Virus record (IMG/VR): IMGVR_UViG_3300037761_000122 | Location: 1-46,046 of that record | DNA length: 46,046 nucleotides | Strand: one strand, 5' to 3' | Source of the DNA: a virus | Part shown: positions 1 through 46,046 of the stretch, piece by piece | How positions within the stretch are numbered: the first letter of the stretch is position 1 | Layout: every line of letters begins with the position of its first letter | Program-made: the position numbers and the translations under genes | The notes under the pieces: generated by a model | What the model saw: only the letters and a program-made list of their open reading frames with translations | What the model was told of the DNA's origin: nothing | Databases searched by the model: none

Positions 1-127
1 AGCCGCTTGACGTAGTCGGCTACTTCGGCGGGCTTGGAACCCGGCGCGGGGTAGTGGTCCCCGCGTGTCTCTTTGAGTCTGGCACGAACGTCAGGCGCGG
101 GAGGCGCCTGGTTCAGCTAGAGTCTGA
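1..127. repeat. Terminal direct repeat, copy 1 (circularisation overlap)
   Basis: Exact 127-nt identity with 45920..46046 (agccgcttgacgtagtcgg...gttcagctagagtctga). Confidence 0.97.
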
Positions 128-207
128 GTCCCGCATGTTGGGCTGTCCCATGGAGGTAGCCACGACCGGCTGTGGTGGTCGAAGATAGGCGGGCGGGAGG
201 CGGACGG

Positions 208-474
208 TCAAGCGCTGTCGCGCCACGTGAGTTCCACATCCGACGGCACGTGAACGGTGGTGCCGAGCGCATAATCGCCGGGGCGCAAGGTAACATGCCC
301 ACCGCGGGACGCATCGATCAGTGCTTGTATGCCGGGCGCGTCGTCGTGGAAGCCGTCGCCAAAGATCCGGAGGTCCGGCTCTCTCGTTACGAGCTTCGGC
401 ACCGGCACGTCGAAGAACGCACAAGCCATCGCTGCGAACGCCATGCGCTTGAGAAATGCGGCGCGGTTCATCAC
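208..474 (-). CDS. 88-aa protein: signal-like N-terminus plus the first turns of a pectate-lyase-type beta-helix; possibly a truncated depolymerase remnant
   Basis: MMNRAAFLKRMAFAAMACAF resembles a Tat/Sec signal. FGDGFHDDAPGIQALIDA resembles the Pectate_lyase_3 N-terminal motif. The ORF stops after 88 aa with no continuation in other frames. Confidence 0.55.
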   Translation of the reverse strand: MMNRAAFLKRMAFAAMACAFFDVPVPKLVTREPDLRIFGDGFHDDAPGIQALIDASRGGHVTLRPGDYALGTTVHVPSDVELTWRDSA

Positions 475-801
475 TCACCCTCCGTTCGCGTTGTACTGCC
501 GGAGTATCGCACCCACGCCCCAGCCTTCGGCGAGCCAGTTCCGGATCTTGTGCTCCTCGACCATGCGACTTTCGGCACTCTCCCATTCGTTGACGACCTC
601 GACCAGCTCGCTCGGTAGCGGCTTCGGTGGCTCGACCTTCTCGGCCCTCGGTGGGATCACGGCACCGTCGGCCATGACCGCGTGGGCGATCTGGGCGTGA
701 GCGACGCGTAGCTCGCCTCTCAGGTACTTGAGCTCGTCGCGGTGGACGAGCCATGTGAGCAGGGCGCCGATGATGAGGCCGGCCGTGAGGGCGTAGATCA
801 C
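475..801 (-). CDS. Hypothetical protein with N-terminal TM helix
   Basis: 108-aa ORF. ATGA overlap with the upstream gene. Hydrophobic N-terminus IYALTAGLIIGALLTWLV. Confidence 0.6.
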   Translation of the reverse strand: MIYALTAGLIIGALLTWLVHRDELKYLRGELRVAHAQIAHAVMADGAVIPPRAEKVEPPKPLPSELVEVVNEWESAESRMVEEHKIRNWLAEGWGVGAILRQYNANGG

Positions 802-1151
802 GGGCGCTTCTTCTTCGGCGCCTTCTTCGCGGCCGGCTTCTTCGCCGCGGACTTCGGCACGGGCGGCTTCTTCTTCCGAGGGGCGCGCCGTGGCTTCGCG
901 GCCTTCGGGGCGGCGGCGGCGGGTGCGTCCGGACCCTGCACTGGCGCCCGGACGGGGGCCTCCCGCACCGGCAGTCCCGCACCCGTCGTCAATCTGAACT
1001 CGCCGAGCCCTACGAGCCCCTGCTTGCCGCGCACGTCGCCGCGGAAGCTACCGCGAGCGGGATGCGTTTCCGTCGCCTCGAAGACATCCTCGATCACGCC
1101 CGCTTCGCCCGTCTCGTTCCTGACCACGCGGTCACCTGTCTTGATGTTCAC
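798..1151 (-). CDS. Small protein with lysine/alanine/proline-rich histone-H1-like C-terminal tail
   Basis: 117-aa ORF. ATGA overlap with the terL stop. Tail is APKAAKPRRAPRKKKPPVPKSAAKKPAAKKAPKKKRP. Confidence 0.7.
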   Translation of the reverse strand: MNIKTGDRVVRNETGEAGVIEDVFEATETHPARGSFRGDVRGKQGLVGLGEFRLTTGAGLPVREAPVRAPVQGPDAPAAAAPKAAKPRRAPRKKKPPVPKSAAKKPAAKKAPKKKRP

Positions 1152-2716
1152 CAGAACCCTCCTCCGGCCTTCGCCGTCTCGTGTTGCTGCTTCTTGACCA
1201 ACTCGTCGAACTCCTCCGACGCCTTCCTGCTGAGCCTGTCCAGCTTCGCCCGCTCGTCCGCCTCGGTGGTGTCCACGTAGAGCGGCGTGAACGGCCTGAC
1301 GAGCTCCAAGTAGCGCATCGGGTCCACCACGTCGTCAAGCTCCTTGATCGGCGTGTCGGGCGGCGCAGGCTCTTTCTGGCGGTACTGACGGAGCTCCCAG
1401 AGTAGCCGGCTCTCGTGGTACTCGACGCCCGCGATCTTCCACGTGGACCGGAGCGTGCGAAGGAAGTACACGTGCGGGGCTCCGAGCTTGCCCGTGACCG
1501 GATGGCGATGGTTCGGGTCGAGCCACGCGGCACGCCTCACCAACTCAATGCTCGCCTTGACCGACCCCGCGTCCTTCGGCACCGGCTGAGCGAACACGCC
1601 CGAGTCGCTGAGGTTGATGATCGCCTGAGATCCTGCCCCACCAGGATCGGCGTGCGTGCTCACGTGCGCCGGGTTGAGCTTGTGGGCGGCCATCATGCGC
1701 TTGTAGTCCGCGGCATGGATCCGGTCCGGTACCGACTCCCGGTAGTGCTCGGCCACGTGGTAGCGGTTGCCCTCGTGGTCGATCGCTGAGAGCAGGCCAC
1801 CGTGCCGCTTGTTCGGGTCGGCGAGTAGAAACCACGAGTAGGGGCGGCCATCCGGTAGACCGTCGAGCATGTAGGGCGAATCAGCGTCGTTCGTGAGCGT
1901 GGCGAACTCGGGGAAGATCAGGCCCTCGGCGTATCCGTACTTGCCGTAGAGCCTCGTCGCCTTCTCTGCCTCGGTCATGCCCGGGTCGTTCTGGATGCGC
2001 GCGACGCCGCCACCCGCTACGGCTTCGGGATTGTCCGCCATGCCCATCTCGATGACCGTCGTCTCGTTGCCTCTGCGCCACACGCGGTCGGCAACCCGGT
2101 GTTCGTCCTTCACCGTTGGCGTGTAGAACCGGCCGTGTGTCCAGCTGATACCGAGTAGCGGAGTGAACGCGAGGAAGACGATGCCGTTCGTGGTCGCGAG
2201 ACGCTGCACGGCTGACGTATAGAGCCTCGGGTCCTTCGGCTCCTCGTCGAACACGATCAGGTCGACCCGGTCGGACTCGAACGCCATGAAGCCCTGGTCC
2301 TGCGACTTGCCCCAGAGCGTGTTCCCTTCCGCGTGCTCGTCGTCCCACGTGAACACCGGCGTCGGCGTCTGCCGGTAGTCCACCTCGACCGAGTGCGTGA
2401 CATCCATGCCGCGAAACACTTCGTCCCGTAGCCTGCCCTCCCAATTCGATTTGTACTTCTCGAAGCTCTGCGGGCTGACCCAGATCTTGAGCGGACGGTT
2501 CTCCGGGTTTCTCAGCCGCCGGTAGATCGGACCTTCTCGCCTCACGAGCCTGGACACGACGCCGGCCGCTACCGTGGATTTGCCACTCTGATTGCCTCCG
2601 TTGACCTGCACGACGTTCGTCGCCGACGCCAGCCCGAACTGCTGCTGCGTGTGCCACGGGAAGCTGGCGAGCGGGCCGAGGCGCTCGATTACCCGGAGGG
2701 CGTCAGTCGCTTCCAT
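1148..2716 (-). CDS. terL: Terminase large subunit
   Basis: 522 aa. Walker A GGNQSGKST, Walker B LIVFDEEP, C-terminal nuclease-like region. Follows terS with a 14-nt overlap. Confidence 0.9.
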   Translation of the reverse strand: MEATDALRVIERLGPLASFPWHTQQQFGLASATNVVQVNGGNQSGKSTVAAGVVSRLVRREGPIYRRLRNPENRPLKIWVSPQSFEKYKSNWEGRLRDEVFRGMDVTHSVEVDYRQTPTPVFTWDDEHAEGNTLWGKSQDQGFMAFESDRVDLIVFDEEPKDPRLYTSAVQRLATTNGIVFLAFTPLLGISWTHGRFYTPTVKDEHRVADRVWRRGNETTVIEMGMADNPEAVAGGGVARIQNDPGMTEAEKATRLYGKYGYAEGLIFPEFATLTNDADSPYMLDGLPDGRPYSWFLLADPNKRHGGLLSAIDHEGNRYHVAEHYRESVPDRIHAADYKRMMAAHKLNPAHVSTHADPGGAGSQAIINLSDSGVFAQPVPKDAGSVKASIELVRRAAWLDPNHRHPVTGKLGAPHVYFLRTLRSTWKIAGVEYHESRLLWELRQYRQKEPAPPDTPIKELDDVVDPMRYLELVRPFTPLYVDTTEADERAKLDRLSRKASEEFDELVKKQQHETAKAGGGFW

Positions 2717-3113
2717 CGCCCACCAGCAACCACTCGAGTTCGCGGACCGTGCGGATCTGTTGCAGCCGGAGCCACATGTCGGCGACCCGCTCAGGCGTCA
2801 TGGGCTGCTCGGGCTGTTCATCCGCGGTGAGGGCGAGCTTGTCCACGCCGCCGTACTTCGCGAGCACGTCCATCGCCTTCACGCGATCGGACGGCCTCAG
2901 GCCCTCGTCGCTCGCGATCTCCTCGAGGATTGGGATACGCTCGGCGAACGCGCCACGGCACCGCTCGCGGATCGCTGAGGGTGGACGGCCGGCACCCGGC
3001 AACCCTCCCGGCTCGCTGCCCTTCTTGAGCGCGCCGCCATGCTCTTGCGGCACCAATCCACCTGCCGGGATTTCTCCGGATTTCCCGTTCTTCTTCCCGT
3101 TGCCCTTCGCCAT
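2703..3113 (-). CDS. terS: Terminase small subunit
   Basis: 136 aa. Basic, glycine-rich N-terminus (GAGRPPS) and DRVKAMDVLAKYGG motif typical of phage TerS. Sits immediately upstream of terL. Confidence 0.75.
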   Translation of the reverse strand: MAKGNGKKNGKSGEIPAGGLVPQEHGGALKKGSEPGGLPGAGRPPSAIRERCRGAFAERIPILEEIASDEGLRPSDRVKAMDVLAKYGGVDKLALTADEQPEQPMTPERVADMWLRLQQIRTVRELEWLLVGDGSD

Positions 3114-3385
3114 CAGGACTCCGGCGGCAGTAGGGCTTCGATGCGGTCGGCGAGCCGGAACAACCCTGTAGGCGTGCCCATTAAGCCCCAGGCTGGGTTG
3201 GCGTGCAACCAGTTGGCTGTGTCGCGGAGATTAGCCACGTCCTCTCTCGTGAACCCGCAGGGTCGTAGCACGTACTCGCCGTCAGGGGGTGTGCCGCTGA
3301 CCTGGCTCTGCGTTCTCGTCCCGCTGATGCGTCCGTCGTGGATGAACACAGCCGGACATGCCGGCAGCGCCTTGGCCCCGCTCAC
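3113..3385 (-). CDS. Hypothetical protein carrying the FTxEDV...HANP...ADRIEALLPP domain
   Basis: 90-aa ORF. The C-terminal ~47 aa are homologous to the C-terminus of the plus-strand HTH protein at 20868..21209. Confidence 0.65.
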   Translation of the reverse strand: MSGAKALPACPAVFIHDGRISGTRTQSQVSGTPPDGEYVLRPCGFTREDVANLRDTANWLHANPAWGLMGTPTGLFRLADRIEALLPPES

Positions 3386-3618
3386 TGCACCACCCCCGCC
3401 GCGTTCGCTTGCCGCTCAGGCCCCGCCGGGTGGATGACCTGCACCGCGATGTCCACGTCGACCTCGTAGCCCATCGCTACGTGGCTGAGCAGGACGTCTC
3501 TCATCGGCATCTGGGAGTCAGGGTCGATCTCGGTGAGAAACTCATCCACGCGCGCCTTGGCTCTCGTGCGGAGCCCCCTCCTGAGTGTGGCGCGTAACTT
3601 GTCGAGCTCGTAGCTCAT
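3382..3618 (-). CDS. Hypothetical protein
   Basis: 78-aa ORF with ATGA overlaps on both sides. Confidence 0.55.
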   Translation of the reverse strand: MSYELDKLRATLRRGLRTRAKARVDEFLTEIDPDSQMPMRDVLLSHVAMGYEVDVDIAVQVIHPAGPERQANAAGVVQ

Positions 3619-3854
3619 GGTGCCCTCCCGTTCGTCGTCTCAAGTATAACCGCCAGCGTGTTCCCGCACCTCCGGCACTTCCGTTCGATCCCTCCCCACA
3701 CCGGATCCGTCGTGACCCTGACCCGCACCACCGTGCCGCGTCCTACCGTGTCGTGGGCTCGGTTGCAGCGCCTGCCTCCCGTGACCCTGCCCGGACAGCG
3801 TATGGGCTCGCCCACGTAGTAGGTGCCTTCGGGGGTGTGCTGGTCAACGCTCAC
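3615..3854 (-). CDS. Small zinc-ribbon protein
   Basis: 79 aa. Cys pairs (CPG...RRC, CRRC). ATGA coupling. Confidence 0.55.
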   Translation of the reverse strand: MSVDQHTPEGTYYVGEPIRCPGRVTGGRRCNRAHDTVGRGTVVRVRVTTDPVWGGIERKCRRCGNTLAVILETTNGRAP

Positions 3855-4069
3855 GGGTTAAGGCCTCCTGGCAGCACGGCCCCGCACTTCCCGCAGAGCG
3901 TCGGGCCGATACCGTAGGTGAGCCATCGGTGGTCGCACTCGGGGTCGGGGGGATACCGCCAGGTGACCGTGCTCGCGGACTTGAGGCCCATCGGACACGT
4001 CGAGCACTTCGCCACCCAGGGCGCGTAGACGGATCCGCAGGTTGGGCAGAGCCAGCCTTCGGTGGTCAT
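3851..4069 (-). CDS. Small zinc-ribbon protein
   Basis: 72 aa from the internal ATG (ATGA overlap with the upstream stop at 4066). CPTCG...CSTC and CGKCG motifs. Confidence 0.55.
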   Translation of the reverse strand: MTTEGWLCPTCGSVYAPWVAKCSTCPMGLKSASTVTWRYPPDPECDHRWLTYGIGPTLCGKCGAVLPGGLNP

Positions 4070-4563
4070 GGGGTCTCCGGGTTCGGTGCGTCCGAGTAAC
4101 CGACCATCGGGACGCGGCGGCGCTCGTGGACGATGTGGTTGTGGACGACGCCGAATCCGATCGCCTCGTCGAGCTCGGCCGACGTGCAGGGCCGCATCTT
4201 CCGGCCGGCCATGATCTCGGTTTGGCCGATCTCGCGGCGGGTAACGGAGCGGATCCTCGCTCCGCAGACTTCGCACGGCGCGGCCGGGTCGTTTGTGGGC
4301 TGTTGCTCGCCGCTGCCTCGGACGATCGTGCCCCGGTATTCGATTGCGAGCGCCTTGATGCGGCCGGGCTTTGGCCAGTACGAGTTGTCTCCGCTCACGT
4401 AGCCGGTGACGGCCGCCCTGAGCTCGTCGGGCTCGATGTGGGCCAGCACGTCGACCCAGACTTTCGCCAGGTCGTCGGTGTTCGGTGGTGGCGTGAAGCC
4501 CGCGGCCCTGAGCCGTCCGATCTCGCGGGTGGCGACGTCGAGGTTGACCCGGAAGCCGCTCAT
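4066..4563 (-). CDS. Hypothetical replication-module protein (Cys-containing)
   Basis: 165 aa from the ATG at 4563 (ATGA overlap). CEVCG motif. Sits next to the replisome-organiser-like gene. Confidence 0.5.
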   Translation of the reverse strand: MSGFRVNLDVATREIGRLRAAGFTPPPNTDDLAKVWVDVLAHIEPDELRAAVTGYVSGDNSYWPKPGRIKALAIEYRGTIVRGSGEQQPTNDPAAPCEVCGARIRSVTRREIGQTEIMAGRKMRPCTSAELDEAIGFGVVHNHIVHERRRVPMVGYSDAPNPETP

Positions 4564-5303
4564 GACGCTTCCACCTGCATGCGTGCTTGGTACTCGGCGT
4601 CGCTCTCCCACGCGGAGGGGATGGTGTTCCTGGTGGCCCCTTGCTCAGCTATCACAGTCTCGAGAATCCGGCGGAAGAAGCGGCCTTGGTACTCCTGGCC
4701 CTCGGCTTCCATGCGAGCGATCGCAATACTCAGGCATCGATCGCGATCCTTGGGGTCATCGAGTGCCTTCAGGAGCAGCGGATCAGTGCCCTCCGAGCCC
4801 TGCCAGCCGTACATACCCCTGACGGACTTGACCGTATCGACCCCTCGCGTGTGCTGACGCGCAACAGCGCCCTCGCTAGAGGGTGCTGTTATGTCAGTGG
4901 TCAGTGGTCGGTGGTCACGCGCGACAGTGTCACGCCGTGACGGGGGCGTGACACCCGTGACACTTTCCCGCTCGCGCTGCCTTCGTTTCCGCTTTGCAGC
5001 CGTCCGGTCCGGCTCCTGATACTCGTCCCACTTAACGACCTGCCACCTTCGACCTTCGACCTTCAGCCCTCCATCCTTCTCCTCCACGGCCGCGCGCAAC
5101 ATCTCCTGAACGGCGCGGACCGACACATCCCACCTCTTGGCGGCGACCTTCGGGGCCATCGCCGCAGCCTCGCCCTTGCGTCCGTCTCGCTTCACGTAGC
5201 AGAGCAGCTTGATCCATGCGAGCTGCGCCATAGGCTCGAGCATGGCCACCCACTCGGTATCATCCCACTGAGCGTCGAGACGTAGCCAGCGGCGTGCGCT
5301 CAC
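4560..5303 (-). CDS. Putative replisome-organiser / DNA-binding replication protein
   Basis: 247 aa. N-terminal winged-helix-like WLRLDAQWDDTEW...LAWIKLLCY pattern, basic linker KRKRRQRER. Function is inferred only. Confidence 0.4.
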   Translation of the reverse strand: MSARRWLRLDAQWDDTEWVAMLEPMAQLAWIKLLCYVKRDGRKGEAAAMAPKVAAKRWDVSVRAVQEMLRAAVEEKDGGLKVEGRRWQVVKWDEYQEPDRTAAKRKRRQRERESVTGVTPPSRRDTVARDHRPLTTDITAPSSEGAVARQHTRGVDTVKSVRGMYGWQGSEGTDPLLLKALDDPKDRDRCLSIAIARMEAEGQEYQGRFFRRILETVIAEQGATRNTIPSAWESDAEYQARMQVEAS

Positions 5304-5920
5304 CTCGCCTCCGTGACCAGCCGTGGCCTACACCCGTTCGTGGATATGAATGGGTGAGAGCGCTGGGGGGTGTTGGCGATGGGCACAGGAAGCATCGCTT
5401 GGCGACGGCCATTGATGCGCTTGGACACCTCCAACGCAGCATCATGGATGTCTGCCATTTTGCCCTGCGGATTAAACTTGCCCCTGCCCGCGATCCACCG
5501 CGTATCCATGTATCCGTCGGCGACGGGGCAGACCTCGATCTCAACCCAATAGTCGGCTTGCTCGATATGCGGAACCGATTTCACCACCAACCTGGCGTCG
5601 TCCGTAGCGTCCTTCGACAACAGCACGCCGGACATCTTTACTCCAGCCATACCCCACCGCATTTCCTCCACGTACCGCAGGAGCTGGACCACCGCGGCAA
5701 CGTCCGCGGCGGATCGCTTGATTTCGACGATCACCATACGCCAGTCATGGGTTGGGTCGAGCACCAGCAGGAGGACATCGATCCTCCCGCCGCTTGGTAA
5801 TTGGACTTGCCGCCCGACGAGCTCGACATGGGAGGCGGTCGAGCCACCATCCCAGATCGCACGCGGGTTATCGCAAACCCAATCCTCAATGTCCTTCTCG
5901 GTCCAACAGATTTCCGTCAT
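5300..5920 (-). CDS. PD-(D/E)XK nuclease-like protein (NucS/DUF91-type core)
   Basis: 206 aa. GGRIDVLLLVLD...VIVEIKRSAADVAAVVQLLRYV matches the D...ExK core. Visibly lower GC than its neighbours. Confidence 0.55.
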   Translation of the reverse strand: MTEICWTEKDIEDWVCDNPRAIWDGGSTASHVELVGRQVQLPSGGRIDVLLLVLDPTHDWRMVIVEIKRSAADVAAVVQLLRYVEEMRWGMAGVKMSGVLLSKDATDDARLVVKSVPHIEQADYWVEIEVCPVADGYMDTRWIAGRGKFNPQGKMADIHDAALEVSKRINGRRQAMLPVPIANTPQRSHPFISTNGCRPRLVTEAR

Positions 5921-5935
5921 GGCTTGGTTTGCCGG

Positions 5936-6295
5936 CTAGGTGGTGGACGTGGGCGATCTCTCAAGGCGCTCACGCACGTCCTCGGGGGAGTGTCGCACGC
6001 ACGGTGCCGGTAGGATGCACATCACCTCGTCACCCCAACCGTCGATGTAGATGGCGCCGCACAGGTCCATTTTGCGGACGCGCGCCTGTACGTCCTTTTT
6101 CACGACCTCATTCGACTCGGCGTCCTCGGGGGAGCGGCGACGGTCGCGACGGTCGCGTGCAGCGCGCGTCACCATGAGCGCTCGTCCGGTCGCGGCGAAC
6201 TCACTGGTTGAGCCCCACTGGGTCATCCGCCTCTCGCCTCCACCCCGTCGCTCGCGCGGCGCGTCTCCTCGGTCGGGGCGCTCGGGGGTGCTCAT
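5936..6295 (-). CDS. Hypothetical protein
   Basis: 119 aa from the ATG at 6295 (ATGA overlap with the upstream TM micro-ORF). The longer ORF-track start lies in a shadow frame. Confidence 0.45.
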   Translation of the reverse strand: MSTPERPDRGDAPRERRGGGERRMTQWGSTSEFAATGRALMVTRAARDRRDRRRSPEDAESNEVVKKDVQARVRKMDLCGAIYIDGWGDEVMCILPAPCVRHSPEDVRERLERSPTSTT

Positions 6296-6414
6296 CGGGA
6301 GAGGACTCCCAAGCCGAGGGCGACCAGAGCCAGGACCCCGAGCACGGCGAGCAACAGCAATGCCCCGACCATCATTAGGCGCCACGCGATCCAGGTTGCC
6401 AGCTTCTCGTTCAT
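6292..6414 (-). CDS. 40-aa single-TM peptide
   Basis: MNEKLATWIAWRLMMVGALLLLAVLGVLALVALGLGVLSR. ATGA overlaps at both ends. Below the ORF-track size cut-off. Confidence 0.45.
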   Translation of the reverse strand: MNEKLATWIAWRLMMVGALLLLAVLGVLALVALGLGVLSR

Positions 6415-6599
6415 CGCTCCTCACTCTCCTCTCGGGGTGCGCGGCGCTCTCGATGGATCCGAATGCGTTCATATTCAACCACCTCGTCAACGTCGATGTC
6501 GCACTCGCCGAAAATGAACCCGTGCCAAGCGCCGTCTGAGAAGTCTTCCGCCACGCTCATCATCGCGTCGATGTGGCCCCACCTTGTTTCGTCCATCAC
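6411..6599 (-). CDS. Hypothetical acidic protein
   Basis: 62-aa ORF with ATGA coupling to the upstream gene. Confidence 0.5.
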   Translation of the reverse strand: MMDETRWGHIDAMMSVAEDFSDGAWHGFIFGECDIDVDEVVEYERIRIHRERRAPREESEER

Positions 6600-7162
6600 G
6601 TCGAACCTCCTTCCGCTTCGGGGGTGGCGAGGGCCGCATAGAGCACAAGCGTCCGGCCTTTCGCTTTCGGGTAGTCATAGATCGCATTGCACCAGTGCGC
6701 TTCCGCCACCTTCTCTGATTCGTGCATTACCGGCGAGCGGATCCAGCCCCGTCCGTCTCCCCAATCGACCTCGGCCATCCATGCGACCGCCTCCCTCTCG
6801 GGCTCCGCTGCCGTGGGGGCGGGGACGTAAGCGTTGACCGCAGCGACGATGAAGTCAGCATCAACGCCGTTCATGTCGGCGCTGATGACGTTGTCGTCCG
6901 CGTCCACCAACTCGGTGTATGTCAGGTCGTTCTCGAAGAGGCGCTCAACTCTCACCGGCCTCGGGATCGGGCACTCCCCTGTCTCGGCGGGCTCGGGAGC
7001 GGTGCCAGAGAGGCGGCCGACCTCGGCGCAGAGGGCTTCGATTGTGTCGGCGGCCTCGGTTAGCGCGTCGCGATGAACGCGGTCCATTGCTGCCTCGATC
7101 ACGTCTCCCGCGTCGTAGTCGAGATGCCGAAGCCTCTCCACCACGTCTCGTGTATCAGCCAT
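6596..7162 (-). CDS. Hypothetical protein with the shared TRDVxERLR...EAADxIEAL N-terminal domain
   Basis: 188 aa. The N-terminal ~45 aa are paralogous to 12228..12578, with visible DNA-level similarity. Confidence 0.6.
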   Translation of the reverse strand: MADTRDVVERLRHLDYDAGDVIEAAMDRVHRDALTEAADTIEALCAEVGRLSGTAPEPAETGECPIPRPVRVERLFENDLTYTELVDADDNVISADMNGVDADFIVAAVNAYVPAPTAAEPEREAVAWMAEVDWGDGRGWIRSPVMHESEKVAEAHWCNAIYDYPKAKGRTLVLYAALATPEAEGGST

Positions 7163-7541
7163 CGGTGTCGGCCTCCTCCATCTCCTCTCGGGTAGCGAGG
7201 GAGCGCGCTAGGGCATTCCTCGCGATGTCACGCATGTCAGTAGGGGTCACACCAGAGCGACGAACCTCATCTGGATCGTAGTTGGCGATCGTGTATAGTG
7301 CCTCCCGCAGATGATCCACCTCCTCAACCATGGCGCGAACAGGCATATCGGCCCCCGGCTCGGCGGGCTCGGGAGCGGAGAGCAGGGCGAGGACTTCGGC
7401 CTTGTGCTTCTTGCAGCGCTCCATCGTCTGCTCTTGCCGCTCGGCGGACCCATGCTCGCATTCCTCCATGCCAGCTTCGAATGCCGCCGTGTCGATTCGC
7501 TCCAACAGCACCCGCACCCGCTCCCGCAGATCCTCGCTCAC
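7155..7541 (-). CDS. Hypothetical protein
   Basis: 128 aa from the GTG at 7541 (GTGA overlap with the upstream stop at 7538). Confidence 0.5.
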   Translation of the reverse strand: MSEDLRERVRVLLERIDTAAFEAGMEECEHGSAERQEQTMERCKKHKAEVLALLSAPEPAEPGADMPVRAMVEEVDHLREALYTIANYDPDEVRRSGVTPTDMRDIARNALARSLATREEMEEADTDG

Positions 7542-7822
7542 GACCCCAGCACCCCCGACCCGACCGCAACCAGCAACGTCGCGACGATCACACCGAGGAC
7601 CACAAGCACACCTGTCAGCACACCTGTCAGCACACCGAGCCGGACGAAGCGGCGCCACTCGGGGAGCGTCTCCACGTCGTCCCATGTGGACGTCGCGCGC
7701 ACCACTCCATCGTCCACGTCGTCCGGTAGGTACGATGCGAGCCGAATCTGCGTGGCCTCGGCGGCGGCCAGCGTCTGACGGTCCGGGTGGGTGACGCGGC
7801 CGTTCGTGTGGACGTCGGTCAT
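7538..7822 (-). CDS. Membrane protein with C-terminal TM region
   Basis: 94 aa. GGAGGTG RBS. The TM segment GVLTGVLTGVLVVLGVIVATLLV includes a 12-bp tandem duplication at 7609..7632. Confidence 0.6.
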   Translation of the reverse strand: MTDVHTNGRVTHPDRQTLAAAEATQIRLASYLPDDVDDGVVRATSTWDDVETLPEWRRFVRLGVLTGVLTGVLVVLGVIVATLLVAVGSGVLGS

Positions 7823-7835
7823 GGGGTCACCTCCG

Positions 7836-8222
7836 TCATCGGGTCACCTCCGGCACGGTCAGGCAGTGCTCGGCCGCTAGCTGTAGCAGCGCGTCCGTGA
7901 CATGCTCGGAGAAGTTTTCGCAATCCGTACACTCGTCGTGGCAGGATTGGAGGCTGTCGTAGAACGGGTCCACGTGCCCACGGGAGTCGTAAAACCGGCG
8001 TAGCTGTAGATACTCGATGACGTCAGTCGCCCATGTGCCCTCGTTGGCTTGTTGGCGTTCCTCGTCGGCCAGTAAGGCCCCGAACGCACACGTGGTCCCG
8101 TCTCTGCCTTCATAGAGGCAGTTTCCTGAGTCCTCGTCGACCGACTGCGGCGCTCCCTCCACCACGAACCGCTGCCAGACGATGTTGAAGTGCTCCTGCC
8201 TACGCTTCGTGTCGGCGTCCAT
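7836..8222 (-). CDS. Hypothetical Cys-rich protein
   Basis: 128-aa ORF with a GGAGG RBS upstream of the ATG at 8222. Confidence 0.6.
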   Translation of the reverse strand: MDADTKRRQEHFNIVWQRFVVEGAPQSVDEDSGNCLYEGRDGTTCAFGALLADEERQQANEGTWATDVIEYLQLRRFYDSRGHVDPFYDSLQSCHDECTDCENFSEHVTDALLQLAAEHCLTVPEVTR

Positions 8223-8264
8223 CTGCTAATCCTCCGTTGGGTGCGAGTCGTGTATTCCGCGTCT

Positions 8265-8393
8265 TCATCGTCCGCTTCGGCCACCGCGGCGGGAGCTGCC
8301 CCCGAGCACCAGCCCCCGGCGCGCGTCGTCCAGGATGCGGGAGGACTCACGGCAGCACTCGGCGGTGCGGATGGCGGCGCGGTAGGCGGTCAT
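8265..8393 (-). CDS. 42-aa hypothetical peptide
   Basis: ATGA overlap with the dcm stop. Very high GC3 in frame. Below the ORF-track cut-off. Confidence 0.3.
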   Translation of the reverse strand: MTAYRAAIRTAECCRESSRILDDARRGLVLGGSSRRGGRSGR

Positions 8394-9196
8394 CGGCGAG
8401 GCTCCAGGGCGAGGCGTGAGCCGATCCACTCAGCGACTTGAGGGACTACGGCGTTTCCGAGGGCCCTAAGTCGGTCCACCCTGGCGGGAACCCCATGAGC
8501 CACTCGGTCCACATCGGGTTCAGCGCTCCACGCACCTTCATCTGCAACAAGGCGCCAGGAATCGAATCGCGATCGACTTGGGAGGGCGGTAGCGTCGAGT
8601 TCTTCGCGTCGTTCGCCGTTGGGGTTGGCCACACGTGTTTCGCGAGCCAGCCAAGCCCGCGATAGTGGTTGTTCGGTCCCGGCGAAGTCGCGTCGTATGC
8701 CACCGGCGTAGGCAACGACGAAGACGCGATAGCGGAGATGCGGGGCACCAACGGCCGCAGCCGGTATGCTCTCCCACTCCGCATCGTACCCGAGGTCGGC
8801 CAAGTCTCCGAGAACGTCTCCCATCCCGTGAACAAGCAACCCTGGGACGTTCTCCAGGAGTACGAATCTCGGTCGTAGCTCGCGAAGAATCCGGGCAAAT
8901 TCGGGCCAGAGCCATCGCTCGTCTTCTCGGGCGAGCTGCTTGCCGGCGACACTGACGGGCTGACATGGGAACCCTCCACACACGAGGTCGACCGGCTCGA
9001 GGTTGTGCGCTCCGACATCGTGTACGTCCTCGTAGCGGGGAACGTCGGGCCAATGCTTCGCGAGCACGGCACGGCAGAACGGGTCGATCTCCACCTGCCA
9101 CACCACCCGATGCCCGGCCCGCTCGAGCCCAAGGTCAAGGCCCCCGGTTTGAATGCCGGAGAACAACGACCCGATAGTCAGGACGCGCCCCGGCAT
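8390..9196 (-). CDS. dcm: DNA (cytosine-5)-methyltransferase
   Basis: 268 aa from the ATG at 9196. Motifs LFSGIQTGG (I), GGFPCQPVS (IV), ENVPGL (VI), RYRVFVV (VIII), GNAVVPQV (X). Confidence 0.9.
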   Translation of the reverse strand: MPGRVLTIGSLFSGIQTGGLDLGLERAGHRVVWQVEIDPFCRAVLAKHWPDVPRYEDVHDVGAHNLEPVDLVCGGFPCQPVSVAGKQLAREDERWLWPEFARILRELRPRFVLLENVPGLLVHGMGDVLGDLADLGYDAEWESIPAAAVGAPHLRYRVFVVAYAGGIRRDFAGTEQPLSRAWLARETRVANPNGERREELDATALPSRSRFDSWRLVADEGAWSAEPDVDRVAHGVPARVDRLRALGNAVVPQVAEWIGSRLALEPRR

Positions 9197-9843
9197 TTCT
9201 CCACCTCCTTGCAGCTGAGGTTGGCGGCTCGGCCATCGAAGCGGTGATGGCAGGAACGGCACATGCGGGCGTAGTCGTCCACATCGGTGTAATCGCCCGT
9301 GAGGTTGGCCCAATCGTAGATCGTGCCGTCATCGTCTCGGCCGCAGACGGAGCACAGAGAGGGCGTACCCCGGGCATTCTGGACGCGGGCGTGCAGGGCC
9401 TGGTACCCGGCTTTGTCACCCTTCCACATGTGGTTACGGGCACCGCGTTGGTTCCGCTTTGCCGCCGGGCGAGAAGCGATGGCGTGCCGACGCATCGCCT
9501 TGTGGATTACCTTCTGCGACACCCCCAACCGTTCGGCGACCTCGTGCTGAGACATCCCCTTGCCGTGGTACAGCCGTGCGATTTCCACCGGGTCTACTGG
9601 GGTGGCCTGCGCCTCGGACTTGCAGTCACGCGAACAGTAGCGAGGAGCCGGATTGTAGGACCGGAACCGCGACCCGCACGTCTCGCATTCATGCTCATGC
9701 TGCGACGGCGGACCGTGGCGAGCCGTGAGGGGGCGGGGCGGGGCGTCGGGCGTGCGCTTCGCGGGTCGGTTCGGAAGCGACGAAGCGGAATCGCCCCGCC
9801 CGGACCCGTCATTCGGCGCGTGGGCATCCTGTTTCGCACCCAC
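9178..9843 (-). CDS. Zn-ribbon + HTH + HNH-like nuclease-type protein
   Basis: 221 aa from the GTG at 9843. CETCG...YCSRDC, HTH MSQHEVAERLGVSQKVIHKAM, C-terminal CSVCG...CRSCHHRFD. The upstream part of the 635-aa ORF is antisense to the tRNA fragment and is a shadow frame. Confidence 0.6.
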   Translation of the reverse strand: MGAKQDAHAPNDGSGRGDSASSLPNRPAKRTPDAPPRPLTARHGPPSQHEHECETCGSRFRSYNPAPRYCSRDCKSEAQATPVDPVEIARLYHGKGMSQHEVAERLGVSQKVIHKAMRRHAIASRPAAKRNQRGARNHMWKGDKAGYQALHARVQNARGTPSLCSVCGRDDDGTIYDWANLTGDYTDVDDYARMCRSCHHRFDGRAANLSCKEVEKCRGAS

Positions 9844-9857
9844 CGAATCAGCCGGCA

Positions 9858-9904
9858 GCGGATTTGTAATCAGCAGGTTCGGGGTTCGATTCCCCGCGTC
9901 AGCT
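9858..9904 (+). other. attP core candidate: 3' half of a tRNA-Thr(UGU) (anticodon arm, variable loop, T-arm, 3' acceptor)
   Basis: gcgga-TTTGTAA-tcagc, aggtt, cgggg-TTCGATT-ccccg, cgtcagc-t. No matching 5' acceptor or D-arm upstream. Lies 200 bp from the integrase stop. Confidence 0.7.
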
Positions 9905-10103
9905 CTAGGGTTTTCCGCGATCGGTGGGTCCGCTTCGTGCGCTTCGCGGGTCACATGCGGGCCAATTGCGCCCATGCTCACCTCCATTCCAGGTGACGGA
10001 CAGTGCCGTGGCGGGCGGGGGGAGGGAATGGCTCCCTTCCCCGGCGAGCGGGTGTTGTATCGGCTACGTCTAGCCGCCCCGCCCCCAGGCGTGAACCTCC
10101 AAG

Positions 10104-11186
10104 CTACTGCCCCGCCAACCGTCCCGCCAGTTCTTTCGCTACGGCCATCTTCGGCTCGGCCACGTCCTGTCGGTAGCGGCCGTCGAGGGTGGAGCGGAGG
10201 GTGCCCGCCTGCAGGTCCGCGCCCGGCTGCCCGGACGCGAGCGTGGCGTACAGGCGTTTGAGGCCGTGCCAGAGCCGACCGTCGATGTGCTTGATCTTGG
10301 CCCCTTCCTCGGCGGCCTCCATCCACGCGTCGACCTCGTCGTGCGTCGGGACGCGCCAGTCGGTGCGCTCCGGCAGTCGGTACACCCACGCTTCGCCACC
10401 CTTGCCGGGCTTGTCCGTCTCGCGTGGGAAGCGGATCGCTGTCCACGTCTCGCCGTGGATCACGTCCGTGGGCTCGAGCCGCCGGATCGCACCGATGCGC
10501 CGGCCGGTCTGGTACGCCACCTCGCCCATCCACCCGGCGCGCGGCTCGACCTTCCAGAGCTCCGGCACCAGCTTCCTCGCCTCGGCCAGCGTGTAGGACA
10601 CACCCCGCCCGCGCGCTTTGGGGATCGTGACCGCACTCAGGTTGTGACGCGGCTCGATCCACTTGAGCTTTTTCTCGCCGTAGATGAAGCTGTCGACGAG
10701 GTAGCGGAGCACGTCTTGCAACCAGCGGTCCGACAGCCCGTCCTTGTCCCGTGCCTCGCGGGCGATCCGCTCGACGACGGCCGGCCGTACGTGCGTCAGC
10801 CGCGCATCCCCGAGCTTGTCCAGCCAGAACGTCTTTCGGAGGGTGCGGCTCTTGGCGTACTTGGGGCTCCACGTCGGCTCGAGGTCCGCGTGCCGTCGGT
10901 CGAGTAGCTCGGTCAGCGTGCGAGCGGTCGGGATGCCGAGCAGCTCGGCCGCCTGCTGGTTGCGCCTGCGCTCCTGAGCGGCCGACATCCGGCGCGCGAT
11001 GTCCTCGGCCATCTCCCGGCTGGTGATCGGATGCCCGACGACGCTCGACAGCGCGGCCCGGTGACGCCCCTCGTCGTCCCACCATTCTACAAAGATCGAT
11101 GTGGCATCGGGCCGCTCGAAAACTGTGACGCGTGAAACGCCCTTACGTCCGATACGGAAACGCCAGGCTGCCAAGAATCCCTGCAC
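10104..11186 (-). CDS. int: Tyrosine integrase
   Basis: About 360 aa. GRRIGAIRRL (Arg I), HGLKRLYAT (H-x-x-R), C-terminal Tyr in LDGRYRQ. Start is uncertain (GTG 11186 or TTG 11174). The far-upstream ORF-track start is implausible. Confidence 0.85.
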   Translation of the reverse strand: MQGFLAAWRFRIGRKGVSRVTVFERPDATSIFVEWWDDEGRHRAALSSVVGHPITSREMAEDIARRMSAAQERRRNQQAAELLGIPTARTLTELLDRRHADLEPTWSPKYAKSRTLRKTFWLDKLGDARLTHVRPAVVERIAREARDKDGLSDRWLQDVLRYLVDSFIYGEKKLKWIEPRHNLSAVTIPKARGRGVSYTLAEARKLVPELWKVEPRAGWMGEVAYQTGRRIGAIRRLEPTDVIHGETWTAIRFPRETDKPGKGGEAWVYRLPERTDWRVPTHDEVDAWMEAAEEGAKIKHIDGRLWHGLKRLYATLASGQPGADLQAGTLRSTLDGRYRQDVAEPKMAVAKELAGRLAGQ

Positions 11187-11350
11187 AGGTTGCGGGTCGC
11201 GATGTCCTCCCACATCTGGCACGTCGCCTCGCGCTCGTCCAGCCCCGGAGTCTTTTCGGTCCGGCAATCGGCCAGCGTCGCCTCCCCGTGGCCGTCCACC
11301 CACACCCTCGTCTCCCCCGGCAACCCGGCGATCGTCTCGGCGATGCTCAT
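11087..11350 (-). CDS. Hypothetical protein overlapping the integrase 5' end
   Basis: 87 aa from the ATG at 11350. The first half looks protein-like. The 3' ~90 nt overlap the integrase frame. Confidence 0.4.
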   Translation of the reverse strand: MSIAETIAGLPGETRVWVDGHGEATLADCRTEKTPGLDEREATCQMWEDIATRNLCRDSWQPGVSVSDVRAFHASQFSSGPMPHRSL

Positions 11351-11475
11351 CACTGCCCCCGCTCGTCCGGAGCCCGGTACTCACCATCATGCCGACGGAA
11401 CCAGCGGCCTGCCCACAACGCCAGAACCACCACGGCAAACGCGTAGCAGCCAGCGAACAGCATGCAGCCGGTCAT
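11350..11475 (-). CDS. 41-aa single-TM peptide
   Basis: MTGCMLFAGCYAFAVVVLALWAGRWFRRHDGEYRAPDERGQ with an ATGA overlap upstream. Confidence 0.4.
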   Translation of the reverse strand: MTGCMLFAGCYAFAVVVLALWAGRWFRRHDGEYRAPDERGQ

Positions 11476-11573
11476 CGCCGCCCCCACCAGGTGAGCCACC
11501 GGGACAGGGCCGCATACAGGGTGATTGCTCCGAACAACCAGAGGGCGACGCCGGGCCAGTTCAGGGTGGTCAC
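11472..11573 (-). CDS. 33-aa single-TM peptide
   Basis: GTGA overlap with the rusA stop. (M)TTLNWPGVALWLFGAITLYAALSRWLTWWGRR. Confidence 0.4.
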   Translation of the reverse strand: MTTLNWPGVALWLFGAITLYAALSRWLTWWGRR

Positions 11574-11941
11574 GGAGCCTCCACCGTGATCTCGACGCGC
11601 TTGTTCCGCCGCTCGATCTCCTGAGAGACCTCCAAGCTGATCGTGTCCGCGTCGTCGTTGGCCAGGTACCCGCGTGTGACGAGCCAATCCAGGATGTGCT
11701 TCAGGCGGGCGTGTAAGTTGTCGGGGTCCAGCAGGTTGTGGACGTGGAAGCGGACGCGGACGTGAGCGGACGTGAGCGGCTTAGCCGGTGGTCGTGGTAC
11801 GAGCCCGACGAGCTGGCGTTGGTCCGAGTCCTTGTAGAAGCGCGCCTTGGCCCGGTGCTTCACGCGCCAGTGGCCCCGCGAATTGGCGACGTTCGCGGGC
11901 ATGGTGAGCGTGAGCTGCAGCTTCGCGCGCGGCTTCCTCAC
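11570..11941 (-). CDS. rusA: RusA-family Holliday junction resolvase
   Basis: 123 aa. Size and DPDNLHARLKHILDWLVTRGYLANDD motif are typical of RusA. Confidence 0.75.
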   Translation of the reverse strand: MRKPRAKLQLTLTMPANVANSRGHWRVKHRAKARFYKDSDQRQLVGLVPRPPAKPLTSAHVRVRFHVHNLLDPDNLHARLKHILDWLVTRGYLANDDADTISLEVSQEIERRNKRVEITVEAP

Positions 11942-12231
11942 GGCAGACTCACCCGCGCCAACTCGACGATGCTATGCCAGTCAGGCACCACCGTGCGGAT
12001 GCTGTCATGCAGCTCGGCGTCCTCACGGAGCACCACGGACAGCGCGGTCGTCGAGCGGTCGAGAAGCTCAGCCATCAGCTCGGTCCGGTGCTCCTCACGG
12101 GCGAACGCGTCCAAGGCGAGCGCCGCCGTGTCCGCGCGTCCGTACTCGACGGCCGACCAGAGCGTGACGAGACTGGCGGCGATCACCAGCAGGGTTGCGA
12201 GGGCTTCACGGGGGTCGGGGAGCGGGATCAT
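11938..12231 (-). CDS. Hypothetical protein with N-terminal TM helix
   Basis: 97 aa from the ATG at 12231 (ATGA overlap). LATLLVIAASLVTLWSAV. Confidence 0.5.
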   Translation of the reverse strand: MIPLPDPREALATLLVIAASLVTLWSAVEYGRADTAALALDAFAREEHRTELMAELLDRSTTALSVVLREDAELHDSIRTVVPDWHSIVELARVSLP

Positions 12232-12578
12232 GGGGTCGGGGGCTCCGGCAGGGGTTGCCAGTGGGTGACGTTCGTGAGATTGCCCGCGTGCTTGCTGTCG
12301 TCGTACCACCGCCCGTTGATTTGCTTCGCCACTGACATCCACCGGCGGCCCCTGAACCCGATGCCCGTGATAAGCACTTCGGTCCGGTCCTTCGGCGCCG
12401 TCTCGATCGGCTGCCACTCTGCGAGGGAGCGCAGGCGCTCGGCGCGGAGGGCTTCGATCTCGTCGGCGGCCTCGGAGAGCACGTCACGATGCGCGCGGTC
12501 GAGGACAGAAGAGATCACGTCCCCTACGTCGTGATCGAGGCCCCGAAGCCGTTCCGCCACGTCTCGTGTCTCAACCAT
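12228..12578 (-). CDS. DUF551-like protein with the shared TRDVxERLR N-terminal domain
   Basis: 116 aa. N-terminus paralogous to 6596..7162. C-terminal WQPIETAPKD...THWQPLPEPP resembles DUF551. Confidence 0.6.
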   Translation of the reverse strand: MVETRDVAERLRGLDHDVGDVISSVLDRAHRDVLSEAADEIEALRAERLRSLAEWQPIETAPKDRTEVLITGIGFRGRRWMSVAKQINGRWYDDSKHAGNLTNVTHWQPLPEPPTP

Positions 12579-13017
12579 CGTCGATCTCCGTCACACCCCG
12601 GTGTTCGTCAGTGTCCCACGCGGAAATTCGCCCCGGCCTATTCGCGAAGTCGCTCGCGTCCTCCGTGCTGTCAGGGAGGGGGAGAAGCAGCGCGGGGACC
12701 ATGTCCACGCCACCGGTCTGGTAGAGGAACACGTGACCGTCAGCCGCCATGTCGTTGCCCAACGCTTCGACGACCGGCAAGCCCCATAGCGATCCATCCT
12801 CGACCCACCCCACTACAACATCCGCCCGCATCTTGCGGACGAGCGCGAGGGCGGCGCGGGCGTCGTTCACCACTTCCATGTCGCGGTCGTAGCGGCGGCA
12901 CATGGCGGGGTGGTCCCTTAGTAGCTCGTACCTGCTATCGAGTTCTGCCGCAAAGTTGGCAATGACCGCCCCCAGCGCTTCCTCGACGACCTCCAGGGGG
13001 TTGCGTGGCTCAGTCAT
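12571..13017 (-). CDS. Hypothetical protein
   Basis: 148-aa ORF. Its first 19 nt are duplicated at 13249..13267. Confidence 0.6.
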   Translation of the reverse strand: MTEPRNPLEVVEEALGAVIANFAAELDSRYELLRDHPAMCRRYDRDMEVVNDARAALALVRKMRADVVVGWVEDGSLWGLPVVEALGNDMAADGHVFLYQTGGVDMVPALLLPLPDSTEDASDFANRPGRISAWDTDEHRGVTEIDDG

Positions 13018-13235
13018 TCGGCACCCCCCAGGTCACCGTCGAAGACCCTCAAAACCTCGCGACGGAGCCGGCTACGTTCCTGGGTGCGAGCACCAAACAA
13101 GGCGCTGTCCACTTCGCCGGTCGCCACGGACTGCACGCCCCGGATGTGCAGGATCGCATCCACGATCGACTGCACGTCGTCGGTGCGAATCGGTCGCTCC
13201 AGTACCACCGTCAGCGTGTTGACCCTGTCGGTCAT
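13014..13235 (-). CDS. Hypothetical protein
   Basis: 73-aa ORF with ATGA overlaps at both ends. Confidence 0.55.
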   Translation of the reverse strand: MTDRVNTLTVVLERPIRTDDVQSIVDAILHIRGVQSVATGEVDSALFGARTQERSRLRREVLRVFDGDLGGAE

Positions 13236-13267
13236 GGGTAGTAGCCCCGGTTGCGTGGCTCAGTCAT
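13232..13267 (-). repeat. Junction fossil: 11-codon mini-ORF built entirely from two duplicated gene-boundary sequences
   Basis: 13232..13249 equals 13935..13952 (18/18). 13249..13267 equals 12999..13017 (19/19). The minus strand reads ATGACTGAGCCACGCAACCGGGGCTACTACCCATGA. Confidence 0.85.
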
Positions 13268-13293
13268 CGTTTCATCCTCGGGGTGGTCGTTCA

Positions 13294-13368
13294 TGGGGCC
13301 GGTGGGATTCGAACCCACATGTTCCGGGGTAAAAGCCCGGTCCGTTGCGCGGTTACGGTCACGGCCCC
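13294..13368 (-). tRNA. tRNA-Lys (anticodon UUU), non-canonical D-arm
   Basis: Acceptor GGGGCCG/CGGCCCC, anticodon arm CCGGG-CUUUUAC-CCCGG, T-arm GTGGG-TTCGAAT-CCCAC, discriminator A. The D-stem pairs poorly (3 bp). Confidence 0.75.
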
Positions 13369-13938
13369 TCATTGTCCTCTCGCGGCTTGCACGGCATGGA
13401 AGTCGTCGGGGTCGCCGCCACGGTCCGGGTGGGCCGCGAACAACGCGTCTCGGACGGAGCCGTATTCCGCGATCAGGTCCCGCCCGCGCTGGATGACTTC
13501 GGGCCTATTCTCGGTCGTGCCGCCAGCGGGGGGGAGGGCCTTCCATCCCGTGTACTGCTCACCGCGCTTCGTCACCCCATAGCGGTCCACCTTGCGGAGC
13601 GCTTCGAGTGCGAGTGCGATGGCCCGGACGTTGTCCTGCCAGCCGTCGAAGCGGTCGCAGGGGTAGGAGAGCGGGCCGTGTCGCGAGTCGAAGGTCAGGA
13701 TGACGCCGGGATGCGCAGGTCGAGCGTTCGCACGGACCCGACCGTCCAACCGGATCTCGTCGTCCGTGATCGGCATCTGGAGCACCGTGTTCTTGGCGCT
13801 CAGGTTGCGTAACTCTCGCTCTAGCAGACGCACGGTCGCAGTCCAGCTCGTCCGAAATGGCGACCGCTTGCGGCTCCGCGTCAGGTCGCCCGGCCATTGG
13901 CGGATGGGAACCACCTTCCAGGGCGCGTCGTAACTCAT
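13369..13938 (-). CDS. J-domain (DnaJ-like) protein
   Basis: 189 aa from the ATG at 13938 (ATGA overlap). C-terminal J-domain signature HPDRGGDPDDF. Confidence 0.7.
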   Translation of the reverse strand: MSYDAPWKVVPIRQWPGDLTRSRKRSPFRTSWTATVRLLERELRNLSAKNTVLQMPITDDEIRLDGRVRANARPAHPGVILTFDSRHGPLSYPCDRFDGWQDNVRAIALALEALRKVDRYGVTKRGEQYTGWKALPPAGGTTENRPEVIQRGRDLIAEYGSVRDALFAAHPDRGGDPDDFHAVQAARGQ

Positions 13939-14513
13939 GGGTAGTAGCCCCGATATCGAGGATCGCCGTTGTAGTAGGTCGAGGGCGGGCCGTGCGGGTC
14001 CGGATCGCCGAACTCGGTCGCCACCCACTCATCGCCGATCTCGTTCCACGTGTGGTCGATCCAGGCGGCGCACTTCTCCAGGTCGAGCGGCGGGTGCGCG
14101 GCCTCGAACGTCCGGCGTCCGACGCGGTGCAGCTCGGCGTGGTGGCCGGCGGGGCCGGAGCACAGGCGGGAGATGCGCGAGTGATGCGCCTTCCGTCCGG
14201 TGCCCTCGGTCTCGATGTGGGCGTTGTCACACTCCGTCCGGTAGCAGCCGGGCACGTCGCAGCGGCCACCGCGCTTGACCCAGATCACTCGCTCGATCGA
14301 GCCGTAGACCCGGTGCCACTCCTCGGCCTCACGCTCCTCGTCATGCCGGTAGCGCTCGTGGATGCCCTTGTCGTGTTCGATGCCGGCGGCCTCGAGGGCC
14401 TCCCACAACTCGGAAGACTCTCGGTGCCAGCGGCCTCGCTTCAGCGGGGTGCGGCGGGCGAGATCGGACGCTCGGAGCGGCTTCTTGCCGCGGGCCAGGG
14501 GCGTCTTCCTCAT
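13935..14513 (-). CDS. HNH-like nuclease (NinG/Rap-like architecture)
   Basis: 192 aa from the ATG at 14513. Basic N-terminus MRKTPLARGKKPLR...PLKRG. Cys/His cluster CDVPGC...CDNAHI...LC...HHAELH. Confidence 0.5.
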   Translation of the reverse strand: MRKTPLARGKKPLRASDLARRTPLKRGRWHRESSELWEALEAAGIEHDKGIHERYRHDEEREAEEWHRVYGSIERVIWVKRGGRCDVPGCYRTECDNAHIETEGTGRKAHHSRISRLCSGPAGHHAELHRVGRRTFEAAHPPLDLEKCAAWIDHTWNEIGDEWVATEFGDPDPHGPPSTYYNGDPRYRGYYP

Positions 14514-15079
14514 ACCATGGCCTCGTGCGCTCTGCGGCAACTGCGATGGTGGGCCTGGCGACCGTAGACGTACATAGCTGACGGGCTATCCCACTCCCTG
14601 CAGTAACGGCAACGCCTCCAGTCCGCATTTCCGCAGGCTTGGTGCGCACGCGCGCGACGCTCGATCAGGCAATGGTATGCGTGGTCCTCGCAGAGGACGA
14701 GGTTGCCGCGGCGGTTATCGTCCCGGATGCCGTTCACGTGGTGGACTTCGTGACAGGGGTCGAAGTGGCGGCCGATTGCGCGCTCAGCGATCAGCACGTG
14801 TTCCGCCACGTACCCGCGCATGTTCGCGCGCGGGTGGTCCGGACGATGAACTCGCACGTAGCCGTCGGCCATGTTCACGCGTCCGCCGTTCCACCTGTAA
14901 TGGCGCCGGCCTCGGGGCACCGGTGCATGGCCTCGTACGTAGCGCACGGGCTCGCCCTGAACGTCTCCTCGCCCGCTGCGGGTCTGCTTGGCAATTGACG
15001 TCATGCGCCCACATCCGCAGTGACAGCGCCCATAAGGGATCTGCGACGATGGCGGGTGCCTCAATCTTGCCCGGCTCAT
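14510..15079 (-). CDS. HNH endonuclease (HNH_3-type)
   Basis: 189 aa from the ATG at 15079. GYVRVHRPDHPRA...GYVAEHVL...EVHHVNGIRDDNRRGNLVLC. The upstream part of the 421-aa ORF is a shadow frame over the exonuclease gene. Confidence 0.8.
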   Translation of the reverse strand: MSRARLRHPPSSQIPYGRCHCGCGRMTSIAKQTRSGRGDVQGEPVRYVRGHAPVPRGRRHYRWNGGRVNMADGYVRVHRPDHPRANMRGYVAEHVLIAERAIGRHFDPCHEVHHVNGIRDDNRRGNLVLCEDHAYHCLIERRARAHQACGNADWRRCRYCREWDSPSAMYVYGRQAHHRSCRRAHEAMV

Positions 15080-15825
15080 GTCGCAGCCTCCTGTAGGCTG
15101 GCGATCAGCTCCCACTTCAGAGATTCGTCTTCCTCCACAACTTCGCCCATCGCGTGCAGCTTGCGTTCTGCCGTCGCGAGCTCGCGGAAGAAGCGTTGCA
15201 GGTGGTTGGTGATCGCCTCCTGCACGTCCTCCTCCGGGTAGACGCGCACTCGGATCTTCGGCAGGTCGGGGTTGAACGCGACCAGGTCGCACCACTCGCG
15301 TCCTGTCAGCCAGAGGTACCCGTTGGTTTGCAAGCGATAGTCGCCCGACAGGCTCTTGTGGCGCGTCAGGTACTGCATGTGCGTGGTCGCCTTCGGGCAC
15401 TTGATTTCGACGATGCCCTCGTCCCCCACGAGTCCGTCCGGCGAGCCTACGATCATGTCGTGGACGAAGCCGCCCTCGTCGGATACCGGGTCGCCCGCCT
15501 TGTCGACGCGCACCAGCTCGGTCGTGACCGCACCCACCTGCCGGACGTCCATGTCGTAATGCCACTCGTACCACTTGCGGCCGAAGTCCTCGCCCGCCTT
15601 GCCGTAGTCGGTCCAGAGCCCCGCGCCGGTCCGGTCTAGGACGCCGCCGAGCATGCGTTCGCCGATCAGTTCCGCGGCGTATCCCCGCGCGCCCGACGCG
15701 TAGCCGAGCTTTTCGGGCTGGATGATCCGCGACAGGCTGGACCCGGTGGGGTGGCCGGCCCTCAATGCCCACCACTCGTCACTGCCCTGCTCTATCTCGT
15801 GGATCGTGACCGGGCGCTCATGCAT
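15076..15825 (-). CDS. YqaJ/lambda-Exo-like recombination exonuclease
   Basis: 249 aa from the ATG at 15825. QGSDEWWALRAG N-terminus. PD-(D/E)XK core GSPDGLV...GIVEIKCP. Confidence 0.8.
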   Translation of the reverse strand: MHERPVTIHEIEQGSDEWWALRAGHPTGSSLSRIIQPEKLGYASGARGYAAELIGERMLGGVLDRTGAGLWTDYGKAGEDFGRKWYEWHYDMDVRQVGAVTTELVRVDKAGDPVSDEGGFVHDMIVGSPDGLVGDEGIVEIKCPKATTHMQYLTRHKSLSGDYRLQTNGYLWLTGREWCDLVAFNPDLPKIRVRVYPEEDVQEAITNHLQRFFRELATAERKLHAMGEVVEEDESLKWELIASLQEAAT

Positions 15826-16588
15826 CGGGCTTCGCCCCCTTCGCCTGGAGCGCGCGCCGGGCCTCGGTGAACCGATACGACGGCAGGGCCTTGAGCGAGC
15901 CGACGCCGAGGTAGGAGCAGAACCGGCGGGTGTCGGCGCCCGTGTCGGCAATCAGTTTCGTGAGCTCGTCGAACTCCGTGGCGTTGATCACCTCGGACGC
16001 ATCGCCTCCCGGCTGCTGGCCGTCCACGTCGTCATCAATCGTGATCCCCAGCAGTGCGGCCAGCACGTAGCGCTTGCCGTAGGTGATCGTGCCCGCGTAG
16101 CGCTGAGCGGGGCTGTCCTGCATGCCCGCGACGGGCAGGGTCACGGACGACTCGCGCGACGCGCCATCGACGTGCTGGAGGCGGCCCCGGATCTTGACCA
16201 GCTTGCCGTCCGTGTCCTCGGTGTCGAACGTGTAGGACAGCCCGACGCGGTGCAGCTCCGGGTCGATCACCTTCTGGATCGCACCGAGCGGCGCATAGTG
16301 GAAGTCGACCGACTTGCCGTTGGCCGTCGCGTACTTGACCTGCTTCGTCTTCTTGATCTCAGGGCACGCGGCCTTGAACTCCGCGAGCGCGACCACCAGC
16401 GCCGACTCGGCCTGGCGGTCTAGCAGCCGCATCTGCATGTCGACCAGCCGCTCGAGCGCCTCCACGCCCTCCGCTCCGTGCGCGAGCGCGGCGTCCATCA
16501 TCCGGGTCACGTCGGGCAGCGCTGCGGGCGCCTGAACGAGTGGTGCGGTCGCAACCGCGGTCCCGACCTCTATCTGTTCGTCGGCCAT
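15818..16588 (-). CDS. erf: ERF-family single-strand annealing protein
   Basis: 256 aa from the ATG at 16588 with a GGAGG RBS. FKAACPEIKKT...FHYAPLGAIQKVIDPEL...YGKRYVLAALLGITIDDDVDG. Confidence 0.8.
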   Translation of the reverse strand: MADEQIEVGTAVATAPLVQAPAALPDVTRMMDAALAHGAEGVEALERLVDMQMRLLDRQAESALVVALAEFKAACPEIKKTKQVKYATANGKSVDFHYAPLGAIQKVIDPELHRVGLSYTFDTEDTDGKLVKIRGRLQHVDGASRESSVTLPVAGMQDSPAQRYAGTITYGKRYVLAALLGITIDDDVDGQQPGGDASEVINATEFDELTKLIADTGADTRRFCSYLGVGSLKALPSYRFTEARRALQAKGAKPDA

Positions 16589-16611
16589 CGAGGCCTCCGT
16601 CGTTGGTGTGC

Positions 16612-16878
16612 TCACGCTCCGTCCCCCCACCCACGTAGCTGGTTCTCCCAGCGGTCGAGCAGGTGCTGTAGTTCGATGCATGCGGCCTGGTAGGTGTCCC
16701 TGGCCGGTACCGAATCGCTTCTCCGGCACGCGCGAATGTGCTCCACCCTAGCGTCCTCCCGCGCGTCGATCGCGTGCTCGATGTCGATGCGGGTGACCGT
16801 CTTGCGCCTGACCGTGGCGGGGTCGGTGGCGATCGTCGTGTAACTCGTCGGACGGGACGGCGACGTGCTCGCGCTCAT
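16612..16878 (-). CDS. Hypothetical protein
   Basis: 88 aa from the ATG at 16878 (ATGA overlap). Confidence 0.5.
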   Translation of the reverse strand: MSASTSPSRPTSYTTIATDPATVRRKTVTRIDIEHAIDAREDARVEHIRACRRSDSVPARDTYQAACIELQHLLDRWENQLRGWGDGA

Positions 16879-17147
16879 CGGACGCCCTCCTCTTGAGTCA
16901 GCCGCTCCCGTTCCATCCGGGCATGTGCCTGAGCGGTGCCGGCGCATCGGTCGCAAAGGGGATAAGCGGCGTCGGGCGGGATCGTGTATTCGCAGACGCT
17001 ACAGCCCGCGACCCGCAACCCGGTAGCGATGATCTCGTGGTCGCAGTTGATCGCGACCCACTCCCCGAACACTCGGACGACCTCGCACTCCTGGCCGTCG
17101 GACTCGTAGAGGCGCTCGGAGTCTGTCCACCAACGGATCGTGCTCAT
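16875..17147 (-). CDS. Small zinc-ribbon protein
   Basis: 90 aa. CSVC...CDRC. Confidence 0.55.
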   Translation of the reverse strand: MSTIRWWTDSERLYESDGQECEVVRVFGEWVAINCDHEIIATGLRVAGCSVCEYTIPPDAAYPLCDRCAGTAQAHARMERERLTQEEGVR

Positions 17148-17248
17148 GAGACCACCACCCCGTAGCCGGCCGCGAGCAGAGCAACGATCGCCACCAAGAT
17201 CGAGCCGAAAAACACGAACGCCATGCCGAGCAGGTATCGGTCAGTCAT
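17144..17248 (-). CDS. 34-aa single-TM peptide
   Basis: MTDRYLLGMAFVFFGSILVAIVALLAAGYGVVVS. Overlaps both neighbours (8 nt and ATGA). Confidence 0.4.
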   Translation of the reverse strand: MTDRYLLGMAFVFFGSILVAIVALLAAGYGVVVS

Positions 17249-17465
17249 CGGAATTCTCCGGGGCTGTCGTGGGTGCGGGCCGCTCGTCGGGCAGCAGTCC
17301 GCCGGGCGCCCAATACCGGGCATACAGTTCGTCCCACACTTCCGGCCATGCCGCGCGTAGCTTCACGGCGTTCCGGTCGTCTGCCTTTCGCATTGCTGCC
17401 ATGATGAGCGCATGGAACGGGACGGCAGTTAGCTCCATCGAGCGTTCGTAGTCGTAGCGGCTCAC
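17241..17465 (-). CDS. Hypothetical protein
   Basis: 74-aa ORF with ATGA coupling. Confidence 0.55.
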   Translation of the reverse strand: MSRYDYERSMELTAVPFHALIMAAMRKADDRNAVKLRAAWPEVWDELYARYWAPGGLLPDERPAPTTAPENSDD

Positions 17466-17821
17466 TTGTCACCATCCGTGGGTGCGGGCCTGGCAGCGGA
17501 CAGAGCAGCGGCCACCTTGCAGGCGGGGAAGTGGGCGCCGTGTGCGTTCGTGACTTCGCAGTAGGGGCAGGCGGCTTCGTATCCGCCCTGCACCATGTCG
17601 GCCAGCCCACCCCACTCGACTGCCTTTAGCGCCTCGTACAGAGCGGGAGCCGCGGCAATCAGGGCAGCGTTCGCCCTTCCCCGTTCCGTGGGGTTGAACG
17701 CGCCGGGGGTGATGTCGTCGCGGAACCCGTCCTCGTTTGCCTCGCCGTGCACGACGCGGAGCCCGCACGTCGCGGTGTGCTCGACGTACCACGGGCCCGG
17801 AGTGAATTGTCCGGTCATCAT
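17462..17821 (-). CDS. Hypothetical protein of the GPW...ANAxLIAAAPxLYEAL family
   Basis: 119 aa from the ATG at 17821. Paralogous to 17818..18105 through the NAALIAAAPALYEALKAVE motif. Confidence 0.6.
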   Translation of the reverse strand: MMTGQFTPGPWYVEHTATCGLRVVHGEANEDGFRDDITPGAFNPTERGRANAALIAAAPALYEALKAVEWGGLADMVQGGYEAACPYCEVTNAHGAHFPACKVAAALSAARPAPTDGDK

Positions 17822-18105
17822 GTGGGAGCCTCCGTGCCTTCGGCCTTCGCGATGGCGGCGCTGATCTTGTCCCACAGCCACGCCGGTACCTGGCCCGCGT
17901 CGTTCTCGATCGACGACAGCGCCTCGTACATGTCCGGAGCGGAGGCGATCAGGCGGGCGTTGGAGGCGATCTCAGCATTTTCGAAGTCCGTCCATGCCGG
18001 GAACGCCACTGCGCGACCGCTCTCGTCCTGCACGCGTATGGCCTTGCTCTCGTTCTCGTGGTCGTACCGGACCGTCCACGGACTCCGGTTGAACCCGCTC
18101 ACCAT
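17818..18105 (-). CDS. Hypothetical protein of the SPW...NARLIASAPDMYEAL family
   Basis: 95 aa from the ATG at 18105. Tandem paralogue of the downstream gene. Confidence 0.6.
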   Translation of the reverse strand: MVSGFNRSPWTVRYDHENESKAIRVQDESGRAVAFPAWTDFENAEIASNARLIASAPDMYEALSSIENDAGQVPAWLWDKISAAIAKAEGTEAPT

Positions 18106-18300
18106 GTCGCCACCCCACACAGCAGGATCACCGCGAGCTCGTTGAGATAGTCGAGCATCGCGAGCGTCGTGTGCTGGCGGCTCTTGGCCGATGCGTATTC
18201 CTCGGTCTCGGGCTTCGGGAGGTAGAGGACGGGGGGACTCGCCGGGGCGGATGTTTGGCATCCGGCGTGCCGGTTCTCGGATCTATGCGGCGGCATTCTT
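18106..18300 (-). ncRNA. Candidate TnpB omega-RNA 3' scaffold / element right-end region
   Basis: 177-nt ORF-poor gap after the tnpB stop at 18283. Stem-loop CGGAUG-CCAAA-CAUCCG at 18248..18264 and CCGG-CACG-CCGG beside it. Boundaries are not determinable by eye. Confidence 0.3.
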
Positions 18301-19395
18301 CTGCCCTCCGCTCCCCGATCGCTCTGCCCGAGCGAGGATGTTGCGCGCGGCGTTCACGTCCCGATCGAGCTCGAGCCCGCAGGTGCAGCGATGCACCCGG
18401 ACGCCCAGACTCTTGGGGGAGACGCTGCCACAGCCGCTGCATTCCTGAGACGTTCCGCGAGGGTCCACCGCGATCACTTCCCGCCCGGCGCTTTCAGCCT
18501 TGGTTCGGAGTGCGTGGAGGAACTGGCCCCAACCGGCGTCCGACACGCTCTTGGCGAGTCGGGTGCGGGCGAGGCCGCGGATGTTCAGGTCTTCGACAGC
18601 GATCGTGTCGTACCGCTGAACGAGGTCCACCGCGGTCTTGAAGTGGAAGTCGCGTCGCGCGTCCTGCACGGCCCGGTGCTTCCGGGCGAGAACGCGGACC
18701 GCCTTCCGGCGTCGGTTCCCGCCTCGCTTCCTGCGGCTCACCCGGCGCTGCGCGCGACGGAGATCCGCTGCGGCGGTCCGAAGGTGGCGCGGGTTGTCGA
18801 CCGTCTCGCCGTCCGAGGTCGCGAGGAACGAGGTGAGGCCAAGGTCGACGCCGATCGCTCGGCCGGTGTCGGCCAGCGGGCGTGCGGGGACACCCTCGCA
18901 GGAGAACGTCACCCACCAGTCGCCGCACCGGTCCCGCTTGAGCGTGACCGTCTTCGCGGTGCCCTCGATCGGGCGTGACAGGTGCAGCTTGATCCGGCCG
19001 ATGCCACGCAGGGTCAGGTGGCGACCGTCGAGCTTCCAACCTCTCTGGCGGAACGTGATCGAACTGAACCTGTCGCGGCCCTTGAAGCGTGGGTAGCCGG
19101 GCCGTTCGCCGTTCTTGACGCGCCGAAAGAACGCCTGGAACGCGCGCTCCAACCGGCTAAGCGTCCACTCGGTCGCGTGACGATCGAGGGCGCCATACTC
19201 GGGATCGGCCGCGCGGATCTCGGTGAGCTGGCGGCATTGGGTCACAAAGTTGACCCGCTCGCCTCGCTTCCAGTGGTCGCGCCGCTCCTCGAGGGCCGCA
19301 TTGTAGAGGTCTCGGAGGATGTGCAGCTGGCGATCCGCCCGGCGTGCTGCGCACGCCGTCAGCCTGGCCTTGTATCGGTAGGACCGCCTCATCAC
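18283..19395 (-). CDS. tnpB: TnpB (IS200/IS605-family OrfB) RNA-guided endonuclease, catalytic residues intact
   Basis: 370 aa. RuvC-I AIGVDLG, RuvC-II IAVEDLN, Zn finger CSGCG...CTCG, RuvC-III DRDVNAARNI. Start overlaps the stop of the upstream HTH gene. Confidence 0.9.
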   Translation of the reverse strand: MMRRSYRYKARLTACAARRADRQLHILRDLYNAALEERRDHWKRGERVNFVTQCRQLTEIRAADPEYGALDRHATEWTLSRLERAFQAFFRRVKNGERPGYPRFKGRDRFSSITFRQRGWKLDGRHLTLRGIGRIKLHLSRPIEGTAKTVTLKRDRCGDWWVTFSCEGVPARPLADTGRAIGVDLGLTSFLATSDGETVDNPRHLRTAAADLRRAQRRVSRRKRGGNRRRKAVRVLARKHRAVQDARRDFHFKTAVDLVQRYDTIAVEDLNIRGLARTRLAKSVSDAGWGQFLHALRTKAESAGREVIAVDPRGTSQECSGCGSVSPKSLGVRVHRCTCGLELDRDVNAARNILARAERSGSGGQKNAAA

Positions 19396-19607
19396 GCCAC
19401 CTCGTCAGGGCCATCGGTGACCGGGTGGGCGTTGCTCGCGACCCATGCCCGGATGTCGCTGGGGCGGAAGCGATTCAGCGCTCCGACCTTCACGATGGGG
19501 ATGCGGCGCTCCTGCGCCCACTTCCGGACGGTCTTCCACGAGACGCCTAAGTACGCGGCGACATCCTCGTATCCCCAAAGATCGTCATTGCCTTGGGACT
19601 CGGTCAT
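19392..19607 (-). CDS. Excisionase/HTH_17-type DNA-binding protein (Cro/Xis-like first early gene)
   Basis: 71 aa. YEDVAAYLGVSWKTVRKWAQERRIPIVKVGALNRFRPSDIRAWV. Divergent from the XRE repressor. Confidence 0.75.
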   Translation of the reverse strand: MTESQGNDDLWGYEDVAAYLGVSWKTVRKWAQERRIPIVKVGALNRFRPSDIRAWVASNAHPVTDGPDEVA

Positions 19608-19669
19608 TGGCTACTCTTGGCTTGGTGTCTTTGAGTGGCACGCGGTGTATCGCGGTGCGCGACCATGTG

Positions 19670-19698
19670 ATTCTATGGTATAGCGGACCTCAGCGCAA
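19670..19698 (-). promoter_or_regulatory. Sigma70-like early leftward promoter with embedded operator-like palindrome
   Basis: Minus strand reads TTGCGC, 17 nt, TAGAAT. CTATACCATAG (19673..19683) overlaps the spacer and -10. Confidence 0.5.
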
Positions 19699-19746
19699 TA
19701 GCTTTCGGTGGGATACAATGGAAACCTATGCCGCACAATGGGTTGC

Positions 19747-19765
19747 GCCCATAGAAACTATGGGC
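19747..19765. promoter_or_regulatory. Perfect 8-bp inverted repeat GCCCATAG-AAA-CTATGGGC covering the repressor start codon
   Basis: Read directly. Shares CTATGG/CCATAG with the site at 19673..19683. The ATG at 19760 lies in the right arm. Confidence 0.55.
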
Positions 19766-20071
19766 CCCCGCGTCCGTCGGCTGCGAAAGCAGCGCGATTG
19801 GACCCAGGAGGAGCTGGCCGAGAAGGTCAGCGTGGCGGTGCTCACCGTGGGCGAGTGGGAGCGCGAGAACCGAGCCCCGACCTCGGCGAACCTGATGAAG
19901 CTTTCCGAGGCCTTAGGGGTGCCCGTCCACTACCTGCTGTACGGCGAGGCCGGGGTCTACCGGGAGGCTATTGAGCAGATCGCCGACATCGTCGACCGGG
20001 TGCTCAGTCCACCAGCCAAAGGTGATCCCCGGACCGACCTGGCCCACGGGATCGCTCGCGGCGAAGGGTAG
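19760..20071 (+). CDS. XRE-family HTH repressor (CI-like, no peptidase domain)
   Basis: MGPRVRRLRKQRDWTQEELAEKVSVAVLTVGEWERENRAPTSANLMKLSEALGV. An alternative upstream ATG is at 19718. Confidence 0.8.
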   Translation: MGPRVRRLRKQRDWTQEELAEKVSVAVLTVGEWERENRAPTSANLMKLSEALGVPVHYLLYGEAGVYREAIEQIADIVDRVLSPPAKGDPRTDLAHGIARGEG

Positions 20072-20252
20072 GCAGCACCGCCCGCGCGTCATCATCGGAC
20101 GCCATGCGAACCAGCGTCACCACCCCATCCGACCAGAGAGCGATCGAGTCGCCCTCCCTGGCCCCAAGCCTCCGCTCCAGCTCCTCCCGGATCTCCGGTG
20201 GCGTACATCGGTCGAGCACGTAGCGGGCCTTGATCGTCGGGTCGGCGGACAT
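20004..20252 (-). CDS. Hypothetical protein, convergent with and overlapping the repressor 3' end
   Basis: 82 aa. AGGAG RBS 5 nt before the ATG. 68-nt antisense overlap with 19760..20071. Confidence 0.55.
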   Translation of the reverse strand: MSADPTIKARYVLDRCTPPEIREELERRLGAREGDSIALWSDGVVTLVRMASDDDARAVLPTLRRERSRGPGRSGDHLWLVD

Positions 20253-20513
20253 GGGGGCTCCTGGGCCGCAGGCATCACACCCCCCGATGTCTCTCCTACG
20301 ATGTCACCCTGGGGGTGCGGACCGCCAGCCTGATACCTGACCCCCGGATACCAGAAAGGCCCCGGCTTTCGCCGAGACCTTCCCGTGTGGCAGGCCCACC
20401 AACCTTAGGAGGGGAGGCAGGTCCTTGTGGCACCCTCGCTTGCACCCGATGAAGCGACCGGAATCTACGGTGGGAGAGGGGGTGGGGGCAAGCTCAACCG
20501 TCCCCGATGATAC

Positions 20514-20550
20514 TTGACGTATCCCTTGCTCCTTGTATACCATACGTATA
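20514..20550 (+). promoter_or_regulatory. Candidate rightward promoter with operator-like palindrome
   Basis: TTGACG (20514..20519), 16 nt, TATACC. TATAC-catac-GTATA inverted repeat at 20536..20550. TATACCATA also occurs as the reverse complement at 19675..19683. Confidence 0.4.
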
Positions 20551-20589
20551 GGCAGCCGATGGAGCCACCACCGGAAGGGATGAGGGGCA

Positions 20590-20871
20590 ATGAGCGACGA
20601 TTTCCGAGAGCGAAAGATCATCCAGATAGCCCCGATGGTGGTGCCGGGCATGGACAATATGAGCACTCCACACGTTGAAATTGTCGCGCTCTGCGACGAC
20701 GGCACGATGTGGCGAGGGGACGGGAGCGGCTACTGGCAGCAACTCAACGGCCCCGAACACCTCCCTCCCCTCGCCAACGCCTTCAGGGTGAGAGAGCGAT
20801 TGCGGAACGAACTGGATAGTGAGACGGCTGCGAAGGTGAAGCAGATCCTTGGAAGCGGTGGGGTGCTATGA
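20590..20871 (+). CDS. Hypothetical small protein
   Basis: 93-aa ORF with lower GC. First gene of the plus-strand cassette. Confidence 0.6.
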   Translation: MSDDFRERKIIQIAPMVVPGMDNMSTPHVEIVALCDDGTMWRGDGSGYWQQLNGPEHLPPLANAFRVRERLRNELDSETAAKVKQILGSGGVL

Positions 20872-21209
20872 CCCGCGTGCAGTCCGCGATGGACGGCTCC
20901 GAGTACCGCGCCCTGCGTGAGACGATAGGCACCCAGGCCGAGGCGGCCGAGAGGCTCGGCGTCGCCCGGAACACGATCGCCAGACGCGAGCGCGGGGAGC
21001 TGTCGATCTCACGAGAAGTGGAGTACGCGATGCGCTGGGTGGCCCGCAGACAGCGGTTCACGATGGAGGACGTGGAAAGCCTGCGCGCCATCGCGAACGT
21101 GACACTGGACCGTGACCCGACCGAGCCTCACGCCAACCCGGTCGCCGCCGAACGCCACAGATCCATCGCTGACCGCATCGAAGCCTTACTCCCCCCGGCC
21201 GGAGATTGA
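20868..21209 (+). CDS. HTH (XRE-like) regulator with C-terminal FTxEDV...ADRIEALLPP domain
   Basis: 113 aa. HTH TQAEAAERLGVARNTIARRERGE. C-terminus homologous to 3113..3385. ATGA overlaps both sides. Confidence 0.7.
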   Translation: MTRVQSAMDGSEYRALRETIGTQAEAAERLGVARNTIARRERGELSISREVEYAMRWVARRQRFTMEDVESLRAIANVTLDRDPTEPHANPVAAERHRSIADRIEALLPPAGD

Positions 21210-22129
21210 CCATGCACATGCCGATGACCGTGGTACGAAAGACGGCGTTTCTGCCGCGCCAGGGCTTTCGCGATACCCGCTGGCTCGATCGGGTCGCCGA
21301 GCTTGGCCTACGTGAGGTCGAGGGCGAGCACCTGACAACGTGTCCAGGATGCGGACAGGAGCCCGAGCGCGTGATCGGCCAATACGTCCACTACTCGCAC
21401 CTCGGGCGGCTCATGGAGTGCTTATGCGGGCTCTGGTATTCGGACCTCCGGCTGAACGCTGAGACGGTCCGCGCCCACTTCGAGCGGGCGTACAAGGACG
21501 ACGGCTACTTCCGGGCACGAAGGCCCGTCTTCGACCACCTCGCGCGGCTCGTGAGTCAGCGCACGCCCCCTGGTGGATCCGTGCTCGACGTCGGTGGCGC
21601 GATGGGGCATCTGGCGCTCATGATCTGGAACATCCGACCCGACGTCGACCTGACCGTGACCGACGTGTCCGAAGATGCGTGCCGAAAGGCCAGAACGTGC
21701 GGCCTCCACGCGCTGCCGGTATCGGTCGCGGGCCTGCGTTGGCTACCGCAGTACGACGCCGTGATCTGCTCCGACGTGCTCTACTATGAGCCGAACATCG
21801 GGCAGGTGTGGGAGACGCTCTCGGGCATCGTCCGACCCGGCGGCTCGCTCATCATCCGCGGCCCCAACCGGACGGACACGATCCGCCATGCGGGCGGGAA
21901 GCAGCACCCGCTTTCGACTCGGCTCCGTGGCTTCAACCCCGAACACCTGTATGTGTTCACGCGCGAGTACCTCGAGGCGCGTCTGGCCGAGGTCGGGTTC
22001 ACCGGGGTCCGCACGCTGCCGTCGCCGGTGGGCACGGGCTCACGCCTCGCCACGCTCGCGGGTCGGGTCGCGTGCACCCTCGGGCTCCCAGTCACGCCGA
22101 GCGTGGTGACGATCGCGAGGAAGCCGTGA
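21206..22129 (+). CDS. Class I SAM-dependent methyltransferase with N-terminal Cys-rich (Zn-ribbon-like) domain
   Basis: 307 aa. CPGCG...CLCG, then motif I VLDVGGAMG, post-I TDVSEDA, DAVICSDVLYY, and PGGSLII. Confidence 0.8.
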   Translation: MTMHMPMTVVRKTAFLPRQGFRDTRWLDRVAELGLREVEGEHLTTCPGCGQEPERVIGQYVHYSHLGRLMECLCGLWYSDLRLNAETVRAHFERAYKDDGYFRARRPVFDHLARLVSQRTPPGGSVLDVGGAMGHLALMIWNIRPDVDLTVTDVSEDACRKARTCGLHALPVSVAGLRWLPQYDAVICSDVLYYEPNIGQVWETLSGIVRPGGSLIIRGPNRTDTIRHAGGKQHPLSTRLRGFNPEHLYVFTREYLEARLAEVGFTGVRTLPSPVGTGSRLATLAGRVACTLGLPVTPSVVTIARKP

Positions 22130-22263
22130 GCAACCGCAAGAAGACCGGCCGCCACCCCAAGATCGTGCTCGCCGATCTGACGATCGCGGCCATCGTGATG
22201 GTGCTATTCCTGCTCGCCGTCGCGGCCCTGCTCATCACGGGCGGCAACGTGCGGTGGTCCTGA
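22126..22263 (+). CDS. 45-aa single-TM peptide
   Basis: GTGA overlap with the methyltransferase stop. NRKKTGRHPKIVLADLTIAAIVMVLFLLAVAALLITGG. Confidence 0.4.
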   Translation: MSNRKKTGRHPKIVLADLTIAAIVMVLFLLAVAALLITGGNVRWS

Positions 22264-22273
22264 TCTCGGGCAC

Positions 22274-23278
22274 TCATCGGCCGCTCACGTACCACTCGCG
22301 TTCGAGCCAGTGGTGAGCACCAGCGGGAAGCGGGAACTGCGTGTGGTACATCTCCATGCCGTCGAACAGGACGCCGGGCCTAGTCGGGTCGCTCCACGCG
22401 ACGCCTGTCAGATGCCGCACGAGCGAGCCATCCACGTAGACGCGTGCCTCGCCGTCACCGCGGCCGTTCGCGCTCTCCGCGGTCAGGTACATCTCCAGGT
22501 GCCACGTCTCACCCGACGCGGGCGGGTAGCGCAAATCGAAGAAATAGTCATTGGTGGTGCCACCACCGCCGAGCTGCTTGACGAGCCCCTCGTTGACGCA
22601 GCCGGTCATGTAGATCTCGTTCGCGCCGCTGCCGATCTTCGCGTCCCGGTGCATCCCAAAGTAGAAGAACTTGAAGCCGTTGGCGATGCCGCTATCGCAC
22701 CCCGGTTGGCCCGCGGGGAAGAAGCGCCGATGCGATACGTACATCTCGCGGAGTCCACCACCCGCGTAGCCCTGACCGCAGTGGGTCGAGCCGAGGTCCG
22801 ACCAGCGTTCGAGCTTCGCGGCGCCACCACCACGTCCTGCCGGGTGCTGGACCTCGATTGCCTGACCTGAGCCGGTGGGATTGCCCGGATCGGCCACGAT
22901 GCGCGAGACGCCGTTGTAGCTGTTCGTGTTCCAGACGGCGGTCGACGGGTTGAGCAGGCACGTGCCGGGGTTGTCGTAGATGGGTGTGAGCCCCGTGGGC
23001 TCGTTCGGGTGCAGAGCGGACGGGGGCGGCGGCGGGTCCGGATCCGGGTCTGGTATGGGATCCGGCGTAGGATCCGGCGCGGGGTCCTCGGGGTCGCTGA
23101 CTGGCCCGACCGTCAGGCTGTCGAGCAGGGCGAGCACCTTTGAGAGCTGCGTCTCCGCTGCCCGGATGAACGCCCGCGAGCGCACCGCCTCGGCACGCAC
23201 GGAGTCTACCGTCACCTGGGCCTCTACTGGCGCCGCCAGCACCACCAGGGCCAGCGCCCACAGCATGTATCGTCTCAT
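22274..23278 (-). CDS. Secreted concanavalin-like polysaccharide-lyase-type protein (paralogue of 36315..37607)
   Basis: 334 aa. Signal peptide MRRYMLWALALVVLAAPVEAQ. Pro/Asp linker PDPTPDPIPDPDPDPPPPP. Shared blocks LHPNEP, VADxGNPTGSG, KIGxGANE, ESANGxGDGE, WSDP, EMYH. Confidence 0.7.
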   Translation of the reverse strand: MRRYMLWALALVVLAAPVEAQVTVDSVRAEAVRSRAFIRAAETQLSKVLALLDSLTVGPVSDPEDPAPDPTPDPIPDPDPDPPPPPSALHPNEPTGLTPIYDNPGTCLLNPSTAVWNTNSYNGVSRIVADPGNPTGSGQAIEVQHPAGRGGGAAKLERWSDLGSTHCGQGYAGGGLREMYVSHRRFFPAGQPGCDSGIANGFKFFYFGMHRDAKIGSGANEIYMTGCVNEGLVKQLGGGGTTNDYFFDLRYPPASGETWHLEMYLTAESANGRGDGEARVYVDGSLVRHLTGVAWSDPTRPGVLFDGMEMYHTQFPLPAGAHHWLEREWYVSGR

Positions 23279-23308
23279 CGTGCCTTCCCTGGAAGCAGGT
23301 TCATTGTG

Positions 23309-23668
23309 CTACCCCGTCAGGTGCCGGCCGCGGGGATCAATCTCGACGTGCACGTGCGCAACCCGCTGCTGGTACCGTGTATCGAGCGACGCCGGTCCCT
23401 CGACGATCACGTCGAAGTCCTCACCGAGCCGATTGCCGAGCTCGGTCGCGAACGCGCGCTGTTCGGTGGGCGGCCACTCGCGCGAGCGGATGTCCATGGC
23501 CTCGCCGGTCCCGTGCTTGGACGAGCCGCCAGGTGTCGGTGGGCGACGGGCCGACGTGATGACGAGATCCTCGTCGAACATCTCGCGCACGAGCAGCCGC
23601 GCCTCCACGCGGGCCGCCCACATCGCCGGGTGCATGTCCTTCCACGCGGAGTCGGAGAACGTCGTCAT
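23309..23668 (-). CDS. Endolysin, peptidase M15 (VanY / L-Ala-D-Glu peptidase-like)
   Basis: 119 aa from the ATG at 23668 (ATGA overlap). SSKHGTGEAMDI (SxHxxGxAxD) and HVHVE metal-ligand motifs. Confidence 0.8.
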   Translation of the reverse strand: MTTFSDSAWKDMHPAMWAARVEARLLVREMFDEDLVITSARRPPTPGGSSKHGTGEAMDIRSREWPPTEQRAFATELGNRLGEDFDVIVEGPASLDTRYQQRVAHVHVEIDPRGRHLTG

Positions 23669-23952
23669 GCGCCGCCCCTGAACCGGAGCACGATCACGTC
23701 GCGCACCACCGTGTACGGAATGACGTTGCCCGACACGAGCACGCCGAGTAGCGAGCCCACCAAGACGAGCGTGTTGTCCCGGTAGAGCGCGACGACGAAC
23801 GCGAGTCCCGATAGCACCACGCCTAGCGCGCCAGCCCACGCACGGAGTCGCTTCGTCCGCGCGTCCTCGATCGCGACCTCCTCACGGATGATCGCCTGCG
23901 GGTGCAGATCCTCGTCGTCGGACCGGATGTCGACTACGGTCGCCTTGCTCAC
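23665..23952 (-). CDS. Holin-like 2-TM protein
   Basis: 95 aa from the GTG at 23952 (GTGA overlap). Two hydrophobic helices. Immediately upstream of the endolysin. Confidence 0.5.
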   Translation of the reverse strand: MSKATVVDIRSDDEDLHPQAIIREEVAIEDARTKRLRAWAGALGVVLSGLAFVVALYRDNTLVLVGSLLGVLVSGNVIPYTVVRDVIVLRFRGGA

Positions 23953-24218
23953 TGGTCCTCCTTGAAGCGCATGTGTAGCTCGGTCATGATCCGCCGCTGT
24001 CGCTGTACGACGTCCACTACGTCCTCGGAGAGGGCGTCGAACCGCGCCAGGAGCCGCATCACCTTGACCGTCACGACGATCGCCAGCCCGAGCATACCGA
24101 CGAGCACCCCGAGCGGGATCCACGTCTCGTCGGGCGTGAGCAGCGTCTGGATCGCGCCGACCGACGTCGAGATCCCGAGGGCTAGCAGCGAGGCGCCGTA
24201 CACCTGGATTTCACGCAT
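23949..24218 (-). CDS. Holin/antiholin-like 2-TM protein
   Basis: 89 aa from the ATG at 24218. TM helices ASLLALGISTSVGAI and WIPLGVLVGMLGLAIVVTV, with a charged C-terminus. Confidence 0.45.
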   Translation of the reverse strand: MREIQVYGASLLALGISTSVGAIQTLLTPDETWIPLGVLVGMLGLAIVVTVKVMRLLARFDALSEDVVDVVQRQRRIMTELHMRFKEDQ

Positions 24219-24714
24219 TGGCCCTCCATGCGGCACGGGCGAACAGCCCGAAGGCGGCGAGACGTGCGCTCTGGTAGGCCCACCACCATGGCATAAACAC
24301 GCCCTGCCACTCGGCCGCCATCGCCAGATATGCGAGCGTGCCGAAGCCGCAGTAGACGAACATGGACCACGCGAGCCGATGATTCTTCGCGAGCAGCAAC
24401 ACGATGATCGAGCCGAGCGCCGCTAGCACCTCCGGGCCGGCGAGCCAGAGCCCCCATGCAGCCACCACGTAGGCGAGCATGACCACCGGACCGCCGAACG
24501 CCAGCAGCAGCAAGCCGAACTGAGCGAGCGTCCAGACCGCGACGCCCTCCCACGAGCCGCCCGTCACGATCGCGTAGCTCTCGTGAACGAACGCCGTCGC
24601 GAACGCTGCCGCGACCAGCCAGTGGTAGGTGGTCCGCCGGACGACGAGTACGCCGGCCGGAGCGAGCGGGAGCCAGTGCGCGACCTCGTACATCAGGGGC
24701 AATTCGGTGGGCAA
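24211..24714 (-). CDS. Polytopic membrane protein (about 5-6 TM)
   Basis: 167-aa ORF, Trp-rich and hydrophobic throughout. Confidence 0.6.
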   Translation of the reverse strand: MPTELPLMYEVAHWLPLAPAGVLVVRRTTYHWLVAAAFATAFVHESYAIVTGGSWEGVAVWTLAQFGLLLLAFGGPVVMLAYVVAAWGLWLAGPEVLAALGSIIVLLLAKNHRLAWSMFVYCGFGTLAYLAMAAEWQGVFMPWWWAYQSARLAAFGLFARAAWRANA

Positions 24715-24914
24715 GTATGCCCGAAATTATACTCGCCGCAGACCTCGCGCTTGCCGTCGACGACGGTCGCGACCTTGAGCTCCTTGCCCGCGTCGTGCTC
24801 GTGGAACTCCAGGAACACGTTCCGCGGCCCGACCTCGACCGACGCCACGACGAGCATCCACAGCATCGGCAGGATGTCCGTCAGGGACCACCACCAGTAC
24901 CGAGTATCAGCCAT
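24693..24914 (-). CDS. Small membrane protein (N-terminal TM, Cys-containing tail)
   Basis: 73-aa ORF. WWWSLTDILPMLWMLVVASV. Confidence 0.5.
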   Translation of the reverse strand: MADTRYWWWSLTDILPMLWMLVVASVEVGPRNVFLEFHEHDAGKELKVATVVDGKREVCGEYNFGHTCPPNCP

Positions 24915-24922
24915 GCTCCCTC

Positions 24923-25249
24923 CTAGAAGAAAACGTCCAGCGCCACGCCCATGACCGCCACGATAGCGATCACGATATTACCGATCACCTGCAAGCGGAC
25001 CCCCAAGAATCGCAGCTCCTCTGTCCTGCCATCTTTGGCCCGGCCGTCTCTCTTGTCGATCGCCTTCGAGAGCTTGGCGAATGCCTTCCAAATCCGCTTG
25101 ATCTCGTCGTCGTTGTTCCGCACCTGCTCGAACAGCCCAATAGATCCGTTGCCGACGAGCAACTTTCGGAGCTCACGGAGCTCCGCGAGCGCCAACCGTC
25201 CGAGCTCTTCAGACGGATCAGTGTTTGGCATCGGATTCGGCCCGGTCAT
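24923..25249 (-). CDS. Tail-anchored membrane protein
   Basis: 108 aa. Coiled-coil-like N-terminus, C-terminal TM VIGNIVIAIVAVMGVALDVFF. Lower GC. Confidence 0.55.
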   Translation of the reverse strand: MTGPNPMPNTDPSEELGRLALAELRELRKLLVGNGSIGLFEQVRNNDDEIKRIWKAFAKLSKAIDKRDGRAKDGRTEELRFLGVRLQVIGNIVIAIVAVMGVALDVFF

Positions 25250-25384
25250 CGACTCGATCCTCCTTGGGGCGCAAGAACTTCTTGGCTGCTTGCTCTATGT
25301 CCGCGCACAGCGTGACGATCTCCCACCACTGCCGCGCCTTGCGGAGCTCCGGCGGCTCGACGAGATCCACGGCGGGGACTCTCA

Positions 25385-25400
25385 CGAGAACAAGTTCTCG
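25385..25400. promoter_or_regulatory. Perfect 7-bp inverted repeat CGAGAAC-AA-GTTCTCG upstream of the plus-strand moron
   Basis: Read directly. Followed by CATATT (25403..25408) about 40 nt before the ATG at 25446. Confidence 0.35.
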
Positions 25401-25445
25401 CTCATATTGTGCTTGCGATCGGTCGCGGGGGAGGTAGCTTGGGGG

Positions 25446-25742
25446 ATGGACGATAAAGTCATCGGAGCCCTGAGCGCTGGCGCCGTCATCGTGGGGCTAG
25501 CGGTCATGCGAGCGCTTCCGCCGGCTGCGGCCGCGAGGGTGCAGGAGGGCGCGAAGTGGTTCGTGGCGGCGATCTTTCTCGCGTGGGGCGCAACCATCGT
25601 CATCGAGGACGGAGAGCCCGCCATCCTCGTCGCTGGCGCCATCCTCATCGCTGCCTGGCTCGGTCATCGGCTGCTACGGAGCCGCCTACGAGCGCGCCGA
25701 ACTGAGCAGCCCCGACCCGTCCGGCGAGAGCGCTCCGGGTAG
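25446..25742 (+). CDS. Opposite-strand 3-TM membrane protein (moron-like)
   Basis: 98 aa. GGGGGAGG RBS-like run upstream. Hand count over 74 codons gives GC1 about 73% and GC2 about 50% in this frame, the reverse of the competing minus ORF. Three hydrophobic helices with basic loops. Confidence 0.55.
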   Translation: MDDKVIGALSAGAVIVGLAVMRALPPAAAARVQEGAKWFVAAIFLAWGATIVIEDGEPAILVAGAILIAAWLGHRLLRSRLRARRTEQPRPVRRERSG

Positions 25743-27849
25743 CAAGCCGCCGCTGATACTGTTCGAGGTCGCGTAGGATCTGCGGGGCAACGTCGGACAG
25801 CGGCCCCGTGAGCCTCGGCGCCAACTCGTCCACCGCCCCTTCGGTGAGTCCCATCATGTGCTCGCCCACACGACGGCGTAGCAGCTCGGCGCCCATGCGC
25901 TTGATGTCGAGGTCGGGGGTGGCGACCGTTCCGGCGAGGTCGGCCTGTTCGGCCGCGATGCGCTGCGTGGGGGAGCCGCCGAGGATAAAGCCCGACGCCG
26001 ACGCACGGCCGCGCTCGTCCAGCATCGAGCGCACGAAGTTCTGCATGTCGGCGTCCGTGTCGAACAGGAGCCGGAGCCGCTTACGGAGGTCCGACTCCAC
26101 CACGTCGCCGCCACCCCGCCCGATCAGCAACCGGGAGAGGTCCGCGCGGGTGTCTTGGCGCCGGGCGAGCATGTCGCGGATGGAGTCGAGCGCGCCCCGG
26201 CGGTAGAACTCGCGCTCGGAGGGCGTCATCGCCTTCATGGCTCGCTCGATGGCCTCGGGCGCCTCGTTGACGAACTTCTTCAACCCGAGCTCCCGGCTAC
26301 CACTGACAGCCGCTTCCATCGCATCACGTGCCGCCTGCTCACCAGCCCACGCGGCACGGGCTTGGCCGAACGACGGTACCGCCTCGTCCACTTCCTCGAG
26401 CACGGAACGGAGCCGCCCCCGGAGCGCCCTCGCCTCGGCGCGCGCGATCGAGCCTGACCGAAACCCAGACTCAATCAGATCGTCGAGGCCGCGCTTCATG
26501 TAGTCGATCGCCTGGACCGGGATGTCGGGCATCCCCTCGATCTTGCTGAGATCCGCGCCTGCCTCAGAGAGTCCGGCAAGGTCGGGAAGCGCGGGCACGT
26601 CCACGCCCTCGAGGCGGGCGATCCGACGGCCCCGCTCATACGCGCTCCGGAACTGGTCGTTAGACAGCGCGTCGGCGATGTTGTCCGAGACGGGCACGGA
26701 CTGAGTGTAGGCTTCCTCGTATAGGGGCCTCGCCTGCGCGCGTTGGCGGGAGGCGGCCGCGTCCAGCGTCTCGTGGACGTTCTCGAACTTGAGCCCGGTA
26801 TCGCGTTGCAGCGCTTCGCGGATGCGGCCCGGCGCCTCGTCCGACTCGCGCCGGAGGAAGGACGACATTTCCGAGGACCCACGACTCGGGATGGACTGCG
26901 CGCCACGAGCGAGCCGCTGCACGGAGCTTTCCGCTCCGGTGCGTCCGGTGAGCCCCAGGAGGTTCACGTCGGGCGCTTCTGCGGCCACGCGCGTGAGTTG
27001 CTCCGGGCTCACGCCTTCACGGGCGAGCGAGCGGCCTGCCGCCACCGACGCGCGCTCCCCGGCGGTCGCCGGTCCGGCCTCGCCGACGATGCGCGCGAGC
27101 CTGGCCCCGAGCCTGCCACCGATGCGGCCGGCGCCTGCTCCAGCGCCTGCACCGATCAGCGCGTCCGACTTGTCCCCACCACCGGCGAGGTAGGTGCCCG
27201 CGCCTCCCACGACGGCACCCGTAGCGGTCGCGCCCGCCCGGCTGAGCACCGGAGTCAGTGCTCCCGCCGCCGCGCCGAACGCTCCACCGGCAACCGCACC
27301 ACCGGCACCAGCCGCGAGGCGCGAGCCTGGCCCACCCTCGGCCCTGGCCGCTCCCTCCACGCCCCCGATGACAGCACCCTCTATCGAGCCCACCCTGGCG
27401 AGCCTGCCGGCGGTCGCCACACCCCTGGCGCCGGTCGCCGCGCCCCTGACGCCGAGTCCGATTCCGCCTGTGGCGAGTGCGGCGCCGAGGCCGCCCGCGA
27501 GGTCTGCACCCGCACGCAAGACCGGATGGTCCTCGCCAAAGTCGCTGAGCGCGCCGCGTTCAGCTTCCGCGCCCTCACGGTACCCTTCTCCGAATGAGCG
27601 CCCACCGGGCACCACCCCGGCGCCAACTCCCTGCGCGAGGCCCCGAATCTCGTCGCTCAGTCCGAGCGTGGCGCCTTGGGCTGCCGAACGCAGCGTGCCG
27701 CCCACAACGCCGGGCCGATCACCGCCCCCGTCGCTCACGGGAGCCGCAAGCCACGACTCCACCCGCCGCGTCGCCTCGGCCCTGTCGGTGCCGCCCGCGA
27801 CGAACTTCTCCCACATCTCTGCGGCCTGGCGTTGGAGTTCGGGGTCCAT
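25645..27849 (-). CDS. Large internal virion / ejection protein (Gly/Ala-rich membrane-active region)
   Basis: 734 aa. Long G/A-rich hydrophobic stretch at aa ~110-260. Position after the tail genes matches podovirus core proteins. Confidence 0.5.
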   Translation of the reverse strand: MDPELQRQAAEMWEKFVAGGTDRAEATRRVESWLAAPVSDGGGDRPGVVGGTLRSAAQGATLGLSDEIRGLAQGVGAGVVPGGRSFGEGYREGAEAERGALSDFGEDHPVLRAGADLAGGLGAALATGGIGLGVRGAATGARGVATAGRLARVGSIEGAVIGGVEGAARAEGGPGSRLAAGAGGAVAGGAFGAAAGALTPVLSRAGATATGAVVGGAGTYLAGGGDKSDALIGAGAGAGAGRIGGRLGARLARIVGEAGPATAGERASVAAGRSLAREGVSPEQLTRVAAEAPDVNLLGLTGRTGAESSVQRLARGAQSIPSRGSSEMSSFLRRESDEAPGRIREALQRDTGLKFENVHETLDAAASRQRAQARPLYEEAYTQSVPVSDNIADALSNDQFRSAYERGRRIARLEGVDVPALPDLAGLSEAGADLSKIEGMPDIPVQAIDYMKRGLDDLIESGFRSGSIARAEARALRGRLRSVLEEVDEAVPSFGQARAAWAGEQAARDAMEAAVSGSRELGLKKFVNEAPEAIERAMKAMTPSEREFYRRGALDSIRDMLARRQDTRADLSRLLIGRGGGDVVESDLRKRLRLLFDTDADMQNFVRSMLDERGRASASGFILGGSPTQRIAAEQADLAGTVATPDLDIKRMGAELLRRRVGEHMMGLTEGAVDELAPRLTGPLSDVAPQILRDLEQYQRRLATRSALAGRVGAAQFGALVGGSVAADDRARQR

Positions 27850-28982
27850 CAGCGTCTCGGCGCGAAGGGGTTGTCGGGCGAGAAGTTGCCCGCGCCGGTG
27901 TCGGCGTCGCCGGCGAACGGGTCGAACACGATCTGGCTGGGATCAAGACCGAACGCCTCGGCGCGCTGGCGATACCTTGCCATCGTGGGGCCAAACGCCT
28001 CGGCTGCCACCCTCGCCTGGGCCTCGATTTCTTCGTTCAACGCATCACGTAGGGTGGATGGCAGCCGCCCGTCCTTCATCTGCTCGTAGTAGAATTGAGC
28101 CCGCACGGAGAGCCCGCCCGCCTGGCCAACGCGGTTGAACTCGCCCTCGCGCACGATCGAGCCCGGGTCGAGAAGCTTGTTCAGCGCGATGATCTTCGTC
28201 TGATCGCCGATCGGAGTGTCGCCAGCCGCCCGCGCCCTCGTGACGGCAGACGCCACGTCGACCGGGATCTGTGCCTCCCTCCAGAAGTCGTCGGCGAGCG
28301 CGTTGGCCTGGTCGAACTCCCTGCCGGGATCGGGCGGCTTGGGCGCCTCGGGCTGGGTGAGCCGGCCACGCGCCGCGGTCGCTTCGGCCTCGGTGCCGAA
28401 CTTTGCGCTGATGCCGTCCACGTTGATGCTGTAGCGGCCCTCGGGCGTGTCGTACCGCGCCAGCAACTCGTCCAGCACGTCCATGTCGGCAGCGCCCACG
28501 ATGCTCTCCCCGGAAGCCGGGATGCCGAAGTCGGAGGCGATGCGCTGGCCGGTCGCCACGCGGAGCTGGCGCGCCTGGTCGGAGGCGGTGATCGCGCGTT
28601 CCTCGGACGACGGGCCTACGCGGTGGAAGCCGGGCGGCACGATGTCACCGCGTTCCTCGCGCTCCACGAATTGCTCCCTCGCGCCGGGTTCAGCCAACTG
28701 GTCGAACGTCCTGAGCGACTCGCCCACGCCCGTGCGTAGGTCCTCGACGCTCATCCTCGGCTGGGGGCCGAACGCCAGGCCGTGCTCCTTGGCGAGCGTG
28801 AGGTCCTGTAGTGCCGTCTGGCGACTGCGCGCCTCGGTGAGCGCTCGGCGGTCCGCGTCTTCCTGCTCGATGCGGCGTTGACGGTCGGTCGAGGCCGTGC
28901 GGTCGAGATCGCGACGGCGCCGGAAGTCCGCACCCGTGAGCGCCCCGCCGACGAGGCCCTCAAGGAAGCCGGCGGTAGCCAT
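27849..28982 (-). CDS. Internal virion protein
   Basis: 377-aa ORF with 1-nt stop/start overlaps on both sides. Confidence 0.45.
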   Translation of the reverse strand: MATAGFLEGLVGGALTGADFRRRRDLDRTASTDRQRRIEQEDADRRALTEARSRQTALQDLTLAKEHGLAFGPQPRMSVEDLRTGVGESLRTFDQLAEPGAREQFVEREERGDIVPPGFHRVGPSSEERAITASDQARQLRVATGQRIASDFGIPASGESIVGAADMDVLDELLARYDTPEGRYSINVDGISAKFGTEAEATAARGRLTQPEAPKPPDPGREFDQANALADDFWREAQIPVDVASAVTRARAAGDTPIGDQTKIIALNKLLDPGSIVREGEFNRVGQAGGLSVRAQFYYEQMKDGRLPSTLRDALNEEIEAQARVAAEAFGPTMARYRQRAEAFGLDPSQIVFDPFAGDADTGAGNFSPDNPFAPRR

Positions 28983-29425
28983 TACCCGCCCACTCCAGCG
29001 CCCACAGCGGCCCCAGGGACGCCACCGACCGCGAACCCTACCCCGGCACCCACCACGGAACCGATCGCGCTCATGAGCCGATTCTTGCGCTCGCGCTTCG
29101 CCTCGTCCTCCCTGAACCGCTGGTCGCGGTCCTGCGCCCGAAGTTCGCCGCCCTGGAGCCCTTGGCCGAGCGCGTTCTGGGTCGACAGGCTCGCGAACTG
29201 CCCGATCCGGTCCGTGTAGCTCCTGGACAGGTCGTCCAAGGCCACCTTGGTGCCGCCGGAGCGGAGCGCGCCGATCTCGTTCAGCCCGCCGAGCGTGGCG
29301 CCGATGTCTTTGAGCAGGTCCGGACGCAGCATCTCGCCGAACGCCTTGACGCCTTCGCGTGAGAAGTCCTGCGCGCGCTCGACGTCCCGGAACGGATCGT
29401 AGGTGGGGGTGCGCTGAATAGCCAT
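28982..29425 (-). CDS. Internal virion protein with Gly-rich hydrophobic C-terminus
   Basis: 147 aa. C-terminus AIGSVVGAGVGFAVGGVPGAAVGAGVGG. Confidence 0.45.
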   Translation of the reverse strand: MAIQRTPTYDPFRDVERAQDFSREGVKAFGEMLRPDLLKDIGATLGGLNEIGALRSGGTKVALDDLSRSYTDRIGQFASLSTQNALGQGLQGGELRAQDRDQRFREDEAKRERKNRLMSAIGSVVGAGVGFAVGGVPGAAVGAGVGG

Positions 29426-29426
29426 C

Positions 29427-29810
29427 TTAGAGTGTCTCCCCGAGCAACATCGCCTCCACCTCGGACAGCCCTAGGTGCTGAAGCTGGGCGATGTGGTGAG
29501 CGCGCTGCTTGTGCGGGTTCTGGTTGCCGCGGTGCCCGCCGCCGGCTCTCGTCAGGGCCTCACCTACGGCCGCGCTGAGCGCGTCGGCTCCACCGCCGCC
29601 CATGAGCTTGGCGCCGTCCCTGCGCATCTGTTCCTCGGGCGTGTGGGCGGGGAACTCGTGGTGGTTGCCGGGATCGTCCATCACCGGCATCGGCATCTGT
29701 GGCTGCGCCTGGCCCTCGGGCTGGCGGGGCTGCATGAGCATCTGACCGACCATGCGCGGGTCGGGCGTGCCGGCCTGGCCGGGGGGCATGTATCCGAAGG
29801 CGTTGGCCAT
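29427..29810 (-). CDS. Hypothetical virion protein (Met/Pro/Gln-rich)
   Basis: 127-aa ORF with a GGGAGA RBS. Confidence 0.5.
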   Translation of the reverse strand: MANAFGYMPPGQAGTPDPRMVGQMLMQPRQPEGQAQPQMPMPVMDDPGNHHEFPAHTPEEQMRRDGAKLMGGGGADALSAAVGEALTRAGGGHRGNQNPHKQRAHHIAQLQHLGLSEVEAMLLGETL

Positions 29811-29820
29811 CTCAGTCTCC

Positions 29821-31344
29821 CTACTGAACGGAGGCGGTCCAGGCGAAGTCGACGTCCTGGCCGGGGTCTTGGTCGACGTTGATCGTGAACTGCGTGGAGG
29901 TTGGGGTGCTGATCCAGAACTGTGTCATGGCGCCCCATGCCTCGATCGGGGTGACGGAGATGTCTTGGATGTCTGGCGTGACCCCGAGCCCGTGGGTGAC
30001 GACGATGGTCGTGTTGCCGTTGAGGAGCGTGGCGACGCCGTTTCCGACAACGGCCGGAATCTGGTACCGGGCGGCACCCACGTAGATCGCGAGCTTCGCA
30101 CCACTCGCACCCGCGTCTTCGATGCAGATACTTTGATCCTCGACCGCATCCGCAGCCGGAAGTGACGCCGTCTCGTAGGCCGGCAGAGCCACCCGAGAAT
30201 CCCACTCCCGTAGCCTGTTCCCGTTCTCGTCGAAGCGCACCTCGATCTTGGTGTGCCGCCGTTCAATGGCGCCCGTACTCGGCACGTTGAACCCGTCTTC
30301 AGCGTCCACGAAATCGTAATCGTAATCGTAGTTGACGCTGAATTGCTCGATCGTGTTACGGACCACCTGCGTCCCCGCCGACCGGCTTTGGACAACGGCC
30401 ATCGTACCAGTCAAACCGCCGTAGGTCTGTGAGACGGGAGGTTCTACCGGATTGGTGACGTGCAAGCCGATAAAGCGGTTGTTCTGGTCTGGCGAATCCT
30501 CTCCCATGAGGATCGGGCGCATGCAATCCTCAAGGTGAGTGCGGAGGAACAGATTGTCAGAACATTGACTCCCCTCGGTCCTGATGCCGTGCTCAAAGCC
30601 CGGTGTCGCTCCGGTGTCTACGGAGATCGCGCCGAACGTGCATCTACGCACACTATTGAGTACGATGGCGTCGGTGTCGGCGGCCGGAGACGTGACGCGC
30701 ATCTGGCCGAAGAACACGTTCTGGGTGATGTGCGTGGCCGGTAGCGTGGACGGCCGGATCTTGATGCCGAACGTCTGAGGGGCGAGCACGTGGATGCCGT
30801 CGATCATACACCCTTCGTTGAGCCCGTTCGCCAGCAAGCCCGGCGCAGCACCTATGCAATGGATCTGCATATGTAGGAACCGCAACGCCGTCGCGAAAAC
30901 GTCAGGGTCGCCGTTGAGCACGACCATGGCATCCGTGATGACCGCGCTCGCGTGCCTGCGGATGCGGGTGGCTGTTTGGCCTGCACCAACGACCTTGACG
31001 CCCTCCGGGATGATCCAATCGCGGGATATCCGGTAGTTACCTGCAGGGACTAAGACGACAGAGCCCTCCGAGTCGGGCAGGGGGTTGACGTCAACAGCAG
31101 CGGCTACAGCGGCATCTAGGGCGACAATCTCATCTGCTGAGTCGTCGCCTTTTGCACCGAACGCCCGGACGTCGAATACTTCCGACGCGCTCCCGAGCAG
31201 CTCCGCGAGTGCCGCGTCCTTCGCGGTGTCGAAGTTGTAGCCGTCGAGCTGGGACCCGACGCGCGCCCGGATCTGATCGGCCAGCCTGACGCCGGTGATG
31301 CTACCCTCGTCCTGGCCCGGAGGAGGCCACGTGTATATGCTCAT
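29821..31344 (-). CDS. Tailspike / depolymerase with pectate-lyase-type right-handed beta-helix
   Basis: 507 aa. FDVRAFGAKGDDSADEIVALDAAVAAA (Pectate_lyase_3-type motif) followed by repetitive beta-helix-like sequence. Lower GC. Confidence 0.7.
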   Translation of the reverse strand: MSIYTWPPPGQDEGSITGVRLADQIRARVGSQLDGYNFDTAKDAALAELLGSASEVFDVRAFGAKGDDSADEIVALDAAVAAAVDVNPLPDSEGSVVLVPAGNYRISRDWIIPEGVKVVGAGQTATRIRRHASAVITDAMVVLNGDPDVFATALRFLHMQIHCIGAAPGLLANGLNEGCMIDGIHVLAPQTFGIKIRPSTLPATHITQNVFFGQMRVTSPAADTDAIVLNSVRRCTFGAISVDTGATPGFEHGIRTEGSQCSDNLFLRTHLEDCMRPILMGEDSPDQNNRFIGLHVTNPVEPPVSQTYGGLTGTMAVVQSRSAGTQVVRNTIEQFSVNYDYDYDFVDAEDGFNVPSTGAIERRHTKIEVRFDENGNRLREWDSRVALPAYETASLPAADAVEDQSICIEDAGASGAKLAIYVGAARYQIPAVVGNGVATLLNGNTTIVVTHGLGVTPDIQDISVTPIEAWGAMTQFWISTPTSTQFTINVDQDPGQDVDFAWTASVQ

Positions 31345-31826
31345 GATCTCGCCTGCACGGTGCGCATCTGTAGGTGAGCGGAGTAGAGGATCGGATCGAA
31401 CGCACCGTCACCGACCACGCGGATCTCGATCTCCTCATCCCCACCGTTCGGGGCCAGCACGGCCCAGCCCGAATCGGCCGTCTGTTCGGTCGCGTCCGTG
31501 ACGGTCGCTGTAGCGATGGCGATGGAGGTCGTCACGTTGTACGCCTGCACGGTCACGTCACCCGCCGCGGAGTTCTCGCCTCTCACGATGAGCCGCACGG
31601 AGTCGACGCCCGCGTCCTGAAAATCGACGGTCGTCCGGGTCGTCGTGAGCGCGGTACCGGCGCCGGTCGCCGCGTTTGTAACCGTGACGCCTGCCTGTTC
31701 GGACAGCAGCGTCAGAATCGCCAGGCTCGTGACCTTGCCGAACAGCGAATGCAGCAGGTCGGTGACGAGCTGGAGCGGGCCGGGCGGCTGGCCAACGTCG
31801 AAGTTGGCGACGGGCTCGGTTCTCAT
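31341..31826 (-). CDS. Tail structural protein
   Basis: 161 aa from the ATG at 31826 (ATGA overlap). Confidence 0.5.
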   Translation of the reverse strand: MRTEPVANFDVGQPPGPLQLVTDLLHSLFGKVTSLAILTLLSEQAGVTVTNAATGAGTALTTTRTTVDFQDAGVDSVRLIVRGENSAAGDVTVQAYNVTTSIAIATATVTDATEQTADSGWAVLAPNGGDEEIEIRVVGDGAFDPILYSAHLQMRTVQARS

Positions 31827-32245
31827 CGGTTCGATCTCCTGGGGATGAGCCACTGCCGAGACTTCCCGAGCTCGACCGCTGAATCAAAGTTCGACAGCTC
31901 GATCAGCACCTGGTGCGTCGTGCCGACCGACGACAGCGGAGCATCGACCAGCACGTTGTCGCCCGCCACGAGTGAGCGTGAGATCGTCTGCCCGGTCTCC
32001 TGACCGTCACGGTAGGGCGTGATCGCCACGTCGCACGCGCCGTTGACGTACACGGCCTGGACGACCCGCCGGAGCTTCGCGTACTCGCCCCCCTCGCTCC
32101 ACTCGAACGGGCTGGCGAGGATGCGCGGCGTGTAGTCGTTGCCGCCGACTCCCGCCTCGGTCGTCAGGTCCTTGGTGACCTCCTCATCGTCGAGCGTGAT
32201 GATGTCACCACCGTGCGCCAGACAGCCGTAGATCGGTACGCTCAT
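31823..32245 (-). CDS. Tail structural protein
   Basis: 140 aa from the ATG at 32245 (ATGA overlap). Confidence 0.5.
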   Translation of the reverse strand: MSVPIYGCLAHGGDIITLDDEEVTKDLTTEAGVGGNDYTPRILASPFEWSEGGEYAKLRRVVQAVYVNGACDVAITPYRDGQETGQTISRSLVAGDNVLVDAPLSSVGTTHQVLIELSNFDSAVELGKSRQWLIPRRSNR

Positions 32246-34050
32246 ATCTCGTCCGAACAGCCGGAGGTGAGATCGACCGTCGAGGTAGCCGAGTAGGTGC
32301 TGTTCGGGTTCGGCCATGCGACGTCGATGCTACGTGCCCGGTAGTTGAGCACCTGCCCGCACGCACGGTTCGTGTCGTAGATGCTGCCCGAGCTGCCGGT
32401 GGTCTGCCAGACCGAGTAGCCGCCGCCGTCAACCTGGCGCTCGATCGAGATCGACGTGCCGGGCGCGTTCTGCGCCACCGTGACCTCGATAAGCGGGCCG
32501 GGGCCGTCCTGCGCAGCCGAACAGCCTGGCGCCGCGATCAGCGTCTGCGCGATCGTCTCAGCCGTGTAGGAGCTCGTCACGCCGCCCTTACGGTGCCGGA
32601 CGCGCCAATAGTAGGATTCGTGATTCGTGCGGCCGGTGCGGGCGAGTGTGGCCACGGCTGCAGCCAGCACCGTGACGAGCGTCCACGTACCGCCCGTGCC
32701 CTTCTTCTCCCAGAACTCCGTCTCGCACGTCGCGTCGCCGTTCGTCCAGGACGCGGTATAGCCGGTCGTCGTCTCCAGACTCGTGACGGGGGTCGAGGGC
32801 GGAGCGGCGGGCGCGGTCGGTCCGCTGCCCCCTCCTCCACCTCCGCCGGACCCGAGACTGACAGGGGTCACGGGCGAGGCAAAGAACAGATCGGCGCCGT
32901 ACCTGTGCTCCGGCTGCCACACGTCCCTCGTCAGGTCCCACGCCCACACCGTCCACGGGTAGGTGTCGGAGCGGCCGGCTGCGGCCTCGACCGGGTGCAG
33001 CCCGAACAGCATGAGCCGACGCTGAGGGTGATAGCTGACCCACGCGGACTCCGTCTGGTCGATGCTCATCCACGAGCGTAGGCGCGCGCCCACCAGCAGC
33101 TCGACGTGGAACCCGTCGGTCCTGATCGGACCCTGGGCAGAGATGCCCCACCAGTAGCCTTCGGCGAACGTCAGCGCGTTCGGGTTCGTGATGCCGAGCC
33201 CCTTCGTGTTCGTCACGCGCGTGATCTGGTACTGCCAGCCCGCGTAGGCGCGCCCGAACCCGCTGACCCGGTACAGGTCGTCCGACTTCGCGACCAGCAG
33301 ATACGGCCCGCCCTTCCTCAGGGCACTTACCCGTTGGCCCTTCGCCCCGATGATCGCCCACGCGTCGATATCGAACCCGTCGGCCGCGTCCGGGCTCCGA
33401 CCGAGAAACGAATGCCGGAGGTACTCGGGCCGGTCACCGTCGCCTGAGTCCTCCGTGCCGTAGCCGGCAGCGAACAGGACGCCGTTGTACTCCTCGACGC
33501 AGTAGGGCAGAGGCGCGGCCGCCGCGCCGGCGCCGAACACGAACGTGCGGCGCGTGATTGTGCCCGCCGAGTCGATCGCGAGCATCTCGTTACGGGACGC
33601 GTAGGTCGCGGTCGCGTCGGCGATGTACAGCTTCTCGAATACCTCGGCCATGACGGGCCTGGCAGGGGTCGAAGCGTTGTCCCAGGAAGTCGAAGGTGAG
33701 GCGGTCAGGTCGTGGCGTGACGTGGCCTCCGAGCCGGTCGCGAAGTCCATGTCGACCGTGAGGCGGTACGCGTAATGCTTGTCCTCGGCGTCGCTCCAGC
33801 CGATCGCGAGCGCACCCACGTTGGTGAACGGCGCGAGCGCGCACACGTGGTCGACCGGGTCGCCCGCGTTGTCGTCCGTCAGGCTCTGCACGATCCTCGA
33901 GCCGCCTCGAGTGCGGAGCCTGCCCGCCGGCGTCGGTACGAGGTTCTCGCCCTCGGCCAGAGTGCCGGGCGCGAGCGTGCCGGGCTCGGCGTCCTCGGCG
34001 ATGCCGTGGACCCAGCCAGCTACGACGCGGGGGCGGACAGCGAGACGCAT
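32242..34050 (-). CDS. Large tail protein (nozzle/tubular-B-like) with poly-Gly linker and two FN3-like C-terminal domains
   Basis: 602 aa. Linker GSGGGGGGGSGPTAPAAPPSTP. Two ~90-aa Ig/FN3-like repeats at the C-terminus. The role assignment is positional. Confidence 0.45.
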   Translation of the reverse strand: MRLAVRPRVVAGWVHGIAEDAEPGTLAPGTLAEGENLVPTPAGRLRTRGGSRIVQSLTDDNAGDPVDHVCALAPFTNVGALAIGWSDAEDKHYAYRLTVDMDFATGSEATSRHDLTASPSTSWDNASTPARPVMAEVFEKLYIADATATYASRNEMLAIDSAGTITRRTFVFGAGAAAAPLPYCVEEYNGVLFAAGYGTEDSGDGDRPEYLRHSFLGRSPDAADGFDIDAWAIIGAKGQRVSALRKGGPYLLVAKSDDLYRVSGFGRAYAGWQYQITRVTNTKGLGITNPNALTFAEGYWWGISAQGPIRTDGFHVELLVGARLRSWMSIDQTESAWVSYHPQRRLMLFGLHPVEAAAGRSDTYPWTVWAWDLTRDVWQPEHRYGADLFFASPVTPVSLGSGGGGGGGSGPTAPAAPPSTPVTSLETTTGYTASWTNGDATCETEFWEKKGTGGTWTLVTVLAAAVATLARTGRTNHESYYWRVRHRKGGVTSSYTAETIAQTLIAAPGCSAAQDGPGPLIEVTVAQNAPGTSISIERQVDGGGYSVWQTTGSSGSIYDTNRACGQVLNYRARSIDVAWPNPNSTYSATSTVDLTSGCSDEI

Positions 34051-34059
34051 CGGGGTTCC

Positions 34060-34407
34060 CTAGTCGAGCGCCGTGTAGAGGATCACGTAGCCGTCCGTGC
34101 CGCCGGCTCCGGACGCCTGGAGCTCCGCGCTCACCGCCTCGTTGTTGCTACCCAGCAGCGCGACCGGGTAGTTCATGATGAACGGCCCGTTGCTGAAGTC
34201 CCAACGGTGCGTGATCCACGTGGTCGAGCCGTGCTTGATCGTCACGGTCTGGAACGTGCTGACCGCCGCGTCGTAGTGCGCCTCGACGCCGAGCACGAGG
34301 TGCTTCTGATTGGCGACCGCGGCTACCGTGGCCGTCGCTGTAGCGTTGTCGGCCGCAGCCGATTGCGTGGCCTTGCCCCTCAACAGGGGTGCGGTTCCGA
34401 TGGACAT
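34060..34407 (-). CDS. Small tail-associated structural protein
   Basis: 115-aa ORF with an AGGAG RBS. Confidence 0.55.
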   Translation of the reverse strand: MSIGTAPLLRGKATQSAAADNATATATVAAVANQKHLVLGVEAHYDAAVSTFQTVTIKHGSTTWITHRWDFSNGPFIMNYPVALLGSNNEAVSAELQASGAGGTDGYVILYTALD

Positions 34408-34632
34408 CTACAGTACTCCTAGCAAGAGAAACGCGAGAACGAACGAGGCGCGCCGGATGTGCGTGATGGCCCCCGACGTGCGGACAAGGCGGTCCGACGC
34501 GTCGAGTTCGCCTTCCTGGCCGGGTGCGCCGCCGCCGGGCTCGCCGGCTCCCGCCCACGCGTCTTCGTCCCACGTGTCGGCCGCCCACGTGTCGGCATCC
34601 CAGCAGCTTCCCGCGGATCCCGGAAATGACAT
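34408..34632 (-). CDS. Acidic Trp-repeat protein with C-terminal TM
   Basis: 74 aa from the ATG at 34632 (TAATG overlap). WDADTWAADTWDEDAW is encoded by a 13-bp direct repeat (34569..34581 and 34584..34596). Confidence 0.45.
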   Translation of the reverse strand: MSFPGSAGSCWDADTWAADTWDEDAWAGAGEPGGGAPGQEGELDASDRLVRTSGAITHIRRASFVLAFLLLGVL

Positions 34633-35546
34633 TAGGCTGGGCCCCACTCGGTGCCGACGGTGCCATCTCCAGTCAGCGCCGCATCGTTGATCGACTGTAC
34701 GTTCGCGTCGACCTGGCCGGCCACCGTGAACGTGAGCGAGTCCGTCTTGGCCTTGATCGCGTCCACCACGGTGTCAACGTCCGCGATCTCGTCGTCCACC
34801 GTCTGAAGCGCAGTGGCCGTCGCGAGCCCGTTCTGGAACGCGGTGACCGCGGTGGCGTTCGGCGCGTCGACCAAGTTCATCTGCGCGCCCGAGATTGCGA
34901 GCGGCGAGCCGTTACGAGTCGTGGCGTCGAACCCGGTCAGGAAGAACAGGGTGCCGTCCCCGGGCGTGAAGTCCATCGCGCCACCGTCGTCGATCTTGTT
35001 GACTGTGGCGATGAGTGTCGAGTTCACGAAGCCGGTGATTCGGACGTGATTCTGGTTGCCGTTGCTGGCTACCGCGAGCGCCGTCAGTCCCTTGAGCGCG
35101 TCGTCGGCTGTGTTGGCATCCACGACGCCGGTCAGGTCAATCGCGGTAGCCGTGTGTGAGCCAGACGCGCCGAGCACATGGCCCGCGCCGAATAGGGACT
35201 CACCGAGGGCGCGTTGGGCGGCTTCCGCAACCGTCTCGATCTGGAACTGCCCGACCTCTTGTCCGACGACGGACACGCTATCGACCGTTCCGGCTTCGAT
35301 CACGACGGTGTAGTGCGTACCGGCTGCGTAGCCGTTCGCGGTGGTGGCGACGACGGCGACGTTGTTGAATCCGGTCTTGCTGTCGTAGTCTACTGTGAGC
35401 GTGAGTCCCGCAGTGATCTGCGTCAGACTTCCGTCTACGTAGATCGAGATCGACGGCGTGCCCGCAAGCGCGAACGGCGCACCCGTCGTGAACTGGCGGG
35501 TGTTGAACTTGAGGTTGAACGTCGAGCCGAGGGCTACTTTTCTCAT
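34632..35546 (-). CDS. Tail fibre protein
   Basis: 304 aa. T/A/G/V-rich beta composition. C-terminal VDAIKAKTDSLTF...VDANVQSINDAALTGDGT...W pattern seen in phage fibres. Confidence 0.6.
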   Translation of the reverse strand: MRKVALGSTFNLKFNTRQFTTGAPFALAGTPSISIYVDGSLTQITAGLTLTVDYDSKTGFNNVAVVATTANGYAAGTHYTVVIEAGTVDSVSVVGQEVGQFQIETVAEAAQRALGESLFGAGHVLGASGSHTATAIDLTGVVDANTADDALKGLTALAVASNGNQNHVRITGFVNSTLIATVNKIDDGGAMDFTPGDGTLFFLTGFDATTRNGSPLAISGAQMNLVDAPNATAVTAFQNGLATATALQTVDDEIADVDTVVDAIKAKTDSLTFTVAGQVDANVQSINDAALTGDGTVGTEWGPA

Positions 35547-35561
35547 TGCCTGTTCCTTGAG

Positions 35562-36314
35562 TTATCCTGCGAGGCCACCGTGGTCGCCCGCCAATCCGCC
35601 TGGTCCTGCTAGTCCACCCGGTCCTGCGAGCGCGCCCATGATCCTGCCGCCACCTGCCGCTGCGGGCCGAATCGCGATCGCGCACATGCAGCCCATGTCG
35701 GCGGAAGTGCCTGTCGCGTGAACGGTCGGGTCGCCCGTCGCAGTCTCGGACGTGCCCAGGCCCTTCACGTGTGCGTTCGTCAGGGCGCCCGAGTTCGTGG
35801 CGTAGTCTTGGGTGTCGGAGGTCGTTGGGTCAGCGCGATCGGCACGCTCCGACGTGGCCCCGAGGACGACGTCGCCGGACGCCGTTCCCGCGAGGCTGGT
35901 GGTCTGCGCACCGTTCGTGGCCGACGAGAATCCCGTGGCGACCACGTCCTCGCCGTCGTCCCAATAGTCCGCGGTAAGGATGTACTCGACCTCGTCGGCA
36001 CCCAGGTCGATCGCAACGGCGCTACCGCTCATGGAGCCGACTTCCGTCGCATCCAGGTGGTAGATCCCCGCCGCAGTCGTCGCCGCGTCCGTCAGCCTGT
36101 TTCGCGTCTCGATGTTGACCGCAACGGCGACACCGCCCACGGTGGCCGTGGCAGGTAGGATGCTATCGTCACGCGCCGCCGGTCCCGTCGAAGTTCTCAG
36201 GTGGGCGCGGAGCGTGATCGCCGTGGCGGTGCCGGGAACCGTCAGCGTCTCGTTGATGATGTTGTCGAACGAGGCGAGCACTCCGGTGAACGTTTCGCGG
36301 GAGATGAAGGCCAT
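35562..36314 (-). CDS. Tail fibre-like protein with C-terminal GGLAGP repeats
   Basis: 250 aa. C-terminus GALAGPGGLAGPGGLAGDHGGLAG. Confidence 0.55.
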   Translation of the reverse strand: MAFISRETFTGVLASFDNIINETLTVPGTATAITLRAHLRTSTGPAARDDSILPATATVGGVAVAVNIETRNRLTDAATTAAGIYHLDATEVGSMSGSAVAIDLGADEVEYILTADYWDDGEDVVATGFSSATNGAQTTSLAGTASGDVVLGATSERADRADPTTSDTQDYATNSGALTNAHVKGLGTSETATGDPTVHATGTSADMGCMCAIAIRPAAAGGGRIMGALAGPGGLAGPGGLAGDHGGLAG

Positions 36315-37607
36315 TCAGCAGCTCCCCGGCTCGCAGCCGCTGATATACAGCTCACGCTGGTACCAGTAATGCTCGTTGTCTGCCGCATACTGCGAGTGGT
36401 ACATCTCGAAGCCGTCGAGCAAGCGCCCGGAGAAGTTCGGATCGCTCCAGTCCAGGCCACCCCACGGGCTGTCGTTGACCTCTGTGCCGTTGACCCAAAT
36501 GCGCAACTCGCCGTCGCCGGCGCCGTTCGCGCTTTCGGCCTGCCTCCAGTATTCGACCGTCCACTCGGTGTCGAATGCGGGCGGGAAGGCGTAGCCCGCA
36601 CCCGTGATATAGAACTGGTGCGGATCGGGACCAGGTAGACCGCCGTGCTGGACCGCCCATAGGTCGCCACCAGAGCACGTCGCGGAATAGAACTCGTTCG
36701 CGCCCTCGCCGATCTTCGCCGTCGGCTCGACGCCGTAGTAATTGAGCTTGATTCCGTTGAGTTCGCCCTGGCACGGAGAGAGTCCTGCTGTGGGGATGTA
36801 GAGCCGGAACATGATGTACTGTTGCTCCAGACCACCACCGACGTAGCCGACGCCCCCGAAGTTGCTACCGAGTCCCGTGAAGCGATTCAGCTTGCCGCCC
36901 CATCCACCACCCGACGTTCGGTGTGTGAACTTGACCGAAAACCCTGAGCCTGTCGGATTGCCAGCGTCAGCGACCACCTCGGCATTGGCCTCGTAAGACG
37001 ACACGTCGAACCAGCCGGGTTGACCGCCACCCGCACGACGAGGGAGCGAGTCGAACGTGCCGGGGTTGTTCCACACGGTCACGAACCCCGCGGGCTCGTT
37101 CGGATGCAGTCCAGAAACAGTCATCTCGACACCGAGCAAGGTGTCCGGCGCCGACCACCCTCCAGACGTGCCCTTGTAGCCCGTCACGATGTCGACGACC
37201 GCGCCGGAATCCGCCGCGATCGAGTCACGCTGGATCGCGCCGAGCGTGTCGCCGAAGTACTGAGGCGCGGAGAAGTTGCCGCCCGACGTGTCCACAAGGA
37301 TGTACGCTGAGTCCTGCGCGTCACCGCCAGACCCTACGTACGTTCCGAGGTCGATCCAGAGACTGTCGCCCTGGGTACGGTAGACGGTCGCGATGGTCGT
37401 CGGGGCGTTCGGGGCTCCTGCCGGGGGCGCGCCACCACCAGGGTCGCCAGGACCCGATTGACCGGGTGCGAGCACCGCCCCGCCGAATCCACCAAAGAAC
37501 GAGAGGGCGCCAAACGTCAGCGCCGTAGTCACGGACGCGGTCAGGCCCGCGATCACCGGCCACCTCACCGCGTCATGGCGGGCACGGCGCTCAGGGAGAT
37601 TGTTCAC
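36315..37607 (-). CDS. Virion-associated concanavalin-like polysaccharide-lyase-type protein (paralogue of 22274..23278)
   Basis: 430 aa. N-terminal hydrophobic segment with the SFFGGFGGAVLA motif. The C-terminal ~260 aa align block by block with the secreted paralogue. Confidence 0.65.
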   Translation of the reverse strand: MNNLPERRARHDAVRWPVIAGLTASVTTALTFGALSFFGGFGGAVLAPGQSGPGDPGGGAPPAGAPNAPTTIATVYRTQGDSLWIDLGTYVGSGGDAQDSAYILVDTSGGNFSAPQYFGDTLGAIQRDSIAADSGAVVDIVTGYKGTSGGWSAPDTLLGVEMTVSGLHPNEPAGFVTVWNNPGTFDSLPRRAGGGQPGWFDVSSYEANAEVVADAGNPTGSGFSVKFTHRTSGGGWGGKLNRFTGLGSNFGGVGYVGGGLEQQYIMFRLYIPTAGLSPCQGELNGIKLNYYGVEPTAKIGEGANEFYSATCSGGDLWAVQHGGLPGPDPHQFYITGAGYAFPPAFDTEWTVEYWRQAESANGAGDGELRIWVNGTEVNDSPWGGLDWSDPNFSGRLLDGFEMYHSQYAADNEHYWYQRELYISGCEPGSC

Positions 37608-39007
37608 GCTACACTCCGTCCCGAGTGGGTGTAGTGCGTGAACGCGTAGCCTTTCGTCCCGCCATTGAGTTGGGTACGCACGCGTGCTTCTGGGTAGCCG
37701 ACGCCGTAGAGGTAGTTCACCAGCGGGCGGGCGGCTTCGTGCGGTCCCTCGAAGTACACCCAGTTGTTGTCCGAGTGGTTATCCGCAAGGTATTTCAGCC
37801 GGGTTGCGGCACGGAGCGCGGCCGAGTCCGACCATAGGTGCGCATCACCGTACCCGAGCCTTCGGATGATCTCGACCGTCGCGAGCGCGGGTCCGAGCGC
37901 CTCCTCCACGTAGCGCAGCGTCGTGGCGCCCGGATAGACGGTCCACTGGTCGCCCGAATTCGGGATCGTGCCCTTGGCCGTGGTCCACGTCACGTCGCCC
38001 GTCCCAATGTTGTGGGTGGCGACAACGCGATTCACGCCATCAGCCGTGAAGTACAGCCGCTCGCCGACGATCGACGTTGTGGGCGCGTTCGCTCCGAGGT
38101 TTGCAGCCGTCGTCGTGCCGTCTGACGGGAAAGTCCCGCTCCAGAACGAGTCGTCGCGTCGCATCTCCTCCGGCTGGATGCCGTCAAAGTCGTGACCGAA
38201 GCGCGTCACGCCTTGGCCCACGATCCCACGCAGCGTGGCTGAGTCGGCCGGGTCTTCGTGCCACGACAGATCCGGCGAAGCGGTCGGTCCCCACAGCGCT
38301 TCCGCGCCACCGCGGGTTCTGTCACCCAACCAGAACGCGACCTCCTCCACGATGCCATCGAGCTCCGCCGTGTCGCCGATGTAGGCGTACGTGATGATGC
38401 AGGTCCACCGGCAGTAATTCCCGATGTTGTTGGGCCTGGCGTAGGCTCCGTCCCTGACACTGGTCATCCCGCCGCCGACGTAGGATTCCGTGAGCGCACC
38501 TTCCGCGAAGGCCGAGAAATCGGCGTGCAGCGTCGGGTTGTTGACCCTGATGTTGCACATGTCAGCGGCCAAGACGTACGCCCCAAGGTTGCGGGCGTAG
38601 CCGAGTGCTTGGGTGTTGTCCTTCGGATATCCTGCGTCGATCAGGTCTTGCAAGTACGCCTCGACCTTCGTCCGGTAGGACGCCGTGCCGGTCCGGAGGT
38701 ACACGAGCCCACCCGAGAGTGCGTAGAGGTTCGTCGTCGAATCCTGGTCGTCCATCGCAGCGGCGGGCCACGTCGCATCCGCCGTCGCGAGCATGTCCGT
38801 CCAGTCGTCTCCGCTCATCGGGCGGGTGTCGATTTCCGCTTTCGAGATCCACAGGCCCAAGGGCCTCGGATCACTTGGCGCATAGCGAGCATTCCCCGCC
38901 AGCACCGGGCCGGCGAAGCCACCAAAGAAAGAGCGCGCACCGTAGTCGAGGGGCTCAAGGAGCTTGCTCACGCTTCCGCTCCCGCCAGCGTTCCACGATC
39001 TCGTCAA
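37604..39007 (-). CDS. Alginate-lyase / heparinase-like (alpha/alpha toroid) polysaccharide lyase
   Basis: 467 aa. WTDMLATADATWP...LVYLRTGTASYRTKVEAYL...ARNLGAYVLAAD resembles an Alginate_lyase-type N-domain. N-terminal SFFGGFAGPVLA motif. A start at GTG ~38969 is also possible. Confidence 0.6.
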   Translation of the reverse strand: MTRSWNAGGSGSVSKLLEPLDYGARSFFGGFAGPVLAGNARYAPSDPRPLGLWISKAEIDTRPMSGDDWTDMLATADATWPAAAMDDQDSTTNLYALSGGLVYLRTGTASYRTKVEAYLQDLIDAGYPKDNTQALGYARNLGAYVLAADMCNIRVNNPTLHADFSAFAEGALTESYVGGGMTSVRDGAYARPNNIGNYCRWTCIITYAYIGDTAELDGIVEEVAFWLGDRTRGGAEALWGPTASPDLSWHEDPADSATLRGIVGQGVTRFGHDFDGIQPEEMRRDDSFWSGTFPSDGTTTAANLGANAPTTSIVGERLYFTADGVNRVVATHNIGTGDVTWTTAKGTIPNSGDQWTVYPGATTLRYVEEALGPALATVEIIRRLGYGDAHLWSDSAALRAATRLKYLADNHSDNNWVYFEGPHEAARPLVNYLYGVGYPEARVRTQLNGGTKGYAFTHYTHSGRSVA

Positions 39008-39119
39008 TCGCCGTATCCGCGCGTGCCTTCGCCTTCTCCGACGCCCGCAGCACGACCGTGGCGGCAGCCGAAGCGGCCGCGACCTTCGCGGCGGTCAGGA
39101 CGGGGCGAACCAGCTTCAT
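38955..39119 (-). CDS. 54-aa Ala-rich peptide
   Basis: MKLVRPVLTAAKVAAASAAATVVLRASEKAKARADTAIDEIVERWRERKREQAP. ATGA overlap with the connector stop. Confidence 0.4.
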   Translation of the reverse strand: MKLVRPVLTAAKVAAASAAATVVLRASEKAKARADTAIDEIVERWRERKREQAP

Positions 39120-39769
39120 TCGAACGCGTCCGCGTAGATGCGGGAGCGCGAGTTCTGCACGCCGCGCTGCCCCACATGGCTGATGAGTTGTGCCCGCCGG
39201 TCGAACCAGCGGTCTCGGAGATCGGGCGGGGTGCGCTGTTCACCACCGAGCGCGAATGCGTAGATGGCTTCCAGCGCGATCACGTCGTGGAACCGAAGCG
39301 GGATCCCGCCAGGCACGTCCGAATCGCTCGTGAGCAGCGCGGGCCACGTCTGGTAGCGCATCCACACGTCCTTGCCGGCTTCGGAGTCGGGTGAAGTCTC
39401 CAGCACCGCCGCGGAGTCGATGCCGGTAACGACGAAGTGGTCAGGGCCGGCGTCTCTGAGCTCGTCCAGGCGCACTTCGTGGAGCGTCAGCCCTTGGGCG
39501 TCGGTCCAACGCACTTCGAGCCACCGGGCGAAGTCCTCGAGAGCCGTGGCTTGGGTCGCGAACGTGTGGAGGTGCGAGGTCGACGAGTCGGCCGTCAGCG
39601 TGACGGTCCGAGTGTTGTAGCCGGGGTTCTGGCGGTTGATGTCCGTGACGAGCGAGTCGCACGCTTCTTGGATGACAGCTTCCAGGACATCGTCGGAGTA
39701 CGCCGGGTCGTCCGTCTCGACGGCCAGCAGTCGGCGGATGCTCGTCTTGATCGCGGAGCGGCTCGCCAC
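39116..39769 (-). CDS. Head-tail connector/adaptor protein
   Basis: 217 aa. DDVLEAVIQEACDSLVTDI resembles gp6-like connector N-termini. Position lies between the head and tail genes. Confidence 0.5.
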   Translation of the reverse strand: MASRSAIKTSIRRLLAVETDDPAYSDDVLEAVIQEACDSLVTDINRQNPGYNTRTVTLTADSSTSHLHTFATQATALEDFARWLEVRWTDAQGLTLHEVRLDELRDAGPDHFVVTGIDSAAVLETSPDSEAGKDVWMRYQTWPALLTSDSDVPGGIPLRFHDVIALEAIYAFALGGEQRTPPDLRDRWFDRRAQLISHVGQRGVQNSRSRIYADAFE

Positions 39770-39770
39770 G

Positions 39771-40073
39771 TCACGCCGCCCGGCTAGCCCGCGCGTGCGA
39801 CATGCACAGCCCGTCCTCGATCGGCTTGCCCTTGCACGGCTCGCCGGCCTTCGTCGTGGCCGTGCAGCGATCTGTTGGCTTCGCCCGTGCCGCGTCGTTC
39901 TTCGCGTCGGTCAGGTCGCGCTCCAGCTTCATCCACCGGGCGAAGCATTGCTCGGGGTTCTCCCTCCACTGCTTGCCGTTGCGGAAGAACTCGACGAACG
40001 ACTTGATGGGCGCGTCCGGATACTCGACCTCGACGTAGTTCTGCGAGCCCCAATCCCACTCGGATAGCTTCAC
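39771..40073 (-). CDS. Hypothetical protein with C-terminal CxxxxKxGxxC...CxxH motif
   Basis: 100 aa. RCTATTKAGEPCKGKPIEDGLCMSHA. Confidence 0.55.
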   Translation of the reverse strand: MKLSEWDWGSQNYVEVEYPDAPIKSFVEFFRNGKQWRENPEQCFARWMKLERDLTDAKNDAARAKPTDRCTATTKAGEPCKGKPIEDGLCMSHARASRAA

Positions 40074-40555
40074 ACGGTCCCCCTGGAGTCCTTGATGATG
40101 CGCCTGGCCCTACCTGCCACCGTTCCCGTCTGATGGCTCGCCAGCGCGCCCCTGAGCCGCCTACCGCGGCCTCCGGTGTCCGTCGTCATGTCGGCGAACG
40201 CCTGGCCGGCCTCGCGGTAGCGCCGCTTGCCCTCCACCGCGTTCTCCTTGATGCGCCGCTCGATCTCCCTGCGCGGTGAGCCAGCCCCGTCGTAGGGGTT
40301 GCCGACGAACGTCTTGGCGAGGTTGGCGAGCGCTTCCCTCATCGCGTCGTCGTCGAGCTCCCGGAACGGATACAGGCCCGTCACCGGATCGACCGGCGCC
40401 GTGAACACGCCCCAGAACTGCGAGCGCGCGATCCCGTCACCGCACGTCAACAGAAACTCCCAGCGTCCGAGCCCTTCGTTGAACCGGATATCGTCCTGCT
40501 CGAATCCGGTCAGGTCGCGAAGGGCTCGGACCCAGGAAGCTTTCGGCTCTCTCAC
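40070..40555 (-). CDS. Hypothetical head-module protein
   Basis: 161 aa from the GTG at 40555. The N-terminal two thirds of the 318-aa ORF is a shadow frame over the beta-helix gene. Confidence 0.45.
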   Translation of the reverse strand: MREPKASWVRALRDLTGFEQDDIRFNEGLGRWEFLLTCGDGIARSQFWGVFTAPVDPVTGLYPFRELDDDAMREALANLAKTFVGNPYDGAGSPRREIERRIKENAVEGKRRYREAGQAFADMTTDTGGRGRRLRGALASHQTGTVAGRARRIIKDSRGTV

Positions 40556-40557
40556 GC

Positions 40558-41487
40558 TTAGTTCGGCCGTCCAGAAGCCGTCCCGGTAGCGGTCGAAGAC
40601 GAGCCTTCGGCCTGCGTCTTGTTGTCGCAGAAGAACACGTTCGTGGCGATGGCGAACTTCGCCGTGCTGAAGACCGTCGTGTGGAACTTGTTTCCGACGA
40701 CGAGCCCGGTGGTGCTGGTGTCGTCGATGTCCAAGAATCGCGTCGGCTCGGTGCCGGAAACGGCCGAAAAGACGTTGTACGCGATCTCCCAATCGTTCAC
40801 GAACCCGCCCTGCACGATGCAGTCGGTCGCAATCTTTGCGAACCTGTTGCGTGCGACGTAATACTGACCGCCGGGGTTCGAGCCGCCCTCGAACGTGACG
40901 TTGAGTCCGTTCGTGCAGTTGTTGATCAGGTTGTCGACGAGGCGGATGTCGAAGACCGTATTGGCTGCGTCTCCCACACCATTGGCGATGTGCACCGCGT
41001 TGGTGCCGCCGTCGCCGATCTTGCAACCCACGGCCTCGAAGCGCCGCATGTTGCCGGTGAGTAGGAGTCCGTCACCGGTCGATCTAGGCGCGAGGTTCAG
41101 GTTGTACAGCCCGACCTCGCTGACCCCGTCGACCGTCATCGGCGTCTTGGTGGCGCCCGCCGACGAGGCCGTGATCCTGATTGAGTGACGCGGGCCGACA
41201 CCGATCAACGACACCTGCGCCTTGGTGACGATGACGTCCTCGTTGTACTCGCCGGGCGCACCGTAGATGGTGTCGCCGGCTGAGGCCAGGTCGTGCGCCG
41301 CCTGCCATGACGCGAGCGCTTGCCCCCACGACTTGCCGTCGTGGCTGCCGCCGTCCGCGCCCGTCTTCGTGACGAACCACTGGTTGCCTGACGGCGCAAC
41401 GTTCAGCTTGCTCTCGATCTCACGAGCCGCGGCCAGGTTGCCGATCCCGTCGCGGAGCCATCCGAATGTGCTTGTGCTGAGTCCCAT
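40558..41487 (-). CDS. Right-handed beta-helix protein encoded directly after the major capsid gene
   Basis: 309 aa with a GGAGGA RBS. WFVTKTGADGGSHDGKSWGQA...AGDTIYGAPGEYNEDVIV (DUF1565/pectin-lyase-fold N-cap) plus NxxxNN-type coils. Confidence 0.65.
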   Translation of the reverse strand: MGLSTSTFGWLRDGIGNLAAAREIESKLNVAPSGNQWFVTKTGADGGSHDGKSWGQALASWQAAHDLASAGDTIYGAPGEYNEDVIVTKAQVSLIGVGPRHSIRITASSAGATKTPMTVDGVSEVGLYNLNLAPRSTGDGLLLTGNMRRFEAVGCKIGDGGTNAVHIANGVGDAANTVFDIRLVDNLINNCTNGLNVTFEGGSNPGGQYYVARNRFAKIATDCIVQGGFVNDWEIAYNVFSAVSGTEPTRFLDIDDTSTTGLVVGNKFHTTVFSTAKFAIATNVFFCDNKTQAEGSSSTATGTASGRPN

Positions 41488-41544
41488 TTTTCTAGGTCCT
41501 CCGGCGGGCGGACCCGAGCCCGCCCGCCGTGTTCAGGGTCAGGG

Positions 41545-42807
41545 TCAGGCCGCCACCCGCTCCAGCGCGGCCACGTCGTTGAGGTCCTCGATCACGCCGT
41601 TCGCGTTCCGCTGCACCGTGCAGAGCTGATGGTACTTGCGGATGTAGCCCTCGATCGCGTCCTTGTCGGTCACGCGGTCGAACGTCGCGCCGTCCATGTC
41701 GGCCCACTCGGTACCGACCAGGTCCGCCGTCCGGAACGCGCTCGTGTTCAGGAAGAACATGCGCGAGGACGGGCAGTCGAGGTCCCCGATGACCGGGATG
41801 CTTCCGCCCGCGTGGATCACGGCAGCGATGGGCTTGTAGCCGCCCTTCAGCTGCACGTCCTGGCCGTCGAGCCGCCGAAGCGGCAGGAAGATCTCGGAGT
41901 ACTTCAGCACGATGCCCGGCCTCGTCACGATGAGGTTCGGCATCTGGCGGCTGCGGCTCCGGATCGTCTCGATCATCTGCATGACCAGCGAGTCGCTGAT
42001 GTCACGCAGGGTGCCCGAGTTCGCCATCACGACCGACTGCCAGCCGAGCGTGATCGGGATCGTCTCGAACGTGTTGGACGCCTCGACCGACGCGAGCAAG
42101 CCCAGCACCTCGCCGTCCGTGATGTTGTCCGTGTCCGAGGTCGAACGGGTCACGTAACCCGCGTCGGTCGTGGTAACCGTCGAGTCGACCGTGATCTGGT
42201 TGTTCGTGTGGTCGACGGCGGTGACCGTACGGCGTCCGATCAGCGTCGTGCCGTCGGACTCGTAGAACGCGACCGCGTCACCCACGTACAGGTGCCGGGT
42301 GCCGAGCCCGCCGTTCGTGACGGCGTAGTCGGTGCCGAGCGTCTGGGTCGCGCTCGCGCCGTCCGCCGTCGCGGGGATGCTGGCCAGGAAGCCGTCGCCC
42401 CCGCCGAACAGCTGGCGGTTGACCTCCAGGTCGTGCGCCTGGAGCCGGTCCGACATCGTCTCGGCCAGAGCGGGCCGGAACGAGCCGGCCTGACGCTTAG
42501 TGACCTCGATCGCGAGGCCGTCGAGCGCCATCCTGGTGTAGGTCCTGACGACCGTGGCCTCGCCCTGGTCGTACTTGCCCTCGTCGGCCGCCGGCAGCGT
42601 CTTGTTCGCGCCCGCGTTCGCGGACCCGCCACCGATTTGCAGCTTGACGCCGAAGATCCACTTCTTGCCGGTGAAGTTCGCGTTTTCGAGCCTCGCGAAC
42701 TGCGACTTGAGCGCCGTCTCCGGGTTGGTCTGGTTCACCCAGACGTTCGTGAAATAGTCCTTGGCGAGGTCCGTCAGCTCGGTCAAGGTGGTTGGCGTAA
42801 CAGCCAT
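41545..42807 (-). CDS. Major capsid protein (HK97-fold type)
   Basis: 420 aa with a GAGGTAG RBS. Follows the scaffold gene. Composition and length are typical. Confidence 0.8.
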   Translation of the reverse strand: MAVTPTTLTELTDLAKDYFTNVWVNQTNPETALKSQFARLENANFTGKKWIFGVKLQIGGGSANAGANKTLPAADEGKYDQGEATVVRTYTRMALDGLAIEVTKRQAGSFRPALAETMSDRLQAHDLEVNRQLFGGGDGFLASIPATADGASATQTLGTDYAVTNGGLGTRHLYVGDAVAFYESDGTTLIGRRTVTAVDHTNNQITVDSTVTTTDAGYVTRSTSDTDNITDGEVLGLLASVEASNTFETIPITLGWQSVVMANSGTLRDISDSLVMQMIETIRSRSRQMPNLIVTRPGIVLKYSEIFLPLRRLDGQDVQLKGGYKPIAAVIHAGGSIPVIGDLDCPSSRMFFLNTSAFRTADLVGTEWADMDGATFDRVTDKDAIEGYIRKYHQLCTVQRNANGVIEDLNDVAALERVAA

Positions 42808-42842
42808 GATCTACCTCGTTGTCATTCTCCGTTGGCGTGTGC

Positions 42843-43856
42843 TCACGAGCGGCCCGCGCGGACCCATTCCGAGTTCCTCTCATGGAGCTCGTTGGGGCCG
42901 AACTTCGTGACGGGCTTGGGCGTGCTCACCGGAGCGCCACTGCTTGTGGCGACCCTCGGCGTCTTCGCCCGGTTCAGTGCGTGAGCGGTGGTCTCGTTGT
43001 GCTGGTCCGCGGCTTTCGAGGCGTTCAGTGCCTCGACCTTGGCCGTCAGCTCAGCGAGTTGCTTCTGGAGTGGCGATGACGCTCTTTCGAGGTAGTCCGC
43101 TTCCGTCTTGAAAAGCCGCTCGACTTCGCGGCGGTCCAGCTGCGCTCTCCCGTTTTGCAGGAGTTGGCCGTACTGCTCGCGGACCCTGCCAGCGTCCACG
43201 TTGGGGAACTCGCCCGCCAGCTCCTCGACCCACCCTATGGCGGTCTGGGAGGCTTCCTGGACGATGTGAGAGTCCCGGTCCGCGAGTAGTGCGTCACGCT
43301 CGGCCTCGGTTTCCCGGCTGGCCAACGCAGTGTCGACGTGCTTGCGGTACATCGGGTTGTTCTCGTACTGGCGAAGGTGCTCCTCGAACGCGACCGCGCC
43401 CTTGGGGTCGGTCAGCGCGGAGCGGATCTCCGCTTCCTTCTCCTCGACGTACTTGGCGCGCGCGTCCATCCTCGCGCGGTCGGCGTCGAACCTCTCGCGC
43501 TCCGTCTGGAACGCCCTGCGCTGCGTACCGAGCTCGTCGGTCTTGATCCGGTAGTCGCGCTCCATCATCCCGCGCTTCAGCAGCTCGGCGACCGGCACAT
43601 ACTCGACTTCGTCGCCGCGCTTGAGCGGCAGGGCAACGTTCTCGGGCAGCTGGTAGGGCTCCTCGCCCATGCGGCCCTCGATGTACGCCTGAACGACCTC
43701 TGCGGGCGTCTCCGTGGCCTCGACCGCTACCGACTCGGAGGCTTCGACTGGCGGCGTCTCGGCGACCTCAGTGACCTCTACCGGTGTCTCGGTCGTGACC
43801 GGCTCATCTACGGGCGTGCCGTCGGCGATCCAGGTGCTCTCGTCCATGGGGGGCAT
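42843..43856 (-). CDS. Scaffolding protein
   Basis: 337 aa. Acidic N-terminus with TPVE-type repeats, long charged coiled-coil-like body. Lies between the portal and capsid genes. Confidence 0.7.
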   Translation of the reverse strand: MPPMDESTWIADGTPVDEPVTTETPVEVTEVAETPPVEASESVAVEATETPAEVVQAYIEGRMGEEPYQLPENVALPLKRGDEVEYVPVAELLKRGMMERDYRIKTDELGTQRRAFQTERERFDADRARMDARAKYVEEKEAEIRSALTDPKGAVAFEEHLRQYENNPMYRKHVDTALASRETEAERDALLADRDSHIVQEASQTAIGWVEELAGEFPNVDAGRVREQYGQLLQNGRAQLDRREVERLFKTEADYLERASSPLQKQLAELTAKVEALNASKAADQHNETTAHALNRAKTPRVATSSGAPVSTPKPVTKFGPNELHERNSEWVRAGRS

Positions 43857-43878
43857 CGTGGCTTCCTCTCGGGTTGGC

Positions 43879-45771
43879 CTATGCGGCGGTGTTGGTTGGG
43901 GCGTTCTGCTCGGCTTCCAGGGCCATCATCTGAGCGGCCTGGAGACGGATCATGGACTGGTGTTCGTTGATGTGGATCGCGACGAGCTGCCGGATCGGCC
44001 ACGGCTTCGTGTCGTCCAGCAAGATCTCCTCGTGCAGCCGGATATGCGTCTCGTGGTCGTCGTTCATCGGCAGCAGGTAGGGCGAACCGTCGTGCGGGTG
44101 GATCAGCGCGGGCAGGCCAGCGAGCGGCGTGCCTTCGGGCGCTTCGACGACCGCGCATTCCTGGCGCTCGATGGCGAGGTTTTCGGTCCGGGCGCGAGCG
44201 TAGTGGCGGGTCTCGGACTCGAACACGCCATCTACACCGCGGCCGAGGTCCATCAGCAGCAGCCCTTCACGGGGCGCGATGTACTGCTTGTCCATCATCC
44301 GCTCGACCTCGGCGTTGAACGCCGCCTGCGAGGTCGGGCGGAAGCCTTCCAGGTCGATCGTGATCGTCTCGGGGTCGGGCAGGTCGGAGCCCTTGACGCT
44401 CTCGACTAAGAAGCCGAGGTCGGGCCGCTCGACGGGGATCCAGCGCTGCTCGTGCTCGCCGTAGCCCCAGCGCGCGATGCCGAGCGTCTGGCGGCCCCAC
44501 CCGATCAGGCTCTTTTTCAGCGTCTTGACCGAGTCGTGGAGCTGGCCGTTCTGGCTCTCCTGGAGCAGCTGGATGGCTACACCGGACTCGACGCCGGTCG
44601 GTACCTGACCACGTGCCACCTCGTTGAACGCGCCGATCGTGTACATGGCCTGCTCGGCCTTCTCGATCAGCCGCCAGCGATCGGGGGGCACGCTTCCGGG
44701 AGGGACACGCTGCACCAGATCGCCGATGCTCCGGTTCGCGAGCGCGGATTGCATCGGGATCTTGATGTGCGCCGCGCTCAGATTCGTGATCTGCTCAGAC
44801 AGCCCCGGCACGTCGAACATCGCCCACTGCCCTGGACCCGACAGCGCCATCTCCTCGAGGATCAGCGACCACTGCTTGTTCAGCACCTTCTGCGGATGCA
44901 CGAGGTCGTCGACCGTCGGGCGACCGTAGCCGTCGAAGGGCCTGCGCTCGTCGTAGATCGGCACGTACGGGACGAAGCCCTGGGGCAGCACGTCGTCGTA
45001 GAGCAGCTCGTCGCCACCGATCACGACCAGGCGTCCCTCGGGCAGCGTATCGGACGGCGCCTCCCAATACTCACACAGCAGCGTCAGCTCTTTGTCGGGG
45101 ATCTGCTTGCCGTCCCGGCCCGCCATGAGGTCGTTGCCGCTCGTCATCTCGGCGCGGTGGCCTACCGTGCGAATCAGGCTCTCGAACTGCTTGAGCTGTG
45201 CGATGCCGGCGACCGTCTGCACCTTCTTGGCCGCCTCGCCGTAGCGTTCCTTGACGACCGAGATCGGTACGACCTCGGAGTCGATCAGCCAACGGAAGCC
45301 CTCAGCGGGGAGTAGTCCGAACGCGTCCGGGTTCAAGCGGATGTTGAACAACGTGCGGACCGCGGTGTCGGCATCCCCCGGCCGGTAGGTGAACGCGCCG
45401 TCGAGCTGTTCCAGCGGCTCGCCCGTCTCTGGGTCCGCCAGCGGCTCACCTTCGGGGCTGACCGGGTAGTTTTGCACCTGGCCCGTGAGCGGGTTCTGGA
45501 TCTGCACCGTCGCCGGCACGAGCGTGCCGATGTCAGGGTTCCAAAACTGCTTGAGGTAGGACGCTCCGCACGCGAACCCGAGCCAGAGCCCGTATCGCAG
45601 CTTGGCCTCCAGTTCCCCACCGTTCCACCGCGCTTCGAGGAGGTTCGTCGCGATCGTCGCCTTGTCCCTGGCCTCGTGCGCGTTCGAGTCGGGGACGGCG
45701 CGCCACGAGAGCTCGGAGGAGAGCAGCCGTTGGAGGCGGGCACGCAGGATCGGCCGGATGTAGTTCATCAC
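43879..45771 (-). CDS. Portal protein (listed from the first canonical start; the coding signal continues upstream to 46035)
   Basis: 630 aa from the GTG at 45771. The same frame stays open with high GC3 for 88 more codons up to a TAG at 46036..46038, with no ATG/GTG/TTG in that stretch. Confidence 0.8.
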   Translation of the reverse strand: MMNYIRPILRARLQRLLSSELSWRAVPDSNAHEARDKATIATNLLEARWNGGELEAKLRYGLWLGFACGASYLKQFWNPDIGTLVPATVQIQNPLTGQVQNYPVSPEGEPLADPETGEPLEQLDGAFTYRPGDADTAVRTLFNIRLNPDAFGLLPAEGFRWLIDSEVVPISVVKERYGEAAKKVQTVAGIAQLKQFESLIRTVGHRAEMTSGNDLMAGRDGKQIPDKELTLLCEYWEAPSDTLPEGRLVVIGGDELLYDDVLPQGFVPYVPIYDERRPFDGYGRPTVDDLVHPQKVLNKQWSLILEEMALSGPGQWAMFDVPGLSEQITNLSAAHIKIPMQSALANRSIGDLVQRVPPGSVPPDRWRLIEKAEQAMYTIGAFNEVARGQVPTGVESGVAIQLLQESQNGQLHDSVKTLKKSLIGWGRQTLGIARWGYGEHEQRWIPVERPDLGFLVESVKGSDLPDPETITIDLEGFRPTSQAAFNAEVERMMDKQYIAPREGLLLMDLGRGVDGVFESETRHYARARTENLAIERQECAVVEAPEGTPLAGLPALIHPHDGSPYLLPMNDDHETHIRLHEEILLDDTKPWPIRQLVAIHINEHQSMIRLQAAQMMALEAEQNAPTNTAA

Positions 45772-45919
45772 GATCCGGACGCGGCCCTCGGGCGCGGGCG
45801 CTTCCTTCCACGCCTTATCCCTCAGGTTCCAATCGATGTGCTGGCGACCGTCGGCGAACAGCAGATTGTGGGTCGCGCGCTTGAAGCGCTGGAGCGCGGC
45901 AGCGTCGCCATCGGCGAGT

Positions 45920-46046
45920 AGCCGCTTGACGTAGTCGGCTACTTCGGCGGGCTTGGAACCCGGCGCGGGGTAGTGGTCCCCGCGTGTCTCTTTGAGTCTG
46001 GCACGAACGTCAGGCGCGGGAGGCGCCTGGTTCAGCTAGAGTCTGA
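45920..46046. repeat. Terminal direct repeat, copy 2 (circularisation overlap)
   Basis: Exact 127-nt identity with 1..127. Confidence 0.97.

Follow-up and report, generated by a model that had tools for sequence, protein, structure and literature searches.

In the genome of the uncultured, high-GC phage analysed here (the window: the whole 46,046-nt stretch, IMG/VR record IMGVR_UViG_3300037761_000122), two short exact repeats and an 11-codon hybrid ORF most probably, at odds we put at roughly 75%, mark the scar of an unequal crossover, guided by microhomology, in which two alternative cassettes from two related genomes became stacked, one with the J-like gene and the tRNA-Lys and the other with the 73-aa gene. 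The core of the initial annotation, a scar of module shuffling by recombination, is thereby retained, and it is supported by relatives with single-cassette arrangements. The event is ordinary phage genome mosaicism in an unusually clean example, and not a new kind of element. All genes of the region lie on the minus strand, and its features are the following:

13935..14513, minus strand: HNH-like (DUF968/Ref-type) gene, 192 aa; its final 18 nt, including the ATGA, are repeat copy h1 (13935-13952)
13369..13938, minus strand: gene for a J-like protein of 189 aa (phrog_9210), its start overlapping the HNH-like stop (ATGA)
13294..13368, minus strand: tRNA-Lys(UUU), called by ARAGORN and Rfam RF00005
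13268..13293, minus strand: 26-nt spacer between the tRNA and the mini-ORF, with a GAGG Shine-Dalgarno-like site 8 nt 5' of the mini-ORF ATG
13232..13267, minus strand: hybrid mini-ORF of 11 codons (MTEPRNRGYYP and stop, 13267->13232), the putative recombination joint
13014..13235, minus strand: 73-aa gene of unknown function, a mobile module judging from relatives B and G003 (below)
12571..13017, minus strand: 148-aa gene, whose first 19 nt are repeat copy m2 (12999-13017)
13250..14305, minus strand: patch of ~1.05 kb, foreign with respect to the B-type arrangement, taken from the window-versus-B identity profile

Both repeats proved exact on re-inspection, as had been claimed: the 18-mer at 13232-13249 recurs at 13935-13952, the 19-mer at 12999-13017 recurs at 13249-13267, and their inner copies abut with a single base in common (13249). 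In Markov-chain simulations (orders 1, 3 and 5), exact direct repeats of at least 18 nt arise 0.005 times per genome within 1 kb and 0.07-0.24 times per genome at any distance; the 18-mer and the 19-mer are far above chance expectation. Each still has exactly two copies in the genome when up to 3 mismatches are allowed (0.03 and 0.01 copies expected; 0 of 100 shuffles reach 2). Since each copy of the 18-mer stands immediately upstream of a start codon (J gene, 73-aa gene), the repeats could be taken for functional elements, that is start-associated translation or regulatory motifs kept by selection, but we give this hardly any credence: a repeated motif of that kind was rejected on the count of just two copies each at ≤3 mismatches, in relatives each motif simply forms the natural terminus of a conserved gene, and the exact 18-mer pattern in IMG/VR matches only relative B and two unrelated contigs. 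A transposon or insertion sequence with target-site duplication was likewise rejected, as no inverted repeats bracket 13250-13934 and no transposase is present; this interval holds the J gene, the tRNA and a fragment of the neighbouring gene. A promoter and terminator scan of 12500-14600 found none.

The mini-ORF runs across the two abutting copies. Its first half (13267-13250) repeats the opening 18 nt of the 148-aa gene (copy m1) and its second half (13249-13232) the closing 18 nt of the HNH-like gene (copy h2), so that 6 initial codons of gene 13017->12571 are followed by the 5 final codons and stop of gene 14513->13935, and the stop lies in an ATGA overlapping the start of the 73-aa gene (13235->13014). 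This chimeric anatomy with its coupling signal, noted in the initial annotation, is confirmed in the ORF list, where the mini-ORF is the 3' portion of a longer open frame (13372->13232) that traverses the tRNA. Its Shine-Dalgarno duplex with the 16S 3' end has an energy of -8.0 kcal/mol; the starts of J and of the 73-aa gene have -5.0, and the background averages -5.35. The mini-ORF, which would have a ribosome-binding site of its own downstream of the tRNA, may now relay translation into the 73-aa gene via the ATGA; what speaks for the relay is this modest Shine-Dalgarno score. The hybrid junction pattern had 0 matches in an exact-pattern scan of IMG/VR.

The origin of the two halves is apparent from a comparison with relative B (IMGVR_UViG_3300037478_000353), in which the HNH-like, 73-aa and 148-aa genes are contiguous with ATGA overlaps; the variants lacking the J/tRNA segment that the initial annotation proposed to look for do exist. 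Identity between window and B is 87-100% at 14513-14318, 50-70% at 14303-13982 and ~93% from 13253 onward, with homology resuming inside the h2 part of the mini-ORF, so that similarity changes abruptly (50-70% to ~93%) across 13250, as at a mosaic joint. The patch thus delimited comprises the C-terminal two-thirds of the HNH-like gene, then J, the tRNA and the spacer, and lastly 18 nt from the start of a 148-aa gene. Its left end, approximate to within ~15 nt, is placed within the HNH-like gene, where the sequences are homologous; the mini-ORF joint forms its right end and lies 18 nt inside the 148-aa gene and 18 nt inside the HNH-like gene. Recombination at stop-start junctions, as initially proposed, is therefore incorrect for this joint; other boundaries in the patch, HNH-like/J and J/tRNA, are at ATGA junctions. 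The left crossover may have occurred in the HNH-like 5' block, inside sequence common to both partners, although conservation of this 5' third could reflect functional constraint instead of a recent crossover.

At the mini-ORF joint, the two crossover partners (a gene start and a gene end) are non-homologous outside a 13-nt stretch immediately 5' of it. There, the 148-aa start matches the end of B's HNH-like gene at 10/13 positions (fixed register, background probability 3e-4) and the window's own HNH-like end at only 8/13 (p 0.012), and the bases exactly common to the partners at the joint number 1-3; little exact homology is what a mosaic joint is expected to show. The homeology has the same codon register in both genes, which both encode (E/D)-P-R-(N/Y), and the hybrid is in frame for this reason. 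Short sequences recurring at module boundaries of different genomes, as in linker exchange, are found here (the HNH-like tail and the 148-aa N-terminal block), but at the mini-ORF joint the crossover does not lie within common sequence. As for independent parental arrangements, the B type is found, and the J side is represented only by J/148-aa without the tRNA and with another HNH-type gene upstream.

The same joint bears on whether the contig itself is sound. The record is a metagenome assembly and in relatives the cassettes occupy one slot as alternative alleles, so two co-occurring strain variants with one cassette each might have been wrongly joined. False joins by graph assemblers arise at shared k-mers, however, whereas this joint has only 1-3 exact bases in common, and the record has a 127-bp terminal overlap, which presumably reflects a large final k in the assembly. 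The joint is also in frame, at a homeology in codon register, which fits a biological event, and we regard an assembly chimera as very improbable.

In the preferred reading, one lineage would have carried HNH-like/73-aa/148-aa and another HNH-like/J/tRNA-Lys/148-aa, and two such genomes would have recombined to give the window, either one serving as backbone or donor. The left crossover would be an ordinary homologous exchange within ~200 conserved nt at the 5' end of the HNH-like gene, and the right crossover an unequal microhomology join from codon 6 of the donor 148-aa gene to the fifth-from-last codon of the recipient HNH-like gene. Both cassettes would thereby come to lie in tandem, with each parental gene end doubled (the 18-mer and the 19-mer) and the joint forming the in-frame 11-codon mini-ORF. 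The two repeats are products of the unequal exchange and not its substrates. Of the two histories initially offered, gain of the cassette or loss of a duplicated block, gain by stacking is retained because a hybrid can only be the derived state; loss via the repeats may have followed as a later step. Relative B is not a simple deletion derivative, given that the HNH-like C-terminal domain is 50-70% identical to the window and the 73-aa segment ~93%. The exact donor is an arrangement that we infer. The phage encodes an ERF annealase and a YqaJ exonuclease 2 kb upstream, and these probably took part in the recombination; phage annealase/exonuclease systems such as lambda Red and Rac RecET recombine diverged and very short homologies (PMC2327257).

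The same final topology could also be reached within one genome in two steps: a tandem duplication of [HNH-like end, 73-aa gene, 148-aa start] in a B-type phage, followed by replacement of the first 73-aa copy by J and the tRNA. The steps envisaged are slipped or unequal sister exchange and then exchange at short flanking repeats, and the 18/19-nt repeats with their surrounding conserved blocks could have served as flanks for a phage annealase. Such an origin is unlikely, as it needs two rare events instead of one, leaves unexplained why the HNH-like C-terminal allele changed together with J, and invokes a tandem 73-aa duplication seen in no relative.

Judging from these genomes, the interval between the HNH-like and 148-aa genes appears to be a variable slot in related high-GC temperate phages. 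The 73-aa gene is 91% identical to its counterpart in relative B, which comes right after the HNH-like gene there. In relative G003 it is 74-81% identical, its neighbours are unrelated and an ATGA overlap is present once more; the slot itself holds ~2.9 kb of other genes in G003. Relative A (IMGVR_UViG_3300037470_000141) has J/148-aa with an ATGA overlap and no tRNA, and thus presents an empty site for the tRNA. Its J gene is 97% (aa) and 91% (nt) identical to that of the window, homology stops where J starts and again close to its stop codon, and the gene upstream of J is a different HNH-type gene. Directly upstream of J in relative A is a second 148-start remnant (match 14/16, shuffle p 0.0007), broken within 1 nt of the same position as the window joint and joined at a shared ACCC; derivation of this spacer from the HNH-like tail was rejected (fit ~8/12 versus 14/16).

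This second break brings in a reading in which an HNH/Ref-type nuclease, by analogy with free-standing homing endonucleases, would cut in or near the 148-aa 5' block of naive phages, repair would copy the nuclease gene with J and the tRNA into them, and the hybrid would be an aberrant repair joint. The patch does start inside a nuclease-type gene and stop in the 148-aa 5' block, relative A does have a different HNH-type gene directly upstream of its remnant and J, and some members of the HNH-like family match the RecA-dependent nuclease (Ref) family. There are only two cases, though, both equally explained by microhomology (ACC / ACCC) between gene ends, the window's own protein has no significant nuclease-family match, and no sign of a cleavage site is seen. 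A nuclease-stimulated exchange is distinctly unlikely in our estimate.

Wider searches returned little beyond these relatives. At the DNA level, megablast gave no match to the region among isolated phages, and an exact-pattern IMG/VR scan with the 148-start motif gave 60 matches, 58 of them unrelated sequences. The J protein matched 80 loci in the metagenome collection, the best only 59% identical and hence no close donor. No genome with the full inferred donor arrangement, in which this HNH-like allele is followed by J, the tRNA and a complete 148-aa gene, turned up in the IMG/VR, metagenome or genome collections. Neither the HNH-like protein nor the 148-aa family alignment found a prophage relative in the genome collection, so that no host is identified; the host group of these high-GC phages is probably actinobacterial.

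Both gene ends at the joint (HNH-like 3' and 148-aa 5') are conserved blocks in otherwise divergent family members. Five HNH-like homologues (P0001-P0005) share the C-terminal tail ...DPR(Y/D)RGYYP, from the closest (P0001, 88% identical) to P0005, where the tail is the same despite 37% identity elsewhere. P0001 is encoded on a contig of 11,599 bp, equal in length to the contig with the 148-like P0014. The family of the 148-aa gene is mosaic and has three conserved blocks, the N-terminal one conserved across the family. Among 8 members of the HNH-like family, DUF968 is matched by 3 (best E 4e-5), HNHc_6 by 3 and RecA_dep_nuc by 2; C85, C90, H99 and C118 are invariant, and the profile has a sole PDB match (weak, E 0.05), to the HNH domain in the maturase of a group II intron. 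The J-like protein combines a conserved N-terminal domain of unknown function with a C-terminal helix II-HPD-helix III segment, in which H170, P171 and D172 are invariant in 19 homologues. Its family profile has J-domains as top PDB matches (best E 3e-4) and aligns with the helix II-HPD-helix III part of over 40 J-domain structures; the protein itself ends ~17 residues past the HPD, short of a complete four-helix domain. The initial labels "J-domain" and "HNH-like" are thus appropriate at the profile level and go no further: the window's HNH-like protein has no Pfam or PHROG match, and its J-like protein no match to Pfam DnaJ (PF00226) even at E ≤ 10. Homologues in Gordonia, Microbacterium and Mycobacterium phages are annotated as "DnaJ-like chaperonin" (SEA-PHAGES; phrog_9210); they are of the same family, 48-53% identical, with the same C-terminal HPD segment. 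The similarity to J-domains covers only ~45 residues, and the chaperonin role is that of the annotation.

The tRNA-Lys starts at the base right after the J stop codon. The initial call of a tRNA-Lys(UUU) is accepted by both predictors and is solid (ARAGORN anticodon ttt; RF00005 matched over the full length at 56.8 bits, E 8e-12, with the gathering score at 29), with charging by lysine a prediction. The discriminator is A (A73) and no CCA is encoded. The D-arm, initially suspected of being weak enough for predictors to reject the tRNA, has a D-stem of four perfect pairs, and its oddity is a D-loop without the usual GG. A tRNA next to the J gene occurs in 0 of 26 viral J loci and is also absent from relatives A, B and G003, and no close relative of this tRNA was found in IMG/VR (exact-pattern scan, 0 matches) or isolated phages. 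The rationale first given for it, the reading of AAA codons, is weak because the phage itself hardly uses AAA: its 48 likely genes contain 20 AAA versus 263 AAG codons, AAA accounting for ~2 per 1000 codons. In phage T5, a tRNA-Lys counters the tRNA-cleaving defence PARIS AriB (PMC11464382). As in T5, the tRNA-Lys is phage-borne, its anticodon stem-loop is unlike that of typical host tRNAs, and the phage's own codon usage gives no call for it. Unlike T5 with its large tRNA set, the window phage has a single tRNA, with no defence context seen. By this analogy, a lone tRNA-Lys(UUU) in a phage hardly using AAA may be a small lead toward a counter-defence role of phage tRNAs.

The closest precedent for the arrangement is mycobacteriophage Island3, in which genes 67/68, compared with Brujita, include an extra gene with a duplicated gene 3' end on its flanks. 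Its authors interpret this as recombination at short boundary sequences of closely related actinophages, where the repeats by themselves fit gain and loss equally well (Hatfull group, PLoS One 2011, PMC3029335). As in Island3 gp67/68, a duplicated gene end flanks an extra gene in the window. The single Island3 repeat is ~50-60 bp and was probably a substrate of homologous exchange, whereas the window has two interlocking 18-19-nt duplications that are products of a gene-start/gene-end join at a 13-nt homeology; a chimeric mini-ORF was left behind, and single-cassette arrangements are visible in extant relatives. Lambdoid phages become mosaic via illegitimate and homeologous recombination, and homologies of 5-13 bp suffice for RecET (Martinsohn, Radman & Petit 2008, PMC2327257). 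The window resembles these mosaics in its high-identity patch with a less similar "shoulder" and in a phage annealase/exonuclease pair as the likely catalyst. It differs in that the pair is of the ERF family and YqaJ, with a presumed involvement, and in that one patch end is a true unequal join, duplicating sequence instead of replacing it.

A more far-reaching reading, which we consider doubtful, is that the HNH-like 3' end and the 148-aa 5' end, with their in-register (E/D)-P-R-(N/Y) homeology, form a recurrent exchange site at which cassettes would repeatedly be gained and lost. Independent joins between these ends would then number two, in the window and in relative A. The exchanges, perhaps stimulated by the adjacent HNH/Ref-type nuclease, would make the slot a small early-operon cassette array driven by a recombinase or a nuclease, with a defence-evading tRNA-Lys in the stacked cargo.

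The usual evidence for mosaicism in phages is stretches of similarity, the joints between them having decayed long ago. In the window, the joint has survived down to the single base, the copies of each duplicated flank have stayed identical and relatives with the single cassettes exist, so that one event is directly legible, with a homologous crossover at one end and a microhomology join of 13 nt in codon register at the other. As read, the event indicates that alternative cassettes can be stacked and not just swapped, and that such a join can stay in frame and keep translational coupling with no selection needed for either. The locus is suited as a teaching or benchmark case, and it supplies a concrete substrate pair for short-homology recombination by ERF/YqaJ.

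A complete IMG/VR virus record makes up the window (46,046 bases, 66.5% G+C); the database places it in the class with direct terminal repeats and gives its completeness as 100%. Its two ends are an exact 127-bp direct repeat (1-127 = 45920-46046); a circular path also yields a 127-nt overlap when the assembler's final k is 127, and the repeat need not be a physical terminal one. G+C content and the relatives of the J-like protein suggest an actinobacterial host. From ~11.5 to 17 kb, the genes form a single, densely packed early operon, all of them on the minus strand, and ATGA stop/start overlaps couple most neighbours.

Early operon of the window, in sense order
1, minus strand: ERF annealase gene
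2, minus strand: YqaJ exonuclease gene
3, minus strand: HNH_3 endonuclease gene
4, 14513->13935, minus strand: HNH-like gene
5, 13938->13369, minus strand: J-like protein gene (J)
6, 13368->13294, minus strand: tRNA-Lys(UUU)
7, minus strand: 26-nt spacer between tRNA and mini-ORF
8, 13267->13232, minus strand: 11-codon mini-ORF
9, 13235->13014, minus strand: 73-aa gene
10, 13017->12571, minus strand: 148-aa gene
11, minus strand: DUF551 gene
12, minus strand: RusA-like gene

The initial annotation read two direct repeats and the mini-ORF as a scar of module shuffling. Both repeats are indeed exact (an 18-mer at 13232-13249 and 13935-13952, a 19-mer at 12999-13017 and 13249-13267) and have base 13249 in common. 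Exact direct repeats of at least 18 nt within 1 kb occur at 0.005 per genome in simulated genomes, and each of the two has exactly two copies at up to 3 mismatches, a number reached by no shuffle. The mini-ORF is chimeric as proposed: codons 1-6 of the 148-aa gene run in frame into the final five codons of the HNH-like gene plus its stop, which overlaps the 73-aa gene's start. Both repeat pairs around this 36-nt hybrid remain identical and a pattern scan of IMG/VR found the hybrid in no other record, which fits a fairly recent, private event. An assembly error is an unlikely source of the joint, because the two partners have at most 3 exact bases in common there.

The shuffling reading gains support from related phages, which show single-cassette states. 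In relative B (IMGVR_UViG_3300037478_000353), the HNH-like, 73-aa and 148-aa-family genes are contiguous via ATGA overlaps. In relative A (IMGVR_UViG_3300037470_000141), J (91% nucleotide and 97% amino acid identity to the window's J) is followed by the 148-aa-family gene with an ATGA overlap; this slot lacks both the tRNA and the 73-aa gene, and upstream of J lies a different HNH-type gene of 114 aa. A third relative (G003) carries the HNH-like gene ~2.9 kb upstream of the 148-aa-family gene with several small genes in between, and its 73-aa homologue is located elsewhere, flanked by unrelated genes and also ATGA-joined. Judged from these arrangements, a single variable slot can contain J (plus tRNA) or, alternatively, the 73-aa gene; in the window it contains the two together. 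By gene order, relative A (J, ATGA, 148-aa gene) represents the empty site for the tRNA; the window order (J, ATGA, tRNA, 26 nt, ATGA, first codons of the 148-aa gene) is the trace expected from a donor carrying J, the tRNA and an intact 148-aa gene.

Identity between the window and relative B changes stepwise: 87-100% over the first ~200 nt of the HNH-like gene (14513-14318), 50-70% over 14303-13982, 87% over the last ~30 nt of that gene and ~93% from 13253 onward, right after the joint. From this profile, the window differs from a B-type genome by one ~1.05-kb patch (about 14305 to 13250), which comprises the C-terminal domain of the HNH-like gene, J, the tRNA and the initial 18 nt of a 148-aa gene; the left end of the patch lies in homologous sequence and its right end is the mini-ORF joint. 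Directly 5' of the joint, the 13 nt of the 148-aa gene are GAGCCACGCAACC and those of B's HNH-like gene are GATCCTCGCTACC, 10/13 identical in fixed register (background probability 3e-4), compared with 8/13 for the 148-aa gene against the window's own HNH-like end. Both stretches start on the first base of a codon and code for (E/D)-P-R-(N/Y), so any crossover here keeps the reading frame, and neither luck nor selection is needed to account for the intact hybrid ORF.

Most likely, the window originated in a single double exchange. The partners would have been a B-type genome and a donor with another HNH-like allele, J, the tRNA and a 148-aa gene, with a homologous left side and an unequal, microhomology-guided right side. 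The repeats would be duplicated flanks, as from any unequal exchange, and thus consequences, not substrates. ERF annealase and YqaJ exonuclease are encoded 2 kb upstream in the window; annealase/exonuclease-type phage systems join diverged and very short homologies (PMC2327257), and these two proteins may have taken part. Later recombination between the 18-mers would restore the B-type order and between the 19-mers would give J-tRNA-148. Relative B itself was rejected as an 18-mer deletion derivative, its HNH-like domain being a different allele. No genome with the exact donor arrangement was found in IMG/VR, the metagenome collection or the genome collection.

Relative A carries a second joint. 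The 16 nt directly 5' of its J start match its own 148-aa gene start at 14/16 positions (shuffle p 0.0007); the match stops at most 1 base from the window's break point, and the switch to J-cassette sequence occurs at a shared ACCC that is also the HNH-like tail end in the window. The 114-aa HNH-type gene (L006 2388-2744) upstream of J lacks its family's C-terminal tail, and its stop TGA belongs to the 148-aa start remnant, so relative A has its own hybrid joint. The joint in A is independent of the window's, and with the two together the 5' end of the 148-aa gene has recombined with the 3' end of the HNH-like gene at least twice. The two families are otherwise mosaic, but each of these ends is a conserved block. 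A protein with only 37% identity elsewhere has an HNH-like tail identical to the window's, and three blocks recur in the strongly mosaic 148-aa family (12571-13017; P0007-P0016): the N-terminal ~15 residues, ~20 central residues and an acidic C-terminal end. Between these blocks lie unrelated inserts that vary widely in length, some Cys-rich. Several consecutive small genes in the G003 slot (L004 3452-4686) have similar acidic tails (…T/S-T/G-G/E-D-D-D-A/E) resembling the 148-aa family C-terminus. Conservation of gene ends may be widespread in this operon.

The tRNA-Lys is upheld by the Rfam tRNA model at full length (56.8 bits, threshold 29). Its D-arm, initially described as weak, has a perfectly paired stem; the oddity is a D-loop without GG. 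The suggestion that it supplements a rare AAA codon is a weak rationale, since the phage itself uses 20 AAA against 263 AAG in 48 likely genes, with no enrichment in late genes. No close relative of this tRNA was found in IMG/VR or isolated phages, and relatives A, B and G003 lack it. T5 tRNA-Lys acts against PARIS (PMC11464382), and by analogy a possible counter-defence role is a lead for the window's tRNA. Relative B has a borderline tRNA-model match (contig G002 346-406, 29.1 bits, 61 nt, no ARAGORN call), which may be an attP-type tRNA fragment.

The protein labels hold in part. Pfam calls no DnaJ domain in the J protein even at E 10; H-P-D is nevertheless invariant across 19 homologues, the top PDB matches of the family profile are >40 J-domains (best E 3e-4) aligned over helix II-HPD-helix III, and homologues in isolated actinophages are annotated 'DnaJ-like chaperonin'. 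By these profile matches, the protein (phrog_9210) consists of a larger conserved domain with a J-like segment at its C-terminus. 'HNH-like' stands at the family level and not beyond it: some members match DUF968, HNHc_6 and Ref-type models, and the family has invariant Cys/His and one marginal PDB match, a maturase HNH domain.

The scar may have a role in translation today. Because 12500-14600 contains no promoter or terminator signal, the tRNA presumably must be excised from the operon transcript, parting J from the downstream genes. Ribosome-binding potential at the J and 73-aa starts (-5.0 kcal/mol) is no better than background; 8 nt before the mini-ORF lies a GAGG site (-8.0 kcal/mol), and ribosomes entering there would stop on the 73-aa ATGA and could re-initiate. 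On unprocessed RNA, the stop/start overlap chain is unbroken thanks to a 46-codon minus-strand frame (13372->13232), whose ATG overlaps the J stop (ATGA) and which crosses the whole tRNA gene, in phase with the mini-ORF, to terminate on the 73-aa gene's ATGA; the chance of such a frame being open at the window's G+C is about 44%. Between tRNA and mini-ORF lies a 3-codon frame, ATG-AAA-CGA-TGA (13265-13276, minus strand), whose stop overlaps the mini-ORF ATG. Its AAA codon, a type very rare in this phage, comes directly 3' of the AAA-reading tRNA, probably by coincidence.

Elsewhere in the window, the DUF551 gene (12578->) and a 188-aa gene (7162->6596) are paralogous over their first ~47 codons (about 78% nucleotide identity; 7022-7164 vs 12438-12580, minus strand) and unrelated in the remainder, by sequence another shared gene 5' module in one genome. 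This 5' block likewise occurs twice in G003 (L004 5833-5908 and 6439-6475). Two exact 20-nt direct repeats, one pair spaced 376 nt apart (6983-7002/7359-7378) and one tandem with a 12-nt period (7605-7636), sit in this paralogous-module region.

Earlier work had established the ideas of gene-boundary mosaicism, boundary sequences and recombination of the illegitimate or homeologous type (PMC3029335, PMC2327257), and Island3 genes 67/68 are a published extra gene between copies of a duplicated gene end (PMC3029335). The window likewise has a duplicated gene end around an extra gene; unlike Island3, it has two interlocking duplications, a chimeric mini-ORF recording a gene-start/gene-end join and relatives that keep single-cassette states. 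The joint is an unusually legible case of an already known type of recombination.

Follow-up and report, generated by a model that had tools for sequence, protein, structure and literature searches.

The window analysed here is an entire metagenome contig of 46,046 bp whose ends share a 127-bp overlap, which makes it a phage genome that is either circular or terminally redundant and has no host flanks; its description as a prophage in an earlier note on this DNA was not borne out. Searches of INPHARED and IMG/VR returned almost no close relatives of the phage. An XRE/CI-like repressor gene (19748..20071, plus strand) matches Pfam HTH_3 (4.5e-15) and Phage_CI_repr (5e-07), as well as PHROG transcriptional repressor families, and is divergent from an early operon on the minus strand. 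The first gene of this operon (19392..19607) encodes a 71-aa HTH_17 (Cro/Xis-like) DNA-binding protein (Pfam HTH_17, 1.3e-11; PHROG 66, 'excisionase and transcriptional regulator'), and its stop codon TGA (19394-19392) overlaps the ATG (19392-19390) of the second gene, tnpB. This TGATG junction is preceded by GAGG 8 nt upstream. The divergent repressor and the overlap of the two early genes are thus as the earlier note had read them.

The divergent control region (19662..19765, unstranded), delineated by repeat search and sequence reading, carries operator-like CCATAG repeats. A putative promoter, TTGCGC-17-TAGAAT (19670..19698, minus strand; -35 at 19698-19693 and -10 at 19675-19670), is intergenic and is kept as TTGCCT-17-TAGAAT in the related immunity region of contig L039, and we infer that it serves as the early promoter. 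It had been called the best sigma70-like promoter in the window, which does not hold by match count, since it agrees with the consensus at 8/12 positions and is tied with 23 other sites, whereas two sites reach 9/12; a promoter scan of the region found none at its threshold, below which this site falls. The operator-like palindrome previously assigned to the promoter spacer also needs relocating: palindromes do exist, but a perfect one, GCCCATAG-N3-CTATGGGC, lies at 19747-19765 and overlaps the putative XRE start, and ACCAT-N8-ATGGT (19679..19662) spans the -10, where L039 likewise has a CCATAG half-site. L039 contains the same repressor and promoter, and HTH_17 in the same position (81% identical), without tnpB; this homology does not extend into the final 33 nt ahead of the tnpB ATG.

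The tnpB coding sequence (18283..19392, minus strand; stop TAG at 18285-18283) specifies 369 amino acids. The reading frame, previously given as 18283..19395 with a GTG/ATG start, is real and does overlap the HTH_17 stop, but the GTG at 19395 is not the start: homologues and the JGI/Logan gene calls begin at MRRS, and the start is therefore the ATG at 19392. The string GTGATGA lies at 19395..19389, one base off its reported position of 19390..19396. The protein matches Pfam OrfB_IS605 (6.4e-25) and Cas12f1-like_TNB (1.1e-22), with a weak N-terminal match to HTH_OrfB, and its residues 13-356 align by phmmer with ISDra2 TnpB (8EXA/8BF8; E=8e-47). In this alignment Asp183, Glu267 and Asp345 (counted from the ATG; codons 18846-18844, 18594-18592 and 18360-18358, minus strand), carried by the motifs GVDLG, AVEDLN and DRDVNAARNI, correspond to the RuvC catalytic residues Asp191, Glu278 and Asp361 of ISDra2. 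Four cysteines between RuvC-II and RuvC-III (C318xxC321 and C336xC338) form the zinc finger, and the CxC spacing of the second pair is common to 36 of the 111 close TnpB homologues. A catalytically dead, TldR-type TnpB is ruled out, the triad and zinc finger being intact and the protein full length. In agreement with the earlier reading of these motifs, the protein is nuclease-competent by sequence, predicted to cleave DNA, and apparently active.

Because no Rfam family matched the region at the gathering score or at E<=10, a covariance model for the omega-RNA was built from 45 other loci, with the window left out. The model has a single match in the window, 18339..18255 (60.7 bits, E about 1e-11; next best 10.8 bits), which defines a scaffold on the minus strand (18255..18339) overlapping the last 55 nt of tnpB and extending 28 nt past its stop. 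The RNA comprises a stem (CUCGCUC/GAGCGA), a long-range UCGG/CCGA pairing, an inner hairpin, and a terminal hairpin CCGG-CACG-CCGG at 18273-18262 that leads to the right-end terminus ...GGAUGCCAA. Compensatory changes occur in 12/12 RNAalifold pairs, the terminal hairpin forms in 56/56 distinct sequences, and the minimum free energy fold is the consensus structure. An omega-RNA within 18100..18450, as had been anticipated, is therefore present, but it lies mostly inside the 3' end of tnpB and not in the downstream gap. That supposedly ORF-poor gap of 177 nt consists of the tail of the omega-RNA and right end (first 28 nt), followed by the conserved 3' part of a phage gene.

Directly 3' of the family-wide right-end terminus lies the predicted guide, ACATCCGCCCCGGCGA (18239..18254, minus strand), which is identical to the first bases of the flanking phage gene; its length of 16 nt is our assumption, taken from ISDra2. 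In the two tnpB-less relatives L204 and L205 the guide is matched at 15 of 16 positions, with the mismatch at position 15 in L205 and at position 5 in L204, where it may block cutting. Elsewhere in the phage genome there is no exact match, the closest other site having two mismatches, and among 55 matches to the guide pattern in IMG/VR only one, on the L204 contig, is the real gene. The stem-loop noticed earlier at 18248..18264 is real, but in it the end of the scaffold pairs with guide bases 2-7, and it is no feature of the family; this pairing, predicted for the free RNA with its guide, counts against the interpretation that we favour below.

The flanking gene is a conserved small early gene, which encodes 64-69 amino acids when intact and is intact in L204 and L205. 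Alignment with these relatives shows that the window retains its 3' part (...GHIRPGEPPVLYLPPPETEEYASAKSR..LAMLDYLNELAVILLCGVATW; 18099..18254, minus strand) and lacks the first 49 nt and the ribosome-binding site. Of the small-gene clusters, 12 are intact and 2 interrupted (2/14). The right end runs from CCGG-CACG-CCGG through ATGCCAA| and is joined precisely to target DNA: homology to L204/L205 resumes exactly at 18254, one base past the right end, from which it follows that the element began as a normal IS200/IS605-type insertion. As read from this alignment, the right junction is a textbook insertion of that type into a phage gene, and the recognition site present in both tnpB-less relatives is split by the element in the window. 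According to the earlier note, a precise empty site, together with left- and right-end hairpins enclosing only tnpB, would mark an ordinary recent insertion; the empty site and the right-end hairpin are there, but the left end is absent. The block in which the window differs from L204 begins at about 20141 and stops exactly at the predicted TnpB target site (18255), and at the place of tnpB both L204 and L205 carry unrelated genes. L205 and the tnpB-bearing contig L009 come from the same JGI sample (3300037755).

The phage appears to compensate for the damaged gene. A predicted 65-aa fusion ORF (18099..18296, minus strand) starts at an ATG (18296) inside the 3' end of the element, with GGAGG 8 nt upstream, and joins 14 element-encoded codons to the truncated small gene. 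Its frame is restored by one extra T (+1) at 18237, which L009 also has and L204/L205 lack, and JGI calls the ORF as a gene (P0123, P0125). Its stop overlaps the start (ATGGTGA) of the next early gene (17818..18105, minus strand), which encodes a 95-aa P22 Y8K6-like protein (PHROG_1273, 2.3e-15) and whose syntenic counterpart in L204/L205 carries PF27050.

The other side of the element is missing. In a comparison with seven independent copies, the DNA is similar exactly from the tnpB ATG onwards, and the aligned upstream regions of nine close copies share nothing conserved beyond about 15 nt. Local alignment of the right end found no right-end-like hairpin within the 350 nt upstream of tnpB; right ends compared with their own upstream 350 nt gave a significant result only in a more distant group (L042, L053, L073 and L200). 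No conserved hairpin lies inside the 5' coding region of tnpB, the relatives found include none that keeps its left end at this insertion site, and tblastn of a TnpA from the family against the window gave nothing better than E=0.38. With HTH_17 abutting the ATG, the earlier statement that no conventional left end fits between the two genes stands. The 5' flank of the empty site is CTCGGCC (predicted target CTCGGCC-ACATCCGCCCCGGC), which is neither the TGAC at which full IS605 copies of the main clade begin (TGAC|) nor the TTAC found about 20 nt 5' of the left-end hairpin in the clade ending in TCAA; this, too, counts against our preferred interpretation. Two candidate empty sites, ..GCGTG|ACATCC and ..CCTGAC|ACATCC, were dropped, as L204/L205 show the interrupted gene's own, now missing, 5' end. 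We note that a TGAC occurs at 19407-19404, 13 nt upstream of the tnpB ATG, and that L002, L008 and L010 have short (T/G)GAC-CGA-like strings ahead of the start; we consider these too short to interpret.

We consider it reasonably probable that a solo IS200/IS605 tnpB with its omega-RNA has been stranded in the early operon, is expressed from the early transcript, and acts selfishly against tnpB-less relatives. The element would have inserted canonically 49 nt into the small early gene of a temperate-type phage, and its left end and own promoter, along with the 5' part of the gene, would later have been lost by deletion or module exchange, leaving the tnpB ATG fused to the HTH_17 stop codon and the element no longer movable by a TnpA transposase. 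Since tnpB has no promoter of its own, it must be read with HTH_17 from the phage early promoter, a co-transcription proposed earlier and supported here, and tnpB and omega-RNA would be made on infection or derepression. TnpB has been reported to process its own mRNA into omega-RNA (PMC10278001), and here it probably cuts scaffold and guide out of the early mRNA. As the guide consists of the interrupted gene's first ~16 nt, its natural target would be the intact gene of tnpB-less relatives. In a cell that also holds such a related phage or prophage, the nuclease would cut that genome, and recombinational repair, for which the phage encodes an Erf recombinase (15818-16729), would copy tnpB into it, perhaps together with the linked immunity genes; failed repair would leave the competitor damaged. 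A spread of IS605 among plasmid copies that is driven by TnpB and does not need TnpA has been reported, and homing into co-infecting phages has been put forward on theoretical grounds (PMC11870625, PMC13565253). Of the roles proposed in the earlier note, homing fits best, and selfish homing against tnpB-less relatives would be the most likely role.

An alternative account, to which we give roughly one chance in five in our own judgement, would be that the element is inert: an ordinary insertion, deprived of its left end, that persists as a decaying passenger and is transcribed, if at all, by incidental read-through. The missing left end and TnpA, the damage to a conserved phage gene and the small share of interrupted gene clusters all fit such decay, as does the shallow distribution of the arrangement, the HTH_17-tnpB junction being found only in the near-identical contigs L001 (100%) and L009 (about 95%), and having no depth of conservation. 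The reading frame, however, is intact with every catalytic and zinc-binding residue, and tnpB dN/dS against other phage-borne copies is 0.13-0.26 (0.145 versus L009; 0.21-0.26 versus the others), including values of about 0.2 against copies in which no left end was detected. Such purifying selection argues for activity. The omega-RNA, with its high covariance score, is 99-100% identical between the window and L009 (100% over the tail and the first 17 flank bases), whereas the flanks are only 85-95% identical, and the tight TGATG junction with its GAGG suggests selection for expression.

Domestication for a phage function, such as excision, attack on host loci or wider exclusion of competitors, with the nuclease deliberately paired with the HTH protein, seems to us unlikely. 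It would account for a tnpB that is the second early-operon gene, translationally coupled to HTH_17, under purifying selection and no longer mobile by transposition. The guide, however, merely reads the interrupted gene next to it, as it would in any copy of the insertion sequence, with two mismatches at the closest other site in the genome, which lends no support to the roles in excision or against host loci that had been suggested. Nor is the pairing hard-wired, as had been thought: HTH_17 occurs in L039 without tnpB, close TnpB relatives (72-85% identity) sit in unrelated places in other phages without HTH_17, and the corresponding position in L204 and L205 is filled by unrelated genes. A single mobile unit made of HTH_17 and tnpB, e.g., an IS607-like element whose serine recombinase was truncated to its HTH, is very improbable: the N-terminal domain of IS607 TnpA has the HTH_17 fold and the overlap of the two genes resembles that of tnpA and tnpB in IS607, but the 71-aa protein has no resolvase domain, HTH_17 has its own repressor, operators and promoter and occurs without tnpB in L039, other tnpB copies are similar in their DNA from the ATG on and not upstream of it, and the more distant TnpB relatives that keep a transposase carry Y1 TnpA, not a serine recombinase; a truncated IS607 TnpA is thus refuted in practice.

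The protein of the stranded element belongs to a lineage of phage-borne TnpBs. TnpB proteins at least ~60% identical to the window copy lie on phage-like contigs in 8/8 contexts examined, whereas cellular genomes, sampled at one per species, yielded relatives of no more than 55% identity (in Chloroflexia, Ktedonobacterales and Acidobacteriota). A bolder possibility, which we regard as doubtful, is that this phage-borne lineage gave up transposition and became free-standing RNA-guided homing nucleases. At this locus repair would copy the whole repressor/HTH_17 block, and the nuclease would therefore drive the linked immunity type from phage to phage.

Like the ISDra2 TnpB-omega-RNA complex (PDB 8EXA/8H1J), the window system has the same domain order and D-E-D triad, and an omega-RNA that runs from within the 3' end of the gene to the right end and takes its guide from the flank. 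It differs in having neither tnpA nor left end, in a second zinc pair of CxC instead of CxxC, in a right end that finishes CCAA, and presumably in being expressed from the phage operon rather than from the element. With IS1341-type solo tnpB elements and IS608 (target TTAC, right end TCAA) it shares a single-gene layout and a right-end hairpin followed by (T/C)CAA; the IS608-like arrangement of a left-end hairpin with TTAC about 20 nt upstream is found in the distant relatives L042, L053, L073 and L200, whereas in the window the left end is entirely missing and the empty-site flank is GGCC, not TTAC.

The proposed behaviour resembles the IS605 plasmid 'gene drive' (PMC11870625) and 'non-restorative transposon homing' (PMC13565253), in which a co-resident replicon carries the empty allele that the guide recognises, and repair proceeds from the occupied copy, except that the replicons here would be co-infecting or resident related phages. 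As with the free-standing homing endonucleases Seg and Mob of T4, a nuclease gene has settled between conserved phage genes, relatives without it carry its target in the corresponding region, and co-conversion of neighbouring markers would be expected; TnpB differs in its RNA-guided recognition, in self-protection by an insertion that splits the site, and in its unrelated sequence and fold. TldR, likewise, belongs to the TnpB family, has become detached from transposition and sits in a host operon, whereas the window TnpB retains its catalytic residues and a guide that is the native flank and not a promoter target.

The locus represents no new kind of system but an ordinary transposon relic that has come under a phage promoter. 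It shows the capture of an insertion sequence by a phage operon and the compensation by the phage for a damaged gene. The protein of the window is matched in 396 phage records, and TnpB is annotated as 'transposase' in hundreds of phage genomes. The locus is a clean natural test case: the nuclease is competent by sequence, omega-RNA and guide are placed with confidence, no transposase would confound the outcome, and the target is present in tnpB-less relatives, of which at least one shares its sample with a carrier. Whether RNA-guided nucleases serve as gene drives or weapons between phages, as has so far been shown for plasmids only, could be tested here directly.

The second gene of the early operon, tnpB (19392..18283, minus strand), codes for a full-length TnpB, as assigned by Pfam (OrfB_IS605, 6e-25; Cas12f1-like_TNB, 1e-22) and by alignment to ISDra2 TnpB, an IS200/IS605 RNA-guided nuclease (E=8e-47). 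The ISDra2 residues D191, E278 and D361 align with the motifs GVDLG, AVEDLN and DRDVN, i.e., D183, E267 and D345 of the window protein, and the zinc finger is present, its second pair having the form CxC that is common in the clade. With triad and finger in place, the TnpB hallmarks and the nuclease competence proposed in the earlier note are borne out, as far as sequence can tell. Homologues and public gene calls place the start at ATG 19392, which has its A in common with the stop codon of the preceding HTH_17 gene (TGATG). The dN/dS of tnpB is 0.145 against L009, a carrier of the same HTH_17-tnpB junction, and 0.21-0.26 against other copies. When the window is compared with L009, identity is 98-100% over the 5' half of tnpB and over the omega-RNA region, and 85-95% in the flanks; an internal patch of ~300 nt (18797-18497) is just 87-93% identical, against 98-100% for the rest of the gene, which suggests exchange or recombination between tnpB alleles.

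DNA similarity between the window tnpB and its close homologues (72-85% protein identity) begins exactly at ATG 19392 and stops 12 nt beyond the stop codon. The 3' region, compared in ~60 loci, conserves a stem (GGCNC-GGGCA-GNGCC), long-range pairing of UCGG with CCGA, an inner hairpin and the motif GAUCCGAGAA, as well as a freely covarying terminal hairpin, and ends in GUGUCAC or G(U/C)CAA, beyond which similarity ceases altogether. Compensatory changes occur in 12/12 RNAalifold pairs, and a hairpin of 4 bp or more forms in all 56 distinct terminal segments. A covariance model was trained on 45 loci, excluding the window and its near-identical copies; scanned over the 46 kb, it gave one match, 18339..18255 on the minus strand (60.7 bits, E ~1e-11; runner-up 10.8 bits). 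The match being confined to this interval, the predicted omega-RNA scaffold lies mostly within the tnpB coding region, with 28 nt beyond the stop codon, and not mainly in the 177-nt gap downstream where the earlier note expected it. The right end terminates at 18255 (..CCGGCACGCCGGATGCCAA) and the guide starts at 18254 (ACATCCGCCCCGGCGA...). In the free RNA with its guide, CGGAUG at the scaffold end is predicted to pair with CAUCCG, guide bases 2-7 (18248-18264), at the cost of the conserved terminal hairpin and with a z-score of just -1.8; such pairing could mask the seed in the unbound RNA.

The supposedly ORF-poor gap is actually the 3' part of a broken small gene. The DNA past the right end codes for 45 residues, the C-terminal part of a small protein of which 12 other protein clusters contain intact versions (64-69 aa). 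Two relatives without tnpB, L204 (34.9 kb) and L205 (18.3 kb), share the gene order of the window across the early region, Y8K6-like gene and Erf included, and their junctions read ...CTCGTCCTCGGCC joined to ACATACGCCCCGGCGAG in L204 and ...CTCGTGCTCGGCC joined to ACATCCGCCCCGGCCAG in L205. Because their homology to the window restarts exactly at 18254, the right junction is that of a canonical IS200/IS605 element inserted 49 nt into the small gene. The guide matches the intact small gene of these relatives at 15/16 positions, and the same sample yields the carrier L009 and the non-carrier L205. In the window, adjacent paralogues of 95 aa and 139 aa (17462-18105) both match PHROG_1273 (P22 Y8K6-like); L204 and L205 each have one. 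Just beyond guide position 17, the window and L009 have a T insertion at 18237 that is absent from L204 and L205. This +1 change brings the C-terminal 45 aa into frame with ATG 18296, located in the omega-RNA scaffold and preceded by GGAGG, and the resulting 65-aa ORF (18099-18296, minus strand) is a JGI gene call. The phage thus appears to have rescued the broken gene by restoring its frame, and TnpB bound to the scaffold could compete with translation of this ORF.

The small gene's ribosome-binding site and first 49 nt are missing from the window, as is everything formerly 5' of them. No counterpart of the right-end hairpin was found in the 350 nt upstream of the window tnpB, and no TnpA in the window. 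In the more distant solo copies L042, L053, L073 and L200, by contrast, a left-end hairpin is plain to see 60-140 nt upstream. Main-clade copies that are full IS605 elements have a Y1 tnpA in divergent orientation, and their left end starts at TGAC|. In these full copies (L011-L017, L043-L062 and others) the sequence runs from TGAC|CGAGA.. to ..GAGTTGTCAC|; the TCAA-ending clade (the four solo copies) has TTAC ~20 nt 5' of the left-end hairpin, and resembles IS608 in TTAC and TCAA.

Upstream of tnpB, a divergent control region of the classic type separates late from early genes, with an XRE/CI-like gene (19748-20071, plus strand) facing the 71-aa HTH_17 protein (19607-19392, minus strand), first gene of the minus-strand operon. 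The intergenic promoter TTGCGC-17-TAGAAT, once taken for the best in the window, matches at just 8/12 positions and is outscored by other sites; it is flanked by CCATAG-type palindromes, and is kept as TTGCCT-17-TAGAAT in L039, a related immunity region. No convincing terminator was found between it and tnpB. Three operator-like CCATAG-type sites lie within 19662-19765: a perfect palindrome at the repressor start (GCCCATAG-N3-CTATGGGC), ACCAT-N8-ATGGT spanning the -10, and an imperfect site between them; a half-site also occurs at the -10 of L039. L039 has an 81%-identical HTH_17 copy, accompanied by the same repressor and promoter, and an unrelated gene follows it where the window has tnpB; homology to the window is missing only in the 33 nt immediately preceding the tnpB ATG. 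On this comparison, the HTH_17 gene is part of the immunity module and not of the tnpB element. A designed HTH_17-tnpB module, as the earlier note had it, does not survive. The pairing is secondary, a chance outcome of an ordinary IS insertion having lost its left end, and the arrangement is evolutionarily shallow. The simplest history would comprise a canonical insertion into the small gene and then a deletion or module exchange that stripped the element of its left end and its promoter, leaving tnpB joined to the stop of the first early gene. The block 20141..18255 (repressor, HTH_17 and tnpB) stands where L204 (4874-6050) and L205 have a different immunity block, whose right edge falls exactly at the TnpB target site and whose left edge lies within a small gene that converges on the repressor. 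These boundaries are compatible with co-conversion of the immunity cassette in TnpB-induced repair, and would fit ordinary module exchange just as well.

At least seven further phage-like contexts contain a close homologue of this TnpB, at 72-85% identity (L002, L003, L004/5, L006/7, L008, L010 and L200). Among the nine closest copies, a TAnnnT box precedes the start codon by 5-6 nt in L003, L004 and L006, which are antisense to neighbours on both sides, and in L040 and L041, where only downstream neighbours are called, converging on tnpB. The box, which hints at leaderless transcription from a promoter of the element itself, is absent from all four co-oriented copies (the window, L008, L002 and L010), which fits dependence of the window tnpB on read-through. 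Relatives at or above ~60% identity are on phage-like contigs, and none above 55% was found in one-genome-per-species cellular genomes.

The window is an entire 46,046-bp JGI metagenome contig. Positions 1-127 are identical to 45920-46046 and host flanks are absent, which makes it a complete phage genome of ~45.9 kb, circular or terminally redundant, and not an integrated prophage. Among its products are a large terminase (1148-2716), a P22-like portal (43879-45771), a major head protein (41545-42807), a pectate-lyase-fold tail protein, an Erf recombinase (15818-16729) and DNA methylases. A weak integrase-like ORF of 444 aa (10104-11438), 1.9 kb from a tRNA-Lys(UUU) gene (13294-13368), matches only PHROG_1 'integrase' (8.9e-13) and none of the Pfam recombinase models. 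Further nucleic-acid enzymes are a NucS-like endonuclease, a C5 cytosine methylase, an HNH endonuclease and a SAM methyltransferase (5300-5920, 8390-9313, 14510-15775 and 21206-22129).

A sequence-competent TnpB, an omega-RNA, a guide equal to the interrupted gene and a target in relatives are established, as is an element devoid of transposase, left end and own promoter. In the activity we propose, tnpB would be transcribed from the early promoter, with translation coupled to HTH_17, and the omega-RNA would be processed out of the operon mRNA by TnpB itself, as described (PMC10278001). TnpB would then cleave the genomes of tnpB-less relatives, and repair of the cut from the carrier genome would amount to homing. 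IS605 homing between plasmid copies has been demonstrated without TnpA (PMC11870625), and TnpB homing in phages has been put forward in theory (PMC13565253). The main weakness is the TAM, the short target-flanking motif needed for cutting: the empty-site flank, CTCGGCC, fits neither TGAC nor TTAC. Homing is the best-supported of the roles proposed earlier. Phage-encoded tnpB genes are already known and functionally unexplored, and the window locus belongs to a known kind of system, with some instructive features.

Follow-up and report, generated by a model that had tools for sequence, protein, structure and literature searches.

A signal-bearing jelly-roll protein at the end of a phage lysis cassette and its old paralogue in the structural module

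The leftward late operon of the soil-phage DNA analysed here (46,046 nt in full, hereafter the window) ends with a gene for a protein, ORF A, that joins a signal-peptide-like N-terminus to a jelly-roll domain of the polysaccharide lyase type; a second, anciently diverged copy of this domain lies in ORF B, within the structural module. We lean towards the reading that the product of ORF A stays out of the virion, is exported and functions in release, as a member of a rare phage-associated branch of the PL14/PL36/PL20-type jelly-roll superfamily. ORF A would close the late transcript that also carries the holin candidates and the endolysin, and its product would be made late in infection. The 20-amino-acid signal peptide would carry the product over the cytoplasmic membrane independently of the holin, and the mature protein, a helix followed by a rigid Pro/Asp spacer and a 248-amino-acid jelly-roll, would reside in the envelope or outside the cell. 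There the domain may cleave, or at least bind, an acidic polysaccharide of uronate type that belongs to the envelope or lies outside the cell; progeny would thereby leave the capsule/EPS matrix and escape trapping on debris, a role that would parallel the one thought to be played by the free lyase vAL-1/A215L in chloroviruses. ORF B would be an old paralogue, probably of other specificity, among virion-docked depolymerases that form a modular set and are swapped fast.

ORF A, whose GC3 of 0.83 is consistent with a real gene, is arranged as follows:
22274..23278, minus strand: ORF A (334 aa), putatively exported, non-structural paralogue and terminal gene of the late (lysis) operon
23219..23278, minus strand: predicted signal peptide, aa 1-20, MRRYMLWALALVVLAAPVEA, with the predicted cut between A and Q
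23114..23215, minus strand: helix module, aa 22-55, a putative mobile N-terminal adaptor or oligomerisation helix
23021..23113, minus strand: Pro/Asp-rich linker, aa 56-86, 48% Pro and 26% Asp/Glu
22277..23020, minus strand: PL14/PL36/PL20-like beta-jelly-roll domain, aa 87-334, pLDDT mostly 85-97

The signal peptide was called manually from n/h/c analysis, the -3/-1 rule and conservation across homologues, a cleavable Sec (SPase I) signal being expected to have a basic n-region, a hydrophobic h-region of 7-15 residues and small residues at -3 and -1. The N-terminus of ORF A, MRRYMLWALALVVLAAPVEA followed by Q, has this layout, with the n-region MRR, the 13-residue h-region YMLWALALVVLAA (mean Kyte-Doolittle 2.35) and a c-region, P-V-E-A before Q, that places V at -3 and A at -1. 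The layout is retained in four homologues of differing sequence, L001, L008 and L002 among them. The RR pair is kept in these three, and RR followed by any residue and two hydrophobic residues is present in all four homologues compared. A Tat signal would be recognized by an (S/T)RRxFLK twin-arginine motif and a weakly hydrophobic h-region; against this pattern the signals are short (19-21 aa), with a strongly hydrophobic h-region and a c-region without a basic residue, and export by Sec appears more likely than by Tat.

An earlier note on this DNA had described both the signal peptide and the linker of ORF A, and both are upheld by the layout, its conservation and the composition of aa 56-86. 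The linker has low pLDDT and lacks secondary structure in the AlphaFold model, and analogous PD/PE/EP-rich linkers are present in homologues. The A-type genes of L003 and L004 are without a signal peptide. Homology of ORF A to a signal-less 365-aa protein of L016 begins immediately past the predicted ORF A cleavage site, which marks the signal as an add-on. The helix, predicted by AlphaFold at aa 24-54, is a mobile N-terminal module: it recurs with 53% identity (E=2e-7) at the very start of this alginate-lyase-family protein, which is encoded at a structural locus; a large protein search with the N-terminal 60 aa of ORF A returned no candidates.

Free secretion of ORF A, also claimed by the earlier note, is weaker than the signal-like N-terminus itself since it hinges on the host envelope: in a diderm host the product would be confined to the periplasm until lysis. 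In the head genes there is a weak resemblance to Arthrobacter and Microbacterium phages, and the only relatives of these genes in culture have monoderm Actinobacteria as hosts (24-27% identity). A short signal peptide and small endolysins of a single domain, on the other hand, are more like what a diderm host would lead one to expect.

The genes 5' of ORF A have the appearance of a lysis cassette:
23283..23289, minus strand: Shine-Dalgarno-like GGGAAGG, 4 nt 5' of the ORF A ATG, read from the sequence
23309..23668, minus strand: endolysin candidate (119 aa), M15/LAS-type peptidase, with the motifs SKHGTGEAMD and HVH
23665..23952, 23949..24236 and 24211..24714, minus strand: three holin/antiholin candidates, overlapping membrane-protein genes by hydropathy

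The stop codon (TAG) of the upstream ORF is at 23309 and the ATG of ORF A at 23278, leaving a gap of 30 nt, so ORF A does follow the endolysin candidate with its own ribosome-binding site. On its 3' side it converges on plus-strand ORFs ending at 22263 and therefore closes the leftward late operon, in agreement with its previous placing as the final gene of the cassette. The 119-aa endolysin candidate carries the M15/LAS zinc-peptidase motifs SxHxxGxAxD and HxH and gave weak profile matches (Pfam VanY, E=0.01; Peptidase_M15_3, E=0.06; PHROG_894 endolysin, E=0.004), and the same slot is occupied by clear endolysins in relatives. Hydropathy predicts 1-3 transmembrane segments for each holin/antiholin candidate, and these genes are 47-95% identical to genes 5' of endolysins in L001, L003 and L008. 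By these annotations, A-type genes trail three or four unrelated endolysins: the M15-like candidate in the window, an Amidase_2 endolysin in L001, a PHROG_465 endolysin (E=1e-24) in L008 and, one gene removed, an Amidase_2 endolysin in L003. Co-orientation with and adjacency to holin/endolysin genes are conserved at all four loci, with one intervening gene in L003, and the holin-like genes and A remain 47-97% identical although the endolysins are swapped. Directly after the A-type gene of L008 and of L003 comes a co-oriented B-type block, then further structural-looking genes; the A-type gene there could therefore belong to that block.

The fixed position of ORF A right after non-orthologous endolysins would also suit a protein that takes part in lysis itself. 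ORF A might be a step-three lysis effector, exported before the holin acts and cutting an outer polysaccharide that holds the cell after peptidoglycan loss, in the manner of LysB or as a stand-in for spanins. LysB is a phage lysis accessory that acts on an outer envelope layer; it is an esterase with a fold unrelated to that of ORF A. Among Sec-exported or accessory lysis enzymes, which include signal-peptide endolysins, pre-holin export and a gene adjoining the endolysin have reportedly been described for fOg44 Lys44 and mycobacteriophage LysB. Lipoprotein (o-/u-spanin, lipobox) ORFs were not found on either strand in 21800-25800, which speaks for this reading, and a 199-aa TMD/coiled-coil/TMD protein encoded between the endolysin and the signal-less A-type gene in L003 hints at interchangeable solutions. 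However, some A-type genes lack an export signal, and the cultured head-gene relatives infect monoderm bacteria; monoderm hosts need no spanin. We regard this role as improbable. Spanins were sought as proteins with an uncleaved N-terminal TMD, periplasmic coiled coils and an outer-membrane lipoprotein partner, or with a lipobox and a C-terminal TMD; ORF A was rejected as a spanin on its 13-residue h-region and cleavage site, with no Cys lipobox in it and no lipoprotein partner in 21800-25800.

The domain of ORF A has its second copy in the structural module, where further lyase-like proteins are encoded:
36315..37607, minus strand: ORF B (430 aa), structural-module paralogue with an N-terminal docking-type peptide, a beta-rich middle and a jelly-roll
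37464..37568, minus strand: N-terminal peptide of ORF B with GALSFFGGFGGAVLAP, a putative virion-docking peptide
36336..37115, minus strand: jelly-roll domain of ORF B, aa 165-424, 42% identical to that of ORF A (Foldseek 6kzk, 3gne/3a0n)
37604..39007, minus strand: 467-aa alginate-lyase-family-like protein with the same N-terminal peptide as ORF B
29821..31344, minus strand: 507-aa pectate-lyase-like beta-helix tail-spike candidate (PF12708, E=8.4e-11, above cut-off)

BLASTP aligned ORF A (87-333) with ORF B (165-424) over 262 aa at 42% identity (E=2e-49), which confirms the block-by-block paralogy first noticed by eye: every block listed then is present in the shared domain of ~260 aa, namely LHPNEP, VADxGNPTGSG, GGGL, NG(I/F)K, KIG(E/S)GANE, ESANGxGDGE, WSDP, DG(F/M)EMYH and RE(L/W)Y(I/V)SG. 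A domain HMM run against the six-frame translation of the window found these two copies only. Over the domain, the ORF A orthologues, in the same place after the endolysin, are 97% (L001) and 80% (L008) identical to it, the B copies of those relatives are about 40-57% identical, and A and B within one genome share 36-46%. On these comparisons A and B are old paralogues, and a recent in-genome duplication is ruled out by the identity matrix and the tree. As A is conserved at 80-97% while B has been swapped (~40-57%), the duplication is old and the specificities of A and B probably differ; A does not co-vary with B, which makes a common substrate unlikely. The idea that the phage makes the same glycan-active domain in two forms thus holds for the homology of the domain and is weakened as regards its sameness.

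AlphaFold models of both proteins best match jelly-roll lyases: PL36 Aly36B, the chlorovirus PL14 enzyme vAL-1 and PL20 TrGL. In Foldseek searches of the PDB the ORF A model matched 6kzk (1.6e-8), 2zzj (9.7e-8), 3gne (2.1e-7) and 5gmt (1.2e-6), with 3gne/3a0n, which are PL14, among its top matches, and the ORF B model matched 6kzk (PL36; 8e-8) and 3gne (1.8e-7); the best viral fold matches include chlorovirus proteins. Both modelled beta-jelly-rolls superimpose on solved PL14/PL20/PL36 lyases, at modest target-normalised TM-scores of 0.45-0.57, and the models assign ORF A and ORF B to the PL14/PL36/PL20-type jelly-roll fold class. Structure prediction, which had been suggested as a check, thus returned polysaccharide lyases as the best matches of both models. 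The guess of a PL14/PF14099-like domain gains support from the fold and, by way of relatives, from profile comparison. Neither ORF had a Pfam match at E<=0.1, and both fall below the PF14099 and PF21294 gathering thresholds; Pfam and PHROGs gave nothing except a low-complexity match on the linker, and no PDB entry was matched by sequence. Solved structures, when searched by phmmer from ORF A and by hmmsearch from three family profiles, yielded noise only, and no residue-level alignment of ORF A to a solved lyase was obtained by sequence profiles. The noise consisted of WD-repeat-like 'DGxxxxW' and cytochrome c peroxidase matches.

The sequence link to the lyases runs through cellular proteins. 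The A/B profile is homologous to a cellular cluster (hhalign 99.9%, E=3e-34) whose members have in-register (collinear) but sub-threshold PF14099/PF21294 matches inside the same domain; the best relative, P0033, scored 29.8 bits against a cut-off of 29.9, and the others 15-24 bits. The only Pfam families that touch the domain in relatives are lyase families. The A/B family forms its own cluster and is a candidate new CAZy PL family. Across the aligned superfamily sequences Y180, K203, Y206, E262 and D275-G276 of ORF A vary little or not at all, while R184 is retained in the majority. The Tyr, Lys and Glu positions, with the mostly conserved Arg, lie on consecutive strands and recur in three divergent clusters. 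The cleft of vAL-1 reportedly holds a Lys/Ser/Arg/Tyr/Tyr catalytic set, and in Aly36B a Lys is said to serve as both catalytic base and acid.

The jelly-roll fold is also common to many lectins and toxin binding domains, matched at E around 1e-6, and to GH16/GH131. Another possibility is therefore that the domain of ORF A is non-catalytic and the protein an exported lectin-like binder that acts, for example, in receptor masking or in blocking superinfection or re-adsorption. TtX122 of Teredinibacter turnerae (CAZy X122; 8q28/8q29/8q2a), for which no sequence relationship to A/B was found, is a jelly-roll among the top fold matches. It is related to PL20 and Cip1 and no activity or binding was detected for it (PMC10916295), a warning against deducing function from fold alone, and the failure to reach any lyase family from A/B by sequence, or to place the PL14 catalytic set in ORF A, points the same way. 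Lyases nevertheless rank top for two independent models, no other Pfam families touch the domain in relatives, and the Tyr, Lys, Glu and Arg positions are conserved as described, all of which make a mere binder improbable and favour an exported lyase-type enzyme.

ORF B is placed between head genes (portal, scaffold, major capsid protein) and tail-spike-like genes. It has in common with the adjacent 467-aa protein the peptide GA(L/R)SFFGGF(G/A)G(A/P)VLA (E=1e-6), of which no third copy was found in the window. The body of the 467-aa protein matches the last ~420 aa of tail proteins of 1175 aa (L008) and 1537 aa (L001) at 83-84% identity. With the L016 365-aa protein, which fills the corresponding slot and matches PF05426 Alginate_lyase with 29.8 bits, over the 22.2 cut-off, the 467-aa protein shares 31% identity. 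The ORF B-type N-terminus is kept in P0020 and L016 genes, joined to divergent C-terminal domains; an IMG/VR search with it found nothing, and a pLDDT <50 over the N-terminal 163 aa makes the AlphaFold model uninformative there. ORF B thus has the shared N-terminus, the exchangeable C-terminal enzyme domains and the structural-block setting of an attachment module, and we infer that it is carried on the virion. The virion-bound form postulated previously is in this way supported indirectly, through a peptide shared with a protein whose body is tail-fused in L001 and L008. The 507-aa protein, which has PHROG tail and tail-spike matches, is a candidate third glycan-active structural protein. With it (PF12708) and the 467-aa protein (PF05426-related) the phage carries two lyase-type structural proteins besides A and B, which fits a host with an acidic polysaccharide coat.

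A further reading, in which the ORF A product belongs to the particle, for instance as a side fibre or decoration, and either has a hydrophobic N-terminus that is no secretion signal or joins particles after lysis, is quite improbable: the adjacent, co-oriented A- and B-type genes of L008 and L003 with structural-looking genes beyond them, the homology of the helix to the L016 protein in the slot of the docked 467-aa protein and the existence of signal-less A-type genes would accord with it, but in the window ORF A is beside the lysis genes with the B block 13 kb off, its n/h/c layout and conserved cleavage site are typical of cleaved signals, its h-region, at 13 residues, lacks the length of an anchor, and it evolves slowly, unlike the receptor-facing B-type copies.

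The proposed pairing of an exported ORF A with a virion-borne ORF B has a parallel in chloroviruses. In vAL-1 a Pro-rich repeat N-terminus precedes a PL14 catalytic domain of ~244 aa, and the enzyme is absent from virions and stays in the lysate; its virion paralogue A561L has a C-terminal PL14-like domain behind a long N-terminal extension with a hydrophobic segment, and enzyme treatment raises infectivity via removal of receptor debris (PMC8145301, PMC9614988). The unpackaged copy, vAL-1/A215L, is tied to wall digestion before release (PMC8145301, PMC9614988). In both cases there are two paralogous jelly-roll lyase-type domains per virus, at 32% identity in PBCV-1 and 42% here, and the A/B models have vAL-1 structures and chlorovirus proteins near the top of their fold matches. 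In contrast, no sequence similarity was detected between A/B and vAL-1, A215L or A561L, and here the virus is tailed, its host is bacterial and ORF A, with a predicted cleavable signal, lies in a holin/endolysin cassette. To our knowledge, a pair of free and virion-borne lyase-type paralogues has not been described in bacterial viruses. The soluble depolymerases known so far are as a rule surplus tail-spike protein, or a form of it translated from an internal start, whereas ORF A is a separate, signal-bearing and slowly evolving paralogue. The proposed likeness lies in a non-virion glycan- or envelope-degrading activity around lysis, as in the plaque-halo concept for soluble phage depolymerases (PMC9658697).

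ORF B and the 467-aa protein resemble the systems of Klebsiella phages KP32, K11 and KP34 in that a short shared N-terminal peptide is attached to unrelated enzymatic bodies, which relatives exchange or have joined directly to a larger tail protein, as in the anchor-and-conserved-peptide concept of branched tail-spike systems (PMC6872550, PMC13352976). The peptide sequence is unrelated, docking is here deduced from the genes, no anchor protein turned up, and the resemblance concerns ORF B and not ORF A. The A/B family and its neighbours offer a clean example of N-terminal adaptor swapping in phage depolymerases.

If ORF A is an active exported lyase, tailed phages would, like chloroviruses, use one old paralogue to degrade glycans at entry and another at exit, each under its own selection, with the virion copies swapped fast and the lysis-linked copy conserved. 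A polysaccharide-degrading class of accessory would be added to lysis cassettes, and a conserved, probably broad-specificity anti-capsule or anti-biofilm scaffold would be available from an uncharacterised family. More speculatively, A-type proteins may constitute a new polysaccharide-lyase family whose phage members are dedicated 'exit' enzymes exported by their signal peptides. These would be conserved in the lysis cassette as its third part, after holin and endolysin, would parallel LysB or spanins in function, would breach a conserved acidic envelope/EPS polymer of an uncultured high-GC soil host and would evolve apart from the entry depolymerases of the virion. We offer this wider scheme tentatively.

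The A/B family is very rare, with 15 matches among 5.8 billion proteins, and tblastn with the domain found no match in 50,697 phage genomes. Scans of metagenomes and genomes found distant relatives only, those in genomes coming from two Gemmatimonadales MAGs at 27-31% identity. The distant relatives are proteins of secreted type that combine several domains, with Big_2, fn3 or dockerin among them, and one close relative adjoins Wzy_C.

ORF A is a lysis-linked, export-signal-bearing paralogue of a PL14-like, presumably enzymatic domain that is probably docked to the virion in ORF B. Residues 87-333 of ORF A aligned with residues 165-424 of ORF B at 42% identity over 262 residues (E=2e-49), and a domain HMM run against the six-frame translation found exactly two copies of the domain in the window. 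All of the motif blocks on which an earlier note had based the paralogy are present in this alignment, the check that the note had named, and the similarity is real and well beyond chance. The features concerned are as follows.

1148..2716: terminase candidate, weak match to the terminase region of Microbacterium phage Shocker
22274..23278, minus strand: ORF A, 334 aa
23309..23668, minus strand: small peptidase and endolysin candidate, 119 aa read from an internal ATG, with SKHGTGEAMD and HVH
29821..31344, minus strand: beta-helix tail-spike candidate, 507 aa, pectate-lyase-like (PF12708, E=8e-11), with tail-spike PHROG matches
36315..37607, minus strand: ORF B, 430 aa
37604..39007, minus strand: 467-aa alginate-lyase-family-like neighbour of ORF B
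37464..37568 (ORF B) and 38890..38960 (467-aa protein), minus strand: shared N-terminal peptide GA(L/R)SFFGGF(G/A)G(A/P)VLA

Neither ORF A nor ORF B matched a family or entry among Pfam, PHROG and PDB sequences. Members of the family are extremely scarce: 5.8 billion clustered proteins, searched twice, yielded 15 proteins, one of them ORF B itself, and 1.84 billion representatives, searched exhaustively by HMM, yielded 137 at E<=1e-3, which sort into two larger cellular clusters and a phage-associated family with 18 members. AlphaFold modelled the beta-rich domain of ORF A with confidence (pLDDT mostly 85-97; whole model 79), and the best Foldseek matches of the model were four lyases.

PL36 alginate lyase Aly36B (6kzk), E=1.6e-8
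PL20 glucuronan lyase (2zzj)
Chlorella-virus PL14 vAL-1 (3gne, 3a0n)
Aplysia PL14 (5gmt)

Lectins, toxin binding domains and GH16 enzymes ranked below these. An independently built model of ORF B gave Aly36B and vAL-1 first, so that both AlphaFold models found jelly-roll lyases first; among predicted viral structures the leading matches were chlorovirus proteins and ConA-like phage tail proteins. By hhalign (probability 99.9%, E=2.8e-34) the A/B profile is clearly homologous to that of a cellular cluster whose members carry collinear PF14099 (Polysacc_lyase) and PF21294 (Polysacc_lyase_14) matches inside the same domain, all just sub-threshold (best 29.8 bits against a cut-off of 29.9); PF14099 was matched by 11 and PF21294 by 5 of the 61 relatives scanned, and one B-type copy from a related phage contig, L016, touches PF14099 weakly. 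The PL14/PF14099-like character proposed earlier thus holds at the level of fold and superfamily, on the model matches and the hhalign link, but does not reach as far as PL14 membership. Aligned representatives of the three clusters show little or no variation at Y180, K203, Y206, E262, S269 and D275-G276 (ORF A numbering); R184 is retained by most sequences, and Q235 by those of the close family. These residues sit on consecutive predicted strands, a pattern that would suit a Tyr/Lys/Arg lyase centre with a structural Ca2+ site; sequence and profile searches yielded no residue-level alignment to a solved lyase. A direct warning against assigning catalysis from such models may be taken from TtX122, a PL20/Cip1-like jelly roll among the top fold matches, which showed neither activity nor binding when tested (PMC10916295). 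That ORF A is a non-catalytic binding protein would agree with this precedent and with the lectins lower in the ranking, but given the lyases at its head and the conserved residues we consider it rather unlikely.

The N-terminus of ORF A points to export of a lyase-like domain. It begins MRRYMLWALALVVLAAPVEA, followed after the predicted cleavage site by QV. The n-region is basic, the h-region spans 13 residues with a mean Kyte-Doolittle value of 2.35, and the c-region contains Pro and has V in position -3 and A in position -1; by manual criteria this layout fits the signal peptide proposed earlier. The proposed linker was also recovered, as a disordered stretch up to residue 86 with 48% Pro and 26% Asp/Glu, preceded by a predicted helix at residues 24-54 in the AlphaFold model. 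A 365-aa alginate-lyase-family protein of L016, which is without a signal peptide and has a stop codon just upstream, shares 53% identity (E=2e-7) over its first 34 residues with residues 22-55 of ORF A. Because this homology begins directly past the predicted cleavage site, the signal peptide of ORF A appears to be an addition ahead of a pre-existing helix adaptor, which would argue that export is a selected feature. The N-terminus is evidently modular, and the A-type proteins of the related contigs L008 and L002 have a different, non-homologous helical segment in place of this helix. The short, strongly hydrophobic signal would favour Sec export; Tat export, which an RR pair kept in four of four signal sequences compared would suit, is less likely. 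C194 and C227, invariant in the close family, would fit an extracytoplasmic disulfide. A spanin identity was considered and rejected, given the 13-residue h-region with a predicted cleavage site and no lipoprotein ORF on either strand of 21800-25800.

An exact 127-bp direct repeat at both ends of the window (1..127 and 45920..46046) indicates a complete genome, circular or terminally redundant, of about 45.9 kb; G+C is about 66%. Portal, scaffold and major capsid proteins (PHROGs) are encoded on the minus strand, where a long structural block is followed by several small membrane proteins, the small peptidase and ORF A, on which plus-strand genes converge beyond its end. The converging 307-aa methyltransferase-like gene (21206..22129, plus strand) has a homologue that also closes the late operon of L008. 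Three overlapping membrane-protein genes lie upstream of the peptidase gene, whose product carries the SxHxxGxAxD and HxH zinc motifs of M15/LAS peptidases, with weak profile matches (VanY, E=0.01; PHROG endolysin, E=0.004). ORF A does follow this gene directly with its own ribosome-binding site, as had been claimed: the upstream stop is at 23309, the ATG at 23278, and GGGAAGG stands 4 nt before it. Elsewhere on the minus strand are an ERF-family recombinase (15818..16729, E=1e-15) and a 370-aa TnpB-type protein (18283..19395; OrfB_IS605, E=6e-25; Cas12f1-like TNB domain, E=1e-22; and an HTH_OrfB_IS605 domain), evidently an IS200/IS605-family or OMEGA-nuclease-like passenger inside the phage genome.

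The same association recurs in relatives. In the 42-kb IMG/VR contig L001/L007 an orthologue (97% identity over the domain, 92% nucleotide) directly follows an Amidase_2 endolysin and regained an MRRHMLW... start once the called ORF was extended. In L008 (34.9 kb, IMG/VR) holin-like genes, an endolysin (PHROG_465, E=1.2e-24) and an orthologue of 80% identity, with a predicted signal MMRRYLLWALALTLLASPLAA cleaved before Q, are followed immediately by a B-type gene and then by homologues of the genes following ORF B in the window. L003 has the same holin-like genes and Amidase_2, a 199-aa protein, an A-type gene (58% identity) without a signal peptide and the start of a B-type gene; in L002 an A-type gene (52% identity) with a signal comes after small ORFs. 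The 199-aa protein (1624..2223, plus strand), which has a TMD at either terminus and a long predicted coiled coil between them, is possibly spanin-like or another lysis membrane protein; no lipoprotein partner for it was found. Small opposite-strand lipoprotein genes, beginning MKWLPLLAALAVGGC... and MINARILALTLLCGC..., are wedged between tail and lysis genes in L008 (6739..6951 and 6354..6737, minus strand) and L001 (7301..7513, minus strand), and resemble morons, which might serve in superinfection exclusion, for instance; the lysis region of the window showed no equivalent.

Whichever of three or four non-orthologous endolysins is present, the A-type gene thus keeps its link to the holin/endolysin block. 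Such linkage would also suit an effector of the third step of lysis, a role that we think improbable. Adjacency of A and B in L008 and L003 may support the opposite reading, that ORF A belongs to the structural block; that it is itself a virion component is less probable still, since in the window it remains at the lysis block, 13 kb from the B block, which stands between the head and tail genes. This linkage and retention are the strongest argument that ORF A belongs functionally with lysis.

ORF A and ORF B are evidently old paralogues that evolve differently. An identity matrix and neighbour-joining tree put identity among the A domains of the window, L001 and L008 at 80-97% and among the B domains of these phages at about 40-57%; each B is 36-46% identical to its own genome's A. 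Between the window and L001 the A region has 92% DNA identity and the B regions essentially no nucleotide similarity; the B slot is occupied by different family branches, and L016 carries two tandem B-type genes. The suggestion that one glycan-active domain is made in two forms does not agree with this, as a free form of the virion activity should co-vary with ORF B and ORF A does not. We infer that ORF A acts on a conserved polymer and ORF B on variable ones.

ORF B is probably a virion-docked enzyme. Its N-terminus contains GALSFFGGFGGAVLAP, matched in the adjacent 467-aa protein by GARSFFGGFAGPVLAG (pairwise E=1e-6), and no other ORF in the window has an SFFGGF-type motif. At 83-84% identity the 467-aa body matches the C-terminal ~420 residues of tail proteins in L008 (1175 aa) and L001 (1537 aa, with a weak pectate-lyase-like match), so in the window the short peptide would replace a covalent fusion and looks like a docking peptide. 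P0020 and the L016 genes keep the N-terminal ~150 residues of ORF B with divergent C-terminal domains, and the pattern is that of tail-spike systems with an anchor and conserved peptide (PMC6872550, PMC13352976). The model of this N-terminal part was uninformative, and its borderline hydrophobicity (KD19 of 1.61) may leave room for a membrane-active or ejection role. The 467-aa protein is 31% identical to the L016 365-aa protein, which scores above the Pfam Alginate_lyase threshold; the gene for the latter (2793..3890, plus strand) precedes the two tandem B-type genes, which have the SFFGGF N-terminus. N-terminal adaptors have apparently been shuffled among lyase-like bodies. With the 507-aa PF12708 protein, which over its final 73 residues shares 74% identity with part of the 1537-aa tail protein of L001, the phage would carry three different lyase-type structural proteins.

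We propose that ORF A is made late in infection and exported, by its predicted signal, independently of the holin; that the helix and rigid Pro/Asp spacer would place it in the envelope or outside the cell; and that it may there cleave an acidic polysaccharide, so that progeny could leave capsule or EPS and escape loss on debris. The head genes are only 24-27% identical to those of Arthrobacter and Microbacterium phages, and genome matches for the domain were confined to two Gemmatimonadales MAGs (27-31% identity); 'secreted' may mean periplasm or medium, depending on the host. The pair is close to that of chloroviruses, in which vAL-1/A215L, combining a PL14 domain with an N-terminus of Pro-rich repeats, is unpackaged and stays in the lysate, and the PBCV-1 virion protein A561L has a PL14-like domain, 32% identical, preceded by a long N-terminal extension that includes a transmembrane segment; chlorovirus infectivity rose on enzyme treatment, apparently via removal of receptor debris (PMC8145301, PMC9614988). 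ORF A and ORF B would be the bacterial-virus counterpart of this free and virion pair and belong to a sequence family that is very rare and uncharacterised.

Shocker, which is distantly related in its head genes, has genes annotated 'glycoside hydrolase', 'hydrolase' and 'esterase' at 15046..18499, between capsid and tail genes, the slot held in the window by the 467-aa and B genes; its 260-aa 'Hydrolase' matches the ORF A model in Foldseek without sequence similarity. In contig L006 a close A-type domain (71..907, plus strand; 67% identity), with an Ig-like repeat ahead and truncated at the contig end, adjoins a Wzy_C polymerase (1807..3117, minus strand) and a methyltransferase, in what looks like a cellular O-antigen or EPS locus. 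A 5.3-kb metagenome contig, L013, carries a distant member of this domain superfamily in triplicate (3..1175, 1196..2431 and 3949..4845, plus strand).

Follow-up and report, generated by a model that had tools for sequence, protein, structure and literature searches.

Nucleotide comparisons identify a chimeric alginate-lyase-type gene in an uncultured phage, built on the shortened 5' end of a neighboring family with a possible signal-anchor

The window considered here is the whole stretch of DNA that was analyzed, namely the 46,046 nucleotides of IMG/VR virus record IMGVR_UViG_3300037761_000122, which belongs to an uncultured phage group. The major capsid protein is about 24-27% identical to the capsids of Arthrobacter and Microbacterium phages, and the host of the group is possibly a member of the Gemmatimonadota. 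Tblastn searches with the alginate-lyase-like protein, the 430-aa protein and p602 recovered no match among GenBank phages, and the half of the window spanning 30000-46046 gave no DNA match. Two adjacent genes, encoding the alginate-lyase-like protein and a 430-aa representative of a small family, are central to this study, together with a paralogue, p334, located in the lysis cassette. Their features are as follows:

22274..23278, minus strand: p334, with a Sec-type signal peptide (aa 1-20), a helix, a (D/E)P-rich spacer and the same jelly-roll domain as the 430-aa protein
36315..37607, minus strand: 430-aa family gene, open reading frame from GTG, with a GTGA overlap with the stop of the upstream gene
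36318..37112, minus strand: its C-terminal beta-jelly-roll, lyase-like and variable among relatives
37113..37463, minus strand: its Pro/Gly linker (aa 49-70) and FN3-like middle domain (aa 71-165)
37464..37607, minus strand: its N-terminal module, comprising a basic flank, MNNLPERRARHDAVR (aa 1-15), and a weakly hydrophobic stretch, WPVIAGLTASVTTALTFGALSFFGGFGGAVLAP (aa 16-48)
37467..37511, minus strand: its motif GALSFFGGFGGAVLA, which forms the conserved half of the hydrophobic stretch and coincides with a mosaic boundary
37604..38971, minus strand: alginate-lyase-like gene in its likely form, 455 aa from GTG 38971
37604..39007, minus strand: the longest open reading frame of the same gene, 467 aa from TTG
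37607..38854, minus strand: lyase catalytic domain (from LWISKAEID), with 81.9% nucleotide identity to L004, an unrelated phage
37943-38158, minus strand: low-confidence insert of 72 residues in the lyase domain (residues 272-343)
38858..38860, minus strand: alternative lyase start TTG, aligned with the ATG that opens the motif-less homologue P0003
38870..38897, minus strand: 28-nt junction (GNARYAPSD), in frame
38897-38941, minus strand: lyase motif GARSFFGGFAGPVLA, identical to GALSFFGGFGGAVLA at 12 of 15 residues
38898..38952, minus strand: motif patch of 55 nt encoding PLDYGARSFFGGFAGPVLA, immediately preceded by an in-frame deletion of 24 codons in comparison with the family N-termini
38953..38983, minus strand: initiation region and first six codons (MSKLLE), with homology to the beginnings of the 430-aa family genes (MSNLPE)
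38955..39119, minus strand: 54-codon gene upstream of the cassette slot, whose 3' end contains the ribosome-binding site (RBS) and start of the slot gene

The first-pass annotation gave the lyase a length of 467 aa; that open reading frame is present, but the figure describes only the longest one, and the protein is likely to have 455 residues. The start is most likely GTG 38971 rather than TTG 39007, because GGGAG lies 7 nt upstream, because the record's own gene call (P0001) is of 455 aa, and because a different gene in the close relative L003 uses the same start. With this start the motif stays inside the lyase protein, in keeping with the earlier reading. A start at TTG 38860, a site where L004 carries ccGAGGtctATG and the window ccGAGGcccTTG, would leave the motif outside the protein and is, judged by the sequence, improbable. 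The 54-codon gene upstream has an ATGA overlap with an adaptor-like gene and a GC3 of 0.80; a version with 92% conservation is present in both L003 and L005, and L006 has a 45-codon analogue.

The window lyase itself yields no Pfam match at E<=0.01, and a profile search against PDB sequences found nothing; PF05426 is matched by 19 of its 24 aligned homologues (best E=2.8e-9). The AlphaFold2 (AF2) model has a pLDDT of 77, rising above 90 in the helical core, and its top 35 PDB matches in Foldseek are PL17, PL38 and PL5 lyases plus one chondroitinase entry (best E 2.2e-4, probability about 1.0), with heparinase II also among the matches. As modeled, the catalytic part is of the alpha/alpha-toroid polysaccharide lyase type, its fold matching PF05426 and the PL5 (AlgL/A1-III), PL17, PL38 and heparinase II enzymes at about 11% identity to the solved toroid lyase structures. 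The columns invariant among the homologues include an RPNN motif (N181, N182), Y197, R272 and Y354, and the 72-residue insert recurs in fibre-like phage proteins. The same domain, at 81-84% identity, occurs without the motif in L004, in P0002 behind a different N-terminus of 146 aa, and in L005 as the C-terminus of a 966-aa fibre-like protein. The cellular homologues carry signal peptides or lipoboxes, a point in favor of the membrane reading given below.

The 430-aa protein consists of an N-terminal hydrophobic module, a Pro/Gly linker, an FN3-like domain and a jelly-roll lyase-like domain, and its homologues (P0030-P0037) retain the N-terminus and middle domain and exchange their C-termini. 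The linker and middle domain are conserved in two allelic types, bounded by APNAPT and LHPNEPAG, and the middle domain is designated FN3-like by its sequence pattern rather than by a model match. The AF2 model of the protein is all-beta with a pLDDT of 45, and the top Foldseek matches of the jelly-roll in this low-confidence model are the PL14 lyase vAL-1 (3a0n, E=3.5e-8), PL36 (6kzk), GH131 and an ulvan lyase. The Pfam scores, obtained for homologues only, are below threshold (PL14, 16.9 bits against a cutoff of 27; PF14099, Polysacc_lyase, 15.1 against 29.9). With low confidence, the C-terminal domain may be assigned to a jelly-roll of the PL14/PL36-like type. Its best structural matches lie among the beta-jelly-roll lyases (PL14 vAL-1 of Chlorella virus, PL36 Aly36B, and PL7/PL13/PL28 with GH16/GH131), and it could be a lyase, a hydrolase or just a binding domain. 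The earlier proposal that the two catalytic parts differ in fold is thus borne out, one being an alpha/alpha toroid and the other a beta-jelly-roll, the latter on a low-confidence model and sub-threshold Pfam scores.

That two adjacent lyase-type genes share an N-terminal segment likewise holds, both open reading frames being present and the match lying far above chance. In a BLASTP comparison of the two proteins the segment is detected with E=2e-4, and the local alignment score of 88 is reached by none of 1000 shuffles (mean 44.8, sd 6.8, max 80), so the N-termini align beyond chance, as had been proposed for checking. FFGG is found at the two motif sites only in all six frames of the window. 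Across the 15 motif codons there are 10 nucleotide differences, 7 of them at third positions (binomial p about 0.02), and the match therefore appears to have been kept at the protein level; judged by these substitutions, it is not a recent DNA copy of the neighboring gene. G33, G39, G42 and G43 are invariant across the 430-aa family, and the alignment of the window with L003 picks up again precisely at 37511, where the motif of the 430-aa gene begins. The lyase copy shows non-conservative changes, namely L to R, G to A and A to P, at positions conserved in the family.

The 5' part of the lyase gene can be divided at nucleotide level into segments of distinct affinity. Of the 25 bases in the consensus of the family, GGAAGCGTGAGCAATCTTCCTGAGC, 22 recur in GGAAGCGTGAGCAAGCTCCTTGAGC, the sole site in the window that matches it with no more than 3 mismatches, where chance predicts 0 such sites. 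In nucleotides the patch bearing the motif shares 78% identity with the family gene of L003, and the 24-codon deletion preceding it removes RQGESRTVEILREARWPLIAASCA, which comprises the basic/charged flank and the first hydrophobic half. The 28-nt junction resembles neither the backbone of L003 nor the family genes nor the lyase cassette of L004. Homology to the L003 backbone runs to 38968 and ends at the GTG start, that to the L004 lyase cassette begins at 38853, and the 114 nt in between belong to neither. These alignments show that the lyase and the 430-aa gene share the segment by common descent and that the lyase gene is chimeric. The first 74 nucleotides that it codes with, and the RBS upstream, derive in shortened form from the 5' end of the neighboring family, and the unrelated 28-nt junction joins them to a horizontally mobile alginate-lyase-type cassette; the order is the family RBS, GTG and six codons, the 24-codon in-frame deletion, the 55-nt patch, the junction and the cassette. 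The same comparisons show the site between the 54-codon gene and the family gene to be, by its sequence, a cassette slot: in L003 it holds a small two-TM gene flanked by a repeat of the GAGGAAGCGTGA start region.

The earlier suggestion of an exchangeable module captures part of this picture, in that the N-terminus is modular, mosaic boundaries fall exactly at the motif, and the lyase domain occurs elsewhere with other N-termini or none. It fails where a free-standing portable adaptor on the lyase is meant, the copy being a truncated remnant of the family 5' end with the same RBS, start and six codons and a 24-codon deletion. Nor does a general plug-in system survive the profile search, in which an HMM of the N-terminus run against 1.84 billion representative proteins found the module only in the small 430-aa family and one lyase; on this search it is confined to one small uncultured phage group. 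The lyase copy is most likely not a purpose-built tail-docking adaptor. It is best read as an inherited remnant of cassette insertion that would serve at most as a weak export or association tag. The junction has stayed in frame and open, and the differences from the neighbor are mostly synonymous, observations that run against a mere remnant; the open frame and synonymous bias could mean that the tag of the lyase is still under selection.

A more extreme version of the remnant reading, in which the patch is a dead scar, translation begins at TTG 38860 and the upstream 111 nt are decaying, can draw on the conservation of this start position and a ccGAGG element with L004, on a GC3 of 0.71 in the 38 junction codons against 0.82 in the lyase domain, and on the non-conservative changes in the motif. 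We consider it very unlikely, given that GTG 38971 has a much better RBS and spacing, overlaps the end of the upstream gene, an arrangement shared by coupled genes here, and is conserved in L003 as the start of the slot. Ribosomes initiating there would pass without interruption through an open frame, a gap of 95 untranslated nucleotides would be out of keeping with so tightly packed an operon, and 7 of the 10 differences from the neighbor are at third codon positions.

The properties of the segment itself are best appreciated in the 430-aa family, where the motif constitutes the conserved Gly-rich half of a hydrophobic segment whose first half varies in sequence and length but keeps its composition and Gly pattern. 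In the 430-aa protein the best 19-mer has a Kyte-Doolittle mean of 1.61 and a Hessa sum of +2.3 kcal/mol, and about 60% of the residues of the segment are G/A/S/T; across the family, in which the segment has 28-33 residues, the values are 1.54-1.83 and +1.4 to +2.9 kcal/mol. The segment thus combines a membrane-spanning length with weak hydrophobicity and richness in Gly/Ala/Ser/Thr, as SAR (signal-anchor-release) domains do. The flank is net positive in type a (ERRARHDAVR) and of about 0 charge in type b. The distant relative L006 encodes, in an N-terminal frame with a GC3 of 0.94, an extra strongly hydrophobic helix of 21 residues and a K/R-flanked loop before the motif helix, and the catalytic part would therefore be kept outside. 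A near-identical string, FGALSIFGGFGG, forms part of a TM helix in a multipass membrane protein of cellular origin. The best 19-mer of the lyase N-terminus reaches only 0.63 and +10.7, with 13 hydrophobic residues left after the deletion, and by these values the lyase copy, devoid of the basic flank and first hydrophobic half, cannot span a membrane.

Further indications come from p334, which adjoins endolysin-like and holin-like genes, begins with MRRYMLWALALVVLAAPVEA followed by QV, and is 33-41% identical to the C-termini of the family. It is 79% identical to a gene of L005 located after a phrog_465 endolysin, and the canonical signal peptides of both proteins, together with their position beside endolysin genes, favor a membrane reading. 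The same phage would thus export a paralogous jelly-roll enzyme from its lysis cassette via an ordinary signal peptide. We infer that the family N-terminus may act as a signal-anchor, SAR-like in composition, that would adopt an N-in/C-out orientation in the infected cell's cytoplasmic membrane, so that the FN3-like domain and the lyase-like jelly-roll come to lie in the envelope. Taken as a whole, the explanation that we favor, comprising common descent of the segment, a signal-anchor in the family and a non-spanning remnant in the lyase, has a probability of about 0.45. Among the functions proposed at first for the segment, a membrane anchor or cleavable leader fits best, and virion docking less well, given the chemistry of the segment and the Sec-exported paralogue.

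The SAR domains of P1 Lyz and R21 of phage 21 are likewise N-terminal, weakly hydrophobic and Gly/Ala/Ser/Thr-rich, and sit on phage envelope-degrading enzymes. SAR endolysins have basic residues upstream and the catalytic domain outside the membrane (PMC6116005). The family differs in that its cargo is a polysaccharide-lyase-like domain with an FN3-like domain rather than a muralytic one, in that its gene lies among structural genes and not beside a holin, and in that its segment, at 28-33 aa, exceeds the reference SAR domains in length and falls below even them in hydrophobicity. It may therefore work like a SAR domain by analogy, outside the class itself. The baculovirus protein ODV-E66 is a viral chondroitin lyase with an N-terminal hydrophobic anchor. 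It offers an analogy only, as a viral alpha/alpha-toroid lyase so anchored, for it is an envelope protein of a eukaryotic virus and the viral fold match is non-significant (E about 1.6).

For the lyase alone, the truncated patch might instead be a cleavable Sec-type leader that releases the enzyme into the periplasm or envelope. Signal-anchors are known to become cleaved signals when their h-region is shortened. Here the anchor has been reduced to a 13-residue h-region (SFFGGFAGPVLAG) with a new Arg before it and a Pro and VLA/GNA site after it, all three substitutions shift the segment toward an n/h/c layout, all cellular lyase homologues are secreted or lipoproteins, and the phage exports the paralogous p334. 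Yet the h-region is weak (12-mer Kyte-Doolittle mean of 1.40 against 2.65 for the p334 signal peptide), acidic residues equal basic ones in number in the n-region, and other phages have motif-less versions of the same lyase, making a leader quite unlikely.

Several observations stand against a membrane location of the family: the hydrophobicity is marginal; AF2 predicts no helix for either N-terminus, the 430-aa model being poor overall; and the family gene is flanked in the window, as in L003 and L006, by genes that match virion-structural PHROGs or are adaptor-like. It is always followed by a LamG-like gene and a fibre-like gene. A conserved N-terminus with a hypervariable C-terminus is also the classic pattern of receptor-binding proteins (RBPs), phage Ig-like/FN3 domains are typically found on virion proteins, and the same lyase domain ends the large fibre-like protein of L005. 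The alternative is that the conserved N-terminal peptide, i.e. the motif and perhaps MSNLPE, docks each enzyme on a tail component or neighboring protein, with the lyase keeping the docking core. As in docking systems, the two adjacent genes share a short N-terminal peptide, and the lyase has kept after its deletion exactly the two most conserved pieces, the first six codons and the motif. The genes follow an adaptor-like gene within the structural block, the trio of family, LamG-like and fibre-like genes persists across divergent phages, C-termini are swapped as in receptor-binding proteins, and in L001 and p334 a second short N-terminal segment is common to both enzyme classes. In K1-5/K1E/SP6 (gp37 adaptor) and the Klebsiella KP32/KP34 groups, adjacent depolymerase genes share a short conserved N-terminal peptide, and docking by short hydrophobic N-terminal peptides, of 7-11 residues, has precedent in podoviruses of the K1-5/SP6/KP34 type (PMC6872550). 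Such anchor-branch systems also swap their catalytic parts horizontally, as seen here (PMC6872550). However, their peptides, of 7 to about 30 residues, lie at the extreme N-terminus of beta-helix tailspikes and dock on a T4gp10-like domain or adaptor, whereas no such partner or fold was found here and the segment is membrane-anchor-like, with a deletion remnant in the lyase. Neither protein matches a known tail protein, adaptor or branching domain, and the neighboring proteins have no T4gp10-like or gp37-like adaptor match in Pfam, PHROG or PDB sequences, methods that fold-level relatives could escape. The signature of the segment is that of a membrane protein, L006 adds a bona fide TM-like helix, and p334 is Sec-exported, hence not assembled on cytoplasmic virions. 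Moreover, the lyase copy is mutated at three family-conserved positions, and the module is absent from all other phage proteins among the 1.84 billion representatives. On balance docking is unlikely; if it does occur, the motif would add a new docking peptide of unusual hydrophobicity.

Structural-module synteny would also suit a tail or ejection component whose Gly-rich hydrophobic N-terminus inserts, at infection, into the membrane of the host, as hydrophobic segments do in tape-measure or ejection proteins. TM-like segments are known from virion proteins, and the late proteins p147 and p250 of the same phage end in glycine-zipper-like tails. An FN3 domain with a hypervariable lyase-like domain is unlike known ejection-protein architecture, though, and the positive-inside layout and Pro/Gly linker better fit a resident bitopic membrane protein, so that we regard this as a decidedly remote explanation.

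Phage depolymerases are usually viewed as tail-mounted enzymes with swappable catalytic parts. The locus documents, down to single nucleotides, the slotting of a lyase cassette of foreign origin into the 5' end of a resident gene, whereby the cassette inherited a portion of the N-terminal address. Should the resident gene indeed encode a signal-anchor at its N-terminus, these phages would deploy polysaccharide-degrading enzymes from inside the infected cell, with one paralogue Sec-exported and one membrane-tethered, providing a little-documented route for capsule or exopolysaccharide clearing at egress, or for receptor destruction, and extending the SAR-type principle beyond endolysins. More speculatively, lyase-type enzymes might form a late "depolymerase arm" sent to the envelope with graded addresses, which would be the cleavable signal peptide of p334, the SAR-like Gly-zipper anchor of the 430-aa family and the truncated tag of the lyase. 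GALSFFGGFGG might self-associate, allowing captured and resident enzymes to co-assemble as a membrane-based plug-in, although we hold this scheme to be doubtful. The immediate impact is limited, the 430-aa family being small and uncultured.

A second, independent case of the same kind of assembly is seen in L001, where a lyase-like gene starts at the residue aligned with the mature N-terminus of the p334 family, again without the hydrophobic targeting part.

The alginate-lyase-like gene and its neighbour, which encodes the 430-aa protein, are both real ORFs, and they do share the N-terminal segment proposed in the first-pass annotation, namely GARSFFGGFAGPVLA (38897-38941) in the lyase and GALSFFGGFGGAVLA (37467-37511) in the 430-aa protein. 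BLASTP aligns the two N-termini over this segment with E=2e-4, the local alignment score of the motif (88) exceeds those of 1000 shuffles (mean 44.8, maximum 80), and FFGG has no further occurrence in the six frames of the window. The 15 motif codons differ at 10 nucleotides, 7 of which are at third positions, which means that the match is held at the protein level rather than being a fresh DNA copy. The idea that the neighbour's motif was duplicated recently was likewise rejected, since 10 of the 45 nt differ, most of them synonymously, and the patch is closer to the type b alleles of the 430-aa family. The features concerned are:

37604-39007, minus strand: longest ORF of the lyase, 467 aa from TTG
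36315-37607, minus strand: ORF of the 430-aa protein, with a GTGA overlap
38955-39119, minus strand: 54-codon gene encoding a basic, Ala-rich helical protein (45-54 codons across the window and related loci: L003 3498-3659, L005 9635-9787, L006 9691-9828)

The figure of 467 aa represents the maximal ORF only. Its TTG at 39007 was rejected as the true start, as it is devoid of an RBS and the first ~50 nt overlap the conserved 54-codon gene in a different frame. The likely start is the GTG at 38971, which is preceded by GGGAG at a distance of seven bases and was also chosen in the gene call supplied with the source (P0001, 455 aa); the homology to the closest relative, L003 (93%), stops exactly at this codon, and a different 113-codon gene begins there in L003. 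A start at GTG 38971 places the motif inside the lyase, at residues 11-25. A second possible start, TTG 38860, lies downstream of the motif and is aligned with the ATG of the motif-less homologue P0003; the lyase could possibly begin there, in which case the motif would fall upstream of the true start. Joining of the 54-codon gene to the lyase by a translational frameshift was discarded, there being no slippery site and the L006 analogue being a separate ORF with its own stop.

The DNA around the lyase start is a mosaic. Alignment with the L003 backbone holds down to 38968, and from 38853 onward the window matches, at 81.9%, a lyase cassette carried by the unrelated phage L004; the 114 nt in between are part of neither. 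The RBS, GTG and six first codons of the lyase (GGAAGCGTGAGCAAGCTCCTTGAGC) agree with the 5' end of the 430-aa family (GGAAGCGTGAGCAATCTTCCTGAGC) at 22 of 25 bases in a gapped alignment; no other family-like start site of this kind occurs in the window, and by chance none would be expected. After the six codons, the lyase shows an in-frame deletion of 24 codons relative to the family, which takes out the flank of charged residues together with the first half of the hydrophobic segment. A 55-nt motif patch follows, 78% identical to a type b family allele, and then 28 unrelated bases lead to the cassette, which brings a ccGAGG element and a start position of its own. The proposed exchangeable module survives as mosaic evolution, but the lyase's copy is a truncated inheritance of its neighbour's 5' end and not a transplanted adaptor.

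Elsewhere, the lyase domain (81-84% identical) occurs in other settings, namely in P0003, which has no N-terminal extension, in P0002, with a different 146-aa N-terminus, and at the C-terminus of a 966-aa protein of L005. The latter (L005 93-2993; 84% identical in the lyase domain) has a large repeated N-terminal part and is followed by a 755-aa protein; in this other phage, which comes from the same sample, the enzyme is probably mounted on a fibre. A second, independent case that points the same way as the lyase's copy is the lyase-like gene of L001 (2793-3890), which starts exactly at the residue that corresponds to the beginning of the mature, post-signal-peptide protein in the p334 family (window 23114-23215) and is devoid of the hydrophobic targeting part. 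The motif VRxRxFxRAAETQxSKV in this region is a second N-terminal segment common to both enzyme classes. In four loci the 45-54-codon gene, which is too short for the default ORF list, is the immediate upstream neighbour of the family gene or of the cassette slot, and its 3' end holds the RBS and start of the next gene. In L003 the slot is occupied in place of the lyase by the 113-codon gene (3646-3987), with two predicted TM segments; its flanking GAGGAAGCGTGA repeat marks the slot as a recurrent insertion point at the start of the family gene.

Comparison of the 430-aa family (P0030-P0037 and loci L001-L003, L005, L006, L010 and L013) reveals a common architecture, in order from the N-terminus:

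charged start, MSNLPER...
hydrophobic segment of 28-33 residues, ending GALS(F/I)FGGFGGAV, with invariant glycines
Pro/Gly linker
FN3-like domain of ~95 residues

Beyond these lie C-terminal domains of several exchanged types. Mosaic boundaries fall at the motif, APNAPT and LHPNEPAG; the window and L003, for instance, become homologous again precisely at 37511, where the motif has its first base, and L001 carries two family genes in tandem. The downstream 250-aa protein (35562-36314, minus strand) is a mirror image of this family: its Gly-rich C-terminal tail (GALAGPGGLAGPGGLAGDHGGLAG) is kept in the L001 and L006 homologues and its N-terminal domain is variable, while the L013 homologue matches Laminin_G_3. 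The expectation that the motif would recur as a portable module in other phage depolymerases was not borne out, as a profile HMM of the N-terminus run against 1.84 billion representative proteins recovered only this family and the window lyase. No prophage copies were found in 185,579 reference genomes, and the short N-terminal alignment gave no matches in a word-indexed protein search. The motif DNA pattern gave two chance matches in metagenome contigs and the L005 contig alone among viral contigs. The locus is a variation on known themes, namely modular depolymerase genes and SAR-type anchors, confined to a small group of uncultured phages.

The parent segment in the family is best read, from its sequence features, as a signal-anchor-like membrane address. 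For its best 19-mers, Kyte-Doolittle means range from 1.54 to 1.83 and Hessa sums from +1.4 to +2.9 kcal/mol; G/A/S/T make up about 60% of its residues, and it has basic residues upstream and the Pro/Gly linker downstream, a signature from which we infer a bitopic N-in/C-out anchor. The Gly-rich half is fixed, whereas the first half differs among members in both length and sequence; in composition the segment resembles SAR domains (PMC6116005). The membrane reading is also favoured by L006, in which the motif helix is preceded by an additional helix of 21 residues, strongly hydrophobic, and by a loop flanked by K/R; GC3 is 0.94 in that frame, so the stretch is coding. It is further favoured by a near-identical motif string that a cellular membrane protein carries within a TM helix, and by the signal peptides or lipoboxes on the cellular relatives of the lyase, the closest of which is in a Gemmatimonadetes MAG. 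The N-terminus of the lyase itself, with a Kyte-Doolittle mean of 0.63 and a Hessa sum of +10.7, cannot span a membrane; its 12-mer Kyte-Doolittle value is 1.40, as against 2.65 for the signal peptide of p334. Two other targeting signals were dismissed for the family: a Tat signal, as RR is restricted to type a N-termini and F-L-K is absent, and a lipobox at the type b Cys, which is not conserved in type a.

The window also encodes a paralogue with a jelly-roll lyase-like domain as in the family:

22274-23278, minus strand: p334, with a canonical Sec signal peptide, a helix, a TonB-like (D/E)P-rich spacer and the lyase-like domain

The signal peptide of p334 and its lysis-gene context favour membrane targeting of the family segment too. 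This gene directly follows an endolysin-like gene (SKHGTGEAMD...HVH) and two multi-TM holin-like genes (23309-23839, 23949-24236, 24211-24714), and its product resembles an auxiliary enzyme for lysis or egress, positioned where spanins usually are. In L005, the p334 homologue comes after a phrog_465 endolysin, with the 54-codon gene and the family gene immediately downstream.

Tail docking by the N-terminal segment remains a live rival to the membrane address. In the window, L003 and L006, the genes on either side of the family gene are adaptor-like or 'virion structural protein' genes; a LamG-like gene and a fibre-like gene always come after it, and a conserved N-terminus with a variable C-terminus is typical of receptor-binding proteins. 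A precedent exists in the short hydrophobic N-terminal docking peptides established for K1-5/SP6/KP34-type podoviruses (PMC6872550).

That the two proteins have different folds is supported firmly for the lyase and tentatively for the 430-aa protein, by Pfam matches of homologues and AF2 models. The lyase homologues share a domain starting at LWISKAEID, and 19 of 24 match Pfam Alginate_lyase (PF05426). The lyase model (pLDDT 77; residues 1-28 disordered, low-confidence insert at 272-343) matches PL17, PL38 and PL5 alginate lyases and heparinase II. For the 430-aa protein, AF2 gave a low-quality model (pLDDT 45), whose N-terminal coil consequently carries no information; the all-beta C-terminal half in that model best matches the PL14 lyase vAL-1 (E=3.5e-8), PL36 Aly36B, GH131 and ulvan lyase, and two homologues give sub-threshold PL14/Polysacc_lyase Pfam matches. 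Pfam and PHROGs searches with these proteins and their neighbours returned nothing for the two focal proteins, profile and single-sequence searches of PDB sequences were empty, and fold comparison with BFVD gave no significant matches. A 72-residue lyase insert (37943-38158, minus strand; LGANAPTTSIVGERLYFTADG...THNIGTGDVTW), modelled with low confidence, is not found in cellular homologues and shares 33-35% identity with part of the fibre-like proteins that related phages encode (L005 12111-12530; L013 12657-12908).

The genome has a GC content of 66%, and the exact 127-nt direct overlap of its ends (1-127 and 45920-46046), the usual assembler signature, suggests a complete circular genome of ~45.9 kb. 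Every late gene is on the minus strand, including those for a P22-like portal, scaffold protein, major capsid protein, adaptor-like 217-aa protein, pectate-lyase-type tailspike and terminase. No cultured phage related by DNA was found among GenBank phages, in which neither tblastn with the lyase, the 430-aa protein or p602 (a further window protein) nor DNA searches gave a match; the sole match is a distant one, of the major capsid protein to Arthrobacter and Microbacterium phage capsids (~24-27% identity). Gemmatimonadota are among the candidate hosts. A promoter and terminator scan yielded nothing beyond chance level, and the genes therefore look co-transcribed. Two large ORFs containing HNH-endonuclease lie in the early region (9178-11085 and 14510-15775, both minus strand). 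Directly after the capsid gene, a 309-aa protein (40558-41487, minus strand) with a beta-helix-like repeat pattern has no database match, and its L003 homologue is just 46% identical, across the N-terminal third. Downstream of the tailspike, a 147-aa protein (28982-29425, minus strand) with a C-terminal glycine-zipper tail (GAGVGFAVGGVPGAAVGAGVGG) and weak Bacteriocin_IIc and phrog_594 matches may be an ejection or membrane-active virion protein.
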